A stretch of 58,238 nt of DNA from assembly GCA_035299365.1 (NCBI GenBank), contig DATGWS010000231.1, forward strand, positions 1-58,238, read 5' to 3'. The notes beneath the pieces were generated by a model. That model saw nothing but the letters and a program-made list of their open reading frames with translations, searched no databases and had not been told where the DNA came from. This stretch comes from Candidatus Didemnitutus sp. Its GTDB lineage: Bacteria > Bacteroidota > Ignavibacteria > Kapaibacteriales > Kapaibacteriaceae. The translations under genes were made by a program, and so were the position numbers. Shown one piece after another: positions 1 through 58,238 of this stretch; within the stretch, counting starts at the first letter, position 1, and the number at the start of each line of letters is the position of its first letter.

Positions 1-1
1 T

Positions 2-328
2 ACATCGATTCTGACCGCGGCGAAGGTGTGCGGCGCGGATCAAGACCCTGTGGTCTGTGCGGCCGACTACGTGCGTAAGGGATTTCTGGTTAGTGTCAAC
101 GGGAAGCGCCTTGACTTACACTTTGTTTCATCAGTCCGAACGAAGGGCGATGAGATGTTTATCTTTCAGATCAATGTTGAGCCGCTGAGTATTGTTACGA
201 TCACCATCGATAACACGTGTTTCGTGACCGTTCAACGTCGGTTTGAATACATTGTTCGTTTCTTACTTAAGGACGATGTATCGTACAGCATGAACGACCG
301 TCGTACCACTATCACCCACACTTTTTGA
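2..328 (+). CDS. hypothetical protein, 5'-truncated at window edge (weak DUF6702-like guess)
   Basis: Frame 2 is open from the window edge to TGA 326-328. It abuts the next gene with a 1-nt gap. No diagnostic motif found, so the family guess is tentative. Confidence 0.4.
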   Translation, partial: TSILTAAKVCGADQDPVVCAADYVRKGFLVSVNGKRLDLHFVSSVRTKGDEMFIFQINVEPLSIVTITIDNTCFVTVQRRFEYIVRFLLKDDVSYSMNDRRTTITHTF

Positions 329-329
329 G

Positions 330-1541
330 ATGAACATGATGCGCACCATTGTCGCCTTTGTAGGTCTGGTTCTTGTTGGAGTATCAGCGCAATCTCAGTG
401 CGACCCTTCATCGATCTTTGAAAACACCACAACGAATGCAGTCTGTGTTTCTGTGGAGGGGGCTGTTCGAACGGTGTACACGAACGCGCTTCCGGATCAT
501 GAAACGGGTGTGTTTCCAAATCCCGGCAATCCCAATGCCATCAAGGCCCAACGCATCACTCTTACGATGTGTTCAGAGCCACGGTTAGCCCCCTCCAAAA
601 CGGTACTCGATCAAGGAAGTGGCAGCTGCCCTTTCTGGGTGTTTGGCGTCGGGATTAACGGGCTGGAGTTTGATCCGATCGCTAATGAGTTCTTTCGCAA
701 TACGAGCTCTGGGCAATTGAATCGTTCGTGGAATCTGAATGCTCTATCACCGAATGTGCATCTTGGATTGGATGTGAACCAAGCACACGTTCAGCCAAAT
801 GGCAAATATCACTATCACGGCAACCCGATAAAGTTCATCGAGTCTCTTAACATAGGCCCAACGGCGCATTCACCGATCATTGGATATGCAGCCGACGGAT
901 TTCCGATGTACTACCGCTATGTGTATGGAGATCCTACGGGTGGATCAACTGCTATTATCGATGCCTCATCTTGCCATCAACTGAAGGAAGGTGTGCGACC
1001 AGGTGATGGAGTCTCTGCACCAAATGGTACTTACGACGGAACGTACACACAAGACTATGAGTACGTTGCCCGCATCGAGTGTGTACTCGATGAGTGTAAC
1101 GGACGTTTTGGTGTTACACCAGAATACCCTAATGGAACCTACTACTACGTTATGACGGAGACCTTTCCCGTTATCCCCCGATGCCTCTCCGGCTATCCCG
1201 ACAAAGCGTTTACGATCGGTCCACCACAAATGGGATGCGCAACATCGAACGCATCTCAAATATGTACCGTGTCTGGCATTGAAAGTGATCCCGCTGCCAT
1301 GATGGAGCAGATCGAGATCACACCAAATCCGGTGCATTCACGACTATTGCTCAGATTCCATTCTCCAGACATCGAACACCATGTGACGTTGCTACGCATA
1401 TTCGACATTGAAGGTCGAGAAGTAGCATCGGTACGCGACGTGACGAATGGAATTGACGTCTCCGCTCTTCAAACAGGAACGTACTACGCTAGGGTATATA
1501 TAGGTGATGCTGAGATGACGAAGGTCTTCGTTAAACGTTGA
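330..1541 (+). CDS. secreted YHYH-motif protein with T9SS-type C-terminal sorting domain
   Basis: Signal peptide MNMMRTIVAFVGLVLVGVSAQS. Contains the 'NGKYHYHGNP' YHYH motif. The last ~75 aa ('ITPNPVHSRLLLRF...TGTYYARVYIGD...KVFVKR') fit the T9SS CTD pattern. Confidence 0.6.
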   Translation: MNMMRTIVAFVGLVLVGVSAQSQCDPSSIFENTTTNAVCVSVEGAVRTVYTNALPDHETGVFPNPGNPNAIKAQRITLTMCSEPRLAPSKTVLDQGSGSCPFWVFGVGINGLEFDPIANEFFRNTSSGQLNRSWNLNALSPNVHLGLDVNQAHVQPNGKYHYHGNPIKFIESLNIGPTAHSPIIGYAADGFPMYYRYVYGDPTGGSTAIIDASSCHQLKEGVRPGDGVSAPNGTYDGTYTQDYEYVARIECVLDECNGRFGVTPEYPNGTYYYVMTETFPVIPRCLSGYPDKAFTIGPPQMGCATSNASQICTVSGIESDPAAMMEQIEITPNPVHSRLLLRFHSPDIEHHVTLLRIFDIEGREVASVRDVTNGIDVSALQTGTYYARVYIGDAEMTKVFVKR

Positions 1542-1552
1542 CGTCGGGAGCC

Positions 1553-3274
1553 TTACTCTCCCGGCGTCACTCCCGACGTCTTACTCTCCCGGAGCGATGC
1601 CGCCGACGGCGCTGCCAGGCAGACCATCACCACTACCCCTGCGCCGATCACATTCAACCACAAGAAGCTCACAATGTCGATTGCATAACAGGTGATCACA
1701 ACACCTTCGGCAAGGATCGCTGCAATGAAGACAATGGTGCCTCGGGCGCGCTTAATGTAGAAGGCAACAAGGAAGATACCGAGTATGGGACCGTAGAAGA
1801 GACTTCCAAGGATGTTCACGGCTTCGATGAGCGACCCCATCCTGGTTGCCAACATACTTACGCCTATACAGAAAAGACCCCATACGAATGTGTGGATCCG
1901 GGCCTTCTGGACGGTTCCGTCATCCCCAATCTCTCGTTTGCCGAATACCAAGTGAAGGTCTACAAGACTGGCCGTTGCCAATGAATGAAATGCGGCACTG
2001 ATGCTCCCCCACGAAGCCAATATCACCACAGCAAAGATGAGCCCAACTAATCCCACGGGTAGCATCGTCCGCACAAAGTGTAGAAAGACGTAGTTCGTGT
2101 CACTGCTCTCAGCTATCCCTTGCTTCTTGACAATGCCCTTGAACTCTGCACGTAATGAGCGCAATTCATTCTGCGCTGAAACAAAGGACTCCGTAGTGGG
2201 CGATGCGGATATGGTTGGGATGTGCTCATTGTTCCGACGTTCCTTCAAGAGCTCGTTCGATGCTCGTGCAAGTTCGATATTTGCCGCGCTCCATTGACCC
2301 TGAAGTTCTTCATACTGCTGAGGGTGCTCCAACCGCACACGCTCAGCCACAGCATCGTTAAAGAATATGGGGCTTGGCATTACGGAATAGAGCGCTACAA
2401 GGAGGGCACCGATGAAGAGGATGCCGAATTGCATGGGGATCTTGACGATGCCGTTGAGAAGGAGTCCGCGTCGACTCTCGTCGGTGTTCTTGCCGGTGAT
2501 GAATCGTCCAACCTGACTCTGATCTGTTCCAAAGTATGACAGTGCTAGGAAGAAGCCCCCTACCAATCCGCTAAGGAGATTGTACTTGTCGTGGGGATCA
2601 CTCGAAAAGGTAATCACATTCAACGACCCGCTGGCACCAGCCAACGTTAATGCATCGGCAAAACCCATTCCGTTTGGCATAGATCCAACCAACACTACAG
2701 CGGCAACGATCATCGATGCGAGAATAATCCCAAACATCAATGTCTGCGTATGCGCAACAGCTCGTGCACCGCCACGCACAGTATACAAGAGGAGCAAGCC
2801 ACCAACCAGCATGTTGGTGAGGTAGATGTTCCACCCCATAATGCTCGCAACAATGATGCTGGGTGCGTAGATGCTGATCCCCGTGCTGAGTCCCCGAGAG
2901 AGAAGAAAGAGAATGCTTGTTACAACGCGCGTCTTTCGATCAAATCGCTTTTCAAGGAATTCGTACGCAGTGAAAACGTTCTGCTTCCGGAAGATGGGGA
3001 TGAAGGTCACACAGATCACCACCATTGCTATTGGCAGTCCAAAGTAGTACTGCACAAAGCGCATTCCGTCTGTAAAGGCCTGACCCGGTGCGCTGAGAAA
3101 GGTTATGGCACTTGCCTGTGTGGCCATCACTCCCAATAACACTACATACCATGGCAACGATTGATCGGCACGGAGATAGGCATCTGCGTTGTGCTGCCCC
3201 CTGCCACGCCACATCCCATACCCAAGTATGCCGGCAAGCGTCAATCCAAAAACAACCCAGTCTATGATGCTCAT
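1553..3274 (-). CDS. sodium:solute symporter (SSS family) with a ~95-aa hydrophilic insert
   Basis: 573 aa with many hydrophobic TM stretches. SSS-like N-terminus (MSIIDWVVFGLTLAGILGYGMWRGR) and the 'RGGARAVAHTQ' motif. Its ATG overlaps the stop of the upstream micro-ORF. Confidence 0.8.
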   Translation of the reverse strand: MSIIDWVVFGLTLAGILGYGMWRGRGQHNADAYLRADQSLPWYVVLLGVMATQASAITFLSAPGQAFTDGMRFVQYYFGLPIAMVVICVTFIPIFRKQNVFTAYEFLEKRFDRKTRVVTSILFLLSRGLSTGISIYAPSIIVASIMGWNIYLTNMLVGGLLLLYTVRGGARAVAHTQTLMFGIILASMIVAAVVLVGSMPNGMGFADALTLAGASGSLNVITFSSDPHDKYNLLSGLVGGFFLALSYFGTDQSQVGRFITGKNTDESRRGLLLNGIVKIPMQFGILFIGALLVALYSVMPSPIFFNDAVAERVRLEHPQQYEELQGQWSAANIELARASNELLKERRNNEHIPTISASPTTESFVSAQNELRSLRAEFKGIVKKQGIAESSDTNYVFLHFVRTMLPVGLVGLIFAVVILASWGSISAAFHSLATASLVDLHLVFGKREIGDDGTVQKARIHTFVWGLFCIGVSMLATRMGSLIEAVNILGSLFYGPILGIFLVAFYIKRARGTIVFIAAILAEGVVITCYAIDIVSFLWLNVIGAGVVVMVCLAAPSAASLRESKTSGVTPGE

Positions 3275-3381
3275 CGCCAGACCTCAGTGAACCAGGCATA
3301 GGCAAGGATCTGCACAATGAGAAAGAGAAGTACTCCCACGTACCATCGCCGCCATAGCGCATGATCGTTCTGCTCGGTCAC
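3271..3381 (-). CDS. candidate 36-aa single-TM micro-protein (below the ORF-track cutoff)
   Basis: Reverse-complement reads GTG ACC GAG ... TGG CGA TGA, giving MTEQNDHALWRRWYVGVLLFLIVQILAYAWFTEVWR. The GTG overlaps the upstream PIG-L stop (GTGA) and the TGA overlaps the symporter ATG (ATGA). One hydrophobic helix is preceded by WRRW. Confidence 0.35.
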   Translation of the reverse strand: MTEQNDHALWRRWYVGVLLFLIVQILAYAWFTEVWR

Positions 3382-5843
3382 TTCATCGATACCAGATTGG
3401 CAAAGAGTCGCATCGCACCGGATACACCTGCAGGAAGCTCACGAAACAACGACAATGAACACGATATGTAGTGACCCTTTCCTACTCTTGCATAGAGTAG
3501 TGATCCGGTAAGGGGCTGTTCGTTCTCGTCATGCATGGACAGCAAGGGCTCATATCGCTGGTCGTATTCATACGGGAAATACAACCCACGCTCTTGCACC
3601 CATCCATGAAAGTCCTCGGCTGTGATCTTGTTCGGCACATTCAATATCGGATGATCGGGCTTGAGAATGGTTACTTCTGCATCCTCTTCTGTAACTCGCT
3701 TGTTGGCAAGGGGCAAGGGATATGGCCCAAGCTGTTTGGTAGACATGTCCTGCGTGGTATTGTACTGCATTACGAGAGTTCCACCTTGCTCTACATAAGT
3801 AAGCAAGGCAGGCATAAGGTATTGCATACTCTTGCGCACGTTGATAGCACGTATGCCTACAAGAACGGCATCATAGGTTAACAGATCTTCTGTGCGCAGA
3901 ATTGTAGCATCATCGATTTCGTCTACTACTACTCCAAGCCCACGCAGAAACTCGGGTGCGTATTCACCGGCACCGGCGATGTAAGCGATGCGCTTTGCAT
4001 CGATCTCTACCCCTCGCTCGTCCGGAATGGAAATGCGTGCTGGGGTTGTGTATTGTACTGTTGGCAAATGCCCATACGTAATCGCATTCACCTGTCGATC
4101 ATACACCGTTCCGTTCACGTCCAATGCTACACGTAGTTTTGTGCCCGCATTGGTCGGGAGTGGTATGCTGATCAAGGTGTCGGTATTAGCCCTTATCGAG
4201 ATGCCTCGGACTTCTGTTGGTTGACGTCCTTTGTCGCCACTGACAAACAGTCGCGCATTGGATACGGGTTTATAGGCCCGAATTCGTACTCGTGCGCTCG
4301 ATGACGTCTCCACCAGCTGCGTGGGCTCAATACTCACCGGAGGTACAATTCGTAAAACCTCGATCACATCTCCTCGTAGGGGATCGAGCTTCTTGTAACT
4401 CACGGGCAGTCGCACAGCAATCGTGTCTGCGCCTACTCCAATGAGTACGTCAACACCATACGAGGGATCAAGAGTTGGCAGGATTCGTTTGTCAGGGGGC
4501 GATGCAATCGTGAAGGTGAACAGATTCCTACTGGACTCTGTTGCCAACCAATAGGGCTGTGTGATGGGCACGTTTTCCGGAACTCGTGTTGGCACATCAA
4601 TAGACACAAGTGAATCTTTTGGAAGTGCGATGTTACCGCGCTGTGCGCCGTCTGGCCAACGTGCAGATAGTAGCTGCAATGTTGTCCCTGCCCTTGTTGT
4701 GATGCGCAACGTGGATCGTAGAGAGTCTCCTGCACTGGCGATGGCCGTACCTGTTGTGACTTCCGCAGAGAGCCCCATACAGGAGAGAACGACTGACTCC
4801 ACTTCGCGTGTTTTGAGCGCACGCCACTCTGTATCATTCACCGAACGGATCATCGCACGTATGCGCAAGAGGGCATCAAGGGATCGTTCCGGATGGAGCA
4901 TGTCAAACGATGCAATCACATCGTCGATGGCCTTACCGATGTCGGTACGGCCTACACGCGACCATGTTGTGTCTATCCCGTCGAAGAGGCTCACCTTTGG
5001 TTCCGAACCAGCTATCGTAGCAAAGAACTCGGGTTGCACTCCGGGTGTGCTTGGCGTTCCGGCGCCTTGACTGCGGTGAATGCTCCGACTGATACCGGCG
5101 AGCTCACCATAGCCCATCCCTATTAGGGGATCGTATTGGCCTACTTCGAGTTTGAACATTCCATCTCTAACCGTACTCCGATTGCCAAAGCGGAAGGCAT
5201 TAAAGAGAAGTCGGGTTGGCTTCCATGGCGTTGTGCCTTGTAGCAATTCATCTAGTCTGGACTGATCATCCGTTGACACCTGCAGGGTACCATTGCAGTA
5301 GGAAACTGCATGTTCAGTGATGATGGCAGATGCAGAGTGCTGTCCATGGCCGGCCATACTGTCCTTGGGGAACCTGCAGATCACCACGTCCGGACGGAAT
5401 TGTCTGATAGTACGCACAACATCTGCAATGAGAACTATGGAGTCCCACTGTCGAAATGTCTCTTCCGGATTCTTCGAGAAGCCGAAGTCGATGGCGCGGG
5501 CAAAAAATTGGCCCGCGCCATCAAGCTTACGTGCTTCGAGTAGTTCGTAGGTACGTATGAGACCTAGAGAAGCCCCTTGCTCGCTACCGATGATGTTCTG
5601 TCCGCCATCACCACGAGTGATGGAGAGGTAGGCCGTTCGAATGTGACGTCCGGTAGCAAGCCACGAGAGGAGTCGAGTATTCTCGTCGTCCGGGTGGGCG
5701 GCTACGTAGAGGACACTCGTAAGCGACCGTAAGCGCTGGAGATCACCATAAATGCGCGTTGACGGCTTGGGCCGAACCGCTTGAGCCTGCATAGTAACTA
5801 CGGTTACAATGCCTAAAGCAAGGGCAAGAAGCTGTCTGGTCAT
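3378..5843 (-). CDS. PIG-L/LmbE-family deacetylase fused to a large C-terminal (ThuA/GATase1-like) region
   Basis: Signal peptide present. PIG-L signature 'YVAAHPDDENTRLLSWL' followed by 'TRGDGGQN'. C-terminus reads 'YDAVLVGIRA...GGTLVMQYN'. TAATG overlap with the upstream gene. Confidence 0.7.
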   Translation of the reverse strand: MTRQLLALALGIVTVVTMQAQAVRPKPSTRIYGDLQRLRSLTSVLYVAAHPDDENTRLLSWLATGRHIRTAYLSITRGDGGQNIIGSEQGASLGLIRTYELLEARKLDGAGQFFARAIDFGFSKNPEETFRQWDSIVLIADVVRTIRQFRPDVVICRFPKDSMAGHGQHSASAIITEHAVSYCNGTLQVSTDDQSRLDELLQGTTPWKPTRLLFNAFRFGNRSTVRDGMFKLEVGQYDPLIGMGYGELAGISRSIHRSQGAGTPSTPGVQPEFFATIAGSEPKVSLFDGIDTTWSRVGRTDIGKAIDDVIASFDMLHPERSLDALLRIRAMIRSVNDTEWRALKTREVESVVLSCMGLSAEVTTGTAIASAGDSLRSTLRITTRAGTTLQLLSARWPDGAQRGNIALPKDSLVSIDVPTRVPENVPITQPYWLATESSRNLFTFTIASPPDKRILPTLDPSYGVDVLIGVGADTIAVRLPVSYKKLDPLRGDVIEVLRIVPPVSIEPTQLVETSSSARVRIRAYKPVSNARLFVSGDKGRQPTEVRGISIRANTDTLISIPLPTNAGTKLRVALDVNGTVYDRQVNAITYGHLPTVQYTTPARISIPDERGVEIDAKRIAYIAGAGEYAPEFLRGLGVVVDEIDDATILRTEDLLTYDAVLVGIRAINVRKSMQYLMPALLTYVEQGGTLVMQYNTTQDMSTKQLGPYPLPLANKRVTEEDAEVTILKPDHPILNVPNKITAEDFHGWVQERGLYFPYEYDQRYEPLLSMHDENEQPLTGSLLYARVGKGHYISCSLSLFRELPAGVSGAMRLFANLVSMK

Positions 5844-6679
5844 TACTTCAGCGTTTTGATGAGGTCTTGTGCGTATTTGTTGTATTCAGCTTCGCTCGGA
5901 GTACCCTTAGCGACATCGATAGTCTTTGCGGCTGCTTCACGTGCAACATCGTTCTTTCCAAGTTTCGCTGCGATGCGAGCCTTGAGCATAAAGAGCCAAT
6001 ACGCCTTTGGGTTTTTATCAGCTGCCTTGGTTGCATAGTCGAGCGCTAGATCGAGATTCTGATTTGTCTCGTAGTAATACGTGGCAGCTTGTTGGTAGGG
6101 AATCGAAGGGGTATTGATCGCCTTTTCGATATTCGTCTTGAGTCGCTCTTGGTTGTTGGCCTTCACCGGAACACTCACATGTGTGCGCTCCCATGCGAGG
6201 TCGATCGTGCACGATGAGAACGTGATGTTGCCGATGTTGATCGTGAAGGTCTCAACTGTTGTTGGAAGTGTTGTAGGCTTCACTTTTATACGAACTACGT
6301 CATCCTTGGTGTCATAGCCCATCGCACCCCAGTTCCCTGTGTTCTTGTTGAGGATGATCTCCCATTCCGAAGCCCCTGGAACGGAATAGAATGAGTATGT
6401 GCCGGCCTTCACCGTTGTGCCACCGATCTCTACATCTTCGCCAAATGTGACCTTTGTTGCCGCGTTTGCACCGGTACGCCAGACGATTCCATAGGGAACG
6501 AGGTCGCCAAACACTGTTCTACCGCGCATGGATGGCCGGCTATACACGATCTCCATTTTAGAGGTAGAGAATTCTTGTGTGATCGTGCTGGTTGGACTAA
6601 GTGATGGCAGCTTTAACTCTTGTGCGCTCAATGAAACGCTCATCATGGCTGCAAGTATCAATACGAGGGTCGCCTTCAT
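5843..6679 (-). CDS. DUF2911-like secreted protein with C-terminal TPR-like helices
   Basis: Signal peptide MKATLVLILAAMMSVSLSAQ. 'VWRTGANAATKVTFGEDVEIGG' and 'AGTYSFYSVP' match my memory of DUF2911. Helical C-terminus 'AADKNPKAYWLFMLKARIAAKLG'. Confidence 0.55.
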   Translation of the reverse strand: MKATLVLILAAMMSVSLSAQELKLPSLSPTSTITQEFSTSKMEIVYSRPSMRGRTVFGDLVPYGIVWRTGANAATKVTFGEDVEIGGTTVKAGTYSFYSVPGASEWEIILNKNTGNWGAMGYDTKDDVVRIKVKPTTLPTTVETFTINIGNITFSSCTIDLAWERTHVSVPVKANNQERLKTNIEKAINTPSIPYQQAATYYYETNQNLDLALDYATKAADKNPKAYWLFMLKARIAAKLGKNDVAREAAAKTIDVAKGTPSEAEYNKYAQDLIKTLK

Positions 6680-6788
6680 ACGCTATTCCTGTAGTAGGGT
6701 GTGACGAATGGTGTTGGAACACAATAATAGGGGATTCAATTATCTCAGCGTGTATTTCGAGCATATCATAAATGCACTTCATCAGCGC

Positions 6789-6835
6789 AGCTTGGGCAAC
6801 GTAGGGACCACAATTGTAGTTCTACGGCCCAAGCT
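6789..6835 (-). terminator. long interrupted hairpin in the 271-bp spacer after the DinB-like gene (no U-tract)
   Basis: AGCTTGGGC (6789-6797) pairs with GCCCAAGCT (6827-6835). A nested stem pairs CGTAG (6800-6804) with CTACG (6822-6826), around the palindrome ACAATTGT. No T/U run follows on either strand, so the terminator role is uncertain. Confidence 0.3.
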
Positions 6836-6950
6836 CGCGCGTGAGGAAGCGGAGCAAGAATTCCGCGTTGGAGAGCATGGTGGTGATCAGTTCTCGTTTC
6901 GCGGTGGTAAAGGGAATGGCAGACGTGGGGAATGATCTGCCAACTCGACC

Positions 6951-7445
6951 TTAGAAATTCTGCTCGTCTGCACTTGGTCCGTAGGTACCTGGAATTGGGA
7001 TATCAAGCAAACGGAGATAGACACCAAGTTGTGCGCGATGGTGAATGATCTGGCTGATCGTCATCTGGATCACTTCATATCTCGTAGAGACAGAGTGGAT
7101 CACGTCTCCGGTGCGAAGGGTCCAGTTCCCGTCGAGCGACTCTTCCTTTGCCGAGGCTAGTGTATCCAAGGCCGACTGAAGAGATGTCTCCAACAATGCA
7201 ACAAGGTCATCCGCCGAATTGATCACTGGTGGATCGTAGGGCATGGTTGCAAAGTCCAGCTCATCTGTAGTAAGCGTCATTGTTACCCATGTTGGTAGGT
7301 CAGCAACGTGGGTTGCTAAGGACTTCATAACCATGCTCTTTGGGTGTGGTCGCCAGTCGAGTTTGTCAGCCGGCACTCGGCTCAGCATGTTCTTTGATTT
7401 GCCACATTCTAGCACCAGTTGCTTGGTGAATAGGTCGAGTCTCAT
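6951..7445 (-). CDS. DinB-family (four-helix, metal-binding) protein
   Basis: ORF trimmed to ATG 7445 (MRLDLFTKQ...). DinB-like spaced His residues ('HPKSM', 'THVADL', 'IIHHRAQLGVYLR'). Confidence 0.6.
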   Translation of the reverse strand: MRLDLFTKQLVLECGKSKNMLSRVPADKLDWRPHPKSMVMKSLATHVADLPTWVTMTLTTDELDFATMPYDPPVINSADDLVALLETSLQSALDTLASAKEESLDGNWTLRTGDVIHSVSTRYEVIQMTISQIIHHRAQLGVYLRLLDIPIPGTYGPSADEQNF

Positions 7446-7563
7446 CGTTCCTCCGGGGATTGGTGAAAAAGGGTGAAAAGGAGAGTGCAAATATATACAA
7501 AACGTATAATTCGGCGAACGTATTGTCGTTTGTGGCGATATGAATTATACATAACTTCGAAAC

Positions 7564-8301
7564 ATGACCCTACATGACGTCATAAAGGCGCTTGAAGAGA
7601 TCTCATCAAATGCTCAGGTAGAAGGGGCTCGATACGGGTATTTCGCTTCCTTATATCTTGGAATGACGCGATCTGTCCGAGACGCATTGGGTAAGGGGCT
7701 TTATGATAACGACGCCCGGATGGAACAGCTCTGCGTGGTGTTTGCGCAACGATATCTTGATGCCTTTGCAACGTGGCGTGCAGGGAAGCCGCCTACTAGA
7801 TCTTGGGCTGTGGCCTTCTCAGAAGGACAACGAGACGGGATCACATCAATCCAGCATCTGTTGCTTGGAGTGAATGCTCATATCAATCTCGACCTTGGGA
7901 TAGCTACACAGATTGTTGCGTCGGGAACTGACATTGAACTACTCAAACCGGATTTTGATCGTATCAATGGCACGATTGCGTCATTGTTCAATGTTGTGAA
8001 AGCACGTCTTCGATCGATCTCGTGGCCCATTCGATATCTCGATGATCTTGGAGGTTCAATCGATGATCGAATCGCTACGTTCTCTATCCGCATCGCGCGA
8101 GATGAAGCATGGCTGTTTGCAAAGCGGCTACACACGTGGCCCGCGTTTGACCACGCAAGAATCATTGTAGACCGTGATGCCGCAATAGCGGCATTCGCAC
8201 GCAGGATCATACAGCCCGGCGCTGCTGCGAATGTTGTTCTACGACCAGTGAAGTGGGCCGAACCACGAGATGTGCGTGCGATCCTTGCTTCAATGCAATA
8301 G
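7564..8301 (+). CDS. hypothetical protein, DUF5995-like
   Basis: 'FAQRYLDAF' and 'HLLLGVNAHINLDLGIA' resemble DUF5995 as I recall it. Confidence 0.45.
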   Translation: MTLHDVIKALEEISSNAQVEGARYGYFASLYLGMTRSVRDALGKGLYDNDARMEQLCVVFAQRYLDAFATWRAGKPPTRSWAVAFSEGQRDGITSIQHLLLGVNAHINLDLGIATQIVASGTDIELLKPDFDRINGTIASLFNVVKARLRSISWPIRYLDDLGGSIDDRIATFSIRIARDEAWLFAKRLHTWPAFDHARIIVDRDAAIAAFARRIIQPGAAANVVLRPVKWAEPRDVRAILASMQ

Positions 8302-8308
8302 ATCAAAG

Positions 8309-9931
8309 TCAGTGTCGGATCAGGACACTTGTGAGATTCACGTCGGAAGCCAGTCCGAGTTTCTTGCGTATCGAATAGCGGTGACTCTCCACATTCCGGA
8401 GTGATACAGACAACAATCCGGCGATCTCTTTGTTTGAGAGATTGATCTTTAGCATTGCACATACCTTGAGCTCTGTTGGTGTGAGCTTCGGATAGGTCTG
8501 TGAGAGCTTCGTGAGAAAGTCTTGATGCAGATGTTCGAACTTTTCTTCGAACCGAACCCATTCATTGTCATCACGTAGATCAGACGTGATCGCATGCAAT
8601 ACATCCTTCACAGCTTCGCGCAGTTCCGGATGCTGTTCGGAATGTGCGGAGATCTCTTTCCGCAGCCGTTGCAGGAAGGCATTCTTACTCACCAAACGCA
8701 TGGCCATCGATGCTAGTTCTTGTGAGCGTACCTCCATCAATTCTTCGAGGTGTGCATTCTTCAGTCGCAGCACCTCGCCTTCGCGTTCAGCTCGTTCCAC
8801 ATCGAACCGCGATTGCATTTCTGCAACGGCGCGTTGTCTGTCAAGCGTATACATTCCGTCCTTCAGCTCCGAGTACTCTTTCAGCGTTGTGTATGCTTTT
8901 TCGTACTCTTTTACGCGAGAGTACGCCTGCGATATCTGACCCAACGCTTCTACAACTATGTGATCGAGGTTATGGATCCTCGCTATTTCTAATGCACGTT
9001 CTATGATCGTGATAGATGATGAGGGGGCTTTCCCGGATGCTAATAGAGCACCGTGACATAACAATGCCTGTGCATGGAGGTCGTGTCTCTTGATACTCTC
9101 GGCCAACACCGCTGCAGTTGTGTACTGGTCCTTGGCCTTACGTGCGAGTCCTTGAAGTTCACATACGGAGCCGAGCTTGATGTGTGTTGCTGCTGCATAT
9201 CGCTTTTCTCCTAGCGCAGTAAAGATCTCCAATGCTTGATCGAGCGAGCGAATTGCCTCTTCATAATCGCCGCGCGCTTTGAAGTGCGTTGCAATAGCTT
9301 CAAGTGCATGAGCTGTGCCGTACGTATTGTTTGAGGAGCGGGCTAGATCGAGAGAGCGTTGGTCATACTCAAACGATCGATCCATGTCACCCAGGTAGTA
9401 ATAGATGTTGCTCACATTACCAACGTTCACACCAATGCTTCGTTGATCTCCAAGTGCTTCATTGATGCGAAGTGCAGACAGATAGGCCTCAAGTGCAGAC
9501 GGGAAGTTGGCCAATTGTTGGTGGATCATTCCAATGTTGTTGTATGCTGATGCAAGACCCGGAGCATCGTTGAGGTCAGTAAAGACATCAATTGACTCCT
9601 TAAGGTATGTGAGTGCTTCGGTGAATTGCATCATACCCGCGCGAACAACTCCCAGAACGAGAAGGCACTCGCCACATCGCATTCGGTCTGAGATTTCCCG
9701 CGCAATGTTCAGTGCTTCTATAGCACTGGCAGATGCAGAATTGTACTCAGTCCGCGTCTCATAACACCATGCAGCAGCATTAAGAGCATCGATCCTAGCT
9801 TCATCGTCCCCAATCCTCTCAGCCCGTTCCAAAGCCTCCTTTGCACAGGCAAGGCCCTTCAGTGGGTCGAGACGAGAATTCGCCTTCGCCTGGTGGATGA
9901 GCCCCGTCAGGATAGTGGATCTTTCGGCCAT
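8309..9931 (-). CDS. TPR-repeat transcriptional regulator with C-terminal LuxR-type HTH
   Basis: N-terminal ~350 aa of TPR-like helices, then a coiled-coil. C-terminus 'LTPTELKVCAMLKINLSNKEIAGLLSVSLRNVESHRYSIRKKLG' is a LuxR/GerE HTH. Confidence 0.75.
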   Translation of the reverse strand: MAERSTILTGLIHQAKANSRLDPLKGLACAKEALERAERIGDDEARIDALNAAAWCYETRTEYNSASASAIEALNIAREISDRMRCGECLLVLGVVRAGMMQFTEALTYLKESIDVFTDLNDAPGLASAYNNIGMIHQQLANFPSALEAYLSALRINEALGDQRSIGVNVGNVSNIYYYLGDMDRSFEYDQRSLDLARSSNNTYGTAHALEAIATHFKARGDYEEAIRSLDQALEIFTALGEKRYAAATHIKLGSVCELQGLARKAKDQYTTAAVLAESIKRHDLHAQALLCHGALLASGKAPSSSITIIERALEIARIHNLDHIVVEALGQISQAYSRVKEYEKAYTTLKEYSELKDGMYTLDRQRAVAEMQSRFDVERAEREGEVLRLKNAHLEELMEVRSQELASMAMRLVSKNAFLQRLRKEISAHSEQHPELREAVKDVLHAITSDLRDDNEWVRFEEKFEHLHQDFLTKLSQTYPKLTPTELKVCAMLKINLSNKEIAGLLSVSLRNVESHRYSIRKKLGLASDVNLTSVLIRH

Positions 9932-10064
9932 TGCTAGAGGATACCCTCAGTAGTAAATCAGTATCGGCAATATCGGCCCCAGATCCGATACTTACAGTAC
10001 ATCGTTGGGGTAAATCGGGATCGGGGTTGGCCTGGCTAGCCCCTTTCCCGCCCCGACATAGACA

Positions 10065-10844
10065 TTACCGGGGTTGGACTACCGTTGGAAGCCTTCCGTT
10101 GATAGCTTGAACCGGCCGATTGTTATCATGGATACGTTGATGAATGGCATTGATAGCGAGAGGGTGTGTTGGCCGTGGTTCACGCATCACCAGCCATTGC
10201 ACATTTTCTGTGCAAGGGGGAGTGGTGAAGGAACCTACATAGTGATAGACAGATGCTGATGTGGGCAATAGTTCGTCGAGATCAATGATGACATCTTTGA
10301 GTACCAGCCTCTCACCAGGCTTCGAAGGCAGGTGGTGGATCATCTCATCATAGTGTGTCTTCGCTGTGCTATCAGATGAACACAATACTGCGAGTACGGC
10401 AAAGCGTCCGTCTTCACTTTGATGTACGAAGTGTACTTCCATAGGAAATGCCATGCCCCCTACGCGATGTTCACTTGGTGTATGAAAGTGGAACTGCTTA
10501 AGAGTATACGTTACGCCATCAATCTCGATCGTACTTCCCGGATCACACGTCACTTGGATCGTGTGACCATTATTGATGATCTCTTCAACATGTTCGTGAT
10601 GCGAAATGGCCAATCTCGTTGTACCATACGAGCGCTGAATATTCTTGGTGCCATTAGCAGATCCCAGAGGGATATCAACCGGCGATTGCTGATCGCCCGC
10701 ACTACACACCGCATACACAGGCGAAAGTTCAGCCCAGTTTGCTGGACCGATCTTTCCCGAATACCCCCAATGCTCAGGCCGAGCAGACTTGTTGGATGAA
10801 CATGCAATTAGTCCGCACGAAAGAAGAAACAACAATTCTCTCAT
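10065..10844 (-). CDS. alpha-class carbonic anhydrase, lipoprotein
   Basis: Trimmed to ATG 10844 (MRELLFLLSCGLIAC, lipobox). Motifs 'HWGYSGKIGPANW', 'QSPVDI', 'GHTIQV', 'KQFHFHTPSEH' and 'MEVHFVH' include the zinc His triad. Confidence 0.85.
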   Translation of the reverse strand: MRELLFLLSCGLIACSSNKSARPEHWGYSGKIGPANWAELSPVYAVCSAGDQQSPVDIPLGSANGTKNIQRSYGTTRLAISHHEHVEEIINNGHTIQVTCDPGSTIEIDGVTYTLKQFHFHTPSEHRVGGMAFPMEVHFVHQSEDGRFAVLAVLCSSDSTAKTHYDEMIHHLPSKPGERLVLKDVIIDLDELLPTSASVYHYVGSFTTPPCTENVQWLVMREPRPTHPLAINAIHQRIHDNNRPVQAINGRLPTVVQPR

Positions 10845-10851
10845 GATGTAT

Positions 10852-13356
10852 TTATTCTGACTTGATGAATGTGGAATGTGCAATATTCTCACCAGAACGT
10901 AGCACAACATGATACAACCCGAGTGGGAACTCACGAACATCCACCTCCACAGTCCGCTCCGACGCCGAAGTACTCCGCATAACCATCCTCCCGGTGTAGT
11001 CAGATACCGTTATGGAGCAGTGCTCCATCATTACTGGCACATCAATGGTGATCTTATCATTTGCCGGATTCGGAAACACGTTCAATTGAAGGGGCTGTCC
11101 CAACTCCACAGACGAATTCTCTGCAAGTGAGGTAGGACTGTCGTCGATCAAGAGCCTGGCAATGTTCTGCACAGGGTAGGAGTTAACTGAATCAAACCCA
11201 CCGTAGACGTACATGGTGTCCGTTGACACGATAGATATGCCTCTCACGGACCATTTGACCACACAACGAAATGTTGTGTCTGTGGTACCATCTTCGTTCA
11301 GGCGAACAACGCGAGTGCCACCCGCGATCACGGGACGATCTTTGTGGTCTACTGTGAGTTCATTAACATCAATACTCGAGATAAGATCCATAGCGAACGT
11401 TCTATCGAGCTGGCCGTTAGAACGAAGGCGAGCAACATTGCCGTAGATAATGTTGTTGACCGACTGGAAGTCACCTGAGATTACGATGTTGTTCTTGCTA
11501 TCGACAGCGAAGTGCTTCACCGTTGAGTACGCTCTAAAACTAGGCGGGTCAAGCGTCCACGTTGTTATGAACGTTGTGTCGAGGTCACCACTGGCGAGTA
11601 CTCGTATCACCTGTTTCACTGGCTTCCCGTTGTACTTCGACATTGCTCCTCCAACAACTATCATACCGCCACCAGCTGGTGCAATTGCAAACACGGCAGT
11701 ATCGACTCCCGATCCTGGGTTGAAAGTTAGGTCCACCTTTCCTGCAGTGTTCAGCTTGGCAATACCCGGGCGAGTTACGCCGTCCACCGTTTGAAAGATC
11801 CCGGCAATGAAGGTGCTGCCATCCTCGTTAAAACAGACTGTTCGAATGCGGTTGTTGAGTGTAGAATCTACCTTATACTCCGCATCTCTCGTACCATCAG
11901 GGAGTAGACGGTAGATAGTGGAAAGTCCCGCCGGACCCACGTCCGTTGCTACCTGCGTTTGATCCAGCACCATCATAGCCTTGTTTGCTAGGATGTGCGA
12001 CTTCACAATGGAACGTCTGCCCAAGAGTTCGATTGGATGCCCATCCTGACGAAAGCCGTCTAGAATTCCACCGCGAGGATCGATCGTGAAAGATGGTCCA
12101 AGTTGGAGTGTGTCATTCGACACCTGTGATCCACCGATGAACATTGATCCATCCTGCAGTTGTTGGACAGATTCAATATTTCCATCAAGGCCACAATGAA
12201 CGTTGTAGCTATGGTCAACCCGTCCGTTCTCAATAAGACGGAACATTCGTTGATGATACACGCGATCTACAATGTCTCCCCAGCCATAGGCTATCAATGT
12301 TCCTGTTGTTTCGGGACAAACACCGAGTAGTTGGCCTTGCCCGGGATTCTCGATCGTAAATGAGGAATCCACGTTGCCATTGGCATTCAGTCTATCAACT
12401 AAACCAGTCCACGTTGAGGTCCGCCCGTTGACCATTAGCTGTCCGGATGGCAACAAGGTGATACCTTCCGGGTGGCGGCCCGTAGTATCGTAGGGACCGA
12501 AGGACGAGTCCAGACGGCCATCAAAGGAGTATCGCGATAGCTTGGGCGTTTGGCCTGATACAACCGACCCGCGCTGAAGGACGACCATACCCAGGTTGTT
12601 CTGCACAACAATGTCATCCACGATCGAACCTGAATCAAGTAGCACGCTGAATGTCTCGTCCAGAACACCCTGTGGTGATAGTCTTGCTAGGCCACTTCGA
12701 GACTTCCCGCCGATAGAATCAAACGATCCTCCGATATAGATTCGACCCAGAGAATCAACGGCTATACAATTGACAATTCTGCCCTTCATTATTGGGCGAA
12801 TGAACGTTGCATCCAACGCGCCGTCCTTTGTCAGCCTCGTACATGCGTATTGAGTGGTGTTCACCGTGTCCCAATGTCTTCCTCCAAGAATGATCCGATC
12901 TAATGGATCGATGCACATTGCTTGTACGAATCCCCCAGTGACACTATCGGCGGAGAACGCTGTGTCTACAACACCGTTTTGATCGAAGCCAAGAACCCCA
13001 AGAAAGATTGCTCTTGAAGATTCATGACGAGCAACAACTATTCTTCCTGATCCTTGTTTGCCAATTGCTACCGCACTTCCGCGTTGCAATTCAGAGTATA
13101 CAGGCAGATCAGGCACAAGCATTCCTGATCGATCGAACTTTGCCGTTTGAATAGTGAAATCAGCGTCTTTGTAGCGGAAGGACCCTATAGCGAACGTGAA
13201 ACCGTCTTCGACCTCCACCATTCCCCTAACTTCTTCGATCGTTACATTAGAACACTGCATCTGAGATTTGATCCCAAACGAAGTATCTACCCTCACAACC
13301 TGAGCGCTGCCGATCACTGAGGCGCTGAGTAGCAGCGCAAGCATAAGCGTCTTCAT
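10852..13356 (-). CDS. secreted delta-60-repeat (DUF5122-type) beta-propeller protein with T9SS CTD
   Basis: Trimmed to ATG 13356 (MKTLMLALLLSASVIGSAQV). About 9 recurring 'G.(L/V)D.(T/S)F' repeats (GALDATF, GVLDETF, GRLDSSF, GNVDSSF, GKVDLTF, GDLDTTF, GQLDRTF...). C-terminus 'LNVFPNPANDKITIDV...LGLYHVVLRSGENIAHSTFIKSE'. Confidence 0.65.
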   Translation of the reverse strand: MKTLMLALLLSASVIGSAQVVRVDTSFGIKSQMQCSNVTIEEVRGMVEVEDGFTFAIGSFRYKDADFTIQTAKFDRSGMLVPDLPVYSELQRGSAVAIGKQGSGRIVVARHESSRAIFLGVLGFDQNGVVDTAFSADSVTGGFVQAMCIDPLDRIILGGRHWDTVNTTQYACTRLTKDGALDATFIRPIMKGRIVNCIAVDSLGRIYIGGSFDSIGGKSRSGLARLSPQGVLDETFSVLLDSGSIVDDIVVQNNLGMVVLQRGSVVSGQTPKLSRYSFDGRLDSSFGPYDTTGRHPEGITLLPSGQLMVNGRTSTWTGLVDRLNANGNVDSSFTIENPGQGQLLGVCPETTGTLIAYGWGDIVDRVYHQRMFRLIENGRVDHSYNVHCGLDGNIESVQQLQDGSMFIGGSQVSNDTLQLGPSFTIDPRGGILDGFRQDGHPIELLGRRSIVKSHILANKAMMVLDQTQVATDVGPAGLSTIYRLLPDGTRDAEYKVDSTLNNRIRTVCFNEDGSTFIAGIFQTVDGVTRPGIAKLNTAGKVDLTFNPGSGVDTAVFAIAPAGGGMIVVGGAMSKYNGKPVKQVIRVLASGDLDTTFITTWTLDPPSFRAYSTVKHFAVDSKNNIVISGDFQSVNNIIYGNVARLRSNGQLDRTFAMDLISSIDVNELTVDHKDRPVIAGGTRVVRLNEDGTTDTTFRCVVKWSVRGISIVSTDTMYVYGGFDSVNSYPVQNIARLLIDDSPTSLAENSSVELGQPLQLNVFPNPANDKITIDVPVMMEHCSITVSDYTGRMVMRSTSASERTVEVDVREFPLGLYHVVLRSGENIAHSTFIKSE

Positions 13357-13410
13357 AGTACCCCTTCTGATTTCAGGTATCAACAACAACAATGATGATT
13401 CGTTTCCCAC

Positions 13411-13436
13411 TGTTCGCTATTCGCTATTCGCTATTC
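13411..13436 (-). repeat. heptamer tandem repeat (GAAYAGY)x~3.7, starting at the stop codon of the upstream gene
   Basis: The minus strand reads TGAATAGCGAATAGCGAATAGCGAACAGTG. The TGA of the Omp85-like gene (13435-13437) is part of the first unit. Same unit family as 40201-40270. Confidence 0.8.
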
Positions 13437-14559
13437 AAAAAGCTTCGTTGAAACTCAGATAGAACTGCACATCTCCCCTTGCGACCCCAGCGTCGAGTCG
13501 AAGTGAGATGCGTTCCTTTTCGTCGAACACGAACCGCAAGCCCCCTCCCCAACCTATCCAAAGGGATCGTGGACTGAGGAGTTCTGGTTTTGCCGCAACT
13601 TGACCTGCATCGATGAATGTTGCGCCACGAAAACGCCAGTAGATAGGAAACCGCAATTCGGCACTTGTGAGAATGGATATTCGATCGCGTTGTTGTGCGT
13701 CGATTACTCCGCGCAGATTGTTGTTTCCGCCAATGGATGGCCACATGATGAAGGTTGGAGTGCCAGCAATGTTCTGCATCATCAATCGGGCTGCGATGGA
13801 AACGCCATCTGTGATCTCGGTGTAGGCTCGTAGGTCAGCGGAGGTTAGTGTGGCTGTATAGGTACTGCCCAACATTGGACCGTATGCCACAAGAGTGGCT
13901 TCACAAAAGAGCCCCTTTCTAGCATCGAAGTTGTTATCGCGCGTGTCGTAGGAGATCATAGGGCCAATACCGTTGTACCACCCACCCGTACTGCCAACAA
14001 CAGATCCGGAGCCGAGCGGACCTATCGATCCATCTTCACGTGGTTCAATCTTCCGTATATCATCATACCGAACGTCAAGTCTAAGTCCAGCGCTGAGTCC
14101 ATTCTGTACACGCACACCACCTATCGCATGCAACGCTCGAACCTGCACGCGAAAGCCATTCGGTGTATAGAGTTCGGCATTTGAAGCGGGGTTCTCATTC
14201 CCGATCCCGAAGAATTTGTACGGATAGAGATACCACTCAGCAAGACCTTCTATGCGCATTCGATTACTGTCGAGATAGATCTCCGGATACAACCCTGCCG
14301 AGAACTGCGCATTCTGCGTTGCCTGCAACGCCACGGCCATCGATGATGCTCTGTACGTGGCATCCGATTCCGTTCTGTACTTCAGAAATGCCGTTAGCAC
14401 TCCCATGAACCGGGTTTCCGGGAAATACGCCACGATGGGAATGATCTCCCAGTCGAATCCGGTTTTTAAGGTGTCAGGGGGCTTCTCTTGCGCTCGCAGT
14501 AAGGCAGGACGTAGACAAACCACCAATACCAGGAGAGTGAAAACTACTCGCAGCCGCAT
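13435..14559 (-). CDS. Omp85/BamA-family outer-membrane beta-barrel protein (no obvious POTRA array)
   Basis: Trimmed to ATG 14559 (MRLRVVFTLLVLVVCL...). 'SIGGNNNLRGV' surface-antigen motif. Alternating beta-strand pattern and terminal '...YLSFNEAF' ending in Phe. Confidence 0.55.
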   Translation of the reverse strand: MRLRVVFTLLVLVVCLRPALLRAQEKPPDTLKTGFDWEIIPIVAYFPETRFMGVLTAFLKYRTESDATYRASSMAVALQATQNAQFSAGLYPEIYLDSNRMRIEGLAEWYLYPYKFFGIGNENPASNAELYTPNGFRVQVRALHAIGGVRVQNGLSAGLRLDVRYDDIRKIEPREDGSIGPLGSGSVVGSTGGWYNGIGPMISYDTRDNNFDARKGLFCEATLVAYGPMLGSTYTATLTSADLRAYTEITDGVSIAARLMMQNIAGTPTFIMWPSIGGNNNLRGVIDAQQRDRISILTSAELRFPIYWRFRGATFIDAGQVAAKPELLSPRSLWIGWGGGLRFVFDEKERISLRLDAGVARGDVQFYLSFNEAF

Positions 14560-15257
14560 TCTTGACCCTTTGCCTTGGCAAAACACTCTCGGCCTTCGGT
14601 GATACTGAACCATATCAAGGCAAGAGCTCCGATAGCATCGGCGTACGGAAAGCCCCATAGCTCATAGATAGCTGACGAAAGCAGAACGGCTATACTCATG
14701 TAAATACAGACCATTGTACAATTTGCATCGGCTAGGATGGCAGAACTCTGCAGGGCTACTCCTACTCGGCGTTTAGCCAGAACAAGGGCAGTCATGGTGA
14801 CAATGGAGACGCCGGCTACTACCACGCCCCAAAACGTTGATTCCGGTTGAGCACCGGTGAGGATATTTATCACAATGGTTATGGCGAGTGTTGCAGCTAG
14901 TCCGTAGAAGGACCAGCCGGTTATCAAGAGGGCAGAACGTTCAAAGGAAGATCGGTCACGACTCGAGCACGATGAGCCCGCCCGCTCTAGACGACGAACC
15001 ATGACTAGTACCCCTAGACCAGAGATCGTCTCAATAAAACTGTCCACTCCAAAACCAAAGAGAGCCAACGTCTCGTCCTGATATCCAAGGCCCGTAGAAA
15101 CAATCCCCTCTACAAGGTTGTAGAAGACTGTGCCCAGGGCCAGAAACCGTGCAATTCGGTAGAGTGAAGGTGTGTCTAGAAGCATTCTAGGCGTTAATCT
15201 AACGACACGGGCCCCGTTGAAGATTTTTTTCGGCGGGGCTTGCGTGGAATTATCCAC
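14544..15257 (-). CDS. CDF-like cation transporter membrane domain (no cytoplasmic C-terminal domain)
   Basis: GTG start. About 6 TM segments. Acidic and polar residues sit inside the TMs ('FGFGVDSFIETISGL', 'LADANCTMVC'). Cys-rich tail 'ECFAKAKGQECGCE'. Confidence 0.45.
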   Translation of the reverse strand: MDNSTQAPPKKIFNGARVVRLTPRMLLDTPSLYRIARFLALGTVFYNLVEGIVSTGLGYQDETLALFGFGVDSFIETISGLGVLVMVRRLERAGSSCSSRDRSSFERSALLITGWSFYGLAATLAITIVINILTGAQPESTFWGVVVAGVSIVTMTALVLAKRRVGVALQSSAILADANCTMVCIYMSIAVLLSSAIYELWGFPYADAIGALALIWFSITEGRECFAKAKGQECGCE

Positions 15258-15262
15258 ACGCT

Positions 15263-15270
15263 TAAGTTTG
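15263..15270 (+). promoter_or_regulatory. Bacteroidetes-type -7 promoter element candidate (TAnnTTTG) upstream of the Rrf2/nos operon
   Basis: TAAGTTTG lies 42 nt upstream of ATG 15313 in a 55-bp divergent spacer. This is a consensus match only. Confidence 0.3.
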
Positions 15271-15312
15271 CGATAAGAGACTCACGTATCACCAATCCCA
15301 TCCACACTTGCC

Positions 15313-15741
15313 ATGCTTTCAAAGTCCTCTACATACGCTATCCAAGCACTTGCCTACCTGGCTTCCAAGGGGACTGGAACCGAGTACACTCCTATTTCAG
15401 AGATTGCTGAAGCAATGTCCATCCCATACCACTTCCTCAAGAAGATCATGGCTGAACTTGCCCAAAAGGGGCTTCTCAATTCCCAAAGAAGTGCCAAGGG
15501 TGGTGTGGGGCTGAGCAGAGAGTCGAAGTCCATCGCCTTGGTGGACATCATCGAGGCTCTGGATGGACCCGCACTTTTCAATGAATGTCTCTTGGGACTC
15601 CCAGGCTGCGGTGAAAAGACCCCATGTGCGATGCACAATGCCTGGGCAACAGAACGAACACGTTTACGACTCATGTTTTCATCCACCACACTGGCCGACA
15701 TCGCTTCACGCGTCCAATCCAAGGGATTCAGGATTTCCTGA
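15313..15741 (+). CDS. Rrf2-family transcriptional regulator (NsrR/IscR-like, three-Cys cluster site)
   Basis: 'MLSKSSTYAIQALAYLA' winged-HTH N-terminus. Cys triad 'CLLGLPGCGEKTPC'. Confidence 0.8.
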   Translation: MLSKSSTYAIQALAYLASKGTGTEYTPISEIAEAMSIPYHFLKKIMAELAQKGLLNSQRSAKGGVGLSRESKSIALVDIIEALDGPALFNECLLGLPGCGEKTPCAMHNAWATERTRLRLMFSSTTLADIASRVQSKGFRIS

Positions 15742-15757
15742 AACTCTGGGACGCTAA

Positions 15758-15782
15758 AGTGATATGCGACTCCTTTATCACT
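15758..15782 (+). promoter_or_regulatory. 7-bp inverted repeat AGTGATA-N11-TATCACT abutting the RIC start codon
   Basis: AGTGATA 15758-15764 and TATCACT 15776-15782, with ATG at 15783. Candidate operator or translation-masking hairpin. Confidence 0.35.
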
Positions 15783-16478
15783 ATGGTCACCATACAATCA
15801 CCAATTGCAGAGATCCTTCGGGACTCTCCCCAATCCGTTGGGGTTTTCCACCGCCTCGGAATTGACTACTGCTGTGGAGGTAAAACTCCATTGAACGAGG
15901 CATGTCAGGACAGAGGCATAGATGCCTCAGAGGTCCTACGCGAAGTACTAAGTGTAACTGACGGAGAGGCCTTCGGGAATCTTCATGCTGATCTCTGGTC
16001 CACGGACTTTCTCATTTCATTCATCGTAGCAAATCACCACAGCTACCTCCGTACGGTACTCCCTTTGGCAATCGGACAGATGACAAAGGTGGTTTCAAAA
16101 CACGGCGAACGTTTTCTCGACGCTCCGGCTATCCTTGAGCTGCTTGTTGAGTTACAAACCACTCTGCTAGCACATCTGGATGATGAAGAGGAAGTGCTAT
16201 TCTCCCCGGCCATTTCCGCTCTCACTGCTGAGCAGATTCAGTCTATTGTGTCCACGCACGAAACGGAACATGAAGAGGTTGGGCGCAAGCTTCAACGACT
16301 TCGTGCAATCACGTCTGACTTCACAGCACCTGAGGGTGCGTGCACAACACACCGTTCTGCATACAGCTCCATGAAGTCCTTCTACGAAGACACCATGCAG
16401 CATGTATTCCTCGAGAACGCCGTTCTCTTTCCGCAATTGGTTGTGAAGGTGAAGAACGCTTCAGCAACCCACCACTAA
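15783..16478 (+). CDS. ytfE: iron-sulfur cluster repair di-iron protein (RIC / ScdA / YtfE family)
   Basis: Trimmed to ATG 15783. The ScdA_N motif 'LGIDYCCGGKTPLNEAC' is followed by hemerythrin-like His/Glu helices ('ANHHSYLR', 'HLDDEEEVLF', 'THETEHEEV'). Confidence 0.8.
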   Translation: MVTIQSPIAEILRDSPQSVGVFHRLGIDYCCGGKTPLNEACQDRGIDASEVLREVLSVTDGEAFGNLHADLWSTDFLISFIVANHHSYLRTVLPLAIGQMTKVVSKHGERFLDAPAILELLVELQTTLLAHLDDEEEVLFSPAISALTAEQIQSIVSTHETEHEEVGRKLQRLRAITSDFTAPEGACTTHRSAYSSMKSFYEDTMQHVFLENAVLFPQLVVKVKNASATHH

Positions 16479-16493
16479 GTACATCATTCTTCA

Positions 16494-16979
16494 ATGGAGA
16501 CGAACATGAAAGCAACCATCTATAGCAGACTTCTTGGACTCGCGATGCTGCTGTTTACGACGGCAGGATTTGGTGCCTGTACACAAGACGGCGGAGACAA
16601 GAAGGAAGAAGCCCCCTCCTTTATGGAGACGCAACAGGAGAAGAAGACCTACGGAAAGATCAAGAAGGTAGATGTAGGTTCAACAATCGATGCCACCATG
16701 GCAAAGTCCGGCAAAGAGGTCTTTGAGATGAAATGCACGGCGTGCCACAAGTATGACGAGCGCTACGTAGGCCCGGCACTGGGCAAGGTAACTGAACGCC
16801 GCACTCCCGAATACATCATGAACATGATCCTAGACACCGAAACCATGATCGAGAATGATGATACGGTGAAGTGTCTACTCCAAGAGTTCATGATGAAGAT
16901 GCCAAATCAAAGCGTTGATGAGAAGGAGGCGCGCGGTGTATTGGAACACCTCCGCGAACATGCCGCAACAGGTAAATGA
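16494..16979 (+). CDS. mono-haem c-type cytochrome, lipoprotein-like (clade II nos-associated)
   Basis: Hydrophobic leader ending '...TTAGFGAC'. Haem site 'CTACH' and distal 'FMMKMPNQ'. Lies immediately upstream of nosZ. Confidence 0.75.
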   Translation: METNMKATIYSRLLGLAMLLFTTAGFGACTQDGGDKKEEAPSFMETQQEKKTYGKIKKVDVGSTIDATMAKSGKEVFEMKCTACHKYDERYVGPALGKVTERRTPEYIMNMILDTETMIENDDTVKCLLQEFMMKMPNQSVDEKEARGVLEHLREHAATGK

Positions 16980-17016
16980 CAACAACATGCCCACTCACTA
17001 TTTCAGGAATACTCGT

Positions 17017-18972
17017 ATGATTACGTCGAGATCCTTCTTTCGCGGCTGCCTCACATTGATAGCCGCACTATCGCTTGTCTCGTGCTCTAAGGACGATGGC
17101 TCATCCGGCGGAGCATTTTCCGGAGATGCAGCCTCACGCGTTTATGTTGCTCCAGGACAAAAGGACGAGTTCTATAGCTTTGTCTCAGGGGGCTTTAGCG
17201 GACAACTTGCCGTTTATGGTATTCCAAGCGGTAGGCTCTTCCGCGTTATCCCTGTCTTCTCCGTAGATCCGGAAAAGGGATGGGGCTTTACAGAAGAGAC
17301 AAAGCCAATGCTCAATACATCGCACGGTTTTGTCCCATGGGATGATTCGCACCACCCGGATATGTCGCAAACAGGTGGCGTAGCAGATGGCAAATGGGTT
17401 TTCATCAATGGAAACAATACGCCCCGAATCGCCCGCATTGACCTAACGGACTTCCGGACAAAGGAAATCCTAGAGATCCCAAACAGCGCAGGCAACCACT
17501 CTTCACCGTTCTCCACCGAGAACTCTGAATACGTGGTCTCCGGTACACGGTTCTCCGTACCTATTCCTCAAGAAGACATCTCTATCACACAATATTCGGA
17601 GAAGTTTCGCGGAGCTCTCACGTTTGTGAAGGTAGACAAGACATCTGGTCAGATGGATATCGACTTCCAGCTTCTCGTTCCTGGTTTTGATTACGACCTC
17701 GCACGTGCTGGCAAAGGTCCTTCACACGATTGGATGTTTATGTCGTGCTACAACACGGAACAAGCCAATACGATGAAAGAGATCAATGCTTCGCAGAACG
17801 ACAAAGACTTCATCATTGCGATCAACTGGAAAAAGTGCGCCGAACTTGCTGCCCAAGGCAAGGGCACGATCATGAATGTAGACTACGCTCACAATGTCTA
17901 CAATGATGCTACCCACTCAGCTACATCTACAATCAAGAAGCAGATCCGCATCCTTACAACTGCCGACATCAAGGGCGCACTCTATTACATGCCAACGCCA
18001 AAGTCACCACACGGCTGCGATGTTGATCCTTCCGGTGAACTCATTGTTGGTGGCGGCAAGCTTGCAACCGTTATCCCTGTAATGTCCTTCAGCAAGATGT
18101 TAAAGGCCATCGAAAGCGGAAAATTCGACAAAGAGATTGATGGCATTCCTGTATTGAACTACAAAGACTGTCTTGCAGGTGAAGTTGTACGTCCAGGCCT
18201 TGGACCTCTGCATACAGAGTTCGACGGAAAGGGCTATGCTTACACGTCGATGTTCGTTTCTTCAGAGATCGTCAAGTGGTCACTCAAGGACTTCAAGGTT
18301 GTAGATCGCGTTCCAACGTACTACTCCATTGGCCACCTCAATATCCCCGGTGGCAACTCTACAAAGCCTTGGGGCAAATACGTGATTGCGTATAACAAGA
18401 TCACCAAGGACAGATACCTGCCTACTGGTCCTGAGCTTACGCAGTCTGCACAGCTCTATGATATCTCCGGCGAGAAAATGAAGCTTCTTCTCGACTTCCC
18501 AACGATCGGTGAACCTCACTACGCTGTGGCGTGTCCGGCCGATCTGATCATGAAGAACTCGCGCAAGATGTATCAGCTTAAAGAGAACAAACACCCACAT
18601 GCAACGCTCAAAGAAGCAGACACCAAGGTAACCCGTAGTGGTAATGAGGTGCACGTCTACATGACGTCTATTCGTTCACACTTTTCACCCGACAACATCG
18701 AGGGTGTAAAGGTCGGAGACAAGGTGTATTGGCACGTAACCAATCTTGAACAAGACTGGGACGTTCCACACGGTTTTGCTGTGATCGGTGCCAACAACTC
18801 CGAACTCCTCATCATGCCGGGCGAAACATGCACGTTGCTCTGGGAACCAAAACGTGCCGGCGTCTTCCCGTTCTATTGCACAGACTTTTGCTCTGCTCTC
18901 CACCAGGAAATGCAAGGGTACGTTCGCGTCTCCAATGGCGGTAGTGGCCAGGTGACGTGGAATAAGAAATAA
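17017..18972 (+). CDS. nosZ: nitrous-oxide reductase NosZ, Sec-type (clade II)
   Basis: Trimmed to ATG 17017. Leader MITSRSFFRGCLTLIAALSLVSC has no twin-Arg. Propeller region carries conserved His ('DDSHHPDMSQ', 'AGNHSSPF', 'SPHGCDV'). C-terminal cupredoxin CuA motif 'CTDFCSALHQEMQGY'. Confidence 0.9.
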   Translation: MITSRSFFRGCLTLIAALSLVSCSKDDGSSGGAFSGDAASRVYVAPGQKDEFYSFVSGGFSGQLAVYGIPSGRLFRVIPVFSVDPEKGWGFTEETKPMLNTSHGFVPWDDSHHPDMSQTGGVADGKWVFINGNNTPRIARIDLTDFRTKEILEIPNSAGNHSSPFSTENSEYVVSGTRFSVPIPQEDISITQYSEKFRGALTFVKVDKTSGQMDIDFQLLVPGFDYDLARAGKGPSHDWMFMSCYNTEQANTMKEINASQNDKDFIIAINWKKCAELAAQGKGTIMNVDYAHNVYNDATHSATSTIKKQIRILTTADIKGALYYMPTPKSPHGCDVDPSGELIVGGGKLATVIPVMSFSKMLKAIESGKFDKEIDGIPVLNYKDCLAGEVVRPGLGPLHTEFDGKGYAYTSMFVSSEIVKWSLKDFKVVDRVPTYYSIGHLNIPGGNSTKPWGKYVIAYNKITKDRYLPTGPELTQSAQLYDISGEKMKLLLDFPTIGEPHYAVACPADLIMKNSRKMYQLKENKHPHATLKEADTKVTRSGNEVHVYMTSIRSHFSPDNIEGVKVGDKVYWHVTNLEQDWDVPHGFAVIGANNSELLIMPGETCTLLWEPKRAGVFPFYCTDFCSALHQEMQGYVRVSNGGSGQVTWNKK

Positions 18973-18984
18973 CGGAGTATTACC

Positions 18985-19572
18985 ATGAAACCCCTTCATC
19001 GGATCCTGATGGCACTGGGAGCAGTAGCCCTTCTCGGACTCTTCTTCTTCCCAATGTGGTCGATCACACTTGAGGCACCTCAGTATCCGAAAGGCAGCGA
19101 ACTAGGAATTGACATCCACATCAACAACGTGGAGGGTTCTCGGCCGAATGATCTCGACAACATCAACAACCTCAATCACTACATCGGCATGAAGCGTATT
19201 GAGCCTGACTCGATCCCAGAGCTAAAGTACATGCCGGTGATCGTTTTGGTCCTCGTTGGCCTTGGTCTCCTTGTGGCTGCCTTTGGCAAACGCTGGATGA
19301 TCCTCGTGTGGTTGGGCTTGTTGACTGGTGCCGGAGCTCTTGGGATGTACGATTTCTGGCTGTGGGAGTACGACTATGGACACAATCTTGATCCGCATGC
19401 GATCATTAAGATCGAGGGAATGTCCTATCAGCCACCACTCCTCGGCACGGAACAACTCCTGAATTTCACGGCCAGTTCCTATCCTGCTGTTGGATTTGCC
19501 TTCATTGCTCTCGGTGGACTTCTCGCTGTGATAGCATGGTGGCTAAGCCGACAACGCACAACTACTCACTAG
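18985..19572 (+). CDS. integral membrane protein in the position of nosB of clade II nos clusters
   Basis: 195 aa with ~4 TM segments. It lies immediately 3' of nosZ (12-nt gap), where atypical nos clusters carry a TM protein of unknown function. Assignment is by position, not by alignment. Confidence 0.5.
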   Translation: MKPLHRILMALGAVALLGLFFFPMWSITLEAPQYPKGSELGIDIHINNVEGSRPNDLDNINNLNHYIGMKRIEPDSIPELKYMPVIVLVLVGLGLLVAAFGKRWMILVWLGLLTGAGALGMYDFWLWEYDYGHNLDPHAIIKIEGMSYQPPLLGTEQLLNFTASSYPAVGFAFIALGGLLAVIAWWLSRQRTTTH

Positions 19573-19592
19573 TATTCCATCGAAGCCCCCTT

Positions 19593-20039
19593 ATGAAAAC
19601 ACTCATCATCTCCTCAGTCCTGGCATGTGTGGTACTTATCACGTCGTGCTCAGAACCTGAACCACGCAACATTGCCTATGGCAGTGACCAATGTGCTTCA
19701 TGCCGGATGGCCGTTACGGATCAGAAATTCGGTGCTGAGATCGTAACCACCACTGGGAAGATCTATACATTCGATTCACCGGAATGTATGATCGAGTGGA
19801 CTGAAGGGGGCTCCGTGTCTAAGTCTGATATCCATTCGTATTGGGTTACTGACTTCCTCCAACCCGGAAGCCTGATCGAAGCTCGCACGGCATGTTATCT
19901 CGAAAGCGAAATGATTCATTCCCCTATGGGATTGAACGTAGCTGCATTCCGCGATCAGCATGCCTGCGAGCGCGCTCGGGTGAATTTTGTTGGCACTGTA
20001 CGAACATATGATGACGTAGTCCACCTTGTAAACGATTGA
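19593..20039 (+). CDS. nosL: copper-binding lipoprotein NosL
   Basis: Trimmed to ATG 19593 (MKTLIISSVLACVVLITSC, lipobox). 'CASCRMAV' motif, ~150 aa, within the nos cluster. Confidence 0.75.
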   Translation: MKTLIISSVLACVVLITSCSEPEPRNIAYGSDQCASCRMAVTDQKFGAEIVTTTGKIYTFDSPECMIEWTEGGSVSKSDIHSYWVTDFLQPGSLIEARTACYLESEMIHSPMGLNVAAFRDQHACERARVNFVGTVRTYDDVVHLVND

Positions 20040-20079
20040 TCGGTCGGCAACTCTCCAATCAACCTTGAGTCTGTACATC

Positions 20080-20865
20080 ATGAGTTCGTTTCAAATATTC
20101 CTCCTTGCGCTCGTGGCATTGTCTGTTGTAGGCTGCTCGTCTACAACGGACCCTGTACCGCCCCCTACCATCGATAAATTGCTCATCAGCAGTGCAACGG
20201 ATGCCGGATATACGGCAGAGGTCTACGCTACTGTGGCTCTTGCCGAGGGATACAACCCACTCTTTGTGCGTGTACTCCACAATGGTGTTGCTCTTTCAGA
20301 CGCACACGTTACAGTGGTACCAGACATGGACATGGGGACCATGCATCACTCTTGTCCGGTTGTGCAGCCCAACGACAGTATTCCGGACAGCACAGGCCTC
20401 TACAACTGCGCAGTGTTCTTTACCATGCCTAGCGCGACAGATTGGAAGGTAGGCGTAACGATCCACGACCATAGAACTGACACTACCGTTACTGTTCATG
20501 TCCCTGTATCGGTATCTGCAAATGGCAACGTGCGGATCGTTCAGGGTGCAGCTACCACGAAGTACATATTCACGTTGCTCAGTGATGGGTGGAAGGTTGG
20601 AATGAATGACGTGAAGTTCAACGTCTACCGCACAACGGATGGCTATGACCATACACCGGTTGATGATGCATCACTGAAGATGGTCCCAACCATGCCCTCA
20701 ATGGGTCACGGCTCTATGGGTAATGTTCACCCATCCTCAACAGATGGCGGATGGTATACCGGTCGCGCAAACTTCACCATGACCGGTGATTGGCAACTTG
20801 ATCTTACTGTTACCACCATGGATGCTCAGTCCTTTAACGCGAAGTACCAGATTGCTGTTCACTGA
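20080..20865 (+). CDS. lipoprotein with two tandem YtkA/FixH-like domains carrying Met/His-rich motifs (putative periplasmic Cu binding)
   Basis: Trimmed to ATG 20080 (MSSFQIFLLALVALSVVGC). Two ~110-aa repeats each contain a Met/His cluster ('VVPDMDMGTMHHSCP' and 'MVPTMPSMGHGSMGNVHP'). Each ends in a '(F)FTM..(D)W(K/Q)(V/L)' strand. Confidence 0.5.
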   Translation: MSSFQIFLLALVALSVVGCSSTTDPVPPPTIDKLLISSATDAGYTAEVYATVALAEGYNPLFVRVLHNGVALSDAHVTVVPDMDMGTMHHSCPVVQPNDSIPDSTGLYNCAVFFTMPSATDWKVGVTIHDHRTDTTVTVHVPVSVSANGNVRIVQGAATTKYIFTLLSDGWKVGMNDVKFNVYRTTDGYDHTPVDDASLKMVPTMPSMGHGSMGNVHPSSTDGGWYTGRANFTMTGDWQLDLTVTTMDAQSFNAKYQIAVH

Positions 20866-20867
20866 CC

Positions 20868-22874
20868 ATGAACGTCGTTGTTACCATAACTACCCTACTC
20901 CTCTTCTCAGCAACGGTAGCACGTTCTCAAGACACACTGCGCACCATAGTTGTACGGGAGGTGGTGGTTGAGGCAGATCCTCTATTGAAGTCGTGGCGGT
21001 TGAATCGCCCCTTATCATCATCCGGTTCCGTAGATGATCTTATGCGCTTGGGCGGTCTCACACTCATTCAACGCGCTAATGGATTTGCCGGCGAAGCCTC
21101 CATGTTAGGTCTCCGCGGCGGACAGATGAATACATCCATCGATGGTATGAAAATCCATGCTGCATGTGTTGACAAAATGGATCCGTCAACAGCATATGTT
21201 GAGATCGACAACCTTTCAACACTAGATGTATCGTCGGACGCAACGGATCTGAGGTACGGGCAAAATCTTGGTGGCTCGGTGAACTTCACTCTGAAGCAGC
21301 CTGCTCTGAACACGCCAGTTCGTTCGGTGATCGACATCTCGGGTGAGTCCAATGCCTCTATGCGCAGGTTGCGCGCAGATGTGTCCGGAGGAACTCCAGA
21401 CATAGCACTCCGAGCCGGGTACACGCTCCGGTCAGCCGATGACATGCGATCAGGCGATGGTACAACAATCGCATTGTCAGGATTCACTAAACACAATCTT
21501 CAGATAGGGGGCTTGTGGAAGGTTGGAGATCATGATAATGTTTCAGCAGTGCTGATCGCAGATCTAGCAACGGACGTGGGATATCCGGCATTGATCATGG
21601 ATACGCGAAAGGCACAAGCGCTTATTGGTGCTGTTACATGGCGGTCTGTGTGGTCATCGTTCGTTACCACCTCTACAAAGGTGTATGCGAATTCCGTTGA
21701 CCACAGCATGGACGATTATGATCGCCCCCTATCAGAGATTCAGAACCGGGCCTTCATGCCGAATATGTACATGCCGATGGTGGGTACTACCGCCGTCTAC
21801 GGATTGATCGTGGAGAGCGCCTACGCCGCATCGGAAGACATACTAAAGGTTGTTATCGATGGCACCTACCTCGCAGCCACGGCTACGATGAGCATGATGC
21901 CTCTCGATACCACAGTCTCTTCCATGCAATTGACCAACATTGGTGATGCCCGCGTTAGCACGCTCGGTACGAGTATCTCGTGGGAGAGAATGTTGTCGGA
22001 TGATCTCACCGTGCGTGTTGGGACTCGTGTTGATCTTTCCTCGCGAACCATTGAGGATAACCAATTCCGCAGTGTACTTGGTGGATATTTCCCAGGTATG
22101 GAACTCGACCGATTGACTGGTGCACTTTCCGCAAATGTCTCGGCGTATTACACGATAGCCGAGGGACTAAATGTATGGTCGGTCCTCGCTCGTAGTGAAC
22201 GTATGCCCACGCACTTGGAGCTTTACGGATTCTGGCTCTACGATCCTCAGGCAAACATCGTTACCATCGGACGTCCGGATCTGTCCAACGAGCAAGCATG
22301 GTCACTGGATATTGGTACCTCCTACCGTGATGAAGATCTTTCGCTCTCTATCTCCGGATGGATCCGCACAATCAACAACTATATCGCCGCAGTGCCCACT
22401 ATAGACACGTCTACAACTGGTGAGCCCCCTACCCGCACCATGGGCAGTATCGGTACAGCAGATCTTATGGGTTTTGATGCACGTGCAACCGTCCGTGTAC
22501 TACCGTGGTGGAGTATGCAGGCATCGGTACGGGGCATCTGGGGTGTTGGAGTTACGATCGACGATCCGCTTCCTCTAATCGCGCCTGTTCAGGCATCGAT
22601 ACGGGCAGTTGTTGGTGAACGTGTACTGCAAGGTGAATTAGCAGTCTTTGCGTCCACTGCCCAAAACCGCATATCACGCTCGATCCTACCGGAGGATGCC
22701 ACTGCTTCGTGGGCACGGGCAGACGTCTTGATCGCCTGGCGACCGATCGCCGAACTACGGATCCAGGCATCGTGCACAAACGTACTCGATACGTTTTATC
22801 ACGAGCATACCAGTATCAACAACATGCCGTCACGCGGACGCTCATTCAATCTAGGCGTCCGAGCAGAACTATGA
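20868..22874 (+). CDS. TonB-dependent outer-membrane receptor embedded in the nos operon
   Basis: Signal peptide, then plug-type N-terminus ('TIVVREVVVEAD...', 'RGGQMNTSIDGMKIH') and a long beta-barrel. Starts 2 nt after the lipoprotein stop, and its TGA overlaps the nosD ATG. Confidence 0.8.
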   Translation: MNVVVTITTLLLFSATVARSQDTLRTIVVREVVVEADPLLKSWRLNRPLSSSGSVDDLMRLGGLTLIQRANGFAGEASMLGLRGGQMNTSIDGMKIHAACVDKMDPSTAYVEIDNLSTLDVSSDATDLRYGQNLGGSVNFTLKQPALNTPVRSVIDISGESNASMRRLRADVSGGTPDIALRAGYTLRSADDMRSGDGTTIALSGFTKHNLQIGGLWKVGDHDNVSAVLIADLATDVGYPALIMDTRKAQALIGAVTWRSVWSSFVTTSTKVYANSVDHSMDDYDRPLSEIQNRAFMPNMYMPMVGTTAVYGLIVESAYAASEDILKVVIDGTYLAATATMSMMPLDTTVSSMQLTNIGDARVSTLGTSISWERMLSDDLTVRVGTRVDLSSRTIEDNQFRSVLGGYFPGMELDRLTGALSANVSAYYTIAEGLNVWSVLARSERMPTHLELYGFWLYDPQANIVTIGRPDLSNEQAWSLDIGTSYRDEDLSLSISGWIRTINNYIAAVPTIDTSTTGEPPTRTMGSIGTADLMGFDARATVRVLPWWSMQASVRGIWGVGVTIDDPLPLIAPVQASIRAVVGERVLQGELAVFASTAQNRISRSILPEDATASWARADVLIAWRPIAELRIQASCTNVLDTFYHEHTSINNMPSRGRSFNLGVRAEL

Positions 22875-24109
22875 AATACTTCGCAACGATCATCATCTCT
22901 CTCCTTGCCCTCAACGTATCGGCACATACCTTCCGTGCCTATACGTCGGGTGCTACAACGTTGCGTTCGGCAATAGCCATGGCGCATGATGGAGACACGA
23001 TTCTTGTGATGCCTGGCGTTCACAATGGAAGCGACTTTCAGGTTACCACTCGTGTAACGATCATCGGTAAACACGGTGCCGTAGTAGATGCACGGTCAAA
23101 GGGTGGCTCGATCTTCATTGTAAACGCAGATGGTGTAGCCTTTCGATCCCTCACCATCCGCAACGTGGCCATGAGCTACGTAGATGACAACGCGGCCATC
23201 AAGGTGATGAAAAGATCCGGCTTCGACATTGATGGCTGTAGAATTGAGAATGGGTTCTTTGCGATCTACCTCAGTAACTCTGCCAATTGCCGTATCGCAA
23301 ACAACACCATCATCGGCACCATGCGCGACGAGTCGGCCTCCGGCAATGGCATCCATGCATGGACATGTAGGAACATCCTCGTTACAGGCAATACCATCAT
23401 TGGCCACCGCGATGGCATCTACTTCGAATTCATGCGTCGTGGCACTGTCCTTAACAATCACAGCGAACGCAATGCTCGTTATGGACTTCACTTCATGTTC
23501 TCGGATTCATGTTCCTACCATAACAACATCTTCGGTGCGAATGGTGCAGGTGTAGCCGTGATGTACACCAAGAACATTGAAATGGTCGGTAACACATTTC
23601 GCGACAATTGGGGCCCAACGTCGTACGGACTTCTCCTCAAGGATATCACGGACGGTCACCTCAATGGCAATCACTTTGAACGGAACAGTATAGCCATTCA
23701 CGGAGAGGGGGCTAGCCGTCTCCTCATCGAGAACAATACCTTCCTCCGCAATGGATACGGCTTCCGCATTCTTGGCGGTTGTGAAGACAACACCGTTGTT
23801 CACAACACCTTTGATGGTAACACCTTTGACGTAACAACAAACACGCGCGAATCAAACAACCACTTCCAAGGCAACTACTGGAGCGCATACGAGGGATATG
23901 ATCTCAATCGCGATGGAATTGGTGATGTGCCATATCATCCTGTGCGTTTGTATTCGTTGTTGGTAGAACAACTTCCTTCCTCCGTGATCCTTATGCACAC
24001 GGCCTTCATCACTATGCTGGATCTTGCCGAGCGAATCGTACCAACAGTAACGCCGGAGACGCTGGTTGATGCAAAGCCCCTTATGCGACCTTTCACACAA
24101 CGACCATGA
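22871..24109 (+). CDS. nosD: NosD periplasmic beta-helix copper-maturation protein
   Basis: Trimmed to ATG 22871 (MKYFATIIISLLALNVSAHT). Repeated parallel beta-helix turns ('NNTIIGTMRD', 'GNTIIGHRDGIYF', 'NNIFGANGAGVAVMY', 'GNHFERNSIAIH'). ATGA overlap with nosF. Confidence 0.85.
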   Translation: MKYFATIIISLLALNVSAHTFRAYTSGATTLRSAIAMAHDGDTILVMPGVHNGSDFQVTTRVTIIGKHGAVVDARSKGGSIFIVNADGVAFRSLTIRNVAMSYVDDNAAIKVMKRSGFDIDGCRIENGFFAIYLSNSANCRIANNTIIGTMRDESASGNGIHAWTCRNILVTGNTIIGHRDGIYFEFMRRGTVLNNHSERNARYGLHFMFSDSCSYHNNIFGANGAGVAVMYTKNIEMVGNTFRDNWGPTSYGLLLKDITDGHLNGNHFERNSIAIHGEGASRLLIENNTFLRNGYGFRILGGCEDNTVVHNTFDGNTFDVTTNTRESNNHFQGNYWSAYEGYDLNRDGIGDVPYHPVRLYSLLVEQLPSSVILMHTAFITMLDLAERIVPTVTPETLVDAKPLMRPFTQRP

Positions 24110-24828
24110 TCAGCATTAACCACCTTCAGAAGTCCTTTCGATCGCTGCGAGTGATCAAGGATCTCACTACAACCCTTCCGTCCGGCAGTGTAACAGCCGT
24201 CATTGGTCCAAATGGCAGCGGAAAAACGACACTCATGAAGAGCATCGTTGGTCTCGTTCAGCCAGACTCGGGATCGATCCTCGTTGACGGCACAACTACG
24301 ATCAACAACCCGTCAAGCCGAATGCACATCGGGTATATGTCCCAAGTGGCACGGTATCCGGAGAACCTCACACCAACGGATCTGATCCAAATGGTAGGGG
24401 GCGTGCGGGCCGGACTCACCACTGACATCGCAGATGAGCTCATTACAGACATGCAACTCGAAGACCACATGAAGAAGCCGATGCGTGCTTTGAGTGGTGG
24501 TACCCGTCAGAAGGTGGGTGCCGTGATAGCCTTCATGTTCCGTCCCACAACGTTGCTGCTCGACGAACCAACAGCCGGGCTCGATCCCGTTGTCACGGAG
24601 CGGTTGAAAGAACGCATCTCAGCACTTCGTGATGGCGGAACCACGATTCTCATCACCTCTCACGTGTTGTCGGAAATCCAGGAACTGGCAGACCGCATCA
24701 TCTACCTGCATGAAGGTCTTGTGATGTTCGACGGTGCAGTACAAGAGCTTCTCACACAGACCGGACATACATCTCTATCGAAGTCTGTGGCATCTATCAT
24801 GTCGAGAGAATTGGGCGGTGTACAATGA
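24106..24828 (+). CDS. nosF: NosF ABC-transporter ATPase
   Basis: Walker A 'GPNGSGKTT', signature 'LSGGTRQK', Walker B 'LLLDEPTAGLD'. Lies between nosD and nosY. Confidence 0.85.
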   Translation: MISINHLQKSFRSLRVIKDLTTTLPSGSVTAVIGPNGSGKTTLMKSIVGLVQPDSGSILVDGTTTINNPSSRMHIGYMSQVARYPENLTPTDLIQMVGGVRAGLTTDIADELITDMQLEDHMKKPMRALSGGTRQKVGAVIAFMFRPTTLLLDEPTAGLDPVVTERLKERISALRDGGTTILITSHVLSEIQELADRIIYLHEGLVMFDGAVQELLTQTGHTSLSKSVASIMSRELGGVQ

Positions 24829-25607
24829 GAACCACCTCACTCCTCCTGAAATACGTCGTACGCGACGTGATGCGTAGCAAATGGCTTGGACTGTACCTCA
24901 TCTTCTTTGCAGCAGTGACAGAGGGTCTTCTTTTCTTCACAGCCGGTGAAGCCAAGACCGTTGTCGGACTAATGAACGTAGTCCTTCTTCTCATCCCCTT
25001 GGCTGCCGCAGTGTTCGGTACACTCCACGTTCATCACAACCGAGACTTCGTAGAGCTTATGCTCACGCAGCCCGTATCTCGTAACGCCATCTACGTTGCT
25101 CTCTACCTCGGCGTTAGCCTACCGTTCCTCATTGCTTTTGTTGTTGGTATTGGTGTACCTGCTGCCGTGCATGGTGTATTGCTTACAGCACCCATCCTTA
25201 CTTTGCTAGCAACCGGTTGTGCACTGACCATGGTCTTCTTTGCGATCGCCTACCTCATCGGTGTGATCGTCCAAGACAAGGCAGCCGCCATGGGTGTTGC
25301 GTTCATCTCCTGGCTTTCGTTCGCCGTCTTGTATGATGGCGTGATCCTTGTTCTTACGGTACTGTTCGCCGACTACCCGCTCGAAAAGGCCACCATTGCG
25401 ATGGTCGTCTGCAATCCCATCGATCTGGCCCGCATCATCGTTATGCTCACGTTCGATTATGCCGCGCTCATGGGCTATACGGGGGCTGTGTTCCAAGAGT
25501 TCTTCGGCACAGCAACCGGTGTTGTTATCTCTTCCTGTTCACTCATTGTCTGGACGCTTCTTCCGGTCTTCATTGGCCGTAGAGCATTCGGGCGTAAAGA
25601 CTGGTGA
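24825..25607 (+). CDS. nosY: NosY ABC-2 type permease
   Basis: 260 aa with ~6 TM segments. ATGA overlap with nosF. Confidence 0.8.
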   Translation: MRTTSLLLKYVVRDVMRSKWLGLYLIFFAAVTEGLLFFTAGEAKTVVGLMNVVLLLIPLAAAVFGTLHVHHNRDFVELMLTQPVSRNAIYVALYLGVSLPFLIAFVVGIGVPAAVHGVLLTAPILTLLATGCALTMVFFAIAYLIGVIVQDKAAAMGVAFISWLSFAVLYDGVILVLTVLFADYPLEKATIAMVVCNPIDLARIIVMLTFDYAALMGYTGAVFQEFFGTATGVVISSCSLIVWTLLPVFIGRRAFGRKDW

Positions 25608-25645
25608 TCGTTCTTCCCTCTTCTCCCAACTTTCGGAGTTTTCAC

Positions 25646-26194
25646 ATGCGTACGTTATTGACACTCGCTCTTATCTGTAGCACGGCATTCGTGTTCGGAT
25701 GTTCGTCCAGCTCAGAGCAACCAAAGGAAGCAGAAGCAGTGGCTGGAGGTCCTTCAGGTCAAGCCCTTGTGCAAGACGATGAATCACAGCCAGACATCCT
25801 TAAGGTAGCCGGTGGGTCCAAAGATCACACCACATTAGTTGCGGCCATTAAGGCAGCAGGACTTGAGAACACCCTGTCCAATGCGGGCCCCTTTACAGTC
25901 TTTGCTCCAACAGATGCTGCGTTCGGCAAACTTCCAGCTGGAACCGTTGAGGATCTTGTGAAGCCGGAGAACATTGACAAGCTCTCAACGATACTGTATC
26001 ACCACGTTTTGACGTCGGCCATGGACCAGTCCAACTTCACTAATGGTCAAGTTGTGAAGATGTTTGACGGTTCTCCAGTGACCATGACCATCGACGGAGA
26101 TGGTTGGAAGATCGATGGTGCTAAGATCGTGGGATCTGTCCGCGCCTCGAACGGCTGGGTTCACGTAGTGGATGCCGTTGTGGTTCCGAAGTAG
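25646..26194 (+). CDS. fasciclin (FAS1) domain lipoprotein
   Basis: Trimmed to ATG 25646 (MRTLLTLALICSTAFVFGC). 'TVFAPTDAAFGKLPAGTVEDL', 'ILYHHVL' and 'NGWVHVVDAVVVPK'. Confidence 0.8.
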   Translation: MRTLLTLALICSTAFVFGCSSSSEQPKEAEAVAGGPSGQALVQDDESQPDILKVAGGSKDHTTLVAAIKAAGLENTLSNAGPFTVFAPTDAAFGKLPAGTVEDLVKPENIDKLSTILYHHVLTSAMDQSNFTNGQVVKMFDGSPVTMTIDGDGWKIDGAKIVGSVRASNGWVHVVDAVVVPK

Positions 26195-26219
26195 AAACCC
26201 AATATCGATACGGATACAA

Positions 26220-26249
26220 GGGTCGGCACGAACACGTGCCGGCCCTTTT
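26220..26249 (+). terminator. Rho-independent terminator closing the Rrf2-nos-fasciclin operon
   Basis: GGGTCGGCACG (26220-26230) pairs with CGTGCCGGCCC (26235-26245) with one G-U pair and an AACA loop. TTTT follows at 26246-26249. Confidence 0.7.
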
Positions 26250-26309
26250 CCATGTGATTTGGTTACGTTGCGTTTCATTCTGTAGACATTCCACATCCAT
26301 CAGGAAGAC

Positions 26310-27326
26310 ATGCACGCAGGTCGTAACTACACACTCAAAGAGGTTCTCCTTTGGACGAAGCGGGAGATCCTGATGATTTCGCTAATATCCACAGTGCCGG
26401 TGGTCTTGTTCTCTGTTCTGGGTTGGACGTGGGTAGTGATCCCGTGGGTGCCCATAGCACTCGTTGGCACTGCTGTTGCCTTTGTTGTTGGATTCAAGAA
26501 CAATGCTTCGTACGACCGCACGTGGGAAGCGCGTACTGCATGGGGAGCCATTGTCAACGCCAGTAGGTCATGGGGCTTTATGTCTCGTGATTATGTTTCG
26601 GACATGTTCCTCACATCGGAAGGTATAGACCTTACCGAGGCACGCCGAACATTGATCTATCGTCATTTGGCATGGGTAACAGCCTTGCGCTATCAGCTCC
26701 GTCAGCCACGTGCTTGGGAGAGCGTCGATCTTATTGATACTCAGGAGTACCGTGCTCGTTGGTATGAGATAGAGGAACGAGTAACGCCCCTTTCTACAGC
26801 CTTGGCACCATTTCTTTCCGGTGAGGATATTGATAGAGTGATGGCTTCGCCAAATGCTGCGTTGACTATTCTATCGGACCAATCAGCTCATCTCAGCCTA
26901 CTTCGCCAACAGGGTGCGATTGAAGACTTCCGTCACATGGAAATGCAGAACGGCGTTAACGAACTGCTCTCTCAACAAGGGGCGTGCGAGCGTATCAAGA
27001 ACTTCCCCTACCCCAGGCAGTTCGCTACTCTCAATGAGTACTTCGTGAGAATATTTGTTCTCATGGTTCCATTCGGAATGCTGCAGGAGTTTGAGAAACT
27101 TGGCGATCATATGGTATGGCTTACGATACCATTTAGCGCCCTAGTCTCGTGGATCTTTGTGATGATGGAGAAGATCGGTACCGCAACGGAAAGCCCCTTT
27201 GAAGGGAGTGCGAATGATGTACCGATAACGGCTCTATCACGAACGATCGAGATAGATCTGCGTGGCATTCTCGGAGAAGATGTATTACCGGGAGCGAAGC
27301 AGCCGTCGCATCATATCCTGATGTAG
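26310..27326 (+). CDS. bestrophin-family (UPF0187/YneE-like) anion channel
   Basis: N-terminal TM hairpins followed by 'YDRTWEARTAWGAIVNASR'. Size and layout match bacterial bestrophin homologues as I recall them. Confidence 0.6.
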   Translation: MHAGRNYTLKEVLLWTKREILMISLISTVPVVLFSVLGWTWVVIPWVPIALVGTAVAFVVGFKNNASYDRTWEARTAWGAIVNASRSWGFMSRDYVSDMFLTSEGIDLTEARRTLIYRHLAWVTALRYQLRQPRAWESVDLIDTQEYRARWYEIEERVTPLSTALAPFLSGEDIDRVMASPNAALTILSDQSAHLSLLRQQGAIEDFRHMEMQNGVNELLSQQGACERIKNFPYPRQFATLNEYFVRIFVLMVPFGMLQEFEKLGDHMVWLTIPFSALVSWIFVMMEKIGTATESPFEGSANDVPITALSRTIEIDLRGILGEDVLPGAKQPSHHILM

Positions 27327-27327
27327 T

Positions 27328-28122
27328 TCAGCTAACCTTACCGGCTACGATCATGGCTTCGAGCGTTGGGGTTGGCCGTCCGCCCTTTGGCTCTATGGTG
27401 ATCGCGAATACGCTAGGGCGCTCTATGGTCTTCATTGCCTTGATAGCACCGTTCTCGGCATCAATTTCTACCACACCAAGATCGACCGGCGCACCGTCGA
27501 CAATGGCCCATAGCTGATAGTCTTGGTCAGGTGAGAGCTTCGGGAGTGCACGGGCATCGATCACCACTTCATGATTGGTGGTGTTCCAGAAAACTGATGC
27601 ATAGGCGTTCACATCCGGGCGTACTGCTGGGAGCGCAATTCGTTGCACGTCTTTCGATACCATGGCATCGAGAGTCTTCTGGACGTTGCTGACCTTACTT
27701 GCCACAACGGCATTCTCACTCTTTGCTTCCGCCAATGCTTCTACTGCCTTGTTGCGTTCATCAATGTATTGGGAACGTTCCGTTAGGAAATAGACGGATG
27801 GTAGCGTGCCTATTAGGAGTCCGATGGAAGCGGCAATGAGATACCGATTGCGTGTGTTGATCGGATAGACTGTTGCCGGTGGTTGCCCTAGGGTTGTTGC
27901 AGTGAATACGGCGTCAAGTGTCCGTGAACGTAGGTCAGGAGTTGGCTTTACTGCGTGCTCTTGAGCAAAGGCTTCAACTGCCCGAGATATCTCCCGCACT
28001 TCGAGTTCGACAGCAGGATTGGTTCGCATTGCCTCTTCAACAATGTTGCGTTCTTCAGCCGTGCACGCGTCAGCCACGTACAGTTCTAGAAGACCGGAAT
28101 CGAGGAGTTCTTGGTGCGTCAC
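27328..28122 (-). CDS. anti-sigma factor, RskA (anti-sigma-K) type
   Basis: Cytoplasmic N-terminal helix, single TM 'YLIAASIGLLIGTLPSVYF', extracytoplasmic 'DYQLWAIVDGAPVDLGVVEID...ITIEPKGG' typical of the RskA C-domain. 4-nt overlap with the sigma gene. Confidence 0.65.
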   Translation of the reverse strand: MTHQELLDSGLLELYVADACTAEERNIVEEAMRTNPAVELEVREISRAVEAFAQEHAVKPTPDLRSRTLDAVFTATTLGQPPATVYPINTRNRYLIAASIGLLIGTLPSVYFLTERSQYIDERNKAVEALAEAKSENAVVASKVSNVQKTLDAMVSKDVQRIALPAVRPDVNAYASVFWNTTNHEVVIDARALPKLSPDQDYQLWAIVDGAPVDLGVVEIDAENGAIKAMKTIERPSVFAITIEPKGGRPTPTLEAMIVAGKVS

Positions 28123-28676
28123 AGCGACACTCCATAGATCGTTCGGAGGGTGTTCATTGCTAGCCGGACCCTTGATTTGACGGTGCCAAGCGGGATATCA
28201 TATTCTTCTGCGATCTCGGATTGGGAATAGCCCTTGAAGTACACGAGATCAATGATCTCTTGTTGTTCAGGTGGAAGGGTGCCAACCAACGACTTGAGGT
28301 CTACAGACTCTGCAGCCTCACGAGGATCAGACACCCTGCTATCGATACCTACGATCTCCTCAGCTGTTTGGATCTCTTCTCGAGAATACGAGGCCTTGCG
28401 CAATGTGTCGATAGCAAGATTCCTTGCGATGTTCAGCATCCACGTGAACAACGTGCCACGATCCGGTGAATAGCTCTCGCGGTTGGTCCAAACACGAACA
28501 AATGTCTCTTGAAGGACATCTTCTGCATGTGAGGTAGACCGAAGGATACGTACTACAACTCCGTAAAGTGCTGCAGAGTATTCGTCATACAGCCTGGTCA
28601 TCACGCTGGCGTCACCTCTCTTTAGGCTAGCAGCATAGTCCTGGGTTTCGGATTCCATATCAAGAGGCATGCCCAA
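28119..28676 (-). CDS. ECF-type RNA polymerase sigma-70 factor
   Basis: Region 2 'DVLQETFVRVWTN'. Region 4 'KGYSQSEIAEEYDIPLGTVKSRVRLA'. Confidence 0.85.
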   Translation of the reverse strand: MGMPLDMESETQDYAASLKRGDASVMTRLYDEYSAALYGVVVRILRSTSHAEDVLQETFVRVWTNRESYSPDRGTLFTWMLNIARNLAIDTLRKASYSREEIQTAEEIVGIDSRVSDPREAAESVDLKSLVGTLPPEQQEIIDLVYFKGYSQSEIAEEYDIPLGTVKSRVRLAMNTLRTIYGVSL

Positions 28677-28741
28677 TATAGGGCAGTACTGAATAATCAG
28701 CCACTACAGTGATCCGATCCGCAACGTTCCCCGTAGGTATT

Positions 28742-28771
28742 GGAAACGTGCAACAACGCACTCCATTCCAC
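28742..28771 (+). promoter_or_regulatory. ECF-like bipartite promoter candidate GGAAACGTGCAAC-N8-CCATTCCAC upstream of the DUF4331 operon
   Basis: Near-identical to 34150-34180. It sits back-to-back with a minus-strand GGAACGTT (28730-28723) facing the sigma gene. Confidence 0.4.
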
Positions 28772-28790
28772 AACCTTCATGAGGTGACCT

Positions 28791-30851
28791 GTGAGGCTTC
28801 TTCGTCCTAAAATGGCTCTAGCTGCTCTGGCAGCCGCAGCGGGCCTATGTGCCATCGTATACGCATCCTCGCACCGCGAGGCGCCACTGATCAGCAACGA
28901 TCCGTTGGCAGACAACACAGACCTGTACGCGTTCCGCTGTCCGGATGACACAAACTCCATTGCGATCATCGCAAACTACATTCCGTTCGAACTGCCTGAG
29001 GGAGGTCCGAACTATGCGTCCTTCGGCGAGAACATTCGTTATGAGATCCACGTTGATAACGATGCGGCGGTCTCAGGCGACGAGATCACCTATCGATTCA
29101 CCTTTACGAAGGTGAACGAAGATCCAACCACCTTCTTCAATATTCGACTCGGCAAAGAAAATCTCAAGACCAGCTACGTCTGCGAGCGCTCCACTGATGG
29201 TGGCGCAACGTTCCAACAGATCGTGGCTTCGGGCATGGTGCCGCCGCCAAACATTGGACCACGCTCTATCGAAGGTGGTGCCGGCTTGAACAAGCCATAC
29301 GACCAACTTGTTCAAGAAGCTATTACAACGTCAAGCACGGGAGAGACCATCTTCTGTGGTCCGGTTGATGATCCGTTCTTCGTTGACCTTGGTGGCATCT
29401 TTGACCTTGGTCAAACACGCAAGGCAGACGGCACCGGGTCGGAGAAGGCGCGCGACGCTGTTGCAGGCTTCAACTGCCATACCATTGCCCTGAAGATCCC
29501 TATCTCGACGCTTCAAAAGGATGGCAAATCTGTAAGCATGGCCACGAACATCCTCGATGGTGATTTTGTGATCGGCGTATGGGCGTCTGCATCACGTCCG
29601 AAAATCACAACACTGCGTACAGATGGGCAGAAGCCAGATGTGAGCGGTGAGTGGGTACAGATCTCGCGCATTGGTATGCCCCTTACCAACGAAGCCGTGA
29701 TTCCGATTGGTGACAAGGACCGTTGGAACGCTGGCACGCCGTACGAGACATCGCGCGAACTCTCCTATGCCAAGTACTTCGTGAATCCAGAGCTGGCGTT
29801 GTATATGGATGATAGCAAGTTCGGTAGCGCTGTGCCATCATTCGCTGACCTGCGCATTCAGACAAAGGCGCTTGGTTCATTTGACTTCCGTAACGGAGCG
29901 GACGGACTCTACGGCCTGCTTGCAACAAATGGTGGAGCAGGTACTGCATTGGATACCAACGCCTTTGGTAAGATTCTTCTGCAACCTCAATCACCACGCT
30001 CGGTTGACTTGCTGCCGATCTTCTATACCGGCGTTCCAAATCTTCCGCCTTATCAATTGGCTACAGGAAAGAACGGGAACCCTCTTGCGGCTGGGAAGCC
30101 CCTTATCAACAACTTCCTTCCTGTGCTGGGAGACATGCTACGTCTGAACATGGCAACACCAGTTACTCCACGCGAAAGTGCAGATTTCTCTACGCTTGGA
30201 CTTGTTAACTGTGCAGTACTGGGACTCACTGATCCACGCTTCAATGCATCAGCAGATCTTCAATGGATTCCAAACATGGATGGATTCCCGAATGGACGTC
30301 GCCTCGAAGATGACGTAACAACAATTGAACTCCAAGCGGTATCGGGTGTTGTGCTTGCAGCCATTGGGTTGTGGTACGATGACTATTCATCAGGGGGCTC
30401 GCCGGTAACACCAAATCTTGTAAAGGTGTTGTCCTACAATGCCGGTCCAACCAAGAACGATAAGTCCTTTACCAAGCGTTTCCCGTACATGGCCGAAGCC
30501 CATCGCGGATATGATGCAGCAGGCAATACTGTTGGCGTGCGCGGCAGGTTGAACGACGATCCTATTGGCCTTCAAGCACCGTCTGCATTCTTCATCGGCT
30601 CTGCTGCACCAAATCCATTCAGTACAGCAACATCTCTTCGGTTCCATTCTGCCGAGAGTGGTCTTGCTTCTGTTCGTGTGTATGATGCAAGGGGCTTAGC
30701 AGTTGCCACGATCTTCGATGGCACTATACCTGCAGGAGACCACGTGGTATCGTGGTCAGCGAACAATTCGCTTACCACCGGTGCCTACATGCTTGTCCTT
30801 GAAATCAACGGACGGCAATCAGCTTCCACACGCGTAGTCCTTCAGCGCTAA
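28791..30851 (+). CDS. DUF4331-family secreted protein with T9SS CTD
   Basis: GTG 28791 (or ATG 28812). After the signal peptide comes 'SSHREAPLISNDPLADNTDLYAF', the DUF4331 N-terminal signature as I recall it. C-terminus 'APNPFSTATSLRFHS...VRVYDARGLAVATIF...GAYMLVLEINGRQ'. Confidence 0.7.
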   Translation: MRLLRPKMALAALAAAAGLCAIVYASSHREAPLISNDPLADNTDLYAFRCPDDTNSIAIIANYIPFELPEGGPNYASFGENIRYEIHVDNDAAVSGDEITYRFTFTKVNEDPTTFFNIRLGKENLKTSYVCERSTDGGATFQQIVASGMVPPPNIGPRSIEGGAGLNKPYDQLVQEAITTSSTGETIFCGPVDDPFFVDLGGIFDLGQTRKADGTGSEKARDAVAGFNCHTIALKIPISTLQKDGKSVSMATNILDGDFVIGVWASASRPKITTLRTDGQKPDVSGEWVQISRIGMPLTNEAVIPIGDKDRWNAGTPYETSRELSYAKYFVNPELALYMDDSKFGSAVPSFADLRIQTKALGSFDFRNGADGLYGLLATNGGAGTALDTNAFGKILLQPQSPRSVDLLPIFYTGVPNLPPYQLATGKNGNPLAAGKPLINNFLPVLGDMLRLNMATPVTPRESADFSTLGLVNCAVLGLTDPRFNASADLQWIPNMDGFPNGRRLEDDVTTIELQAVSGVVLAAIGLWYDDYSSGGSPVTPNLVKVLSYNAGPTKNDKSFTKRFPYMAEAHRGYDAAGNTVGVRGRLNDDPIGLQAPSAFFIGSAAPNPFSTATSLRFHSAESGLASVRVYDARGLAVATIFDGTIPAGDHVVSWSANNSLTTGAYMLVLEINGRQSASTRVVLQR

Positions 30852-30876
30852 CACCACATGAGCTGGTAGGACCTTT

Positions 30877-30894
30877 CCGCCCGTGTTCGGGCGG
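30877..30894 (+). other. GC hairpin between the DUF4331 and TPR genes (no U-tract)
   Basis: CCGCCCG-tgtt-CGGGCGG. Possible intra-operon attenuator or mRNA stabiliser. Confidence 0.3.
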
Positions 30895-30930
30895 TAGGGA
30901 GCTATCACAATCAACCTTCGAAGGAAACCC

Positions 30931-31899
30931 ATGCGCTACCTCATTCTCCTCTTGATCTGCTCGATCACGGTGTCTTGCAGTCGGTCTACTTATTCGGACT
31001 CATCAGAGATAACACCACTCAAGCCGCGCGTTGCCGGACTTTACCCGAAGGAATTTGCGAAGCAACGATTGCAGTTCGATGCGGCGTGTGTATTGCTCAG
31101 ATCAATGCCGGACTCTGTGAAACCATATACGATGTTGGCATCGGTCTACATGTCGGAGGCACGCGTTACGGGCGATCATCCGTATTACTATCCGGCTGCA
31201 TTACGTTCTATCGAAGCAGGACTAGATCGAAACCCACAGTCGAACGAGCTACGTATGCAGAAGGCAAGTGTGTTGCTTTCTCTGCACCGTTTCGAGGAAG
31301 CACGTGTTCTGGCTGTTGAACTCTGTACACAAATGCCACGCGTTGCAACCGTCTACGGCATGGCATGTGATGCGAACCTTGAACTTGGACGAATGGATGA
31401 GGCGGTCCAGGCAGCCACTGCGATGATGAACCTTCGTCCGGGTATTGAATCGTATTCACGTGTGTCCTACCTGCGAGAACGCCATGGCGATCTTGAAGGG
31501 GCTCTCTCTGCGATGAAGATGGCCGTACAGTCTGGACTGCCCGGCACGGAGGATGCAGCATGGGCCAGAGTTACCTATGGCAACCTTCTCGTTAAGGCAG
31601 GGAACATCCAAGAAGCTGAACGACAGTTTACACTAGCACGTATGGAACGCGAAGACTATGCATTCGCCATTGCGGGACTTGCCAGAATAAAGCACCTGCA
31701 TAAAGATGACGATGTGGCGCTGGCAATGCTCGACTCAGCAATACAACGTGTGCCGGAGATATCCTTCGTTGAGCTGTCGCTCGAGATTGAACGCAAGCGT
31801 AAGAATGCTGCTAGAGTAGTAGCACTAGAGCGCCTCATAGATCAAATGACAAGGGAGGATCGTGCTGCCGGTATGTTGGCGGAGGTTGGTGCTCAATGA
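30931..31899 (+). CDS. TPR-repeat lipoprotein
   Basis: Lipobox 'ITVSC'. About 7 TPR-like helix pairs ('LASVYMSEARVTGD', 'ACDANLELGRMDEA', 'YGNLLVKAGNIQEA'). ATGA overlap with the next gene. Confidence 0.65.
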   Translation: MRYLILLLICSITVSCSRSTYSDSSEITPLKPRVAGLYPKEFAKQRLQFDAACVLLRSMPDSVKPYTMLASVYMSEARVTGDHPYYYPAALRSIEAGLDRNPQSNELRMQKASVLLSLHRFEEARVLAVELCTQMPRVATVYGMACDANLELGRMDEAVQAATAMMNLRPGIESYSRVSYLRERHGDLEGALSAMKMAVQSGLPGTEDAAWARVTYGNLLVKAGNIQEAERQFTLARMEREDYAFAIAGLARIKHLHKDDDVALAMLDSAIQRVPEISFVELSLEIERKRKNAARVVALERLIDQMTREDRAAGMLAEVGAQ

Positions 31900-33926
31900 G
31901 AACCTGGCTTTTCCTTCTGCAGATATTCGTTCTCTTGACAACAGCACTATTGCCCGTGTTTGCTGCGAACGATGACGCGTCTGATACAACTACCTACACT
32001 AAGCCACCTGTAGTTGTTGTTGCTCAGCGCCCAATGTCGGCCGCGTCAGATGAAACGTTCCGTTCGCGAGATCTTGACCTCCTCCCGCGAATGTCCACAC
32101 AAGACCTCCTCCGCGTTGTACCCGGTCTTGTCATCACTCAACACGCAGGAGGTGGAAAGGCAGAACAGATCTTTCTTCGTGGCTTCGATGCAGATCATGG
32201 TACGGATGTGAACATCAATGTTGAGGGAGCACCCGTGAACATGGTCTCTCATGGTCATGGACAGGGATATGCGGACCTTCATTTTGTTATTCCCGAACTC
32301 GTTGAACGCATTGACCTTGTTAAAGGTCCGTACTTCGCTCAATACGGAGACCTTACAACAGCCGGCGCTGTTACCCTCCACCTGGCAGATACGCTCCCAA
32401 GCAACATTGCCAAAATCGAGTCTGGTCTCTATGGTTTCTTCAGGGGGCTCGGCATTCTCTCCTCGAAACATGATGCCACACACGTCTATGTTGGCGGAGA
32501 GATCGTTACCAACAGCGGATACTTCGATGTTCCACAAGGGCTCGACCGAGTGAATCTCATTGGGCGTACGCACACGGTGCTGTCCAAGGACATATCACTC
32601 ACGTCTACAGCCATGTATCTCACCTCGTCGTGGGACGCGAGTGGTCAGATCCCCGAACGCGCAGTTGGCAATGGGCTCATCAGCCGCTATGGTTCCATTG
32701 ATCCAAACGAAGGTGGCCAAACAAGCAGAACTACCTTGCAGATCGCTCTTGAAGAAAAGGGCATGGACCCATTTTCCGTCAGAGCTTCTTTCACCGATTA
32801 CAGATTTCAGCTCTTCAGCAACTTTACATTCTTTCTGAACGACTCCCTTCGTGGAGATATGATTGAACAAACAGACGACCGTCAAGTGGTTACGATGCAG
32901 GTTCAGAAATCATTCTCATCTGAATGGGGCTCCATCGGGGCGATAACGATGATCGGAACCAACGTACGGTATGATGACATTGCCACGTCACTCTTTCACG
33001 ACTCCGCACGCGTGCGACTCTCAACAACACGAGGCAACACCATCGACCAAACGAATATTGGACTCTTTGCACAGCAGACAGTGCTCATGGATGACCTCAC
33101 GATCATTCTTGGACTCCGAGGTGACTACTTTCGTTTTCTTGTTGCAGACATTACCACAAATGCAGATGAGGTGCGCGGTGTGATGTCGACCTTCCTTGTT
33201 TCACCAAAAATCACACTTACCTATTCGCTTAACGAGAGCGCAATGCTCTTTGCGAATTCCGGATTTGGATTCCATTCCAACGATGCACGCGTAGCTGTTA
33301 CTGTTCCCAATAGTACCACGGTACCACGCGCCTTTGGGTCGGAAATCGGTGCTCGTTGGGCAGATCGAACCGTTGCATTGTCTGCTACTGCCTGGATGTT
33401 GGATCTTGAGAGCGAGTTTGTCTGGATTGGTGATGAGGGAACAACAGAAGAGTCAGGCCGTTCTAGAAGAGTTGGTATAGACCTAGAAGCACGCGTTCAA
33501 ACAACGCAGTGGCTTACCATCGGTGGCAATGCTACGTTCGCTCGCGGACGGATGCGTGATCTGGCAGAAGGATTCGATCGGATACCACTAGCCCCTTCGA
33601 TAACCCTCACAACATTTGCAGCGGTGTCTCTACCATGGATGTCATCTGCCGTTCGCCTTAGACATATCGATGACCGCCCGGCAGATGAAAGCAACTCCGT
33701 TATTGCATCAGGGTATACGATTATTGATGTTACAGCTACCATTCCGGTGTCAACGATGATTTCCATCAATCTTCAATGCGAGAATCTCTTCAACACGCAA
33801 TGGCGCGAGTCGCAGTTCGATACGGAGAGTCGACTCCAGAACGAACCAACCCCAGTCTCGGAAATCCACTATACACCAGGCACGCCCTTTTCACTACGCG
33901 TTGGTGTTTCCGTTGCAGGGTGGTAG
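31896..33926 (+). CDS. TonB-dependent outer-membrane receptor
   Basis: Signal peptide, plug ('PPVVVVAQRP', 'VPGLVITQHAGGGKAEQIFLRGFD') and a beta-barrel ending '...FSLRVGVSVAGW'. Confidence 0.8.
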   Translation: MRTWLFLLQIFVLLTTALLPVFAANDDASDTTTYTKPPVVVVAQRPMSAASDETFRSRDLDLLPRMSTQDLLRVVPGLVITQHAGGGKAEQIFLRGFDADHGTDVNINVEGAPVNMVSHGHGQGYADLHFVIPELVERIDLVKGPYFAQYGDLTTAGAVTLHLADTLPSNIAKIESGLYGFFRGLGILSSKHDATHVYVGGEIVTNSGYFDVPQGLDRVNLIGRTHTVLSKDISLTSTAMYLTSSWDASGQIPERAVGNGLISRYGSIDPNEGGQTSRTTLQIALEEKGMDPFSVRASFTDYRFQLFSNFTFFLNDSLRGDMIEQTDDRQVVTMQVQKSFSSEWGSIGAITMIGTNVRYDDIATSLFHDSARVRLSTTRGNTIDQTNIGLFAQQTVLMDDLTIILGLRGDYFRFLVADITTNADEVRGVMSTFLVSPKITLTYSLNESAMLFANSGFGFHSNDARVAVTVPNSTTVPRAFGSEIGARWADRTVALSATAWMLDLESEFVWIGDEGTTEESGRSRRVGIDLEARVQTTQWLTIGGNATFARGRMRDLAEGFDRIPLAPSITLTTFAAVSLPWMSSAVRLRHIDDRPADESNSVIASGYTIIDVTATIPVSTMISINLQCENLFNTQWRESQFDTESRLQNEPTPVSEIHYTPGTPFSLRVGVSVAGW

Positions 33927-34149
33927 TAGCCCCCTACCACACTACTTGGTTTTGCATTACTACTTGTGTCCGACCCACACCGGCCGGGAGTTGACCATAC
34001 GGGTCCGTCTCAACACCGAAGCCCCATGTAGGACTATTCTGCACTTCACGTGAAAGTCGGCTCCAAATGCCATCGAGTAAGAGACTGATGAACAATACGT
34101 GAGTTGCTGCGCATTTTGTGAAGTTATGGAGTGGGGCTCGCCAAATAAA

Positions 34150-34180
34150 GGAAGCGTGCAACTATTTCAGCCCAATCCAC
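34150..34180 (+). promoter_or_regulatory. ECF-like bipartite promoter candidate GGAAGCGTGCAAC-N9-CCAATCCAC upstream of the second ECF sigma gene
   Basis: Matches 28742-28771 at 12/13 and 8/9 positions, with spacing differing by 1 nt. Ends 13 nt before GTG 34194. Confidence 0.4.
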
Positions 34181-34193
34181 CACTTCCTGTTCT

Positions 34194-34715
34194 GTGACTC
34201 CAAAACAACAACGTTTTCTCTCAGTGCTTGAGCCTTTACGCGTCAGATTGTGGCGCTATGTTCGACTTTCTGTATCCGGTAGCGAAGAAGACGTTAGGGA
34301 CGTTATACAGGACACGATTCTCGAAGCCTGGGAATCGTTTGACCGTCTTCGGTCCGACCAGGCTGCTTTGAGTTGGCTTTTCACGATCGCTCGAAGATGT
34401 GCTATCCGAAGTTCCGGTAGACGAGCGCGGTTGGTTGTGTTATCTCCAGATCAGCTGCCAGACATCGCAACGGCTGCTTCTGGACCAGATCTGCTGACCG
34501 ATACAGCACTCCTTCTGGATGCACTTGAAAAGCTCAGTCCGATGATTCGAGAGTCTATCATCCTCGCTGATGTTCTCGACATGAAGCTCGAAGACGTTGC
34601 AATTACACAGGGCGTATCGTTAAGTGCCGTCAAGTCGAGAGTAACGCGTGGAAGAGAACAATTGAAACGGATTCTAACTGATTCACCTGAACAAGCGGAG
34701 ATCAACCATGACTGA
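34194..34715 (+). CDS. ECF-type RNA polymerase sigma-70 factor (second copy)
   Basis: GTG start. Region 2 'DVIQDTILEAWESF'. Region 4 'LEDVAITQGVSLSAVKSRVTRGR'. Confidence 0.8.
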   Translation: MTPKQQRFLSVLEPLRVRLWRYVRLSVSGSEEDVRDVIQDTILEAWESFDRLRSDQAALSWLFTIARRCAIRSSGRRARLVVLSPDQLPDIATAASGPDLLTDTALLLDALEKLSPMIRESIILADVLDMKLEDVAITQGVSLSAVKSRVTRGREQLKRILTDSPEQAEINHD

Positions 34716-35991
34716 ATCACCCGTCCCATTAGAGCTCATTACTCGATTCAAAAGCCAGCCCGTGGGCATCTCTGAAGTGGAGCTCGTGAAGATCGTGGAG
34801 TCACTGCAAGGGCCATCAAGAAGTCGCGGTGTAGTTGTCGGCATTACGCTTAGCTCAATCGTAGCGCTTTCCGTTGCTGCATTTATCCTTCTGATGCCAA
34901 CGTCTCCTCGCGTGAATGAATTCAGTCCTAAAGCTCAGAGGTTGCCCGTTGAAGGTAACGTTGTATCTCCACTAGGCAATGAGCCATTCTTCAGTTCTAC
35001 AGCGCCGGTAGTTGTCTCAATGGCTGCGGCTACTGAGCCTATTCAACCACGATTTGGCCAGTGTGTTTTGCTTACACCGCAAGAAATCTCTGATCTTGGA
35101 GTGGAGGTAACAGACTCGTCTATCATCCTCCACTCTGAGTTAGGTACGAGTGAGTACTTGAAGGAATATTCGCAACATCACTTTGGACAAACATCATTGG
35201 GATCCACTACGCACGCTTGGATTGAACCAGTTGTCATTGTCAGTGAGGATGGCAAACTGCTTCGCTATCAGAATCCTCAAGTGCAGCCTGAGCAGATACC
35301 AATTCGACATGATAGCAACATCCGGCAGATTGTAGAGCTTCGGATTGATTGGGACGACCCGAAACGTGAAAAGTGGCTGCGTGAGTCTCGAGATGATGCA
35401 AACAACTCAGACTCAACAACCGCTTTTCGATACATATTCATGACGAAGGAACAGACCGATAGCTTTCGTTTAGCATCTCACCTGCAGAGTTTACAGGCAC
35501 AAACCAACACTGTTAGAGCCATCGAGGCTGGCAAACTGATTCCCCTGAGGGTCCGGCTTGCTCGAACGGACTCGCAGATGAGAACTCCAGATGTGACTCT
35601 GTGGTACAAACCAACCGATGACTTTCTTCAGAAACTACCTCCTGGCTTTGCCTCCGCCATTCGGAGCGAGCTTCGTGGGAATAGAGGCTCATGCACCTAC
35701 ACCACATCATGCCTAGAGGTTGGCACTACGCTTCAATTGATCAATGTGCATTTCGATCCGACCTCTGAGCTTGTTCGACTGGAGCTCCGCTCAACTACGG
35801 AGCAACACGTTGTTTTCAAGCTCTTCAACACCATCGGGGTACCCGTAGGATCTGTCTCTCTAGATGCTGTAGAGGGCATCAACAGTCTGCATATTCCGAT
35901 AGCACAAGGCAATCATGGTTTAATCTTCCTGACCGCCAAATCGACTTCAGGGGAACAGGTGACATCGCGAGTGTTCATCGGGCCTCGCTAA
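34708..35991 (+). CDS. membrane-anchored hypothetical protein (anti-sigma candidate by position) with T9SS-CTD-like C-terminus
   Basis: 8-nt overlap with the sigma gene. One TM 'VVVGITLSSIVALSVAAFILL' after a ~40-aa cytoplasmic head. No zf-HC2 or FecR motif seen. Last ~85 aa ('LINVHFDPTSELVRLEL...HGLIFLTAKSTSGEQVTSRVFI') resemble a CTD beta-sandwich. Confidence 0.5.
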   Translation: MTESPVPLELITRFKSQPVGISEVELVKIVESLQGPSRSRGVVVGITLSSIVALSVAAFILLMPTSPRVNEFSPKAQRLPVEGNVVSPLGNEPFFSSTAPVVVSMAAATEPIQPRFGQCVLLTPQEISDLGVEVTDSSIILHSELGTSEYLKEYSQHHFGQTSLGSTTHAWIEPVVIVSEDGKLLRYQNPQVQPEQIPIRHDSNIRQIVELRIDWDDPKREKWLRESRDDANNSDSTTAFRYIFMTKEQTDSFRLASHLQSLQAQTNTVRAIEAGKLIPLRVRLARTDSQMRTPDVTLWYKPTDDFLQKLPPGFASAIRSELRGNRGSCTYTTSCLEVGTTLQLINVHFDPTSELVRLELRSTTEQHVVFKLFNTIGVPVGSVSLDAVEGINSLHIPIAQGNHGLIFLTAKSTSGEQVTSRVFIGPR

Positions 35992-36033
35992 GTGATCGTT
36001 GTGTTCGTTTGGGGAATCTCTCTATTTTTCCTC

Positions 36034-36417
36034 ATGAAGTTCCTCCTCACCACCGCAGTGCTTCTCTTTCTGTATTCTGCCTCTGTAGATGCAGGATCTT
36101 TTGGAGACGTCACAACACAGAAGGCTTCCTCGATGATCTCGTCGAAAAAGGGGCTTCTCATTCTCGATGTTCGCACCCCGGAAGAGTTTGCTAAGGGGCA
36201 CTTAGAACGCGCTCGATTGATGAACTACTACGAGAAGTCGTTCATGGAGCAACTGAAGACACTACCTAGGGACCGCACGCTGTTGATCTATTGCAAGTCC
36301 GGTAGGCGCAGCGCCGAAACGCTGACCAGACTAAAGACTCTGGGCTTTAAGAGCGCGTATAACATGCTCGGTGGCTTCGATGCTTGGTCGAAAGAGAAAC
36401 GGAGATCGACGAAATGA
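36034..36417 (+). CDS. periplasmic rhodanese-domain sulfurtransferase
   Basis: ATG 36034 with signal peptide MKFLLTTAVLLFLYSASVDA. 'ILDVRTPEEFAKGH', active-site loop 'YCKSGRRS', 'GGFDAW'. Confidence 0.8.
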   Translation: MKFLLTTAVLLFLYSASVDAGSFGDVTTQKASSMISSKKGLLILDVRTPEEFAKGHLERARLMNYYEKSFMEQLKTLPRDRTLLIYCKSGRRSAETLTRLKTLGFKSAYNMLGGFDAWSKEKRRSTK

Positions 36418-36424
36418 AGCCCTT

Positions 36425-36464
36425 AGTTACTCAGTTGCGGAGTTACGGGGTTACGGGGTTACGT
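36425..36464 (+). repeat. octamer tandem repeat (RGTTRCKN)x5 just after the rhodanese stop
   Basis: AGTTACTC AGTTGCGG AGTTACGG GGTTACGG GGTTACGT. The GTTAC core is the reverse complement of the GTAAC units at 40282-40309. Confidence 0.75.
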
Positions 36465-36557
36465 TGTGGTTCTGCTGCATCCTGAACTAGCAAAGCCAGT
36501 AGGAATCTATCCATTCCTGAAATTCGCTGAATACCTCCTACCGTACACGCACACCCA

Positions 36558-36614
36558 CGTCTTTTCGTCATCCCGTCACTACGTCATTTCGTCATCGTCA
36601 TTGTCATTGTCATG
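36558..36614 (+). repeat. degenerate (C)GTCAY 6-9-nt tandem array running into the dps start codon
   Basis: CGTCTTTT CGTCATCC CGTCACTA CGTCATTT CGTCAT CGTCATT GTCATT GTCATG, where the last unit contains ATG 36612. Confidence 0.7.
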
Positions 36615-37088
36615 AAAAAAGAACTCAATTCCATTGGCATCGATGCCAAAAAAGCCAAGGATCTCATTCACGATCTGAACGAGCTCTTGGCGAACTATTC
36701 CGTGTTCTACCAAAATGTCCGTGGTTTCCATTGGAACATTCGTGGAGAGAAGTTCTTTGAGTTGCATCTAAAGTTTGAGGAACTCTACACGGACCTTCAA
36801 CTGAAGATCGACGAGATCGCTGAACGCATCCTCACGTTGGGTGGAACGCCCGATCATTCGTTTGCTTCGTACCTCCGTGATTCGCGCGTGAAGCCCGTGG
36901 AGAATGTCAAGGATGGCAAGGTAGCCGTACGCAGCATTCTTACCTCCTTCACAGACCTGCTTACGATACAACGCGAGATCTTGGTCCTCTCGAGCGAAGC
37001 GTCAGACGAAGGCACAAATGCCCTTATGAGTGATTACATCCGTCAGCAAGAGAAACTCGTGTGGATGTATTCAGCGTCGCTCGGATGA
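36612..37088 (+). CDS. dps: Dps-family DNA-protection/ferritin-like protein
   Basis: 'FYQNVRGFHWNIRGEKFFELHLKFEELY' and 'DEIAERILTLGGTP'. Confidence 0.85.
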   Translation: MKKELNSIGIDAKKAKDLIHDLNELLANYSVFYQNVRGFHWNIRGEKFFELHLKFEELYTDLQLKIDEIAERILTLGGTPDHSFASYLRDSRVKPVENVKDGKVAVRSILTSFTDLLTIQREILVLSSEASDEGTNALMSDYIRQQEKLVWMYSASLG

Positions 37089-38011
37089 TCACCATCGTAG
37101 GAGCCGGCAGCACGCTGGCAGCAACTCTCGTTCCCCTCCTCATTGAAGAGACAGAAGCCCCCTTGCATCTGATCTCTTCACGACCTTTGCCGTATCAGAA
37201 CGAGCGGATCCGGATGACCGTGCTGGATGTGACGGATAAGACTGCATTGAAGCCTGCCATCATGGGAGCACAGCCACAAACGATCATTAACTGTGCAGCG
37301 ATGACAAACGTTGACAAGTGTGAGACGGACCGGCAGACTGCGTGGGCTGTGAACGTGACGCTTGTGGAGAATCTCACAAGACTTGCCCGCATTGTTGATG
37401 CTCGTATGATCCAGGTCTCCACAGACTATGTCTTTGATGGGTTAAAGGGGCCTTATGCAGAGAACGCAGTTCCCAACCCCATCAGCTATTACGGCAAATC
37501 AAAACTTGCCGGTGAGAATGTATGCTTGAGTGGTAGTAGTGGTGCGGCCATCGTGCGGACAAACGTTGTGTATGGTCCGCCCAGTGAGCGTCCTGACTTT
37601 GTACGCTGGGTGATTGATGCTCTTGAATCGGGAACACCGATCCGCGTTGTAGACGATCAGCATTCAAACCCTACCTACGTTGAGGATGTTGCTGATGCTA
37701 TATCACGGATCGTCCAGCGCAAGCGTTCTGGTATATACCATGTAGGTGGTGCCGACTACATGACGCGATTCGAGTTTGCCGTGAAGATCGCCGAATTCTT
37801 CAAGGGAAATGTGTCGTTGATACGTCCGGTCAGCACTGCGGAATTGGCTCAGACCGCCCGACGTCCAATGAGAGGTGGGCTTATCTCGTTGAAGGCAGAG
37901 ACCGACCTACGCATGACCATGCGCGGCATCGAAAGTGGTCTTGCTTCAATTCGTCACGCTATGATGTCTAAGCATTCCAATATGGTCGGTCCAGGTTCCG
38001 GTATTGAATAG
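37085..38011 (+). CDS. RmlD-like SDR (dTDP-4-dehydrorhamnose reductase family)
   Basis: ATG 37085 overlaps the dps stop (ATGA). 'INCAAMTNVDKCE', 'VSTDYVFDG', 'YYGKSKLAGE', 'VDDQHSNPTYVEDVA'. Confidence 0.7.
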   Translation: MITIVGAGSTLAATLVPLLIEETEAPLHLISSRPLPYQNERIRMTVLDVTDKTALKPAIMGAQPQTIINCAAMTNVDKCETDRQTAWAVNVTLVENLTRLARIVDARMIQVSTDYVFDGLKGPYAENAVPNPISYYGKSKLAGENVCLSGSSGAAIVRTNVVYGPPSERPDFVRWVIDALESGTPIRVVDDQHSNPTYVEDVADAISRIVQRKRSGIYHVGGADYMTRFEFAVKIAEFFKGNVSLIRPVSTAELAQTARRPMRGGLISLKAETDLRMTMRGIESGLASIRHAMMSKHSNMVGPGSGIE

Positions 38012-39512
38012 CTTCGTTCACATGATGTTCGTTGATCTCTTGGCTTGACGCTAGATCGGCAATGGTTCTCGACACCTTGATAATTCGGTCATAGGCCCGA
38101 GCAGACAGATGGAGTTTGTTCATTGCAACGCTTAGAGCCTGTTTGGCCTGTGCATTCAAGTCGCAAAACACCTCCAAGTCCTTTGTTGACATGTCCGCAT
38201 TCTTGTACAGATGCGCATGGGCAGCAAAACGCTCATTCTGGATGCGACGGGACTCGATCACCCTCTCACGTATCGACCGGGATGATTCGCCCGGCTCGAG
38301 TTGAACCAGGTCATTCACGTTCACAGCAGGCACATCAACGTGGATGTCTATCCGGTCTAGCAATGGCCCCGAAATCTTGGACATATACCGTTGAACGTCC
38401 TGTGGCGTGCACCTGCACTCTCGACGCATGCTTCCAAAGTTTCCGCACGGACATGGATTCATTGAGCTTACAAGCATAAAGTTTGCTGGGTACTCCACCG
38501 TCATGCGTGTGCGTGACAGGCGTATCCGATGTTCTTCAAGGGGCTGACGGAGCACCTCCAGCACATTCCGTTGAAACTCGGGAACCTCATCGAGAAACAA
38601 CACCCCATGATGCGCCAGTGTGATCTCGCCCGCGCGGACCACTCCCACGCCCCCTCCCACCAACGCGGCATCACTGATCGTGTGATGAGGGGCGCGGAAG
38701 GGGCGCTGCGTCACAAGAGGCTGACCAGGGGGGAGAAGGCCCGCCACCGAGTGAATGGTTGTGGTCTCCAGAGCTTCAGCAAGGCTCAGAGGTGGAAGAA
38801 TGGTAGCCAGACGTTTTGCGAGCATGGTTTTTCCGGCTCCTGGTGGGCCTACCATGATGAGGTTGTGTCCTCCTGCTGCGGCCACTTCCAGGGCTCGCTT
38901 TACTCCAAGCTGACCCTTAACGTCCTTCATGTCTGTGGTATGCCTTGATGACGCAGCAGCGAACACGGCGTCGATATCAAGTGTATGGGGCTCCTGTGCG
39001 GTGTTTCCTGTCACCAATTCGATGGCTTCATCCAAGGATTGAACCCCGAACACATGTACACCATGAACAATAGCCCCCTCATCAACATTCTTCTGTGGTA
39101 CGATGAGTCTTTTCACGCCACGTTTATGAAGCATCATGGCCACGGGTAACACACCATGAGCCGGTCGCACAACACCGTCAAATGCCAGTTCTCCTAGAAA
39201 TGCCGTGTCATCGAGATCCTTGGCTTCAATCAAGCCCATGGCCTGCAGCATGCCGATGGCAATGGGTAGATCAAAGGCACTCCCTTCCTTTCGAACATCT
39301 GCCGGGGCCAAATTCACGATGATTCGTCGAGGCTGCCAGTCATATCCAGCATGATGCAGTGCAGCCACGACACGTTCTCGTGACTCTCGAACGGAGTTAT
39401 CTGGCAAGCCCACGATTTGAAAGGCAGGCAAGGCCGTCTCAATCGTTACCTCGATCTCCACGGGAAATGCTCCAATCCCAACCACCGATGCAGAATGCGT
39501 CTTTGCGTACAT
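37968..39512 (-). CDS. comM: YifB/ComM-family Mg-chelatase-like AAA+ ATPase
   Basis: N-terminal Lon-protease-like domain. Walker A 'GPPGAGKTMLAKR', Walker B 'HHGVLFLDEVPEF', C-terminal 'SARAYDRIIKVSRTIADL'. Confidence 0.85.
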   Translation of the reverse strand: MYAKTHSASVVGIGAFPVEIEVTIETALPAFQIVGLPDNSVRESRERVVAALHHAGYDWQPRRIIVNLAPADVRKEGSAFDLPIAIGMLQAMGLIEAKDLDDTAFLGELAFDGVVRPAHGVLPVAMMLHKRGVKRLIVPQKNVDEGAIVHGVHVFGVQSLDEAIELVTGNTAQEPHTLDIDAVFAAASSRHTTDMKDVKGQLGVKRALEVAAAGGHNLIMVGPPGAGKTMLAKRLATILPPLSLAEALETTTIHSVAGLLPPGQPLVTQRPFRAPHHTISDAALVGGGVGVVRAGEITLAHHGVLFLDEVPEFQRNVLEVLRQPLEEHRIRLSRTRMTVEYPANFMLVSSMNPCPCGNFGSMRRECRCTPQDVQRYMSKISGPLLDRIDIHVDVPAVNVNDLVQLEPGESSRSIRERVIESRRIQNERFAAHAHLYKNADMSTKDLEVFCDLNAQAKQALSVAMNKLHLSARAYDRIIKVSRTIADLASSQEINEHHVNEAIQYRNLDRPYWNA

Positions 39513-39585
39513 GTAGCGTCCTTTTGTGCGTATATATCTACGTGTCGTGAGGAGGACAAAACGTGACGCGGTACCTTTGCAGACT

Positions 39586-40200
39586 ATGGCAGCAGCAAAA
39601 AAGCAGAAGTGGTACGTTGTGTGGTCCGGACATCATCCGGGCATCTACACAAAGTGGGACGAGGCAAAGAAGCAGATCCACGGTGTGGCCGGAGCCAAAT
39701 ACAAGTCCTATGACACGCTCTCGGAAGCCAAAGAAGCATTCGAGACTGGTCCAGTGCGCCTTGTAACACAACGTGCAGCAGCAACCGTTCGCAACTGCCT
39801 CCTCCCATCATTCGCCGTGGATGCCGCATGCGACATGACAACTGGCGTTATGGAATACCGGGGCGTTGATATTGAAACCGGTGCAGAAATCTTCCGCATG
39901 GGACCGTACCAAGACTCGTCGAATAACCTCGGCGAATTCCTCGCCATTGTTCATTGTTTGGCCTTCTGCAAACAACGTGGACTCACCGAGCCGATCTACA
40001 CTGACTCCCGCACCGCCCTCGCATGGATCCGTCACCGCAAAGCAAAAACCACCGTTGAACGTACGGCCGGCAATGCCCCCGTCTTCGAACTCATTACTCG
40101 CGCCGAACAATGGTTGGAGAAGAACACGTATCCCAATCGTATTCTGAAATGGGAAACAAAGGAATGGGGCGAAAACCCTGCGGACTTTGGAAGGAAGTGA
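39586..40200 (+). CDS. rnhA: RNase H type 1 with N-terminal hybrid-binding (viroplasmin-like) domain
   Basis: Trimmed to ATG 39586. HBD 'KWYVVWSGHHPGIYTKWDEAKKQIHGVAGAKYKSYDTLSEAKEAF'. RNase H core with acidic residues in 'AVDAACD', 'NNLGEFLAIVH' and 'IYTDSRTAL'. Confidence 0.75.
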   Translation: MAAAKKQKWYVVWSGHHPGIYTKWDEAKKQIHGVAGAKYKSYDTLSEAKEAFETGPVRLVTQRAAATVRNCLLPSFAVDAACDMTTGVMEYRGVDIETGAEIFRMGPYQDSSNNLGEFLAIVHCLAFCKQRGLTEPIYTDSRTALAWIRHRKAKTTVERTAGNAPVFELITRAEQWLEKNTYPNRILKWETKEWGENPADFGRK

Positions 40201-40270
40201 ACAGCGAATAGTGAATAGTGAATAGCGAACAGCGAACAGTGAACAGTGAACAGCGAACAGTGAACAGTGA
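40201..40270 (+). repeat. heptamer tandem repeat (AYAGYGA)x10 starting right after, and in register with, the RNase H stop codon
   Basis: ACAGCGA ATAGTGA ATAGTGA ATAGCGA ACAGCGA ACAGTGA ACAGTGA ACAGCGA ACAGTGA ACAGTGA. The stop TGA (40198-40200) continues the GTGAACA register. Confidence 0.9.
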
Positions 40271-40281
40271 ATGGTAGATTT

Positions 40282-40309
40282 GTAACTAGTAACTAGTAAC
40301 CAGTAACTA
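40282..40309 (+). repeat. second heptamer tandem repeat (GTAACYA)x4 upstream of dut
   Basis: GTAACTA GTAACTA GTAACCA GTAACTA, ending 13 nt before the dut start at 40323. Confidence 0.85.
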
Positions 40310-40322
40310 CTCTTGGTTCTTT

Positions 40323-40769
40323 GTGAACATCAACCTCCAACATCTTCCTCATGCGGCTGGTTTGCCCCTTCCCACCTTTGCTTCGGAGGGTGCTGCGGGC
40401 ATGGATGTGTGTGCTGCTGTGTCCGAACCGATGGTCCTAGGTGCTGGGAAGGTGGTGTTGGTACCAACAGGAGTGTGCGTTGCAATACCACGTGGATATG
40501 AAATGCAGGTTCGATCGCGCAGTGGCCTTGCAGCGAAGCAGGGTGTGTTTGCCTTGAATTCTCCGGGCACCATCGATAGTGATTATCGTGGCGAGGTAAA
40601 GGTGATTCTCGCCAATTTCTCAAATGAGGATGTGATCATTGAACGCGGAACACGGATTGCGCAGCTTGTGGTAGCCCGCCATGAGACAGTAACGTGGAAT
40701 GTTGTTGAAACCCTCGATGACACCGTTCGAGGTGAAGGCGGATTTGGTAGCACAGGAGTCCATCCATGA
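40323..40769 (+). CDS. dut: dUTP diphosphatase
   Basis: GTG start. 'GAAGMDV', 'RSRSGLAAKQG', 'GTIDSDYRGE', 'RGEGGFGSTG'. Confidence 0.9.
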   Translation: MNINLQHLPHAAGLPLPTFASEGAAGMDVCAAVSEPMVLGAGKVVLVPTGVCVAIPRGYEMQVRSRSGLAAKQGVFALNSPGTIDSDYRGEVKVILANFSNEDVIIERGTRIAQLVVARHETVTWNVVETLDDTVRGEGGFGSTGVHP

Positions 40770-41209
40770 CAGTTTCAATCGGATCTGACCACGCTGGCTT
40801 TATCTACAAAGAAGCACTCAAGCAAATGCTTGTTGATGACGGATATGTTGTTCTGGACGTAGGAACGTATAGCGCGGAATCTGTGGACTACCCGGACTAT
40901 GGTGCTGCTGCTGCACATCTTGTTCGTGATAACCATGCAGACTTTGGCGTGGTTATCTGTGGCTCGGGTATAGGGATCTCCATCGCTGCTAACAAGGTGC
41001 GCGGCATTCGTGCTGCCAATTGTACCAGCGTGGAGTTGGCCCAACTGGCACGTATGCACAACGATGCAAATGTGATCGCCATTGGACAACGTATTGTGTC
41101 TATCGAACTCGCACAAGAGATGGTTCGTGTGTTCTTGACCACAGAGTTTGAAGGGGGCAGGCATCAACGTCGGGTTGAAAAGATCGACGAGCTTGGAGAC
41201 TTACAATGA
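40766..41209 (+). CDS. rpiB: ribose-5-phosphate isomerase B
   Basis: 'IGSDHAGF' and 'GVVICGSGIGISIAANKVRGIRAA'. ATGA overlaps on both sides. Confidence 0.85.
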   Translation: MTVSIGSDHAGFIYKEALKQMLVDDGYVVLDVGTYSAESVDYPDYGAAAAHLVRDNHADFGVVICGSGIGISIAANKVRGIRAANCTSVELAQLARMHNDANVIAIGQRIVSIELAQEMVRVFLTTEFEGGRHQRRVEKIDELGDLQ

Positions 41210-41937
41210 GCGTTGATGTAATGGTGCTCTCTGCACATCCGGATGATGCAGAACTCTCGTGCAGCGGAACAGTAAAGAAACTTACAAACGAGGGTAGATC
41301 TGTTGTTTTTGTGGAGTGTACGCGCGGCGAACTGGGTACACGTGGTTCTGCCGAACTGCGAGAACAAGAAGCAACAGAGGCAGCACGTATCCTTGGGGTT
41401 AACGATCGTGAGTGTCTCGACATGCCTGATGGTCACATCATGCATACAAATGAGAACATTCATGCAGTGATCCGTTCTCTCAGAACGTGGAAGCCAAATC
41501 TCCTCCTCATTCCACCGCCGTTTGAACGTCATCCCGACCACGAAGCAGTGCACAAACTCGCACGTGCTGCCGCGTTTCTTGCGGGCCTTACCAAGATCTC
41601 AACGCAGGCAAATGGAAGCGAGCAGCATCCTCATCGTCCAACAAGAATGTTGTGCTTTCAACAGCAGTATGATTTTCCCCGCGAGCCCGATGTCTATGTG
41701 GACATTTCGGATACGTTTGATGCAAAGATGGCTTCCATCAAGGCCTTCTCTTCGCAATTCTATCTTCCGGATCTGTACACGAGCGATGAGCCTACTACCT
41801 TTATCTCTCGTCCGGGATTCCTCGAAGAAATCGAAGCGCGTGCCCTCTATCTTGGCAGTCGCATCGGCGTGCGATACGCCGAGGCCTACCTTGCCATAGA
41901 GCCCCTTGCCGTATCGTCCTTGAGCGTGTTTCTCTGA
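41206..41937 (+). CDS. bshB1: bacillithiol biosynthesis deacetylase BshB1 (PIG-L family)
   Basis: 'LSAHPDDAELSCSGT', 'TRGELGTRGSAELREQEATEAARILGV', 'ERHPDHEAV', 'SQF'. Confidence 0.75.
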   Translation: MSVDVMVLSAHPDDAELSCSGTVKKLTNEGRSVVFVECTRGELGTRGSAELREQEATEAARILGVNDRECLDMPDGHIMHTNENIHAVIRSLRTWKPNLLLIPPPFERHPDHEAVHKLARAAAFLAGLTKISTQANGSEQHPHRPTRMLCFQQQYDFPREPDVYVDISDTFDAKMASIKAFSSQFYLPDLYTSDEPTTFISRPGFLEEIEARALYLGSRIGVRYAEAYLAIEPLAVSSLSVFL

Positions 41938-41943
41938 TCGATG

Positions 41944-42399
41944 CTATTTAGCGCGTTGGTCTCTCAGCCGCGCCAGATGTTCAGCCTTTACCGCGCCAAC
42001 TTCTTCTGCCGTGATCTTCACCGTTCGTTTGCCAATGTTCTGCATCGCATACATCGCTACGGCTGCAAGATCTTCATCTGAGTATGGAGCAGGGGGCATT
42101 CCCAACCGTATACCCGGCTGACCATAGACGGTTCTCCCACTAGCACCAAACGCCAGGACGAGAATCAGATCGCGAGGCTCACTCTTCCAGACCTCGCGAG
42201 TGCGTATATCGTATGGCCCCTTCCCTCCGGATCCATCAGAGCCATGACAGCGCTGACAGTATTGGTCATACACCACACGTCCACGCTCGCTTACGTCACC
42301 GCTGGTACCGGTACGAATGGCAAAAACCAGCGTTGAAGCTACTAGTCCGAGGAACAGAACAACGTTCCATTTCATAGTTGAACTCAGGTTCATCGTCAT
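41944..42399 (-). CDS. membrane-anchored mono-haem c-type cytochrome
   Basis: N-terminal TM 'WNVVLFLGLVASTLVFAI'. Haem site 'CQRCHGSDGSGG' and distal 'GMPPAP'. Confidence 0.7.
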   Translation of the reverse strand: MTMNLSSTMKWNVVLFLGLVASTLVFAIRTGTSGDVSERGRVVYDQYCQRCHGSDGSGGKGPYDIRTREVWKSEPRDLILVLAFGASGRTVYGQPGIRLGMPPAPYSDEDLAAVAMYAMQNIGKRTVKITAEEVGAVKAEHLARLRDQRAK

Positions 42400-42419
42400 A
42401 AAATGAGCAAATTCCCGTT

Positions 42420-43334
42420 ATGGCACGCCTCGATGTAGAGACTTATCATATCCCCGTCATGCTCCGAGAGTGCATTTCCCACCTGACAATGGTGCCACAC
42501 GGTGTGTATGTAGACGGCACGCTGGGTGGTGGCGGACACACAGCAGCCATGTTGTCTGTTGCTACTGAGGACTCTCGTATCTATGCCTTTGACGCAGACG
42601 AAAAGGCCATCGAGCATTGTCAGTCGCGGTTTGCAGAGGAATTGTCAAGGGGCGATGCATCGCGCCTGGTACTGGTCCATGCAAACTTCGACACCATGGC
42701 AGAGGTCCTCAAAGAGCGGGTGATTTCTCGTGGCCAGGCGGTGAATGGCATCTTGCTGGACCTAGGCGTCTCTTCGTTTCAGTTTGACCATCACCACCGT
42801 GGTTTTAGTTTCCGCTACATGGCACCGCTCGATATGCGTTTTATGCCGGAAGGCGAGACAGCAGCTGATATCCTCAATACGCGCACGGAGCCGGAGCTGG
42901 CGCAAATCTTCCGCGATTTTGGAGATGAGCCTCAAGCATGGCGTTTAGCCAAGGCCATCGGACAGAGACGCCAGCTAGCTCGGTTTGCCACTACCGCAGA
43001 TCTGCGAGACCTTGTTATCCAGCAGATTCCTCCTCAACACCAGCCCAAAACAATGGCGCGGTTGTTCCAAGCTCTACGCATCGCCGTTAACCGTGAACTT
43101 GACCGTCTTGAGTCAACACTGCTTTCGATGATTCCGATTCTCGCTCCCCACGGAAGAATCGTAGTGATGAGCTATCACAGTGGTGAGGACCGTGTTGTGA
43201 AGAACGTCTTCCGTAGTCATAGTGAGACTCTCACAACGATCACCAAGAAGGCAATTGAGGCTTCCCCTGAGGAAGTGTACGAGAATCCGCGGGCCAGAAG
43301 CGCACGACTGCGCGTTGCGGAGCGTAGACCGTAA
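42420..43334 (+). CDS. rsmH: 16S rRNA (cytosine1402-N4)-methyltransferase RsmH/MraW
   Basis: 'HIPVMLREC', 'DGTLGGGGH', 'LDLGVSSFQFD', 'SYHSGEDRVVK'. Confidence 0.9.
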   Translation: MARLDVETYHIPVMLRECISHLTMVPHGVYVDGTLGGGGHTAAMLSVATEDSRIYAFDADEKAIEHCQSRFAEELSRGDASRLVLVHANFDTMAEVLKERVISRGQAVNGILLDLGVSSFQFDHHHRGFSFRYMAPLDMRFMPEGETAADILNTRTEPELAQIFRDFGDEPQAWRLAKAIGQRRQLARFATTADLRDLVIQQIPPQHQPKTMARLFQALRIAVNRELDRLESTLLSMIPILAPHGRIVVMSYHSGEDRVVKNVFRSHSETLTTITKKAIEASPEEVYENPRARSARLRVAERRP

Positions 43335-43367
43335 CTATGTTTGCACTGCAGCATTACGAGTGAATTT

Positions 43368-44765
43368 ATGACGAACGCCGCCCGGTTTTCCTACGACGAC
43401 TTGCAGATCATTGCAGGAGGCGCTGCTGCGCACCTTCCTCGATCTATCAGCATCTGCGGTGTGAGTACCGATACGCGCACACTTGTACCCGGCAATGTCT
43501 TTGTGGCACTTCGTGGTGAAAATTTTGACGGGCATGATCATATCCCAACTGCCATTGCCAAAGGCGCTGCCCTCATCATTGCTGAACATGCACACGAATC
43601 GGGCATGGCTGATGGTAACTCCGGTGATGTTCCGTTACTTATCGTGCCATCTACATTGCAGTGCCTAGGGTCATTTGGTTGGTATCATCGCGGAAGATTC
43701 ACCATCCCCATTGTGGCCATTGCCGGAGCAGCCGGCAAAACCTCAACCAAGGATCTCACGGCCCATGTGTTGTCGTCAACAATGCGTGTTCTCAAAACGC
43801 AGGCCAACTATAATAATCAGATCGGAACGCCCCTTACCCTTCTCCAGCTCACCGACGAGCACGATGTTGCTGTGATAGAAATCGGGACGAATGAGCCGGG
43901 CGAGATAGAGACACTCTGCGCTATGGTGCAGCCAACTCTTGGTCTCATTACCAACGTTGGGAAGGAACATCTGGAGAAGCTCATCGATCTTGATGGAGTT
44001 GAACGAGAAGAAACAGCTCTCTTTGACTGGCTTCGGGAGCACAATGGGCTGGCTTTTGTAAACATGGACGACGAACGGTTGCAGAAGTACGGCACAACGT
44101 TCACCAGGTGTATCACCTTTGGAATTGAATCAACGGCGGAGATCCATCCCACCATCTCCTTTGATGCCGATGTGCGTCCCACCGTGCATATCGTCCACGG
44201 AACATTTACCTTCCGCGCCCAGATGCGCGCTCACGGACTCGCTGCTGCCTACAATGCAGCGTGTGCATTGGCGGTAGCATGGGCAATGCAGATCCATCCT
44301 GCAGATGTTCAAAAAGCGCTGTCGACCTACGAGCCCCCTATCACACACGGGTATGGTAGGATGTCTGTTGAGCGTGTAGCCGGACTTACCATTCTCAATG
44401 ATTCGTACAATGCAAACCCTGAGTCGATGGTGATGGCCCTCCGAACATTACGTCACTTCCCTGCTGAACATCGCGTTGCCGTGCTTGGTGATATGCGTGA
44501 GTTGGGTGCCGCTTCTGAAGAGGAACATGTCCATATCATTTCCGTGGCCGAGAACAACGCAGATCTCGTGATCCTTATCGGAGAAGAGTTTCGCAGAGCA
44601 ATAGAGTCCACCGAGGACGAGCGGGTAGTCTTCCATGAAACACATCGCGGTTGTGCTGTGGATCTGTTAGATCACGTAGGTCAAGGCGTTGTGGTTTTGG
44701 TGAAGGGGTCTCGCGGCATGCACATGGAACGTGTGATCGAACACTTGCAAGGGATTGGGGCCTAA
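43368..44765 (+). CDS. murF: UDP-MurNAc-tripeptide--D-Ala-D-Ala ligase MurF
   Basis: ATG 43368. 'STDTRTLVPGNVFVALRGENFDGHD', P-loop 'AIAGAAGKTSTKD', 'NDSYNANPESM'. Confidence 0.85.
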   Translation: MTNAARFSYDDLQIIAGGAAAHLPRSISICGVSTDTRTLVPGNVFVALRGENFDGHDHIPTAIAKGAALIIAEHAHESGMADGNSGDVPLLIVPSTLQCLGSFGWYHRGRFTIPIVAIAGAAGKTSTKDLTAHVLSSTMRVLKTQANYNNQIGTPLTLLQLTDEHDVAVIEIGTNEPGEIETLCAMVQPTLGLITNVGKEHLEKLIDLDGVEREETALFDWLREHNGLAFVNMDDERLQKYGTTFTRCITFGIESTAEIHPTISFDADVRPTVHIVHGTFTFRAQMRAHGLAAAYNAACALAVAWAMQIHPADVQKALSTYEPPITHGYGRMSVERVAGLTILNDSYNANPESMVMALRTLRHFPAEHRVAVLGDMRELGAASEEEHVHIISVAENNADLVILIGEEFRRAIESTEDERVVFHETHRGCAVDLLDHVGQGVVVLVKGSRGMHMERVIEHLQGIGA

Positions 44766-44767
44766 TT

Positions 44768-45898
44768 ATGCTGTATCAATTGGCGTTATGGATTCGCTCC
44801 ATGATGGACGTACCAGGGATTAACCTCTTCGGCTACGTTACCTTCCGTGCAGCGGCAGCTGCCATCTTTGCCCTCCTCATTGCCATCCTCCTTGGTCCAA
44901 GCATCATCGCTGCACTCAAACGCAGGCAGATCGGTGAGCAGGCCAAATCGGAATTGCAACAAGTTGGTGGACATTCTCTTAAGGCCGGAACGCCAACGAT
45001 GGGCGGACTCATCGTACTTGCTGCCGTGCTAATCCCAACGCTCCTCTGGGCCAACATCATGAACATGTATGTTGTGATGGCAGTGTTCACAACCGCTGCG
45101 TTGGGAGCCGTGGGTTTTCTTGATGACTATCTCAAGGTGATCAAGAAATATCCTAAGGGGCTTATTGGACGATACAAGATCGTTGGTCAGGTTGTGGTTG
45201 GCTTCATTGTTGGTGGTTCCATCTACTTCTTTCCGGAGTGGTATTCCACCGAGCTTGTTCCATGGAAGACACTCACCACGGTCCCATTTCAGAAGATGTC
45301 GAACTTTGATTTCGGCATCCTCTACATCCCTCTTGTGATTTTCATCATCACGGCAACGTCCAACGCCGTGAACCTCACGGACGGGCTCGATGGTCTGTGC
45401 ATCGGCACTGTTGGTGTAAGCGCTCTCACACTTGCTGTTATAGCCTATTTCAGCGGCAACGCTTTTTTTGCGGACTATCTCAACATCATGCACCTTGGTG
45501 GCACCGATGAGCTGGCCATCTTCTGTGCAGCAATCGTTGGCGCTGCCATGGGGTTCTTGTGGTATAACGCCTATCCCGCCCAGGTCTTTATGGGAGACAC
45601 CGGCTCACTCGCACTTGGCGGAGCCATTGGTGTGCTTTGTGTCCTCATAAAGAAGGAGTTCCTCCTACCCATCGTAGGGGGCGTCTTCTTTGCCGAGACC
45701 ATGTCTGTTATCCTCCAAGTACTCTGGTTCAAGTACACCAAGAAGCGCTATGGAGAAGGTAGACGCATTTTCCGCATGGCCCCCTTCCATCATCACTTTG
45801 AAAAGAGCGGCTGGCACGAATCCAAGATCGTCACACGATTCTATATCGTGGCCATCATGCTTGCCATCATTACGATGGCCACATTCAAGGTCCGGTGA
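44768..45898 (+). CDS. mraY: phospho-N-acetylmuramoyl-pentapeptide transferase MraY
   Basis: Trimmed to ATG 44768. 'GTPTMGG', 'NAVNLTDGLDGL', 'MGDTGSLALGG', 'APFHHHFE'. Confidence 0.9.
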   Translation: MLYQLALWIRSMMDVPGINLFGYVTFRAAAAAIFALLIAILLGPSIIAALKRRQIGEQAKSELQQVGGHSLKAGTPTMGGLIVLAAVLIPTLLWANIMNMYVVMAVFTTAALGAVGFLDDYLKVIKKYPKGLIGRYKIVGQVVVGFIVGGSIYFFPEWYSTELVPWKTLTTVPFQKMSNFDFGILYIPLVIFIITATSNAVNLTDGLDGLCIGTVGVSALTLAVIAYFSGNAFFADYLNIMHLGGTDELAIFCAAIVGAAMGFLWYNAYPAQVFMGDTGSLALGGAIGVLCVLIKKEFLLPIVGGVFFAETMSVILQVLWFKYTKKRYGEGRRIFRMAPFHHHFEKSGWHESKIVTRFYIVAIMLAIITMATFKVR

Positions 45899-46629
45899 TT
45901 CCTTTCTTTGTCCATGGTGCATTTGAGTATCTGGCATATGCCACGGCATATTGGGTCTACCTGCGTCAGCGTAAACTCATAGCCGACCCTTATACCGCAA
46001 ATGAGCGAACATCCCTGTTTCTCGCAGCTGCAATTGGTGGCGTCATTGGAGCCCATGCTTTGGGTATCTGCGAAGTACTCAATCAAGTGCCGTCGATGTC
46101 GATCTTTGAGATCTCACAGCAGAAGACGATAGTGGGTGGAATTCTCGGGGCAACACTCGCAACAGAAATTGCGAAGTACATTCGCAAAAGAGATCAAAGT
46201 ACTGGTGACCTTTTAGTAGTTCCGATAGCGGTTGCCATTATCATTGGTCGGATTGGATGTCATCTTGTTGCACTCCATGATGGTACATACGGCTCTCCGA
46301 CAGACGGTGTGTTTGGCTATGACCACGGAGACGGCATCCTTCGACATCCAACGAGTCTGATAGAGATGTTTTGCGTTTCAATCGTCGTTCTAGTCCTTTC
46401 CTTAACGAAGCGTCATATCCGACCTGGGGATATGTACCGGTATTTTATGGCATCCTATATGGGCATTCGGCTGGGTCTCGATGCTTTGAAGCCATCAGCT
46501 GTTTCCTTCTCGTATGGTACTGCGCACATATCAGTACTCCAGATAGCTGAGTTGATCGGGGCGCTGTATTTTCTTTTTGGAACCGGCATCGTGGCATCTA
46601 TCTTGAGCAATAGAGCACAAAGGAGTTAG
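45895..46629 (+). CDS. divergent Lgt-like (prolipoprotein diacylglyceryl transferase family) membrane protein
   Basis: GTG overlaps the mraY stop (GTGA). About 7 TM segments. 'IIGRIGCHLV' resembles Lgt 'GR(I/L)GN', and 'LRHPTSLIEMF' resembles Lgt 'HPxxLYE'. Confidence 0.5.
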   Translation: MIPFFVHGAFEYLAYATAYWVYLRQRKLIADPYTANERTSLFLAAAIGGVIGAHALGICEVLNQVPSMSIFEISQQKTIVGGILGATLATEIAKYIRKRDQSTGDLLVVPIAVAIIIGRIGCHLVALHDGTYGSPTDGVFGYDHGDGILRHPTSLIEMFCVSIVVLVLSLTKRHIRPGDMYRYFMASYMGIRLGLDALKPSAVSFSYGTAHISVLQIAELIGALYFLFGTGIVASILSNRAQRS

Positions 46630-46630
46630 T

Positions 46631-46903
46631 ATGCCAGACAATCATAGGGAGGACGAATTTCCTGATTGGATCATCATAGTTAACCTCGTTACGGGGTTGT
46701 TGTGGGTATTTATATCGGTGAAGTTCTTTAGCTACGGCGGCTTAATTCTTGCTGCTGCCACCCCTGTAGCACTTGCTGTTGAGAACGTTGCATTGATATT
46801 CTTCATACGGTCTCGGATTGCTCGACGAAAGGTACTCGTACTTGCACTATCGTATTTCCTTGTTTGGGGCACGTGCAGCATTGGCCTTGTAATGGCAAGT
46901 TGA
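46631..46903 (+). CDS. small (90-aa) three-TM membrane protein, no recognised family
   Basis: Starts 1 nt after the Lgt-like stop. Hydrophobic segments 'WIIIVNLVTGLLWVFISV', 'GGLILAAATPVALAV' and 'VLVLALSYFLVWGTCSIGLV'. Confidence 0.45.
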   Translation: MPDNHREDEFPDWIIIVNLVTGLLWVFISVKFFSYGGLILAAATPVALAVENVALIFFIRSRIARRKVLVLALSYFLVWGTCSIGLVMAS

Positions 46904-46925
46904 TGTCCATTAATCGCACTTTGAA

Positions 46926-48335
46926 ATGAACAGACCATATACCTACTACGATTTCACGCAAAGCATTTGCAACGTCTGTCTGAGGCGCTTGGACGCAAAG
47001 ATTGTATTTGAAGGTTCGAATGTTGTCATGCTGAAGGAATGCCGCGAGCATGGACACCAGCGCAACATCCTTGCCTCAGATATTGAGTACTATAAGCGCT
47101 GCCGAGAATTCATCAAACCCGGAGAGATTCCTCAGCGTTTCGGTACAAAGACGGAGTATGGCTGTCCGTACGATTGCGGTCTGTGTACTGATCATGAGCA
47201 GCATTCTTGCTTAACCTTGATCGAAGTCACAGATCGGTGTAATCTGACGTGCCCAACATGTTACGCCTCGAGCAGTCCACATTCCGGTCGACATCGAACT
47301 CTCGATGAGATTCGTCGCATGCTGGACGTCATCGTTGAGAGTGAGGGTAATCCGGATGTGGTACAGCTGAGCGGTGGCGAGCCAACGATCCACCCTGAGT
47401 TCTTCGCTATTGTTGATGAAGCAAAGCTCAGACCGATCAGGCACCTTATGGTCAATACGAATGGTGTTCGTATTGCCAATGATCGCGACTTCGTGGCTCG
47501 ACTAGCAACGTATCAACCTGGTTTTGAAGTTTACCTGCAGTTTGATTCCTTTCGCGGTTCAGTCCATGAGCGTCTGCGGGGTAAGGATCTGACGGAAGTC
47601 CGTGCTAAAGCACTTGAGCATTTGAATGAGTTCAACGTATCGACTACCCTGGTGGCAACCCTTGAGCGGGGTGTTAATGACGATGAGATCGGTTCGATCA
47701 TAGACTTTGCCCTGAAGCAACCATGTGTTCGTGGAGTAACATTTCAGCCGACCCAACAGGCAGGGCGCTTAGACTCATTCGATCGCCACGCTGGCGGACT
47801 CACTCTAACGGACGTTCGTAGAATGGTCATCGAACAGACATCTCTGTTCACGCAGGAGGATCTGGTTCCGGTTCCCTGCAATCCGGATGCTCTCTGTATG
47901 GCATATGCCTTGAAGTACCAGAACAGTGTTTATCCGCTTACCCGCCTTTTTTCACCACAAGATCTATTGGACGGAACGCGGAACACCATTGTATTTGAGG
48001 AAGAACAAACCATTCGTGAGCGTGCTTTTCGACTGTTCTCCACCGGTACACCTTCGGAATGTGCGTCTGAAGCACTAGAAGATCTGCTATGTTGTCTTCC
48101 ACGTATCGATGCGCCGTCACTTGAGTATAGCAACCTCTTTCGCATCATCATCATGCAGTTTTTAGACCCAACCATATTTGATGTCCGATCAGTTAAGAGA
48201 TCATGCGTCCACATCGTTCACCCAGACGGTAGAATCATTCCGTTTGACACAATGAATCTGTTTTATCGCGACGGACTTGAGGGTCACACGAAACAACTTC
48301 AAATGGAACGTGCAAGATCATGGCCACAGAATTAG
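46926..48335 (+). CDS. multi-cluster radical SAM enzyme with N-terminal Cys/His (rubredoxin-like) module
   Basis: CX3CX2C 'CNLTCPTCY' plus 'LSGGEPT'. Upstream Cys-rich 'CPYDCGLCTDHEQHSC'. N-terminal 'CNVC...ECREHGH'. Further conserved-looking Cys lie near the C-terminus. Confidence 0.8.
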   Translation: MNRPYTYYDFTQSICNVCLRRLDAKIVFEGSNVVMLKECREHGHQRNILASDIEYYKRCREFIKPGEIPQRFGTKTEYGCPYDCGLCTDHEQHSCLTLIEVTDRCNLTCPTCYASSSPHSGRHRTLDEIRRMLDVIVESEGNPDVVQLSGGEPTIHPEFFAIVDEAKLRPIRHLMVNTNGVRIANDRDFVARLATYQPGFEVYLQFDSFRGSVHERLRGKDLTEVRAKALEHLNEFNVSTTLVATLERGVNDDEIGSIIDFALKQPCVRGVTFQPTQQAGRLDSFDRHAGGLTLTDVRRMVIEQTSLFTQEDLVPVPCNPDALCMAYALKYQNSVYPLTRLFSPQDLLDGTRNTIVFEEEQTIRERAFRLFSTGTPSECASEALEDLLCCLPRIDAPSLEYSNLFRIIIMQFLDPTIFDVRSVKRSCVHIVHPDGRIIPFDTMNLFYRDGLEGHTKQLQMERARSWPQN

Positions 48336-49651
48336 ACCCAGATGATAAGGTCTGGGTGGTGTCTGCCGATATGGGCTACGGACACATGCGTGCGGCATTT
48401 CCGTTTCGTGGGGTTGCTGATGGCGGCGTAATAGCTGCCGGTGATAATGAGCTTGCAGCTGAATCTGAGCGGAAGTTGTGGCGACGCTATCTTCGACTGT
48501 ATGAAGTGTTTTCTCGCGCTAAGGGTGTTCCGTTAGTTGGGAAGCAGCTATTTGGAGTCCTCGATTCGCTACTTCATATCCCATCGCTCTACCCTATTCG
48601 CAACCTATCGCATACCACGTATCAGGTGGAGATGCTCGATAAACAACTAAAAAGGGGGCTTGGGGCCGGTATTGCGCGAATCATTGAAGGAAAACGTCAG
48701 CCCCTTCTCACCTCATTCTATGTGCCGGCTCTTGTTGCAGATAAGGCCGGACACGAACCGATCTATTGCATCATCTGCGACGCTGATCTGAACAGAGTCT
48801 GGGTTGCAAAGGATCCGTGGGAGTCCTCGATCAACTATTTCGTCCCGTGCGGAAAGGCCGCCCAGCGGTTGAAGTCGTATGGAGTGTCAGAGGACCGAAT
48901 ATTCTTAACAGGATTCCCGCTCGATGACTCGTTACTAGGCGGACGAGAGCTCTCAACGCTCAAGAGTGATCTTTCCATCCGACTCAAGGTGTTGGATCCC
49001 AATCGTCGGTTTCACACGCTCCACGGAAAGAACGCCGAACATTTCCTTGGTCCCGACGGATCCCATCCCGTACCCACAGATCGGGTCTTGACCATAACCT
49101 ATGCCGTAGGCGGTGCCGGTGCACTAAAAGAGATCGGCGCCTCCCTACTACGTACGTTCAAGGAGAGATTGCAGGCCGGAACAATGCAGCTGAACCTGGT
49201 TGCTGGCACACGTGACGAGGTTCGAGGCTGGTTTGAACAACAAAAGCAAGAGATCGTTGGTCGGGACGCTCGTGTAAAGGTGATCTACGGTCAAACTCTT
49301 GACGAATATTTTACGGCCTTCAATTTGGCTATTCGTTCCACGGATGTGCTCTGGACAAAACCGAGCGAACTCTCTTTTTATGCTGGACTTGGCCTTCCCG
49401 TTATCATGACGCCGACCATTGGGTCGCAAGAGAAATTCAATCGGAAATGGTTGCTGGAGATCGGCTCCGGAATGCGCCAGGAAAATCCGGACTACGCCAA
49501 TGAGTGGCTCTTTGACCTACTCGACAAGGGCAGGCTGGCAGACATGGCTTGGCTTGGTTTTCTTAGAGCGCGGAAGCTAGGATACTATCATATTCTTGAT
49601 GTACTACGTACAAGGTCGTTTCTCAAGTCGGACAACCCATTACATCGGTGA
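48320..49651 (+). CDS. GT28 / MGDG-synthase (UgtP)-like glycosyltransferase
   Basis: 16-nt overlap with the radical SAM gene. 'VVSADMGYGHMRAA', 'IFLTGFPLD', 'YAVGGAGA', 'VLWTKPSELSFYAGLGLPVIMTPTIGSQEKFN'. Confidence 0.6.
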   Translation: MATELDPDDKVWVVSADMGYGHMRAAFPFRGVADGGVIAAGDNELAAESERKLWRRYLRLYEVFSRAKGVPLVGKQLFGVLDSLLHIPSLYPIRNLSHTTYQVEMLDKQLKRGLGAGIARIIEGKRQPLLTSFYVPALVADKAGHEPIYCIICDADLNRVWVAKDPWESSINYFVPCGKAAQRLKSYGVSEDRIFLTGFPLDDSLLGGRELSTLKSDLSIRLKVLDPNRRFHTLHGKNAEHFLGPDGSHPVPTDRVLTITYAVGGAGALKEIGASLLRTFKERLQAGTMQLNLVAGTRDEVRGWFEQQKQEIVGRDARVKVIYGQTLDEYFTAFNLAIRSTDVLWTKPSELSFYAGLGLPVIMTPTIGSQEKFNRKWLLEIGSGMRQENPDYANEWLFDLLDKGRLADMAWLGFLRARKLGYYHILDVLRTRSFLKSDNPLHR

Positions 49652-49723
49652 TAAAATACGTGGCCTCGCGTAACGTGTTAGCACGAATGCAGTTAATGGT
49701 GCATACCTCCTACTTGGAATTCC

Positions 49724-52700
49724 ATGTTCAGACATCTACTCCTGACAATTTCAGTGCTCGTTGTAGCACTTGGCTTCGCTTTTGTACCCTCAATTCAAGC
49801 CCAACAGAAGGCATTTCGAAATTTCGACATTGAAGTAAAAGGTCAGCCCGCCCCCGGGTATTACATCATCGGCGAGGTATCAACAGATTCCTTTGCCGTG
49901 ATGGATCATGCCGGCAAATACATGTATAAGGCGGGGATCGGAGATCATGCCAACATCCAAACCTATGGTGGGAAGTGGATCACGTACTTCATCACCAACA
50001 ACGGGAAACAAGCCTTTGTTCGGCTCGATAAGAACATGAACGTGATTGATACCATGAGATCGTCCGCTGACTACGACACGGACTTCCATGAAGCACGTAT
50101 CATTACCGACACCTCGTATTACATCTTGGGTCAAGAGATACTCCAAATTGACATGTCACAAGTAGTGTCAGGGGGCAGACCAGACGCCTACGTCATTGCG
50201 AATGTGATCGAAGAACGTTCGTTCAGCGGCAATACGCTCTTCTCCTGGAGATCCATTGAACACATCCCGGTAACCGATGCGGCACCGAGTATTGACCTGA
50301 CGGCTGCCGGCATCGATTACATGCACGTGAACTCGATCACCATGGCTCGTGATGGAAACATCATCATCTCAGCACGGCATCTCAGCGAAGTGATCAAGAT
50401 CAATCGTCAGACCGGCGCCATCATGTGGAGACTTGGCGGATCAGATTCCAAGAACAATCAGTTTCAATTCCTCAATGATACAACGGATGGATACTTCGGT
50501 TTCTCCAGTCAACACAGTGCATTTGAAACAGCCGATGGAACCATCCTCTTGTTCGACAATGGCAACACAAAGCCAACAGTCCGTTCGCGTGCAGTTGAGT
50601 ATGCGATAGACCTCAATGCAATGACGGCAAGAAAGGTCTTTGAATTCTCGCCCGACCCTCCTGCCTACGCATCGAGTATGGGAAGCGTCCAAGAACTCGA
50701 GAATGGGAATATCCTCATAGGATATGGCTCGGGATCAAATCGAACAGTTGCACAAGAGGTTACGCGGGATGGTGCAATCCAGATCCAGATAACGAATAAT
50801 GCCACGATTGGATTTGCCGCCTATCGGGTGATCAAGAGCGAATTGTTCATGACGGGCGTTTTTAAGCGATTCTCTACCTCTGGTACAATTCCTTTTTCTA
50901 AAGGTGATAGTTCCACGCACGTTACTGCAACCATCACCCGTGTAGATGAGGCAACCTCTGCTGTCGTTGAGAGACATTCGTATTCTCCTCATGCAATTGA
51001 TTTTGCCTCAGATGCTGGTTGTGGTGTGATCCCAGCCCGCTGGGTTGTGAGGTTCAAAAAACCAGCGAAGGTTGACGGGAGTCTAGACTTCGAACTCGAT
51101 GAAATTCCTTCCATTGAATTCCCGGAAAAGATCAAGCTCTTCCGTAGGGCCATTGAGGGCAGTGGTGATTTTACACTTGTGAATGCAACGTACTCGGCAT
51201 CAACCGGACGCCTCACTGTGTCCGGCATCACCAACGGCGAGTACATGCTCGCCTATCCGGAGTGTTTTGCTCCAACGCTCACAAGCCCCCTGCATGCTAG
51301 TGTTGAAGTAGATACGTTGCCAAAATTTACGTGGACAACTGCCGTTGGTGGTGGTGAGTATCAGGCAGAGTTTAGCACAGACGAGGGTTTTGTCAATGTT
51401 CCCACGCGGTTCACAACGCGGAGACTCGACACAACACTTACGATCAAGGCAAGGGGCACAACATTCTTTTGGAGAGTGCGTGCAAAGACAACGAGCGGTT
51501 ACGGACCTTGGTCCACGATCAGCAGATTCACAACCAAACTGCCTGCTCCTCAGATCATTAGTCCGAAGATCGACAAGGACACGGTTGCTGTATTGCGCTC
51601 TGCTGAATTCTCGTGGATACAATCACCAGGGGCTGATGGGTATCGCGTTCGCATTGAAAGAACTGATGTATCTGAGACCATCATCGATACGATAGTCATT
51701 GGTCAGAAGTTTGTACCAGGTAGCCGTCTTCTTCCAAACACGAAGTATTCCTGGATCGTTACGTCGATCAAAGGAAATGTAACGAGCGCATCAAGTGTTC
51801 GAGAGACCTTCATCACTGCACTACCAGCACCACAGCTTCAGAAGCCTGCTGCTGAAGCAACGAATGTTGCTACCGTTAATGTAACGTTCCAATGGACGCC
51901 TGTGCCGTCGGCGCTGAAATACATCCTTACGATCGTTAATGCTACAGATGGCACAACGGTCATTCGAGACTCCGTCATTCAAGGGTCACTTGTTGTAGCC
52001 ACCTTGCCGGCCGCTTCACGATTTGAGTGGACCTGTTATGCTATGGGTCGGTACGGTCGCGGTGAACACGCAACCCCAATGTTCTTCACAACTGCTGCCT
52101 CTTTGAATCTTTCTCAACCATTCCTGCTTGGTCCAAAGTCCACAGGCAATGTTGACACATCGAATGTCCTCTTTACATGGTCACCTGTTGCCAATGCCCA
52201 GGTGTATGACCTCCAGGTCAGTTCATCTGGCTCGTTCACTACACCGGATACGTCGTTGATTGGTCTCACAGATACACGTTGGACGGCACCACGACTGAAG
52301 TCCGGTAGCGTATATGAATGGCGTGTGATCGCTCGTGCAGAAAATGCAATCAGCCCATGGTCACGTACGGCAACGTTCACCACAGCAGCAGCAAGCAGTG
52401 GTGGTGGGCTCACACCTCTTGTCCCTCTCGCCGGTAGCGTTAATGTGCCGGTTTCCGGCGTCTTTATGTACACAACGTCCGAGAACTACACTTCATATAC
52501 GGTTCTTGTTGATACGATCGGCACATTCGATGGTCCATTACTCTCGATCTCGTCTGACAATGGAACGGCAGCATACTCCGGCTTGGCAGCGTCAACACAA
52601 TACTTCTGGAAGGTTGTAGGACGCACGAAGTCCGGTAGTGATGAAGAAGGTCCTAGCGCTCGATTCGAAACGGTTGGTATCACCAGTGGTCTTGCAGAGA

Positions 52701-52957
52701 CATCAGAGCTGTTGAGTACAGTGACGCTTGTTGGCAATAGAATCTTCATTCGTGATGGGGAAGAATTGCCAGACGTTCAGTCAGTGAACATCTACAACGT
52801 TCAAGGTCGACTTCTCCAGTCCATTCATTGGCCTACCGGCTCTGATAATGCGCACATTGAGACTCAACTCAACCCCGGAGTCTACATCGTTCATGTGCAT
52901 GGTACGGACGCTTCAGATCCGGTTAAGGCGTATACCGTATTCCAACCGTACCGATGA
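49724..52957 (+). CDS. secreted arylsulfotransferase (ASST)-like beta-propeller protein with five FN3-like repeats and a T9SS CTD
   Basis: Signal peptide. 'DFHEARII', 'IDYMHVNSITMARDGNIIISARHLSEVIKINRQTGAIMWRLGG', 'SSQHSAFETADGTILLFDNGN'. Five ~90-97-aa repeats (about nt 51270-52680) each carry 'F.W...(G/A)..Y' and 'Y.W.V' and end in 'F(T/E)T' or 'FIT'. C-terminus 'VNIYNVQGRLLQSI...PGVYIVHVHG'. Confidence 0.65.
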   Translation: MFRHLLLTISVLVVALGFAFVPSIQAQQKAFRNFDIEVKGQPAPGYYIIGEVSTDSFAVMDHAGKYMYKAGIGDHANIQTYGGKWITYFITNNGKQAFVRLDKNMNVIDTMRSSADYDTDFHEARIITDTSYYILGQEILQIDMSQVVSGGRPDAYVIANVIEERSFSGNTLFSWRSIEHIPVTDAAPSIDLTAAGIDYMHVNSITMARDGNIIISARHLSEVIKINRQTGAIMWRLGGSDSKNNQFQFLNDTTDGYFGFSSQHSAFETADGTILLFDNGNTKPTVRSRAVEYAIDLNAMTARKVFEFSPDPPAYASSMGSVQELENGNILIGYGSGSNRTVAQEVTRDGAIQIQITNNATIGFAAYRVIKSELFMTGVFKRFSTSGTIPFSKGDSSTHVTATITRVDEATSAVVERHSYSPHAIDFASDAGCGVIPARWVVRFKKPAKVDGSLDFELDEIPSIEFPEKIKLFRRAIEGSGDFTLVNATYSASTGRLTVSGITNGEYMLAYPECFAPTLTSPLHASVEVDTLPKFTWTTAVGGGEYQAEFSTDEGFVNVPTRFTTRRLDTTLTIKARGTTFFWRVRAKTTSGYGPWSTISRFTTKLPAPQIISPKIDKDTVAVLRSAEFSWIQSPGADGYRVRIERTDVSETIIDTIVIGQKFVPGSRLLPNTKYSWIVTSIKGNVTSASSVRETFITALPAPQLQKPAAEATNVATVNVTFQWTPVPSALKYILTIVNATDGTTVIRDSVIQGSLVVATLPAASRFEWTCYAMGRYGRGEHATPMFFTTAASLNLSQPFLLGPKSTGNVDTSNVLFTWSPVANAQVYDLQVSSSGSFTTPDTSLIGLTDTRWTAPRLKSGSVYEWRVIARAENAISPWSRTATFTTAAASSGGGLTPLVPLAGSVNVPVSGVFMYTTSENYTSYTVLVDTIGTFDGPLLSISSDNGTAAYSGLAASTQYFWKVVGRTKSGSDEEGPSARFETVGITSGLAETSELLSTVTLVGNRIFIRDGEELPDVQSVNIYNVQGRLLQSIHWPTGSDNAHIETQLNPGVYIVHVHGTDASDPVKAYTVFQPYR

Positions 52958-55118
52958 AGTTTCTTGGAAGTCCGGACTCGATGTACGGTGTTCCACCTGC
53001 AGTACGGTCCGGATTGATCCATGCTGATGCCATGTAAGACGTGTTGGCAAGATTATCAACTCGTGCTAACACGCTCAGCGATAGGTGATCACTGATGATT
53101 GGTATTGTTGCACCTACTGCAGCAGATATGGTACTCCACCCGTCTACGATGATCGTGTTTGCATCGTCGGCAAAGTAGGAACTCATCGTTCTGCTTTCAA
53201 TCTCTGCGTAAAGTCCTTCGATATCCGGTACATCGTAACGGAGACGAACCGTTGCGTTGAAGCTCGGTATACCGGATTGTTCATTACCGGCATAGCTGAC
53301 AGATCTACCAGCAAAGCTCGTATCGATATAGCCGGAGTCTATGGTATAGTCTACGTATTCAGTAGACATAAACGTGGTGCTTATAGCCAGGGAAAGCCCC
53401 ATGTTGCTAACAGCCATGCCTCCGAATTCTACACCCATCCTCCTACTCTCTCCCACGGTTGTATAGAACGCTCCACTGTTATACGGAACAATGTCGTTCA
53501 CAACACTGATATAGTACGCCGCAATATCATATTGAAGGGCACGCAAGAACTCATCTTCTGCACTTGTTACGCCCTTCATGCCAACTTCATACGTTGTACT
53601 TACAATTGGTGAGAGCAGCGGGTTGAGCGCCTTTGCTGGTACGGTTGAGCCAACGACATTCGGTGGATCTGTTTCATTTCCAGCCGGAACTTCAACGCCC
53701 CCTCCCACACTTGCATAGAGGTTGACAAGGGGCGCTATCCGATACGTTAGTCCGAGCTTTGGAATCAGCTTCGAATATGTTGCCGTAGTATCTGTATCAG
53801 GTTCGATGAAATCTTGGGCTAGGTAGGTGATGGCATCATAGCGGAGTCCGGCAACAACGCTCAGAGCACCTGCGATAAACTCATCTTGGACAAACCCACC
53901 AACATTCATGGCTCCTTCTCGTTTGTTCTGCCTGAGTGTGGTTCCTCTATTCCTGGTTGTTGGGTTGAGGTTATAGAAGAGAACCGATCCGTCTTGATAT
54001 TGGATATCGCCCCCTATCAAAACCTTGTTCTGTGTTTCTAGACCTATCAGTTGCGTGTTGCGGTAGATGGCATTTCCACCGACGTGGTATCGGTTAAAGT
54101 CGCGCCACGTGTTTCGTTCCGAACGTGCAAGCTTCTTGCTTTGCACAAAGGCGGTTGCAGATATACCATTCTCAATATTGAAGCTGTGGTCAACCGTTGT
54201 GCCAATGCGAACGAGGTCATTATCACGTCGTTCATCTCGCTCAACAAACGTTGGGTCGTAGATCGTTGAGTCGCCCTGCGCCTGTTGTGGATCTACGATC
54301 CACTGTTCTCGCGTGAGAGGACCTGGGATCTGAAATTCGTTTGTTGCACCGGTAACAAAGACGTTGACATTTGTCTTTGGAGCGGGCTGCAAGATGAGAC
54401 CGATTGTTCCAAGTGTTTGCGAGCCACTCGAATTCTGTCTCCACCCGTCAACTGCTGTGTTTGTTATGGAAACATAGGCCTGCCCTTCTCCAACCGGAGT
54501 ATTCGCCAGAAGAGACTGACGCAGAAGGCCATAACTCCCAATTGAAAGGTGTAGGTCTGCAAAGGCACTTCGTACTGCGGGGATTGTACTAACGGAGACG
54601 ATGCCTCCCGATGCATTACCCCAAAGTGTAGATGCATTTGAGCGTATGACCTCTACGCGAGAGGCATGTACGGTGTTGATGAGATCGAAGGACGTTCTAC
54701 CATCGGGCTCGGTCTCCGGTATTCCATCTGTATAGAAGCGAATGCCTCGTGATGTACCGGCATTAGAACGTTGTCCGGCTCCCCGAGCGCCAAAGCCGCG
54801 GATCTGCACCCGACTATCCATTCCACCGGATCTCGACTGTCCGATCACGCCCGGTACTAGATTGAGTAGTCCATCTACGCCATATCCACGCTGAGTTTGC
54901 AGAACCATCTGCGGCACCACAGTAATCGCCAGTGGGATCTCAAGAATGTTCTCTTCTGAACGAACCGCGCTTACCACCACCACGGGTTTCACATACACCG
55001 CTGTGTCCTGCCTCCGTGCTGTAGAGTCGGCTGGCACCTTCGATGTTTTCTGTGAGAATGTTGGCTGAGGCATTACTGCAAGCAACACACCAACAAATGC
55101 AATCAACCTAACCATCAT
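52923..55118 (-). CDS. TonB-dependent outer-membrane receptor
   Basis: Trimmed to ATG 55118 (MMVRLIAFVGVLLAVMPQPTFSQ), which overlaps the upstream stop (ATGA). Plug 'VKPVVVVSAVRSEE' and 'VPGVIGQSRSGGMDSRVQIRGFG', followed by a long barrel. Confidence 0.8.
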   Translation of the reverse strand: MMVRLIAFVGVLLAVMPQPTFSQKTSKVPADSTARRQDTAVYVKPVVVVSAVRSEENILEIPLAITVVPQMVLQTQRGYGVDGLLNLVPGVIGQSRSGGMDSRVQIRGFGARGAGQRSNAGTSRGIRFYTDGIPETEPDGRTSFDLINTVHASRVEVIRSNASTLWGNASGGIVSVSTIPAVRSAFADLHLSIGSYGLLRQSLLANTPVGEGQAYVSITNTAVDGWRQNSSGSQTLGTIGLILQPAPKTNVNVFVTGATNEFQIPGPLTREQWIVDPQQAQGDSTIYDPTFVERDERRDNDLVRIGTTVDHSFNIENGISATAFVQSKKLARSERNTWRDFNRYHVGGNAIYRNTQLIGLETQNKVLIGGDIQYQDGSVLFYNLNPTTRNRGTTLRQNKREGAMNVGGFVQDEFIAGALSVVAGLRYDAITYLAQDFIEPDTDTTATYSKLIPKLGLTYRIAPLVNLYASVGGGVEVPAGNETDPPNVVGSTVPAKALNPLLSPIVSTTYEVGMKGVTSAEDEFLRALQYDIAAYYISVVNDIVPYNSGAFYTTVGESRRMGVEFGGMAVSNMGLSLAISTTFMSTEYVDYTIDSGYIDTSFAGRSVSYAGNEQSGIPSFNATVRLRYDVPDIEGLYAEIESRTMSSYFADDANTIIVDGWSTISAAVGATIPIISDHLSLSVLARVDNLANTSYMASAWINPDRTAGGTPYIESGLPRNFIGTVGIRYTP

Positions 55119-56743
55119 GGGAGCGGACACGAGAGAAGATATCCCATATCTGTTGCTACATAGATGGTCTTCTTGGTGACGGCAACAGTGCGGAATACCA
55201 TCATCTTCGGGACGGTGTGAACGCTCCACGTTCGACCTAGGTCCTTACTCACCATCAGCCCTGGATAGCCCACTGCATAGATCTTTCCGTCTGCCACAAC
55301 GGCATCGATCACACGAGAAGGATGGTCTACGGATAACGTAGTATCGAACTCATACATCTGTCCATCAGGACGCAGGAAGAATGTGCGTTCAGACGTGATC
55401 ACGATCGTAACGCTATCGTCCACGATAACCTTATGAACGTACACGTTTTCAAATGCAGCGTGCATACTCTTCCAGTTCCTGCCTGTATCGGCCGTAACCC
55501 AAGCGCCATTTGTTGTGGAGGCAATCAACTCAGGCCCCCTACCAACAACAGTATTCAAAGAGGCTTGAGGGAAGGGGCTAGGCAATGAATCCCATGTACG
55601 CCCATCGTCAGAGCTCGAGATGATGGAGCCGTTTCCGAGTCCTACGACCAAGGAAGATCCGAAAGTCCCAACCATATACTCCGGACTCTGCGGGATTGTG
55701 GGACTGAGCAGACGTATCACGGCTCTGGAGTTCGGGAGAAGGAATACCCCTCTCAGCCTACAACCGATGATCAGGGAACTGTCAACAACAGAGATCGTTT
55801 GTGCCATACCCATCGCCAATCCGTCACATATGGACCGCATGATCCGTGAGGACCTACCGATATAGTAGATGCCGTGTTCTCTCGTACCAACGTAGATGCC
55901 GCGGTAATTCGGAACCATCGTGGTAACCTCCACTATCCCGTTATCTCGGTCGCTGAAGACATTCTCCCAATCACGACCATCGATGTGCTTTCTATGAACT
56001 CCGCCTTTGCCGAGTTTGACCCCAGCGTATAAATACGAGTCTTGGACAACCAACGAGGTGATGAACTCACCCTTCAAATAGTCGAGATTCACAGCGGACT
56101 GAGCACCATCGAGTGGGTTCAGTTCGAAGATGCCATCACGTCTCTTTGCCACAAAGACCAAGCTATCGGTAGCAACAAGGGCCGTTACGTTCATGAGATC
56201 CGCGTCTTTTCTCTGAGCCCGTAAACCCGTCCACATAGTAAGAGTGATAGTAGAGTCGAGGATCTCCACTGACTGCATGGCCGACCTCGATACAAACCCC
56301 GAGTGCAGATCCGATACCCCAACAATCTCCTGTCCGTTACGGGAAAGCTCTGTTAGGGGGCCTGATGTTCCGGATCGAGAATGCAGCTTCCAGATCAGTC
56401 CATGATTTGTTGTTCTATGAATACCCCCATTTGCGGCACCGGCGTAAATCGTATCACCAAGGGGCAGAATACTGGTAATGTGGCGGAAGGAGAGCGGATC
56501 CGCGATGGTTTGCCAGGTGAGACCACTATTGGTCGACCGAAACACATCCGGATTAGAGGCAATGACAATGACGCTATCCTCGGCGTAGATTGCGTTAATG
56601 CCAAAGAATGTGCTCGCGCCTACTCGCGTAAGCGGATATTCTTCATGGGTTTGTAACGAAACGGCCCCAAGCATGGTTGTTACGCCGGCCAAGCCGGACA
56701 CCAGCAGGGACAATAACCAAACGATCGATTGGAAGTGCTTCAT
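55115..56743 (-). CDS. secreted BNR/Asp-box beta-propeller protein (Ycf48/sortilin-like)
   Basis: Trimmed to ATG 56743 (MKHFQSIVWLLSLLVSGLAGV). Asp-boxes 'STNSGLTW', 'TTNHGLIW', 'SSDDGRTW', 'TADTGRNW', 'SKDLGRTW'. Confidence 0.65.
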   Translation of the reverse strand: MKHFQSIVWLLSLLVSGLAGVTTMLGAVSLQTHEEYPLTRVGASTFFGINAIYAEDSVIVIASNPDVFRSTNSGLTWQTIADPLSFRHITSILPLGDTIYAGAANGGIHRTTNHGLIWKLHSRSGTSGPLTELSRNGQEIVGVSDLHSGFVSRSAMQSVEILDSTITLTMWTGLRAQRKDADLMNVTALVATDSLVFVAKRRDGIFELNPLDGAQSAVNLDYLKGEFITSLVVQDSYLYAGVKLGKGGVHRKHIDGRDWENVFSDRDNGIVEVTTMVPNYRGIYVGTREHGIYYIGRSSRIMRSICDGLAMGMAQTISVVDSSLIIGCRLRGVFLLPNSRAVIRLLSPTIPQSPEYMVGTFGSSLVVGLGNGSIISSSDDGRTWDSLPSPFPQASLNTVVGRGPELIASTTNGAWVTADTGRNWKSMHAAFENVYVHKVIVDDSVTIVITSERTFFLRPDGQMYEFDTTLSVDHPSRVIDAVVADGKIYAVGYPGLMVSKDLGRTWSVHTVPKMMVFRTVAVTKKTIYVATDMGYLLSCPLP

Positions 56744-58238
56744 GGATAGACAACAAATATCGGCAATTGTGGCCACGATGTTCTCGGTCACGCTTTTGTT
56801 CATTGGCGCCATTCCCGCCAGTGGACAGGTGTCCTTCCGTGACCTAGACGTTTCAACACTTGAGTACGCATCCCCTGGTTACTACCTCATCGCTCCCAAT
56901 GCCATGGACTCTTTCTCCGTAGCCGACAACTACGGAAAGAACATGTACAAGACCGAGGTTGGGCAACACGCCAATGTACAGACCTACAAGAACAAGTGGC
57001 TAACGCATTATACAACCGCTGATAATAGACCGTGTTTTGTCCGTCGCGATATCTTTCGCAACCTCATCGACACGCTGCGCGCTAGCGCCCCCTTTCAGAC
57101 CGATTTCCATGAGTGCAAGATCATCACGGACTCGTCCTTTGTGGTACTTGGTACGGAAGATGTGATCGTTAATATGTCCGGCATCGTTCCTGGTGGCCGC
57201 ACAAACGCCCAAGTGCGGGATAACATCATCCAGATCAGAACGTTTAGCGGAACCACTCTCTTTGAGTGGAGATCGCTCGATCACGTCCCAGTTACTGATG
57301 CCGTTGACGCCATAGATCTTCAGCAGCCATTTATCGACTATATCCATATCAACTCTATTGAAGTGGATTCCGATAACAATTTGATTGTGTCGTGTAGGCA
57401 CCTCGACGAGGTACTCAAGATCAATCGCCAGAACGGGTCGATCATGTGGCGGCTTGGCGGAACCAAGTCCAAGCACAACGAATTCACATTTCTCAATGAC
57501 ACCACAGCTGGTTTTGTTGGATTCTCACATCAACATTCTGTTGGAAGAACACGGTCCGGGACACTTTTGATGTTCGATAACGGGAACCTCAAACCAGAGC
57601 CCCTTCTCACCCGGGCTGTTGAATATGAGCTGGACGAAACAGCGAAAACCGTCCGACGAGTGTGGCAGTTTAGGGCTACGCCAGACATCTATGCACCAAC
57701 GATGGGAAGCGCTCAAGAAGTTGAGAACGGAAACATCCTCATCGGTTGGGGTTCTGGTTCCAACAACACCGTTGCGCACGAAGTAGGGCGAGACGGTACC
57801 GTTCATGTGCAGATCGACAATCCAACAATGAATGGATTCACAGCCTACAGAGTTGTGAAGACAACGATTCTCATGACTGGTGTCTACAAGCGTTTGACTG
57901 CAACTGGCACTACAACATTCTCTACGTCAGACAGCACAACACACCTTGCAGTGAATCTTTCGCGGGTAACAGATACCACATCGGCCATTGCTGAACGGCA
58001 TATGTATGCACCGCACAACATCACCTTTCCAACAACAGGTCCGTGTGCTGTATTGCCCATGCGTTGGGTTTTTCGGATCGAAGACACAACATTGATCGCA
58101 GGAACGATGACGTTTGACCTAGGCAACGTTCCCGGGGTTATGTTCCCAAATCAGATCAAGCTCTTTCATCGCGTGAATGAGGGCATTGGCCAATTCAATC
58201 AGGTTACCACCACATACAATGCTTCCACAAAGAAGCTG
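56742..58238 (+). CDS. second ASST-like beta-propeller protein, 3'-truncated at window edge (absent from the ORF track because it has no stop)
   Basis: Hand translation from ATG 56742 is open to the window end (499 codons): MDRQQISAIVATMFSVTLLFIGAIPASGQ...'IDYIHINSIEVDSDNNLIVSCRHLDEVLKINRQNGSIMWRLGG'...'SHQHSVGRTRSGTLLMFDNGN'. It is colinear with the N-terminal 500 aa of 49724-52957. Confidence 0.65.
   Translation, partial: MDRQQISAIVATMFSVTLLFIGAIPASGQVSFRDLDVSTLEYASPGYYLIAPNAMDSFSVADNYGKNMYKTEVGQHANVQTYKNKWLTHYTTADNRPCFVRRDIFRNLIDTLRASAPFQTDFHECKIITDSSFVVLGTEDVIVNMSGIVPGGRTNAQVRDNIIQIRTFSGTTLFEWRSLDHVPVTDAVDAIDLQQPFIDYIHINSIEVDSDNNLIVSCRHLDEVLKINRQNGSIMWRLGGTKSKHNEFTFLNDTTAGFVGFSHQHSVGRTRSGTLLMFDNGNLKPEPLLTRAVEYELDETAKTVRRVWQFRATPDIYAPTMGSAQEVENGNILIGWGSGSNNTVAHEVGRDGTVHVQIDNPTMNGFTAYRVVKTTILMTGVYKRLTATGTTTFSTSDSTTHLAVNLSRVTDTTSAIAERHMYAPHNITFPTTGPCAVLPMRWVFRIEDTTLIAGTMTFDLGNVPGVMFPNQIKLFHRVNEGIGQFNQVTTTYNASTKKL

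Follow-up and report, generated by a model that had tools for sequence, protein, structure and literature searches.

The window, that is the whole analysed stretch of 58,238 nucleotides, belongs to an uncultured Kapabacteria genome. On its plus strand, genes for Rrf2, RIC/ScdA and a cytochrome c are followed by nosZ, nosB, nosL, a lipoprotein gene, a gene for a TonB-dependent receptor, nosD, nosF, nosY and a fasciclin gene (Table 1). The nos cluster is of clade II, with a non-Tat nosZ leader, nosB, nosL and nosDFY and without nosR and nosX, and its gene order is kept in relatives. A Pfam scan gave no match for nosB, and an NCBIfam search gave none for the lipoprotein, NosB or NosL.

Table 1. 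Genes and putative metal motifs of the nos cluster (positions counted in the window)
Feature	Position	Strand	Evidence
nosZ, clade II, Sec/lipoprotein-type leader	16987..18972	+	ORF; 60-99% identity to NosZ of relatives
nosB, clade II membrane protein	18985..19572	+	ORF; position constant in all related nos clusters
nosL, copper chaperone lipoprotein	19593..20039	+	Pfam NosL PF05573, E 1.8e-9
Tandem YtkA/CrdA-like Met/His lipoprotein, 261 aa	20080..20865	+	Pfam PF13115 twice, AlphaFold2 fold, CrdA match
Lipoprotein domain 1, putative metal motif VVPDMDMGTMHHSCP, residues 79-93	20314..20358	+	Alignment of 24 homologues
Lipoprotein domain 2, putative metal motif MVPTMPSMGHGSMGNVHP, residues 201-218	20680..20733	+	Alignment of 24 homologues
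OprC/NosA-type TonB-dependent receptor, putative copper, 668 aa	20868..22874	+	Pfam Plug and TonB_dep_Rec barrel
Receptor plug motif C100-V-D-K-M104 (OprC Cys143/Met147)	21165..21179	+	Alignment to 6fok
Receptor barrel motif H279-S-M281 (OprC His323/Met325)	21702..21710	+	Alignment to 6fok
Receptor Met-rich loop MPNMYMPM (M297-M304)	21756..21779	+	Aligns with OprC methionine-track M339-M343
nosD	22871..24109	+	TIGR04247, 386 bits, exceeds cut-off
nosF (ABC ATPase)	24106..24828	+	ORF; orthologues in all nos loci
nosY (ABC permease)	24825..25607	+	ORF; orthologues in all nos loci

An earlier note on this DNA had claimed that two extra genes lie between nosL and nosD and that they are coupled to each other and to nosD. 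Both observations were confirmed. Three genomes of the host's family (G264, G305 and G031) have the same nos operon with nosL followed directly by nosD and without the lipoprotein and receptor genes, here called the cassette. The cassette is therefore accessory to the operon and not an integral part of it. The lipoprotein stop codon TGA (20863-20865) is separated by the 2 nucleotides 'cc' from the receptor ATG at 20868, and the nosD ATG (22871-22873) shares the sequence ATGA with the receptor TGA (22872-22874). A chimeric assembly was rejected, since independent metagenome contigs run contiguously from nosL to nosD with 0-23 differences; these contigs came from soil, groundwater and wastewater metagenomes. 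The only metatranscriptome with window sequence contributed a contig of 256 nucleotides that covers nosL only. A scan of the operon for promoters and terminators gave nothing beyond the shuffled expectation and therefore says nothing for or against internal promoters or terminators.

Relatives and putative ligands of the receptor and the lipoprotein

When the receptor was searched against the PDB sequences, only OprC was returned (6fok, E 3e-14). The best NCBIfam model was TIGR01778 TonB-copper with an E-value of 1.6e-33, followed by the next family at 1e-16. The score of 116.4 bits falls short of the TIGR01778 equivalog cut-off of 472.45, and by its sequence the receptor is a distant subfamily rather than an equivalog. 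Its identity to OprC is merely 18-19%. Because of this low identity and the score below the cut-off, we based the substrate on the ligands and the fold. The AlphaFold2 model (pLDDT 88.8) has the same plug and 22-strand barrel as OprC of Pseudomonas aeruginosa and its NosA counterpart in P. stutzeri (TIGR01778; PDB 6fok, 6z8q). In a Foldseek search against the PDB, the best 28 matches were all OprC, with E about 1e-46 and TM scores of 0.83-0.87, followed by PhuR at 1.5e-39. Haem and zinc receptors were the runner-up families, both in NCBIfam and by fold.

The copper ligands of OprC are C143, M147, H323 and M325 (PMC8610252). All four have a counterpart in the receptor, where H279 follows 179 residues after C100, compared to a spacing of 180 in OprC. 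The CxxxM and HxM ligands did not vary among the partner receptors, of which 42 were aligned and 83 scanned; the motif pair, 177-189 residues apart, was found in 83 of 83 full-length partner receptors, but a single one of the 504 long ORFs in the host genome has it. As in OprC, a Met-rich loop lies past the HxM motif. This loop is kept elsewhere as MPGMYMPM or MHMDMPG with M302 and M304 invariant, and the methionines M94, M244, M341 and M343 are invariant as well. Taken together, the homology suggests that the receptor is OprC/NosA-like and a putative ionic-copper transporter, in agreement with the earlier note. A siderophore, cobalamin or SusC-like oligosaccharide receptor was ruled out by the OprC-only PDB match, TIGR01778, the fold and the four ligands.

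The lipoprotein starts with MSSFQIFLLALVALSVVGC, which contains a lipobox (VVGC) with Cys19 as the lipid-carrying cysteine. PF13115 (YtkA) matched it in two stretches with an E-value of 4.5e-17 and 62.9 bits against a gathering threshold of 25.9, and was present in 76 of 76 homologues. The two halves align with each other at 33% identity (E 0.001), and AlphaFold2 predicted two beta-sandwich domains (pLDDT 91.4) at about residues 34-146 and 151-260. The protein is thus a YtkA-like internal duplication, as had been claimed, and each half carries the Met/His cluster that had been noticed. In an alignment of 24 homologues with identities down to 23%, M83, M85, H90 and P93 were invariant in domain 1, together with M116 and W122 further along. 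Invariant in domain 2 were P203, M205, P206, S207, M208, H210, S212 and P218, with M234, G236 and W238 further along. Each domain may therefore hold a site of the Cu(I)-binding type, with the conserved pattern Met-x-Met...His (+Met).

The PDB sequence search of the lipoprotein gave CrdA alone with a marginal E-value of 0.04, and a fold search was then used. The top match was CrdA of Helicobacter pylori (HP1326; 9ll2, 9ll4), where a single lipoprotein domain matches with a TM score of 0.63 over all of CrdA. The two proteins share the Met loop M-x-P-x-M-P-[GS]-M, since the domain-2 motif aligns to MMPEMPGM of CrdA, and the strand N-x-[ST]-M-x-G-x-W. Crystals of CrdA with silver ions have been obtained (PDB 9ll4). 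The protein binds Cu(II) in the micromolar range, whereas its proposed sub-nanomolar binding of Cu(I) has gone undetected (PMC9182242). CrdA differs from the lipoprotein in having one domain only and no histidine; it resides in the periplasm and is tied to copper resistance and an efflux system.

Further relatives with PF13115 are YtkA/CtaK of Bacillus subtilis, YcnJ through its YtkA domain and a protein encoded in the nos cluster of Geobacillus thermodenitrificans. CtaK is a lipoprotein in which His and Met residues are conserved; genetic evidence, which is confined to CtaK and YcnJ, gives CtaK a role in CuA assembly (PMC9145763). No YtkA domain outside of Bacillus has been studied (PMC12362106). 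With this group the window lipoprotein shares the lipoprotein nature, the YtkA-like beta-sandwich, the conserved His/Met residues and a putative part in building copper centres (CuA, NosZ). It differs in its two tandem domains, its Gram-negative setting and its outer membrane receptor partner.

Proposed copper route and location of the lipoprotein

NosZ requires 12 Cu per dimer. Our main reading, to which we give a probability of roughly three in four, is that the lipoprotein and the receptor form a copper-acquisition cassette that was spliced into the clade II nos operon and feeds the copper centres of NosZ. By homology, the receptor would bind ionic copper at a site made of the Cys-Met pair of the plug and the His-Met pair of the barrel, with the Met-rich loop feeding this site, and TonB energy would drive the import of the copper into the periplasm. 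The conserved motifs and the precedents of CrdA and CtaK suggest that the lipoprotein is the dedicated partner of the receptor with two Cu(I)-type sites. At the surface it would capture copper and hand it over to the receptor in the manner of the pairs BtuG-BtuB and HmuY-HmuR. In P. stutzeri, the route of copper by NosL and NosDFY to the CuA and CuZ centres of NosZ is established, and NosL and NosDFY would take the imported copper along the same route here. The translational coupling would put the copper import under the control that also governs the synthesis of N2O reductase, and may replace the Cys-rich leader of its own that the cassette usually has and that is missing in the window.

On which side of the outer membrane the lipoprotein acts was analysed from the residues that follow the lipid cysteine. 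In Capnocytophaga canimorsus, the surface-export signal is Q-K-D-D-E; as the export signal of Bacteroidota surface lipoproteins, K/Q-K-(D/E)2 or S-D-D-D directly after the lipid cysteine was considered (PMC5080379). The consensus of the lipoprotein orthologues is K-K-[DE]-[DE], with K at +3 in 53%, D/E at +4 in 63% and D/E at +5 in 56%. It agrees with this signal and is found in most Bacteroidota orthologues, whereas NosL, fasciclin, cytochrome c and NosZ of the same loci are without it. Since most Bacteroidota orthologues carry the signal, the lipoprotein family acts most likely at the cell surface as the copper-capture partner of the receptor. The window lipoprotein begins with C-S-S-T-T-D-P, a sequence outside the recognised surface-export signals, and may be at the surface or in the periplasm. 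All orthologues encoded between nosL and nosD begin with C-[ST]-[ST]-T-T-[DE]-P and lack K-(D/E)2. A search of the host genome for SusD (PF07980), intended to calibrate the Kapabacterial export signal, found none.

The earlier note had placed the lipoprotein in the periplasm, where it would take copper from the receptor and pass it on to NosL and NosD, as CtaK does with Sco or CusF with CusB. This order was not supported, and we regard it as somewhat doubtful. It is consistent with the missing signal in the window protein and the other orthologues between nosL and nosD, with the position of the gene directly 3' of nosL, and with the characterised YtkA and CrdA relatives, which serve as chaperones in the periplasm or otherwise outside the cytoplasm. 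A YtkA-domain protein even stands in place of NosL in the nos cluster of Geobacillus; the window lipoprotein, in contrast, does not replace NosL but co-occurs with it, and with NosL already there the need for another chaperone in the periplasm is not obvious. The export signal argues for a protein outside of the cell and upstream of the receptor, and distinguishes most orthologues, which are probably surface-exposed, from YtkA/CtaK. In addition, the lipoprotein gene is strictly paired with the receptor gene, next to it and in the same direction at 75 of 80 GTDB loci, and not with nosL or nosD, which are nearby in 22 of the 80.

Distribution of the cassette and its link to nos

The cassette was found in Bacteroidota, Ignavibacteria and Kapabacteria, whereas OprC and NosA occur in Proteobacteria. 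The receptor differs from these two also in its pairing with a tandem YtkA lipoprotein and, in the window, in the position of its gene inside the nos operon. In 58 of the 80 sampled loci (about 70%), nos genes were absent within 10 kb. The cassette is a widespread free-standing module without specificity to the nos operon. Of the earlier claim that the operon carries its own copper route, the copper supply is well supported by the conserved pairing, the enrichment with nosZ, the linkage to nos and the OprC ligands.

The link to nos was followed in two samples. Among 37 genomes of the host's family, 9 have NosZ, and in 8 of these the complete cassette lies between nosL and nosD. The ninth, G031, has a partial YtkA-like match on another contig and no receptor. 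In the 28 genomes that lack NosZ, neither the lipoprotein gene nor the receptor gene occurs. Among 401 genomes sampled at the phylum level, NosZ was present in 38 of 55 cassette carriers and in 97 of 346 others, with an odds ratio of 5.7 and a p-value of 8e-9 that ignore phylogenetic non-independence. The insertion between nosL and nosD, for which a survey had been suggested, proved to be one case of a more variable linkage: the cassette is physically joined to nos at 4 or more different positions, and on the receptor tree the state after nosY requires at least 8 changes. A historical tie also links NosA to the copper loading of NosZ, yet the role of NosA in the metallation of P. stutzeri NosZ is disputed (PMC8610252). 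We conclude that the cassette probably supplies copper to NosZ.

NosZ cannot be the sole client, since about 70% of the cassettes are far from nos and 17 of the 55 carriers are without NosZ. The cassette could then serve general copper uptake for all periplasmic and membrane copper enzymes, with the proximity to nos reflecting merely a shared induction under anoxic, copper-poor conditions. Unlinked cassettes adjoin genes for Crp/Fnr, Rrf2, truncated globin and anaerobic ribonucleotide reductase, the host genome encodes several COX1-family haem-copper oxidases, which require copper, and many non-denitrifiers possess OprC (PMC8610252). We nevertheless consider this unlikely. In the host's family, only the NosZ carriers have the cassette, although the other members presumably own oxidases, and the repeated independent linkage to nos at varied positions, together with the coupling in the window, points to selection for joint expression.

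A role in copper tolerance, in which the lipoprotein sequesters Cu(I) as a CrdA-like protein and the barrel takes part in efflux or buffering that shields NosZ assembly from copper or silver, is highly improbable: the top structural match CrdA is a copper-resistance determinant and Met-rich sites are typical of the detoxification proteins CusF, PcoC and PcoE, but the barrel has a plug and the uptake site of OprC and is a TonB-dependent importer, copper represses OprC and NosA (PMC8610252), and the cassette contains no efflux pump and no multicopper oxidase. [quoted passage not shown]

A Cys-rich leader ORF and a possible capture system for metal ions

In 69 of 97 cassette loci, the cassette is headed by a small Cys-rich ORF that ends with ...PP. 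An HMM search of the whole host genome showed that this ORF is absent there. The ORF belongs to no Pfam or NCBIfam family and has no Pfam match to DUF2946. The leaders of these other loci, though not the window, can be compared to CruR (DUF2946), the copper-sensing leader of the cruR-bfrG-bp2921 operon of Bordetella pertussis. Both are small exported ORFs that head an operon, with a Cys motif, a spacer whose length is fixed but whose sequence is poorly conserved, and ...PP at 1-8 residues from the stop codon. They differ in the Cys motif (CxGxC in the leader, CXXC in CruR), the spacing (about 64 against 45) and the end (FHPP against RAPP). In the bfrG operon, the receptor is paired with a PepSY_TM protein and not with a tandem YtkA lipoprotein.

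The cassette also resembles SusD-SusC, BtuG-BtuB and HmuY-HmuR. In all of them the genes of a lipoprotein and a transporter are adjacent and co-transcribed, the latter presumably so in the cassette, the export signal is on most lipoprotein orthologues of the cassette, and the range is mainly the FCB group. Whereas these systems take up glycans, corrinoids and haem, the ligand of the cassette would be a bare metal ion; its lipoprotein has a fold unrelated to SusD, BtuG and HmuY. To our knowledge, no lipoprotein partner of a TonB-dependent transporter for an ionic metal has been described. A partial literature search found no paper on a pair of a YtkA lipoprotein and a TonB-dependent receptor, nor on an insertion of this kind in a nos cluster, and the cassette is apparently widespread yet undescribed.

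As a tentative extension, with clearly less than even odds, we propose that the Bacteroidota, Ignavibacteria and Kapabacteria have a new SusCD-like capture of ionic metal, in which a surface lipoprotein with two Cu(I) sites delivers to an OprC-like transporter. Where the cassette is free-standing, it would be governed by a CruR-like nascent-peptide switch that senses copper (CxGxC, about 64 residues, FHPP, stop), and clade II nos operons would have acquired it repeatedly, with gain and loss within genera. Since several cultured isolates of Pedobacter, Pontibacter, Mariniphaga, Edaphocola, Cryomorpha and Brumimicrobium carry the cassette, the hypothesis is directly testable.

Copper supply limits the reduction of N2O in soils, sediments and wastewater, and among the major sinks for N2O are the clade II reducers of the Bacteroidota group. 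An importer dedicated to copper, at times encoded inside the operon, would explain how an enzyme with such a high copper demand is metallated. The polymorphic cassette is a marker that can be compared with N2O emission at low copper. If the SusCD-like reading is true, the cassette would be a genetic marker for those N2O reducers that are able to keep NosZ metallated in copper-poor habitats.

Operon structure and the OprC-like receptor

The lipoprotein and TonB-dependent receptor genes lie between nosL and nosD of the window (table). In our reading the pair is a cassette for copper import that here supports NosZ maturation, with a probability of about three in four. The junctions agree with the earlier note: two bases separate the lipoprotein TGA from the receptor ATG, and the receptor TGA and the nosD ATG overlap as ATGA. 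A chimeric arrangement was ruled out, since independent assemblies of soil, groundwater and wastewater runs gave unbroken contigs that span nosL to nosD. The sole metatranscriptome with window sequence, X19 from sediment, gave one 256-nt contig on nosL, outside the cassette genes, at a depth of 2. Like the window, other sampled loci (L014-L017, L066, L074, L083, L090) have a fasciclin-domain lipoprotein gene that closes or adjoins the clade II nos cluster; in L074 and L090 it lies directly 3' of the copper receptor gene.

Features and their positions (window coordinates unless a sampled locus, L, is named)
Feature	Position	Strand	Remark
Rrf2 regulator, RIC/ScdA di-iron protein, cytochrome c, nosZ, nosB, nosL		+	in this order, 5' of the lipoprotein gene
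X19 contig on nosL	19600-19851
Lipoprotein, 261 aa	20080-20865	+	directly after nosL
TonB-dependent receptor, 668 aa	20868-22874	+	between lipoprotein gene and nosD
nosD, nosF, nosY, fasciclin lipoprotein		+	in this order, 3' of the receptor gene
Fasciclin-domain lipoprotein	25646-26194
Small ORF, outside the window	L057:9386-9763	+
Small ORF, outside the window	L034:9501-9869	+
Small ORF, outside the window	L024:6327-6704	+
Neighbourhoods of unlinked cassettes	L090:7501-9329 and 13559-13936; L057:8566-9294; L108:6441-8570
NosZ match in two pieces	L027:3058-4954		contig C144 of genome G039

Kinship with siderophore, cobalamin or oligosaccharide receptors had been named as evidence against a copper receptor, and the receptor groups with none of these. 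Its sole PDB sequence match is OprC (E 3e-14). Among NCBIfam families, TIGR01778 (TonB-copper) leads by 17 orders of magnitude, but the score of 116 bits is far below the equivalog cut-off of 472. When the AlphaFold2 model (pLDDT 88.8) was compared with solved structures, the first 28 matches were all OprC chains (TM 0.83-0.87), followed by haem and zinc receptors. The copper ligands of OprC, Cys143, Met147, His323 and Met325 (PMC8610252), align with C100, M104, H279 and M281. This CxxxM and HxM pair, 177-189 residues apart, is kept in all 83 full-length partner receptors collected, with a Met-rich loop (MPGMYMPM or MHMDMPG) C-terminal to HxM. Among the 504 ORFs of at least 550 aa in the genome, only the window receptor has the motif pair.

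The tandem YtkA-like lipoprotein and its conserved pairing

The lipoprotein has the lipobox VVGC with Cys19 as the lipid cysteine. PF13115 matches it in two stretches (E 4.5e-17), giving two YtkA-like domains whose mutual alignment is weak (33% over 58 residues). Its AlphaFold2 model, computed from a 24-sequence alignment, shows two beta-sandwich domains (pLDDT 91.4). In homologues down to 23% identity, M83, M85, H90, P93, F114, M116 and W122 are invariant in domain 1, and P203, M205, P206, S207, M208, H210, S212, P218, M234, G236 and W238 in domain 2; nearly all are of metal-ligand types or framework residues. The top solved structure is Helicobacter pylori CrdA, apo and silver-bound (TM 0.63, normalised on CrdA), and MVPTMPSM in domain 2 is aligned to the CrdA Met loop, MMPEMPGM. 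CrdA binds copper (PMC9182242). Conserved His/Met residues are present in Bacillus subtilis CtaK (YtkA; PMC9145763); by genetic evidence, this protein is required to assemble CuA when copper is low (PMC9145763; PMC13344008). In the nos cluster of Geobacillus thermodenitrificans, a YtkA-domain protein reportedly takes the place of NosL (PMC13068155). Based on the domains, the fold, the invariant Met/His residues and these precedents, copper binding is strongly predicted for the window lipoprotein.

In a lipoprotein profile search, the receptor gene was the next gene on the same strand in 75 of 80 GTDB loci. The hosts are mainly Bacteroidota and Ignavibacteria; a few MAGs bear the labels Balneolaceae, Calditrichota or Myxococcota. 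At 69 of 97 loci the pair has a third gene upstream of it. The product, about 125 aa long, has an N-terminal hydrophobic segment and the motif C-x-N-K-x-x-P-x3-C-x-G-K-C; 60-69 residues of low conservation separate this motif from x-x-P-P (mostly FHPP), which lies 1-8 residues from the stop. CruR (DUF2946), which serves as copper-sensing arrest leader in a Bordetella TonB-receptor operon, has a parallel layout (PMC9426467). Unlike CruR, the small ORF matched nothing in Pfam or NCBIfam, and it was not found in the window, in the whole genome or at any locus with the cassette between nosL and nosD.

Each part of the cassette has known counterparts: the receptor is OprC/NosA-like and the lipoprotein domain YtkA/CrdA-like. 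Earlier work has noted an OprC-like receptor with the motif in a flavobacterium (PMC11213822) and, in the nos cluster of a Gram-positive bacterium, a YtkA protein (PMC13068155). In the literature, which was covered partially, we found no description of the obligate pairing, of the tandem-domain lipoprotein and its surface-export signal, of the Cys/PP leader ORF, or of repeated cassette insertion into clade II nos operons.

Possible location of the lipoprotein and proposed copper delivery

The receptor would import ionic copper, and NosL and NosDFY, encoded on either side of the cassette, would pass it to NosZ. Such delivery is established in P. stutzeri, as cited in PMC13068155. According to the earlier note, the lipoprotein would be periplasmic and stand between the receptor and NosL/NosD. 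This is countered by the family consensus after the lipid cysteine, K-K-[DE]-[DE] (K at +3 in 53%, D/E at +4 in 63% and at +5 in 56%), which matches the signal for surface export defined by experiment in Capnocytophaga, Q-K-D-D-E (K at +3 72%, D at +4 48%, D at +5 44%; PMC5080379). The NosL, fasciclin, cytochrome c and NosZ lipoproteins of the same loci do not show it. Together with the strict pairing of the lipoprotein with the receptor gene, not with nos genes, and the confinement of the pair to lineages with surface export of lipoproteins, the signal suggests that the lipoprotein may be a surface copper-capture protein feeding the Met loop of the receptor, analogous to BtuG-BtuB or HmuY-HmuR. 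Kapabacterial lipoproteins start with C-[ST]-[ST]-T-T-[DE]-P, which is not a recognised export signal, and no SusD homologue for calibration was found in the window's genome. For the window protein itself, surface and periplasm therefore stand at roughly even odds.

Association of the cassette with nos genes

The cassette lies between nosL and nosD in Kapabacteria and a few MAGs, after nosY in many Bacteroidota and Ignavibacteria, between nosB and nosL in L095, and divergently beside the fasciclin gene in L074 and L090. On the receptor tree, the nosL/nosD position is essentially one clade. The after-nosY state requires at least 8 changes, so linkage to nos has arisen or dissolved many times. 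Three genomes of the window's family have the same Rrf2-RIC-cytochrome c-nosZBLDFY operon without the cassette: G031 in the relatives sample (L111) and, in the phylum sample, G264 (L109) and G305 (L110). At this empty site nosD comes directly after nosL, at a gap of about 50-130 bp. Since G264 and G305 are congeneric with carriers, the cassette was gained or lost within genera.

Genes often found near unlinked cassettes encode regulators of the Crp/Fnr and Rrf2 types, a truncated globin, anaerobic ribonucleotide reductase and a polytopic membrane protein of 408 aa without annotation, which hints at an anaerobic or NO-responsive regulon. Three MAG contigs labelled Hyphomicrobiales or Bradyrhizobiaceae (L030, L035, L037) carry the cassette together with a Kapabacteria-like clade II nos operon. 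Their NosZ is 70-79% identical to that of the window, and the receptors fall within the Kapabacterial clade. Wrong binning or labelling probably accounts for these contigs, not gene transfer to Alphaproteobacteria. In L027, NosZ residues 23-417 and 417-650 are matched in different frames, reflecting either a frameshifted gene or an assembly error in G039.

The relatives sample includes 37 genomes of the family. NosZ is encoded in 9 of them; 8 have both cassette genes between nosL and nosD, and one, G031, shows only a partial YtkA-like match, on another contig, and no receptor. Neither gene was found in any of the 28 genomes without NosZ. In the phylum sample of 401 genomes, the lipoprotein is present in 55 and NosZ in 135; NosZ occurs in 38 of the 55 carriers versus 97 of 346 non-carriers (odds ratio 5.7, Fisher p 8e-9, not corrected for phylogeny). 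Cassette and NosZ are at most 15 kb apart in about 14 of the 38 genomes with both. Since empty-site relatives exist, 17 of the 55 carriers lack NosZ and several haem-copper oxidases are also encoded in the window's genome, the cassette is an accessory copper-supply module whose association with NosZ is strong, not exclusive.

Follow-up and report, generated by a model that had tools for sequence, protein, structure and literature searches.

The two heptanucleotide arrays that fill the spacer between the RNase H1 gene (rnhA) and the dUTPase gene (dut) are ordinary members of a repeat population dispersed over the whole genome, and they represent a derived insertion into this junction that the operon does not require. 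We think it probable that they are solo copies of two dispersed heptanucleotide families of the STRR or long-SSR kind, which would have been propagated by a family-specific process centred on gene cassettes and would have no dedicated role at this locus. Neither a stop trap nor a tuner of dut is supported as the purpose of these arrays. The window, that is, the whole stretch of DNA that was analysed, is the 58,238-nt contig C231 of a Kapabacteria-like MAG of 3.1 Mb (377 contigs, 51.5% G+C), called G000 below, which among named genomes is most closely related to Candidatus Kapaibacterium and Ignavibacteria MAGs. The junction architecture of the window is shared by two congeners, G005 and G031, whose RNase H proteins are 98% and 88% identical, respectively, to that of G000.

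Organization of the rnhA-dut junction

The features of the window that matter for this analysis are as follows.

39526..40200, plus strand: RNase H1 gene with an N-terminal hybrid-binding domain and an RNase H domain (PF01693 2e-19 plus a weak RNase_H match), ending AAG TGA
40198..40200, plus strand: the "docked" TGA stop codon, occupying the YGA position of the repeat unit
40201..40270, plus strand: array 1, ten AYAGYGA units, family AAYAGNG (sequence reading and TRF)
40271..40281, plus strand: 11-nt linker ATGGTAGATTT, identical in G005 and G031
40282..40309, plus strand: array 2, four GTAACYA units, family AACTNGT (sequence reading and TRF)
40310..40322, plus strand: 13-nt unique tail CTCTTGGTTCTTT preceding dut, with 9 of 13 bases kept in G031
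40323..40769, plus strand: dut, encoding dUTPase (6e-32), with a GTG start at 40323
40766..41937, plus strand: rpiB and a PIG-L-family deacetylase gene (RpiB 3e-58; PIG-L 5.5e-29), with a 4-nt overlap each
13413..13436, minus strand: a further AAYAGNG array in sense orientation, whose docked stop is the TGA of a minus-strand gene
36425..36613, plus strand: octamer AGTTACGG in 4.9 copies and arrays of 6-8-nt units (CGTCAY) in another spacer, where the alignment of the window with G005 breaks or changes length

Sequence reading and TRF confirm, to the base, the positions and units that the initial annotation had given for both arrays, the linker and the 13-nt gap before dut, as well as the register of array 1 with the stop codon. 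Its identification of the neighbours as RNase H, dut and rpiB genes was equally right, and the third downstream gene matches a PIG-L deacetylase. By their 4-nt overlaps, dut, rpiB and the deacetylase gene form one operon. TRF places array 1 at 40196-40271 (period 7, 10.9 copies, score 103) and array 2 at 40282-40309 (period 7, 4.0 copies, score 49); both consist of contiguous 7-nt units without spacers and show 88-90% matches. The ten units of array 1 read, in order, ACAGCGA, ATAGTGA, ATAGTGA, ATAGCGA, ACAGCGA, ACAGTGA, ACAGTGA, ACAGCGA, ACAGTGA and ACAGTGA. Units 5-7 are thus the same as units 8-10, a 21-nt higher-order duplication which reveals that multi-unit steps occur. Array 2 reads GTAACTA, GTAACTA, GTAACCA, GTAACTA, and the linker between the two arrays is similar to roughly 1.4 units from the TAGATTGG/TAGAATGG family of octamers. 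The C-terminal Lys codon and the stop codon of rnhA are conserved in congeners, so the RNase H1 protein is unaltered by the array.

The spacer itself carries few other signals. No RNA structure was found in it (fold z-score +1.47, with 188 of 200 shuffles folding at least as well), in agreement with the earlier remark that the arrays have no hairpin potential, and it has no Rfam match. The 13-nt tail before dut lacks a Shine-Dalgarno sequence. With regard to contingency SSRs, the repeat sits between a stop and a start within an operon, and no promoter- or terminator-like site was found in the rnhA-dut spacer. Neither a PF05635 gene nor an inverted array partner is present in this spacer. Read as sense RNA, array 1 is rich in A and G but poor in C, and by this composition it would make a poor Rho-loading (rut) site.

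The junction arrays belong to a genome-wide repeat population

Arrays were called by TRF over the whole G000 genome at a score of at least 40. The calls comprise 142 arrays of period 7 and 203 of period 8 (about 345 of 7 or 8 nt), whereas periods 6 and 9 yield 4 and 25 arrays, respectively. Their canonical units number 16 heptamers and 39 octamers, and about eight families dominate. The main heptamer families are AACTAGT, which is equivalent to GTAACTA (36 arrays), AACAGCG (29), AATAGCG (29) and AACAGAG (14), while the octamer families are built on GTAAC, ATGACG and CTAGCAC cores. The arrays have 3-35 copies. According to crude ORF-based gene calls, with which distances to 5' ends are unreliable, some 90% of the arrays are intergenic and about a third sit on a stop codon. 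Arrays are most frequent in convergent spacers, with 85 arrays in 212, while tandem spacers hold 133 in 632 and divergent spacers 38 in 195, and another 57 arrays lie at contig ends. The median spacer length is 129 nt with arrays versus 16 nt without. Since families of the same kind recur throughout the genome, the arrays at the rnhA-dut junction are ordinary members of this population and no locus-specific device.

The AAYAGNG family, to which array 1 belongs, contains 72 arrays and 562 units in G000, and five of its seven positions are at least 97% invariant. Variation is limited to two C positions of AACAGCG, position 3 (C 337, T 221) and position 6 (C 318, A 181, T 56). This restriction explains the alternation of C and T within array 1, which the initial annotation had rightly taken to be patterned. 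An alternative explanation, which we consider unlikely but deserving of serious attention, is that all of these arrays are plain neutral microsatellites, produced by polymerase slippage with a bias towards 7-8 nt and placed by a deletion bias toward stops, with no factor that reads their sequence, so that the proximity of PF05635 genes described below is coincidental. That the arrays shun 5' regions and fill convergent spacers suits this explanation, and a heptamer excess put down to polymerase slippage has been discussed (PMC4692102). However, the small number of unit families per genome and the invariance of five positions across 72 dispersed arrays both argue against it.

The families are distributed unevenly among relatives. 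Triplets of the AAYAGYG unit, counted in 29 congeners, are abundant only in G031 (322), G005 (271), G000 (128), G036 (48) and G034 (19), and 19 of the 29 have none. GTAACNN arrays abound in G008, G005, G031, G000, G003 and G033, and within the class the repeat turns up sporadically, in 32 of the 201 genomes surveyed. By TRF sampling, G002 has no array in 140 kb and G016 has 0.7 per 100 kb, and G014 is rich in arrays (8.3 per 100 kb) with different units, ACGAGTG and ACCCAGT.

History of the junction

All 20 congeners in which the junction was compared, 16 of them in a first set, have rnhA and dut side by side. The stretch between the two genes is only 4-44 nt long and has no repeats in 11 of those 16 (for example TAATCatg), and in three further genomes it is array-free at 9-30 nt. 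Other heptamers occupy the same place in some relatives: the junction of G008 contains TAACTCG in 7.7 copies, that is, TAA followed by CTCGTAA units, where the first unit opens with the stop codon; that of G016 has one TAACTCG, and that of G003 several other heptamers. In both G005 and G031 the junction consists of TGA, array 1, the same linker, array 2 and the tail, as in G000. The number of units in G000, G005 and G031, respectively, is 10, 8 and 12 in array 1 and 4, 5 and 13 in array 2, and the spacer is 122, 115 and 199 nt long. In an alignment of about 24 kb between the window and G005, net length changes are found solely in arrays, and five of six other orthologous array sites differ in length between G000 and G005 when adjacent arrays are counted as one site. 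These whole-unit copy differences support the suggestion of the initial annotation that the spacer is prone to slippage; the repeat is clearly neither absent elsewhere in the genome nor invariant in copy number. Whole-unit changes, and a junction that is array-free in most congeners, would also be expected of neutral microsatellites.

The conservation of the units is harder to reconcile with neutrality. Identity at fourfold sites between G000 and G031 is 42% in dut and 53% in rnhA, close to saturation, and despite this the unit consensus of both arrays is kept and the linker is identical. Under neutral concerted evolution, it follows from established theory that the consensus of an array should drift at the rate of point mutation. 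The retained consensus departs from such drift, suggesting either a constraint on the units or their continual re-copying from some conserved source. In principle, rapid exchange between loci, rather than selection, could produce the same conservation. Moreover, the retention of both arrays and of the 11-nt linker over so deep a divergence could point to some local function.

That the arrays and the linker have persisted since G000 and G031 shared an ancestor is also among the grounds for seeing the spacer as a locus-specific, length-tunable regulator of the dut-rpiB-deacetylase operon, in the manner of contingency loci or translational spacers. The end of array 2 lies just 13 nt before the dut start, the spacer length differs between genomes, and for Beggiatoaceae and Nostoc an influence of heptamers near starts on translation or on the use of promoters has been proposed (PMC4679880; bioRxiv 10.1101/2022.06.06.494920). 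We nevertheless find such a regulator highly improbable, and the tuning of dut-rpiB-bshB1 that had been proposed for this spacer lacks support: most relatives manage with 4-44 nt of repeat-free junction, the same families lie at more than 100 unrelated gene ends, and the spacer offers neither structure nor a promoter- or terminator-like site. Furthermore, none of the 23 GTAACNN heptamer arrays in G000 lies within 10 nt of a 5' end as judged from crude start calls.

Docking of arrays on stop codons

The position of array 1 directly on the rnhA stop codon reflects a genome-wide regularity. The distance from an array to the facing 3' gene end is 3 nt or less in 110 of 303 cases, while the same is true for 22 of 209 distances to 5' ends. 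Within -6 to +3 nt of 3' ends there are 100 cases versus 49.8 expected from uniform placement within the same spacers; the corresponding numbers for 5' ends are 19 and 28.3. The docked stop is the unit's own stop triplet and nearly always lies in the first unit, as in TGA-AYAGNG..., gaaTAG-CGAATAG..., TAG-TTAC..., TAA-CTNG... and TAA-TGTGC.... An artefact in which the ORF merely runs into the array can be dismissed, because it predicts stops equally in units 1, 2 and 3, and only six offsets are -8 or lower. Array orientation is set by which strand bears the stop triplets: arrays of the AAYAGNG family beside stops are in sense orientation in 29 cases and antisense in five. GTAACNN docks both ways (19 and 8 cases) because both of its strands carry a stop.

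It is tempting to see in this docking a multi-frame stop trap, selected to halt read-through or frameshifted ribosomes at gene ends, as had been suggested from the sequence of the junction. A period of 7 or 8 nt does rotate a unit-borne stop through all three frames, in every major family the gene-facing strand contains a stop triplet, and docking on stops is twice the expectation. As a description of the sequence at this junction the suggestion is correct, but it fails as a property of the family: 264 of the 562 units (AACAGCG and AACAGAG) have no stop triplet on either strand, for which reason docking is not good evidence for a selected trap. Arrays of 10-20 units go far beyond what a trap would need, and the same arrays are also found upstream of genes and make up the inverted arms of cassettes. 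We read docking instead as a limit effect, in which only the strand whose unit supplies a stop can reach or slightly enter a gene end; docking and orientation then follow from which strand can overlap the end of a gene without extending its protein. A selected trap thus appears barely credible.

Arrays and PF05635 cassettes

PF05635 genes encode small Avd-like four-helix-bundle proteins, annotated as "23S rRNA intervening-sequence protein". Their number per genome in the genus ranges from nine down to zero, with none in eight genomes, and they are closely associated with the arrays. In G000, six of eight such genes have a 7- or 8-mer array within 400 nt, versus 9.6% expected, and four of them are bracketed by inverted arrays of one family each. 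These genes are listed here by contig.

C91, 2755-3108: PF05635 gene of 117 aa (Pfam 3e-17; PDB 2RLD 1.3e-13) with arms of AATAGCG and its complement, the family of window array 1
C73, 1267-1665: PF05635 gene of 132 aa with arms of TAGTTAC and GTAACTA, the family of window array 2
C142: PF05635 gene with arms of GTAACTGC octamers
C39: PF05635 gene with arms of CTAGAGTG octamers
C328 and C43: PF05635 genes with ATGACG-type octamers on one side

Every major family is thus matched by a single cognate PF05635 gene, which its inverted arrays enclose. If arms were drawn by family abundance, the chance that six genes would carry six different families is, by a rough estimate, about 0.003. In the RNA fold of the C91 cassette the arms pair around the ORF (z = -5.9).

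The association extends to other members of the genus. Of 81 PF05635 genes surveyed in 21 congeners, 46 have arrays on both sides, 18 on one side and 17 on neither; among the 46, the arms are inverted in 45 and direct in none. In a maximum-likelihood tree of 73 proteins, those with the same arm family cluster together: the AAYAGNG, GTAACTA and CTAGCAC clades have 98-100% support, and the clustering of AGTGACS and of ACTAGGG is weaker or unresolved. The arms are kept although a clade may occur in several unrelated flanking contexts (three for AAYAGNG, two for CTAGCAC, six for AGTGACS and two for ACTAGGG), which indicates that the association is more than the shared ancestry of a single locus. 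Hence a purely neutral origin of the arrays would have to account for one bracketed gene per major family, always with inverted arms, and for genes and arm families that stay paired in unrelated contexts.

Array content also follows PF05635 gene content. Clade-A genes occur in six genomes, all of which are among the seven richest in AAYAGYG matches; G018, which has seven matches and no PF05635 gene, ranks above G006. G008 and G016, which are closer relatives, have neither a clade-A gene nor AAYAGYG arrays. Congeners without PF05635 genes are nearly array-free, with 4 arrays in 511 kb versus 49 in 736 kb of PF05635-bearing genomes, another point against plain microsatellites. The Spearman correlation between PF05635 genes and array density is 0.58, a value that ignores phylogeny, and there are exceptions to it: G011 with six genes and no array in 60 kb, G016 with two genes and 0.7 arrays per 100 kb, and G018 with a few arrays but no gene. 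Arrays are entirely missing from one clade of 13-16 PF05635 genes. The genus provides a clean natural experiment, with array-rich and array-free congeners whose array content tracks their PF05635 gene content.

In several syntenic cassettes the gene is inverted relative to its flanks, as clade A is in G031 against G000 and G005, clade B in G000 and G005 against G031 and G008, and clade C in G000 against G005 and G031. These differences in orientation reveal that recombination between inverted arrays flips the enclosed segment, even in very close relatives, and hence that the arrays shape genome structure.

Propagation of the families

Taken together with our preferred reading of the junction arrays as dispersed solo copies, these observations lead to the following scenario. 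Both arrays were added to an ancestrally short rnhA-dut junction and kept in the lineage of G000, G005 and G031. Whole units, also three at once, are gained and lost as by replication slippage or unequal exchange, and array 1 starts on the stop codon since the YGA triplet of its unit can serve as a stop. A family-specific process centred on PF05635 cassettes probably propagates the families and keeps them uniform, in which the small PF05635 protein most likely recognises its own repeat unit. As a by-product, 122 nt of unstructured, stop-rich RNA now part two cistrons that nearly abut in relatives, which would uncouple the translation of dut from that of rnhA and render the length of the spacer hypervariable.

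A more specific proposal is that a dedicated PF05635 paralogue specifies each heptamer or octamer family and recognises the unit of that family, that the gene travels as an invertible cassette flanked by inverted arrays of this unit, and that solo arrays at gene ends, the two at the rnhA-dut junction among them, are targets or offspring of such a system. We offer this only tentatively, as a possibility that may well turn out to be wrong. If true, the 30-year-old puzzle of STRR and heptamer repeats would gain a molecular partner, and the orphan family of the "23S rRNA intervening-sequence protein" would gain a function. The idea that the junction is an array of binding sites, which the initial annotation had also raised, now has the PF05635 protein as a candidate binder. 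On its own, the spacer adds a further case to the known heptamer repeats of bacteria, and its stop register is general among the arrays in G000. The old question that the genus opens to direct test is how heptamer repeats arise and are maintained, and what four-helix-bundle proteins of the IVS and Avd kind do outside retroelements.

Several other origins were considered. An HUH or IS200-IS605 origin, which TTAC as the target of IS608 had brought to mind, is rejected because PF01797 (Y1 HUH) is found in 28 of 29 congeners regardless of arrays. Synthesis by a reverse transcriptase, as in DGRs, to which the homology of PF05635 with Avd had pointed, is rejected because a reverse transcriptase (PF00078) is present in only 3 of 29 genomes, with none in the array-rich G031, G008, G003 and G014, and because the variable positions of the unit are C while its A positions are invariant. 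A MITE-like composite is rejected in view of the uniqueness in G000 of the junction of array 1, linker, array 2 and tail, the two families being adjacent only here. Nor is the spacer supported as the relic of an excised PF05635 cassette, for it contains two different families in direct orientation, unlike any of the 45 cassettes.

Relation to known repeats

Heptamer repeats are a described but unexplained class of bacterial sequences, and the junction arrays belong to it. Mazel in 1990 and Mrazek in 2007, both cited in PMC4692102, reportedly described STRR heptanucleotides in heterocystous cyanobacteria and heptamer-rich long SSRs in prokaryotes. Like these, the arrays in G000 consist of head-to-tail 7-nt units in at least three copies without spacers, are dispersed over many intergenic sites with few unit families per genome, differ by whole units between related genomes, and belong to patchy, lineage-restricted families. 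They differ in their units, AAYAGNG and GTAACNN, in the equal abundance of octamer families, in their strong docking on stop codons and in their one-to-one link to PF05635 cassettes. No paper linking heptamer repeats to PF05635 genes was found in the searchable literature.

Other systems share single features with the arrays. The heptameric repeats GGGAATC of Xanthomonas and GGGGAYT of Nostoc (Rehm et al. 2015, PMC4692102) have G-rich, quadruplex-forming units, in contrast to the A-rich units here, which have no G-tracts; for Nostoc repeats, effects on the expression of nearby genes have been proposed (bioRxiv 10.1101/2022.06.06.494920). Unlike CRISPR, with repeats of 23-50 nt and unique spacers, the units here are contiguous and 7 nt long. 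Unlike REP, BIME or REPIN elements, the spacer has no hairpin, and the presence of PF01797, the RAYT-type Y1 HUH family, is unrelated to arrays. PF05635 is homologous to Avd, the accessory protein of diversity-generating retroelements (PMC10053308), but no reverse transcriptase accompanies the cassettes. In 23S rRNA intervening sequences an S23p/PF05635 ORF lies inside a long stem, and the C91 and C73 cassettes have the same layout, although they lie between protein genes and their arms are heptamer or octamer arrays. For the two families of the window, this stem-loop layout occurs only at the cognate loci C91 and C73 and is absent from the rnhA-dut spacer.

Direct TAACTGA repeats are described from Beggiatoaceae of marine origin, from some Cyanobacteria and from five Bacteroidetes (MacGregor 2015, PMC4679880), and stops on the forward strand, 7-nt indels between strains and the rotation of the unit-borne stop through the frames had already been noted for them. 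The arrays here likewise are patchy, intergenic heptamers with forward-strand stop triplets and 7-nt-step indels between strains, with other heptamers mixed into the same spacers. However, the units are AYAGYGA and GTAACYA, and array 2, written as TAACYAG, differs from TAACTGA at two positions. G000 has no TAACTGA heptamer array, only TAACTGAG octamers, which form 10 arrays. The placement also differs: TAACTGA lies forward and a few nucleotides upstream of starts, whereas array 2 ends 13 nt before dut, and in BOGUAY the repeat occurs mostly in 2-6 copies just upstream of starts, whereas the longer arrays of G000 lie mainly on or after stop codons.

Array-enclosed PF05635 genes

Comparison with the congener loci reveals that at three places in the source genome (G000), C39:12350-13050, C73:1050-1800 and C91:2500-3300, genes of the PF05635 (Avd-like four-helix-bundle) family carry inverted arrays on both sides. 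The orientation of these array-enclosed genes relative to the same flanking genes is reversed between genomes, and the C39 cassette lies in opposite orientations in G000 and its close relative G005. From these sequence comparisons, the enclosed genes at all three loci look like invertible segments, with the arrays as the driver. Another finding is a separate PF05635 clade formed by G000 C44:5783-6091, C286:1860-2156 and 11-14 orthologues in congeners, which encode proteins of about 140-165 aa. No member of this clade, either in G000 or among the congener orthologues, has flanking arrays; the clade could serve as a useful internal control for any hypothesis of binding or propagation.

Units, linker and spacers

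Across 562 units of AAYAGNG, the heptamer family of the first array in the rnhA-dut spacer, variation is confined to the unit's two cytosines (C to T, C to A) and the guanines do not vary; the variation is strand-asymmetric. Both TAG and TGA in these units arise through the same C-to-T changes. The 11-nt linker between the two arrays of this spacer, ATGGTAGATTT (window 40271-40281), is the same in G000 and the congeners G005 and G031, despite fourfold sites that are just 42-53% identical, and it resembles the octamer family TAGATTGG/TAGAATGG (C177, C245). Certain convergent spacers, including the G000 C75:622 region, are filled by a single array that stretches between the two facing stop codons (TGA-ATAGCGA...GAAT-TCA), and others in G000 hold two inverted arrays each, which would fold into long hairpins.

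Assembly breaks and other segments

Contig ends hold 57 of the 345 arrays in G000. Many of its 377 assembly breaks are probably due to these repeats, and genome-wide array counts are therefore underestimates. BLASTN finds no counterpart of window 45899-48352 (about 2.4 kb) in G005 contig C155, which is collinear elsewhere and shares 87-94% identity with the flanks; this alignment suggests that the segment may have been inserted or replaced. Two neighbouring reverse-transcriptase-like matches (PF00078, E about 1e-12) are located at G000 C93:4441-6235, and beyond G000 reverse transcriptase occurs in two other congeners only.

Follow-up and report, generated by a model that had tools for sequence, protein, structure and literature searches.

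Related systems

The described systems closest to the locus reported here are the lipoprotein-type transferase Lgt (E. coli, PDB 5AZB; PF01790; TIGR00544) and the radical SAM enzyme GDGT-MAS, or Tes (MJ0619; PDB 7TOL/7TOM; NF045702). The lipid donor of Lgt belongs to the head-group class that GDGT-MAS also uses, the phosphatidylglycerol type, and the C-terminal cluster of GDGT-MAS forms a C–S intermediate. GDGT-MAS has a rubredoxin-like CX2CX20CX2H site and a Cys3-His N-terminal cluster, and its substrate is a phosphatidylglycerol-type lipid, archaetidylglycerol (PMC9433317). Lgt-like or mini-protein partners for Tes are not described in the literature searched.

Two further radical SAM proteins bear on the comparison. 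TrsS (NF045646) is reportedly a radical SAM (seleno)protein, said to have been described by Haft and Tolstoy in 2025. Mss, the Thermotoga membrane-spanning lipid synthase, is presumably from a radical SAM family other than that of Tes. Conceptually, the reaction proposed below resembles that of Mss in having a radical SAM enzyme join lipid tails in bacteria, but the product described for Mss is a free lipid, and no Lgt-like or mini-protein partners are reported for it in the literature searched (Sahonero-Canavesi et al. 2022; PMC13159169).

The locus described here brings an Lgt paralogue, a Tes-like radical SAM enzyme and a very small membrane protein together. A preliminary description of the same DNA knew of no characterised system with this gene set, and Pfam, NCBIfam and the literature open to search yielded no description of one.

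Locus organization

The window is the whole stretch of DNA analysed, 58,238 nt of contig DATGWS010000231.1. Its relevant features are as follows.

42420..43334, + strand: rsmH (16S rRNA m4C1402 methyltransferase); ORF, with Pfam Methyltransf_5 at the orthologous position in L002, L090 and L092
43341..44765, + strand: murF-type Mur ligase (context); Pfam Mur_ligase, Mur_ligase_M and Mur_ligase_C
44768..45898, + strand: mraY; TIGR00445, 364 bits against a cut-off of 192
45895..46629, + strand: Lgt paralogue (Lgt-like membrane transferase), module gene 1, 244 aa; Pfam LGT, 59.8 bits
46631..46903, + strand: 90-aa three-helix mini membrane protein, module gene 2; HMM match, E 7e-7
46808..46879, + strand: lipobox-like element inside the mini-protein; Cys82 codon at 46874-46876
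46926..48335, + strand: GDGT-MAS/Tes-like radical SAM enzyme, module gene 3; Pfam Zn_ribbon_HMPTM and Radical_SAM
48320..49651, + strand: DUF6938 GT-B glycosyltransferase-like protein, downstream neighbour; Pfam DUF6938

The region is a composite. Its backbone is an operon of the Kapabacteria/Ignavibacteriota type, rsmH-murF-mraY-DUF6938 (GT-B), in which the position between mraY and the glycosyltransferase (GT) gene is a variable slot, filled here by a self-contained three-gene module. The context gene rsmH is the first of a truncated dcw-type operon. Upstream of the module lies mraY and downstream its conserved partner in Kapabacteria, the DUF6938 GT gene; both stand outside the conserved module. 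The absence of murD, ftsW and murG after mraY, remarked on in the preliminary description, extends to the whole 58-kb window.

The ORFs, near-zero-spacer junctions and Cys motifs given there were all borne out by direct reading. The mraY TGA and the Lgt-like GTG share 4 nt (GGTCCGGTGATT), the ATG of the 90-aa ORF lies 1 nt past the Lgt-like TAG, and the radical SAM gene is preceded by a 22-nt gap and overlaps the GT gene by 16 nt. Upstream of the family-invariant His7, the Lgt-like ORF has a single start codon, the GTG at 45895, so its overlap with mraY is real and not a choice of ORF calling. Because the codons overlap, co-transcription of mraY and the module is likely in this genome.

A conserved trio

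The true unit is a trio consisting of the Lgt-like protein, the Tes-like radical SAM enzyme and one to three mini-proteins. Across 80 Bacteroidota genomes, the only recurrent families of at least 80 aa around the radical SAM gene are the enzyme itself (80/80) and the Lgt-like protein, whose gene lies beside it in 76 genomes, mostly with overlapping stop and start codons; the third-commonest family reaches at most 15 of the 80 loci. Metagenome loci fetched through the Lgt-like gene give the same picture: among the 49 with 1.5 kb or more of downstream sequence, 45 have the radical SAM gene next. Since the pair recurs at these frequencies, the close packing of the three genes in the window is beyond chance. 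In nearly all Bacteroidota loci the radical SAM gene is followed by one or two small, very hydrophobic ORFs, and 103 of 108 such ORFs form one similarity cluster.

The trio spans many bacteria and some archaea, with members from Bacteroidota, DPANN, CPR and metagenome loci. Complete genomes among the module loci include NZ_CP094527 and NZ_CP138988. The trio is also present in a Pacearchaeota genome (L086) and on a Parcubacteria contig (L088), while a cyanobacterial contig (L087) carries the Lgt-like/radical SAM pair and then ends. A natural 733-aa fusion of the two proteins, with Pfam LGT, Zn_ribbon_HMPTM and Radical_SAM domains, occurs on three contigs; in L174 it is followed by a 61-aa ORF that ends in ...LLLGFGLCLTLAR. 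Two Lgt-like proteins (P0372 and P0409) continue at the C-terminus into a fused segment of basic patch, helix and ...SWGC, with ~200 aa beyond it.

The Lgt paralogue

On profile evidence the 244-aa protein falls within the Lgt family without being an ordinary Lgt. The family assignment made in the preliminary description stands, both by Pfam and by hhalign against E. coli Lgt (probability 98.5%, E 2e-15, 230 columns), but the protein reaches only 37 bits against the TIGR00544 equivalog cut-off of 118.9. Like Lgt, the paralogue keeps the H196-P-x-x-L-Y-E motif, and it retains the equivalents of R143, R239, Y235, E243 and H196. The arginines with which Lgt binds the phosphate of phosphatidylglycerol are kept, but the remainder of the active site is altered. 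Invariant positions in the paralogue family are H7, R119, C122, R150-H151-P152, Y188, R192 and K199.

The paralogue lacks ~45 residues relative to Lgt and has a smaller periplasmic head region; H103 is lost, and two replacements, Y26 by His and N146 by Cys, are invariant. Both Y26 and N146 are reported to be essential in E. coli Lgt, so the paralogue may catalyse another transfer. Genes beside it encode proteins in which basic patch, hydrophobic helix and Cys are arranged as they are in lipoprotein signal peptides. Unlike Lgt, it appears dedicated to one to three co-encoded mini-proteins with G at −2/−4 and a bulky −1 residue, and it is linked genetically, sometimes by physical fusion, to a radical SAM enzyme.

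The Tes-like radical SAM enzyme

The likeness to tetraether synthases suggested in the preliminary description holds over the full length of the radical SAM protein, in sequence (PDB 7TOL; E 7e-68 with a single sequence, 4e-80 with a profile) and in fold (Foldseek match to 7TOM, E 6e-30, TM 0.70, ~30% identity; next best fold 0.37). The best scores among curated NCBIfam models went to TrsS (321.8 bits against a cut-off of 490; positions 3-436 of 441, C-terminal domain included) and Tes (282.9 bits against 450) instead of a peptide-maturase, SPASM or cofactor family. By these measures the protein is a full-length GDGT-MAS/Tes homologue that falls below the equivalog cut-offs of both Tes and TrsS. 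Pfam and NCBIfam profiles found no SPASM or RiPP-recognition domain in it, and its close relatives are only of the Tes/TrsS type. In contrast to TrsS, its ORF has no in-frame UGA and therefore no selenocysteine.

The Cys motifs (C15xxC18...C39xxH42xH44; C80PYDC84GLC87TDH90EQH93SC95; C105NLTC109PTC112) recall GDGT-MAS/Tes, with which the protein shares the rubredoxin-like CX2CX20CX2H site, the Cys3-His [4Fe-4S] N-terminal motif CPYDCGLCxxH, the CX3CX2C core and a C-terminal domain. Across 52 diverse clade members the GDGT-MAS metallocentres are kept. The catalytic C-terminal cluster is where the two part company: the conserved Cys ligands are missing, with the equivalents of C438, C455 and C470 being I, S/T and D/E, and the labile Met (Met410) is variable, retained in only 36 of the 52. 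Invariant instead are four other Cys, C318, C389, C390 and C427; the AF2 model of the C-terminal domain is of poor quality. A further difference from GDGT-MAS/Tes is the occurrence of the enzyme in bacteria, DPANN and CPR, beside an Lgt paralogue and Cys-motif mini-proteins.

The mini-protein

The mini-protein is the most informative component of the module. It has no match in Pfam or NCBIfam, but an HMM of radical SAM–adjacent small proteins from other loci recovers it at E 7e-7, against 0.03 for the best of 200 shuffles. Its element consists of a basic patch (R60-K67), a hydrophobic helix (V68-W79) and G80-T81-C82-S83, with seven residues past the Cys.

The Cys is present in all 106 members of the family, after a K/R patch and a ~14-residue helix, with G/S at −4 in 97, G/S/A at −2 in 92 and G/S/A at +1 in 85. 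The −1 position is mostly I, V, T or A, as opposed to the G, A or S of a canonical lipobox. Of 101 adjacent small ORFs, 71 have a strict form of the motif, compared with 9 of 430 other hydrophobic small ORFs from the same loci (Fisher p 2e-53). As aligned, the family shares G-x-G-x-C after a basic patch and a hydrophobic helix, in the manner of a lipoprotein signal peptide. The Bacteroidota form has 3-22 residues (median 7) after the Cys, and these tails are conserved within lineages (e.g., ...NFH, ...GF). In other lineages the element is N-terminal, the place of an ordinary lipoprotein signal peptide, and a second helix follows, so that the element appears conserved and its position permuted. 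The positive-inside rule predicts that the basic patch is cytoplasmic and the Cys sits at the membrane's outer face. The family and its invariant lipobox-like Cys had been overlooked in the preliminary description.

Proposed mechanism and alternatives

The likeliest reading of the module is an undescribed system in which the Lgt paralogue S-lipidates the mini-protein Cys and the radical SAM enzyme remodels the lipid tails, a reading that seems to us evenly balanced between right and wrong. The paralogue would move a diacylglyceryl-type group from a phosphatidylglycerol-type lipid to the invariant Cys, which we infer to be the acceptor, and the two would form a dedicated enzyme–substrate pair apart from housekeeping lipoprotein maturation. 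The Tes-like enzyme would dock at the cytoplasmic face of the paralogue and direct 5'-deoxyadenosyl radical chemistry at unactivated lipid-tail ends, as Tes does in C–C bond formation. Its substrate might be the donor lipid, ahead of transfer, or the lipid once bound to the protein. A mini-proteolipid with a macrocyclic, dimerised or membrane-spanning lipid anchor would result.

With the radical SAM enzyme cytoplasmic and the Cys at the outer face, the thioether would be beyond the enzyme's reach, and the tail ends or the donor lipid must therefore be its target. The hosts range from Bacteroidota with iso-branched lipids to DPANN and CPR organisms that scavenge lipids, and no one tail chemistry obviously suits them all. 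The invariant Cys in its lipobox-like context makes a lipid-modified mini-protein, in place of a free glycolipid, the likely product. The conservation of the trio across phyla, the motif, the fusions, the enzyme families and the shared head-group class speak for the mechanism. Besides the topology of the Cys and the range of hosts, the bulky −1 residue, the replacement of Y26 and N146 and the altered C-terminal cluster ligands count against it.

A rather unlikely alternative is that the output of the radical SAM enzyme and the Lgt paralogue is a free glycerolipid, membrane-spanning or macrocyclic, a bacterial counterpart of GDGT or macrocyclic archaeol, such as iso-diabolic-acid lipids from iso-C15 tails. 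The Lgt-like protein would then be a membrane dock or lipid-presenting subunit, or would transfer diacylglyceryl to a non-protein acceptor, and the mini-proteins would be structural or regulatory subunits. Homology to GDGT-MAS along the entire length of the enzyme agrees with this, as does the natural fusion, which seats the enzyme on the Lgt-like protein. Iso-branched acyl chains abound in Bacteroidota membranes. Also in favour, bacterial Tes homologues have been hypothesised to make membrane-spanning lipids, and the iso-branched acyl chain ends of Bacteroidota have been likened to phytanyl ends (PMC8941075). A free lipid would leave unexplained, however, why the mini-proteins have a Cys as their sole invariant residue, placed in both N- and C-terminal versions where a lipoprotein signal peptide offers its Cys to Lgt, and why Lgt-like proteins are fused to a motif-bearing segment. 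We know of no membrane-spanning lipids reported from cultured module-carrying Flavobacteriia, Sphingobacteriia or Chitinophagia.

It is improbable that the mini-protein is instead the precursor of a RiPP-like lipopeptide. The radical SAM enzyme would modify the peptide near or at the Cys or in the tail, the Lgt paralogue would lipidate the Cys, and a signal-peptidase-II-type cut would free the Cys with 3-13 residues as a signal or envelope component. The short tails of the Bacteroidota form, kept within lineages, would suit such a product, and the small genes often come as one to three tandem paralogues, as RiPP precursor genes do. Yet the enzyme lacks a SPASM or RiPP-recognition domain, is closely related only to the lipid-binding Tes/TrsS type, and is cytoplasmic where the Cys and tail are predicted to be outside. 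Lineages with the N-terminal motif have a loop and a full transmembrane helix after the Cys in place of a short peptide. The −1 residue is mostly I or V, and a bulky residue there is unfavourable for signal peptidase II.

The variable slot and the DUF6938 glycosyltransferase

The contents of the mraY–GT slot vary among relatives. In the closest (L090), mraY and the GT gene are 9 nt apart and the slot is empty; in L091 it holds an NmrA-like gene. L092 and L093 have an NmrA-like gene remnant and the trio, in the order mraY, trio, DUF6938, and L002 has a PhyH gene and a rearranged trio with the radical SAM gene on the opposite strand. The DUF6938 protein is 57-90% conserved over Ignavibacteriota whether the trio is present or absent.

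The AF2 model of the DUF6938 protein (pLDDT 84.9) predicts a GT-B fold, and the proteins nearest to it are the GT28 diacylglycerol glycosyltransferases MGD1 and UgtP. The best structural match is Arabidopsis MGD1 (4X1T; Foldseek E 5e-8) and the best sequence-profile match UgtP (9WDE; E 1.5e-5), with MurG (3s2u; TM 0.48/0.62) among the matches; TM scores are just 0.44-0.62. The likeness to MGDG synthases claimed in the preliminary description holds in fold and in sequence profile, though Pfam MGDG_synth and Glyco_tran_28 give no match.

The preliminary description had taken the trio and the GT as a single four-gene cassette that could make a glycolipid, either C–C-modified or membrane-spanning, or some other envelope component linked to lipid, coupled translationally through mraY to lipid I synthesis. 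This has only a small chance of being right. The codon overlaps do run from mraY to the GT gene in the window, and the synteny it expected is found in L092 and L093. The GT is nearest to the diacylglycerol glycosyltransferases, and in an Ignavibacteria locus (L089) the DUF6938 gene adjoins an MGDG_synth/GT28 gene. But the synteny fails in L090 and L091, which lack the trio and have mraY and the GT gene either adjacent or separated by an unrelated gene, and in L002 the radical SAM gene is on the other strand. The DUF6938 protein is conserved regardless of the trio. Nor does the module generally accompany mraY: at none of the 80 Bacteroidota loci does mraY or the GT gene lie within 6 kb of the trio.

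Hardly credible, finally, is the absence of any dedicated system, with the 244-aa protein as the housekeeping Lgt, the small ORFs incidental and the radical SAM adjacency meaningless; the LGT domain does exceed the Pfam threshold and no second lgt lies within the 58-kb window, but the TIGR00544 score is far below its cut-off, Y26 and N146 are invariantly replaced, the gene is missing from the same locus in L090 and L091 and is therefore unlike an essential housekeeping gene at a fixed position, and the pairing with the radical SAM enzyme holds across phyla and extends to fusion of the two proteins.

Genes downstream of mraY

The four open reading frames (ORFs) 3′ of mraY, and the junctions between them, are exactly as the preliminary description gave them. 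They follow rsmH, murF and mraY in the arrangement listed here.

Genes of the mraY region (strand given for the four downstream ORFs)
42420–43334: rsmH
43341–44765: murF
44768–45898: mraY (TIGR00445, 364 bits)
45895–46629, + strand: 244-aa ORF, Lgt-like (Pfam LGT)
46631–46903, + strand: 90-aa ORF, mini-protein (family HMM match)
46926–48335, + strand: 469-aa ORF, radical SAM protein (Pfam Zn_ribbon_HMPTM and Radical_SAM)
48320–49651, + strand: 443-aa ORF, glycosyltransferase (Pfam DUF6938)

The TGA of mraY is overlapped by the GTG of the 244-aa ORF, and this overlap is genuine because the GTG is the sole start codon upstream of the family-invariant His7. The 244-aa and 90-aa ORFs are 1 nt apart, 22 nt separate the 90-aa ORF from the radical SAM gene, and the radical SAM and glycosyltransferase genes overlap by 16 nt. 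The overlapping codons make it likely that the Lgt-like, mini-protein and radical SAM genes (the trio) are cotranscribed with mraY in this window. A scan for promoters and terminators gave counts no higher than those of shuffled sequence and was uninformative on operon structure. No murD, ftsW, murG, murC or second lgt was found within the 58-kb window. The dcw-type cluster is reduced to rsmH–murF–mraY (42420–45898), with ftsL, ftsI and murE absent between rsmH and murF.

A conserved trio

A scan for the radical SAM family with one genome per species found at least 593 relatives. The best 80 of these are all from Bacteroidota (Chitinophagaceae, Sphingobacteriaceae, Flavobacteriaceae, Hymenobacter, Saprospiraceae and Fluviicola) and are 60–66% identical to the protein of the window. 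In 76 of these 80 loci, the Lgt-like gene is directly upstream of the radical SAM gene, usually with overlapping stop and start codons, and nearly all Bacteroidota loci encode one or two very hydrophobic ORFs of 52–110 aa directly 3′ of it. By de novo clustering, any other family of 80 aa or more is present in at most 15 of the 80 loci. When metagenome loci were instead fetched via the Lgt-like motif, the radical SAM gene followed in 45 of the 49 with enough downstream sequence.

The preliminary description had treated the four genes as a single unit, a grouping that does not survive: the trio stands alone, with neither mraY nor the glycosyltransferase within 6 kb of it in the 80 Bacteroidota loci, and the content of the slot beside mraY varies in relatives.

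The trio also extends to very different genomes, being found in a Pacearchaeota genome (L086) and a Parcubacteria contig (L088), while a cyanobacterial contig (L087) carries the Lgt-like/radical SAM pair and then ends. The Parcubacteria locus (L088 5001–7627) carries an Lgt-like gene together with a gene for a 138-aa protein with the Cys motif. The radical SAM ORF called there is 368 aa long and matches TrsS and Tes (the closest curated families, described below) only from about model position 82, without the zinc-ribbon N terminus; a 377-nt uncalled gap lies upstream. Either a frameshift or a genuinely shorter enzyme could account for this.

A profile search of 1.84 billion cluster representatives gave 440 Lgt-like clusters at E <= 1e-30. 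Among them is a natural fusion of 733 aa (P0348) that joins LGT, Zn_ribbon_HMPTM and Radical_SAM domains. A sequencing artefact was rejected as its source in view of a linker of ~35 residues and of three contigs with distinct sequences. Two further proteins, P0372 (463 aa) and P0409 (467 aa), consist of an Lgt-like part followed at the C-terminal side by a basic patch, a helix, the sequence ...SWGCVGW and a domain of ~200 aa with no Pfam match. These may be enzyme–substrate fusions with a larger extracytoplasmic cargo domain.

Two loci of one Chitinophagaceae-like lineage (L004 and L005, 154–12562) have a MarR regulator and RND efflux genes (OEP, MFP and ACR_tran) upstream of the trio and an MMPL/sterol-sensing-domain transporter downstream. 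These flanks are lineage-specific and may represent a lipid-export context.

The mini-proteins and their Cys motif

Across the Bacteroidota loci, 103 of 108 of these small hydrophobic ORFs fall into one similarity cluster. The 90-aa ORF of the window sits 5′ of the radical SAM gene, not 3′, and blastp of its product against the loci gave no match. An HMM of the neighboring small proteins was needed to recognize it (E 7e-7; best of 200 shuffles, 0.03). The mini-proteins match no Pfam or NCBIfam model.

One residue of the mini-proteins, a Cys, is invariant (106/106). It is preceded by a K/R-rich patch at −24 to −17 and then a hydrophobic helix of ~14 residues, with G/S at −4 (97 proteins), L/F at −3, G/S/A at −2 (92) and I/V/T/A at −1, and is followed by G/S/A at +1 (85). 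Only 3–22 residues (median 7) follow the Cys. The strict form of the motif is found in 71 of 101 adjacent small ORFs versus 9 of 430 other hydrophobic small ORFs from the same loci (p 2e-53). The same C-terminal ending is found in Pacearchaeota (...IIYGACWATVGSW), in Parcubacteria (...GVIGFGICLLAFNNF) and at the fusion locus (...LLLGFGLCLTLAR).

A second metagenome set shows a different layout. Here, one to three small genes lie between the Lgt-like and radical SAM genes, and the Cys element is N-terminal, just as in a lipoprotein signal peptide (for example, MPEPLRKRSLVIAPARLSAIAGGVMLLGLGLCGAG...); a loop comes next, and then a second helix ending in K/R. The Cys element is conserved, and what is permuted is its place in the polypeptide. 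The positive-inside rule predicts that the Cys is at the outer membrane face in both forms; Lgt meets its substrates at this face. As putative Lgt substrates, the mini-proteins carry an n-region, an h-region and an invariant Cys; their motif reads G-x-G-x-C, with I/V/T/A at −1 and not the G/A/S of a lipobox.

The Lgt-like protein

The 244-aa protein matches Pfam PF01790 with 59.8 bits over residues 7–233 (gathering score 24.9). It scores 37.1 bits against the TIGR00544 equivalog, where the cut-off is 118.9, and 16–36 bits against further Lgt equivalog models with cut-offs of 334–558. Its earlier description as Lgt-like holds by the Pfam LGT match, while the equivalog scores argue against an ordinary Lgt. 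Single-sequence phmmer against the PDB returned nothing relevant, and a family profile was needed to detect the homology; with hhalign, this profile aligns to E. coli Lgt with a probability of 98.5% (E 2e-15, 230 columns).

Phosphate-binding and catalytic positions of the E. coli enzyme are retained. R143, R239, Y235, E243 and H196 correspond to R119, R192, Y188, D/E196 and H151, positions with little or no variation among 25–33 family members, and the RH196PxxLYE motif is conserved. Other positions differ. Y26, N146 and G154 of E. coli Lgt are reportedly absolutely required; the first two are replaced by an invariant His7 and an invariant Cys122 (motif GRIGC), and the alignment is ambiguous near G154 and E151. 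H103 is also lost, with V/I/M in its place.

The radical SAM protein

The top curated models for the 469-aa protein are TrsS (NF045646; 321.8 bits) and Tes (NF045702; 282.9 bits), and both scores are under the equivalog cut-offs (490 and 450). The preliminary description had raised a peptide-maturase/SPASM or cofactor family as the competing assignment. No SPASM domain was matched by Pfam. Peptide-maturase models reach at most 55 bits, and SPASM maturases and cofactor enzymes taken together at most ~58 bits, with matches limited to the radical SAM core; TrsS and Tes score best instead.

The proposed likeness to the archaeal tetraether synthase (Tes, or GDGT-MAS) is borne out in both sequence and fold. 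GDGT-MAS (7TOL) is matched with an E value of 7e-68 from the single sequence and 4e-80 from the family profile. An AF2 model built on a 12-sequence alignment (overall pLDDT 57.6) matches 7TOM over its full length (E 6e-30, TM 0.70); its pLDDT falls under 50 in the C-terminal domain, where it is unreliable. The second fold, MoaA, reaches a TM of only 0.37.

All three Cys motifs quoted in the preliminary description are present: a rubredoxin-like CX2CX20CX2H site (C15, C18, C39 and H42), a Cys3–His N-terminal [4Fe-4S] motif (C80, C84, C87 and H90) and the CX3CX2C radical SAM motif (C105, C109 and C112). Their Cys residues are invariant in 52 clade members that are 54–75% identical to the protein of the window. 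The C-terminal cluster is different. In GDGT-MAS it carries the labile Met439 and forms a C–S intermediate; the lipid bound by that enzyme is an archaeal analogue of phosphatidylglycerol, and the tail termini are where it acts (PMC9433317). The GDGT-MAS ligands C438, C455 and C470 of this cluster are I409, S/T426 and D/E441 in the clade, and C427 is the sole Cys of the cluster that is kept. C318, C389, C390 and C427 are invariant among the 52 members, and the equivalent of Met439, Met410, is kept in 36 of them. By these matches and the comparison of metallocenters, the protein is a true enzyme of the Tes type in which the catalytic cluster site is re-wired, and it is neither a Tes nor a TrsS equivalog.

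Proposed mechanism and alternatives

The Lgt-like protein keeps the residues for holding the phosphate of phosphatidylglycerol and is always encoded with proteins in which a Cys is presented in signal-peptide geometry, so the simplest reading is a dedicated enzyme–substrate pair in which the Lgt paralogue would form an S-diacylglyceryl-type thioether on the mini-protein Cys. The C terminus of E. coli Lgt is cytoplasmic. The radical SAM protein has no membrane or export signal and hangs from the C terminus of the Lgt-like protein in the natural fusion, which argues for action from the cytoplasmic side. If it behaves like GDGT-MAS, its target would most likely be the hydrocarbon tails, either those of the donor lipid or those of the lipid already bound to protein.

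Gene content, conservation, motif and homology are direct results, and from there on we infer; for the explanation as a whole we see about even chances. Weighing against it are the atypical −1 residue, the replacement of Y26 and N146, the re-wired C-terminal cluster and the position of the radical SAM protein and the Cys on opposite sides of the membrane. Lipoprotein-type Cys lipidation would here be combined with Tes-type radical lipid chemistry, with a real chance of yielding a new type of protein–lipid modification. A specific form of it, in which the outer-leaflet Cys is S-lipidated and the tails are C–C coupled with one another or with a phospholipid of the inner leaflet as a macrocyclic or bilayer-spanning tether, is conceivable and on balance unlikely.

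The alternative that survives best is a pathway for free membrane-spanning lipids with the mini-proteins as subunits. It draws on the same match to GDGT-MAS and has to accommodate the invariant Cys of the mini-proteins; we regard it as doubtful. A lipopeptide or RiPP-like pathway, which would take the small ORFs beside a radical SAM gene as precursors, is distinctly improbable beside the scores for SPASM maturase models.

The slot between mraY and the glycosyltransferase

The DUF6938 glycosyltransferase is 57–90% identical across Ignavibacteriota, and its position next to mraY can be followed in several relatives of the window.

mraY–DUF6938 neighbors
Window, 44768–45898 and 48320–49651: slot with the trio
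L090 (closest relative), 6862–9323: trio absent
L091 (relative), 6225–9323: slot with an NmrA-like gene
L092 (relative), 6857–12103: slot with an NmrA-like remnant and the trio

The order in L090 is rsmH–murF–mraY–DUF6938, with mraY and the glycosyltransferase 9 nt apart. In L092 and a further locus, L093, the slot holds a 103-aa NmrA-like remnant, the Lgt-like gene, the radical SAM gene and a gene for a 94-aa protein, and then DUF6938 follows. The 103-aa ORF (L092 7992–8303) corresponds to the Rossmann portion at the N terminus of the 214-aa protein from the NmrA-like gene of L091 (7360–8004), and it looks like a scar from insertion of the trio. A Kapabacteria metagenome-assembled genome (L002) has the order mraY–PhyH–Lgt-like, with the radical SAM gene and two small genes inverted. 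The PhyH gene (9136–9924) belongs to the phytanoyl-CoA dioxygenase family, which acts on branched lipid chains.

By these gene orders in relatives, mraY–DUF6938 is the conserved pair of the lineage and the trio is an accessory occupant of a variable slot. Co-occurrence of the four genes beside mraY in related genomes had been named as a check, and it fails in L090, which is without the trio, and in L091, which has the NmrA-like gene instead. In general, nothing connects the trio with mraY or peptidoglycan synthesis. The cassette first proposed, with four genes that make a glycolipid in step with lipid I synthesis, has the tight junctions of the window on its side and these gene orders against it, and now seems improbable.

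The glycosyltransferase

The only Pfam match of the 443-aa protein is DUF6938 (46.6 bits, cut-off 27); MGDG_synth, Glyco_transf_28 and Glyco_tran_28_C are not matched, and NCBIfam UgtP models score 17–30 bits with cut-offs of ~500. Among sequence profiles, the top match is UgtP, a processive diacylglycerol glucosyltransferase (E 1.5e-5). The structural model (pLDDT 84.9) has a GT-B two-Rossmann fold closest to the galactolipid synthase MGD1 (E 5e-8), with further matches to MurG (TM 0.48/0.62) and WaaG. The earlier assignment as MGDG-synthase-like is thus right at the level of fold, where MGD1 is nearest, and fails at the level of the domain, MGDG_synth being absent. DUF6938 was considered as a member of the module and rejected on synteny. 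Canonical murG normally sits in the mraY operon, and from this and the fold-level match to MurG and MGD1, a role for DUF6938 as a lipid-linked glycosyltransferase with a tie to mraY is conceivable. Its neighbor in Ignavibacteria (L089, 8001–10519) is an MGDG_synth/GT28 gene and not mraY.

Relation to known systems

Tes/GDGT-MAS was discovered in 2022. Full-text searches found no paper joining a tetraether synthase with a prolipoprotein diacylglyceryl transferase and none joining radical SAM, lipobox and Lgt. According to three papers, there are hundreds of bacterial Tes homologues with a suggested role in the synthesis of brGDGTs or membrane-spanning lipids, none of them tested, and the passages searched make no mention of an Lgt partner (PMC8941075, PMC11868695, PMC13459092).

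The fixed context of this radical SAM clade, with an Lgt paralogue and Cys-motif mini-proteins, suggests a concrete hypothesis. If the macrocyclic or bilayer-spanning protein tether is real, it would be a modification common in Bacteroidota that also reaches DPANN archaea and CPR bacteria, and many of the bacterial Tes homologues counted in surveys of brGDGT producers would not make free tetraethers. Where Tes homologues are counted to infer which organisms left palaeoclimate lipid biomarkers, this clade may be among them, and its product may not be a free tetraether. A second Lgt system dedicated to its own substrate in Gram-negatives, archaea and CPR would link lipoprotein biogenesis with radical lipid-tail chemistry. 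The module is carried by tractable organisms, including aerobic Pedobacter, Chitinophaga, Mucilaginibacter and Flavobacterium.

Other features of the window

The NCBI label of the source contig is 'MAG TPA: Candidatus Didemnitutus sp.', a name that belongs to Verrucomicrobiota. Close relatives of the window's genes are all from Kapabacteria or Ignavibacteria (proteins P0121 and P0173), and the window encodes a T9SS sorting domain; probably the bin carries a wrong label or the contig was binned wrongly. No RNA family was found in the window with Rfam.

The rest of the window holds a nos cluster, TonB-dependent receptors and a T9SS-tailed protein. The nitrous-oxide reductase cluster (16915–25607) encodes NosZ with nos_propeller, followed by NosD, an ABC ATPase and an ABC-2 permease, and it includes a YtkA-like protein and a TonB-dependent receptor. 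The T9SS C-terminal sorting domain is encoded at 10852–13410. Near the DUF6938 gene in several Kapabacteria-like genomes is a gene for a protein of ~1070 aa that combines an arylsulfotransferase (ASST)-like beta-propeller with fn3 repeats; it is found at 49724–52957 in the window, 269–3469 in L002 and 13692–16889 in L090.
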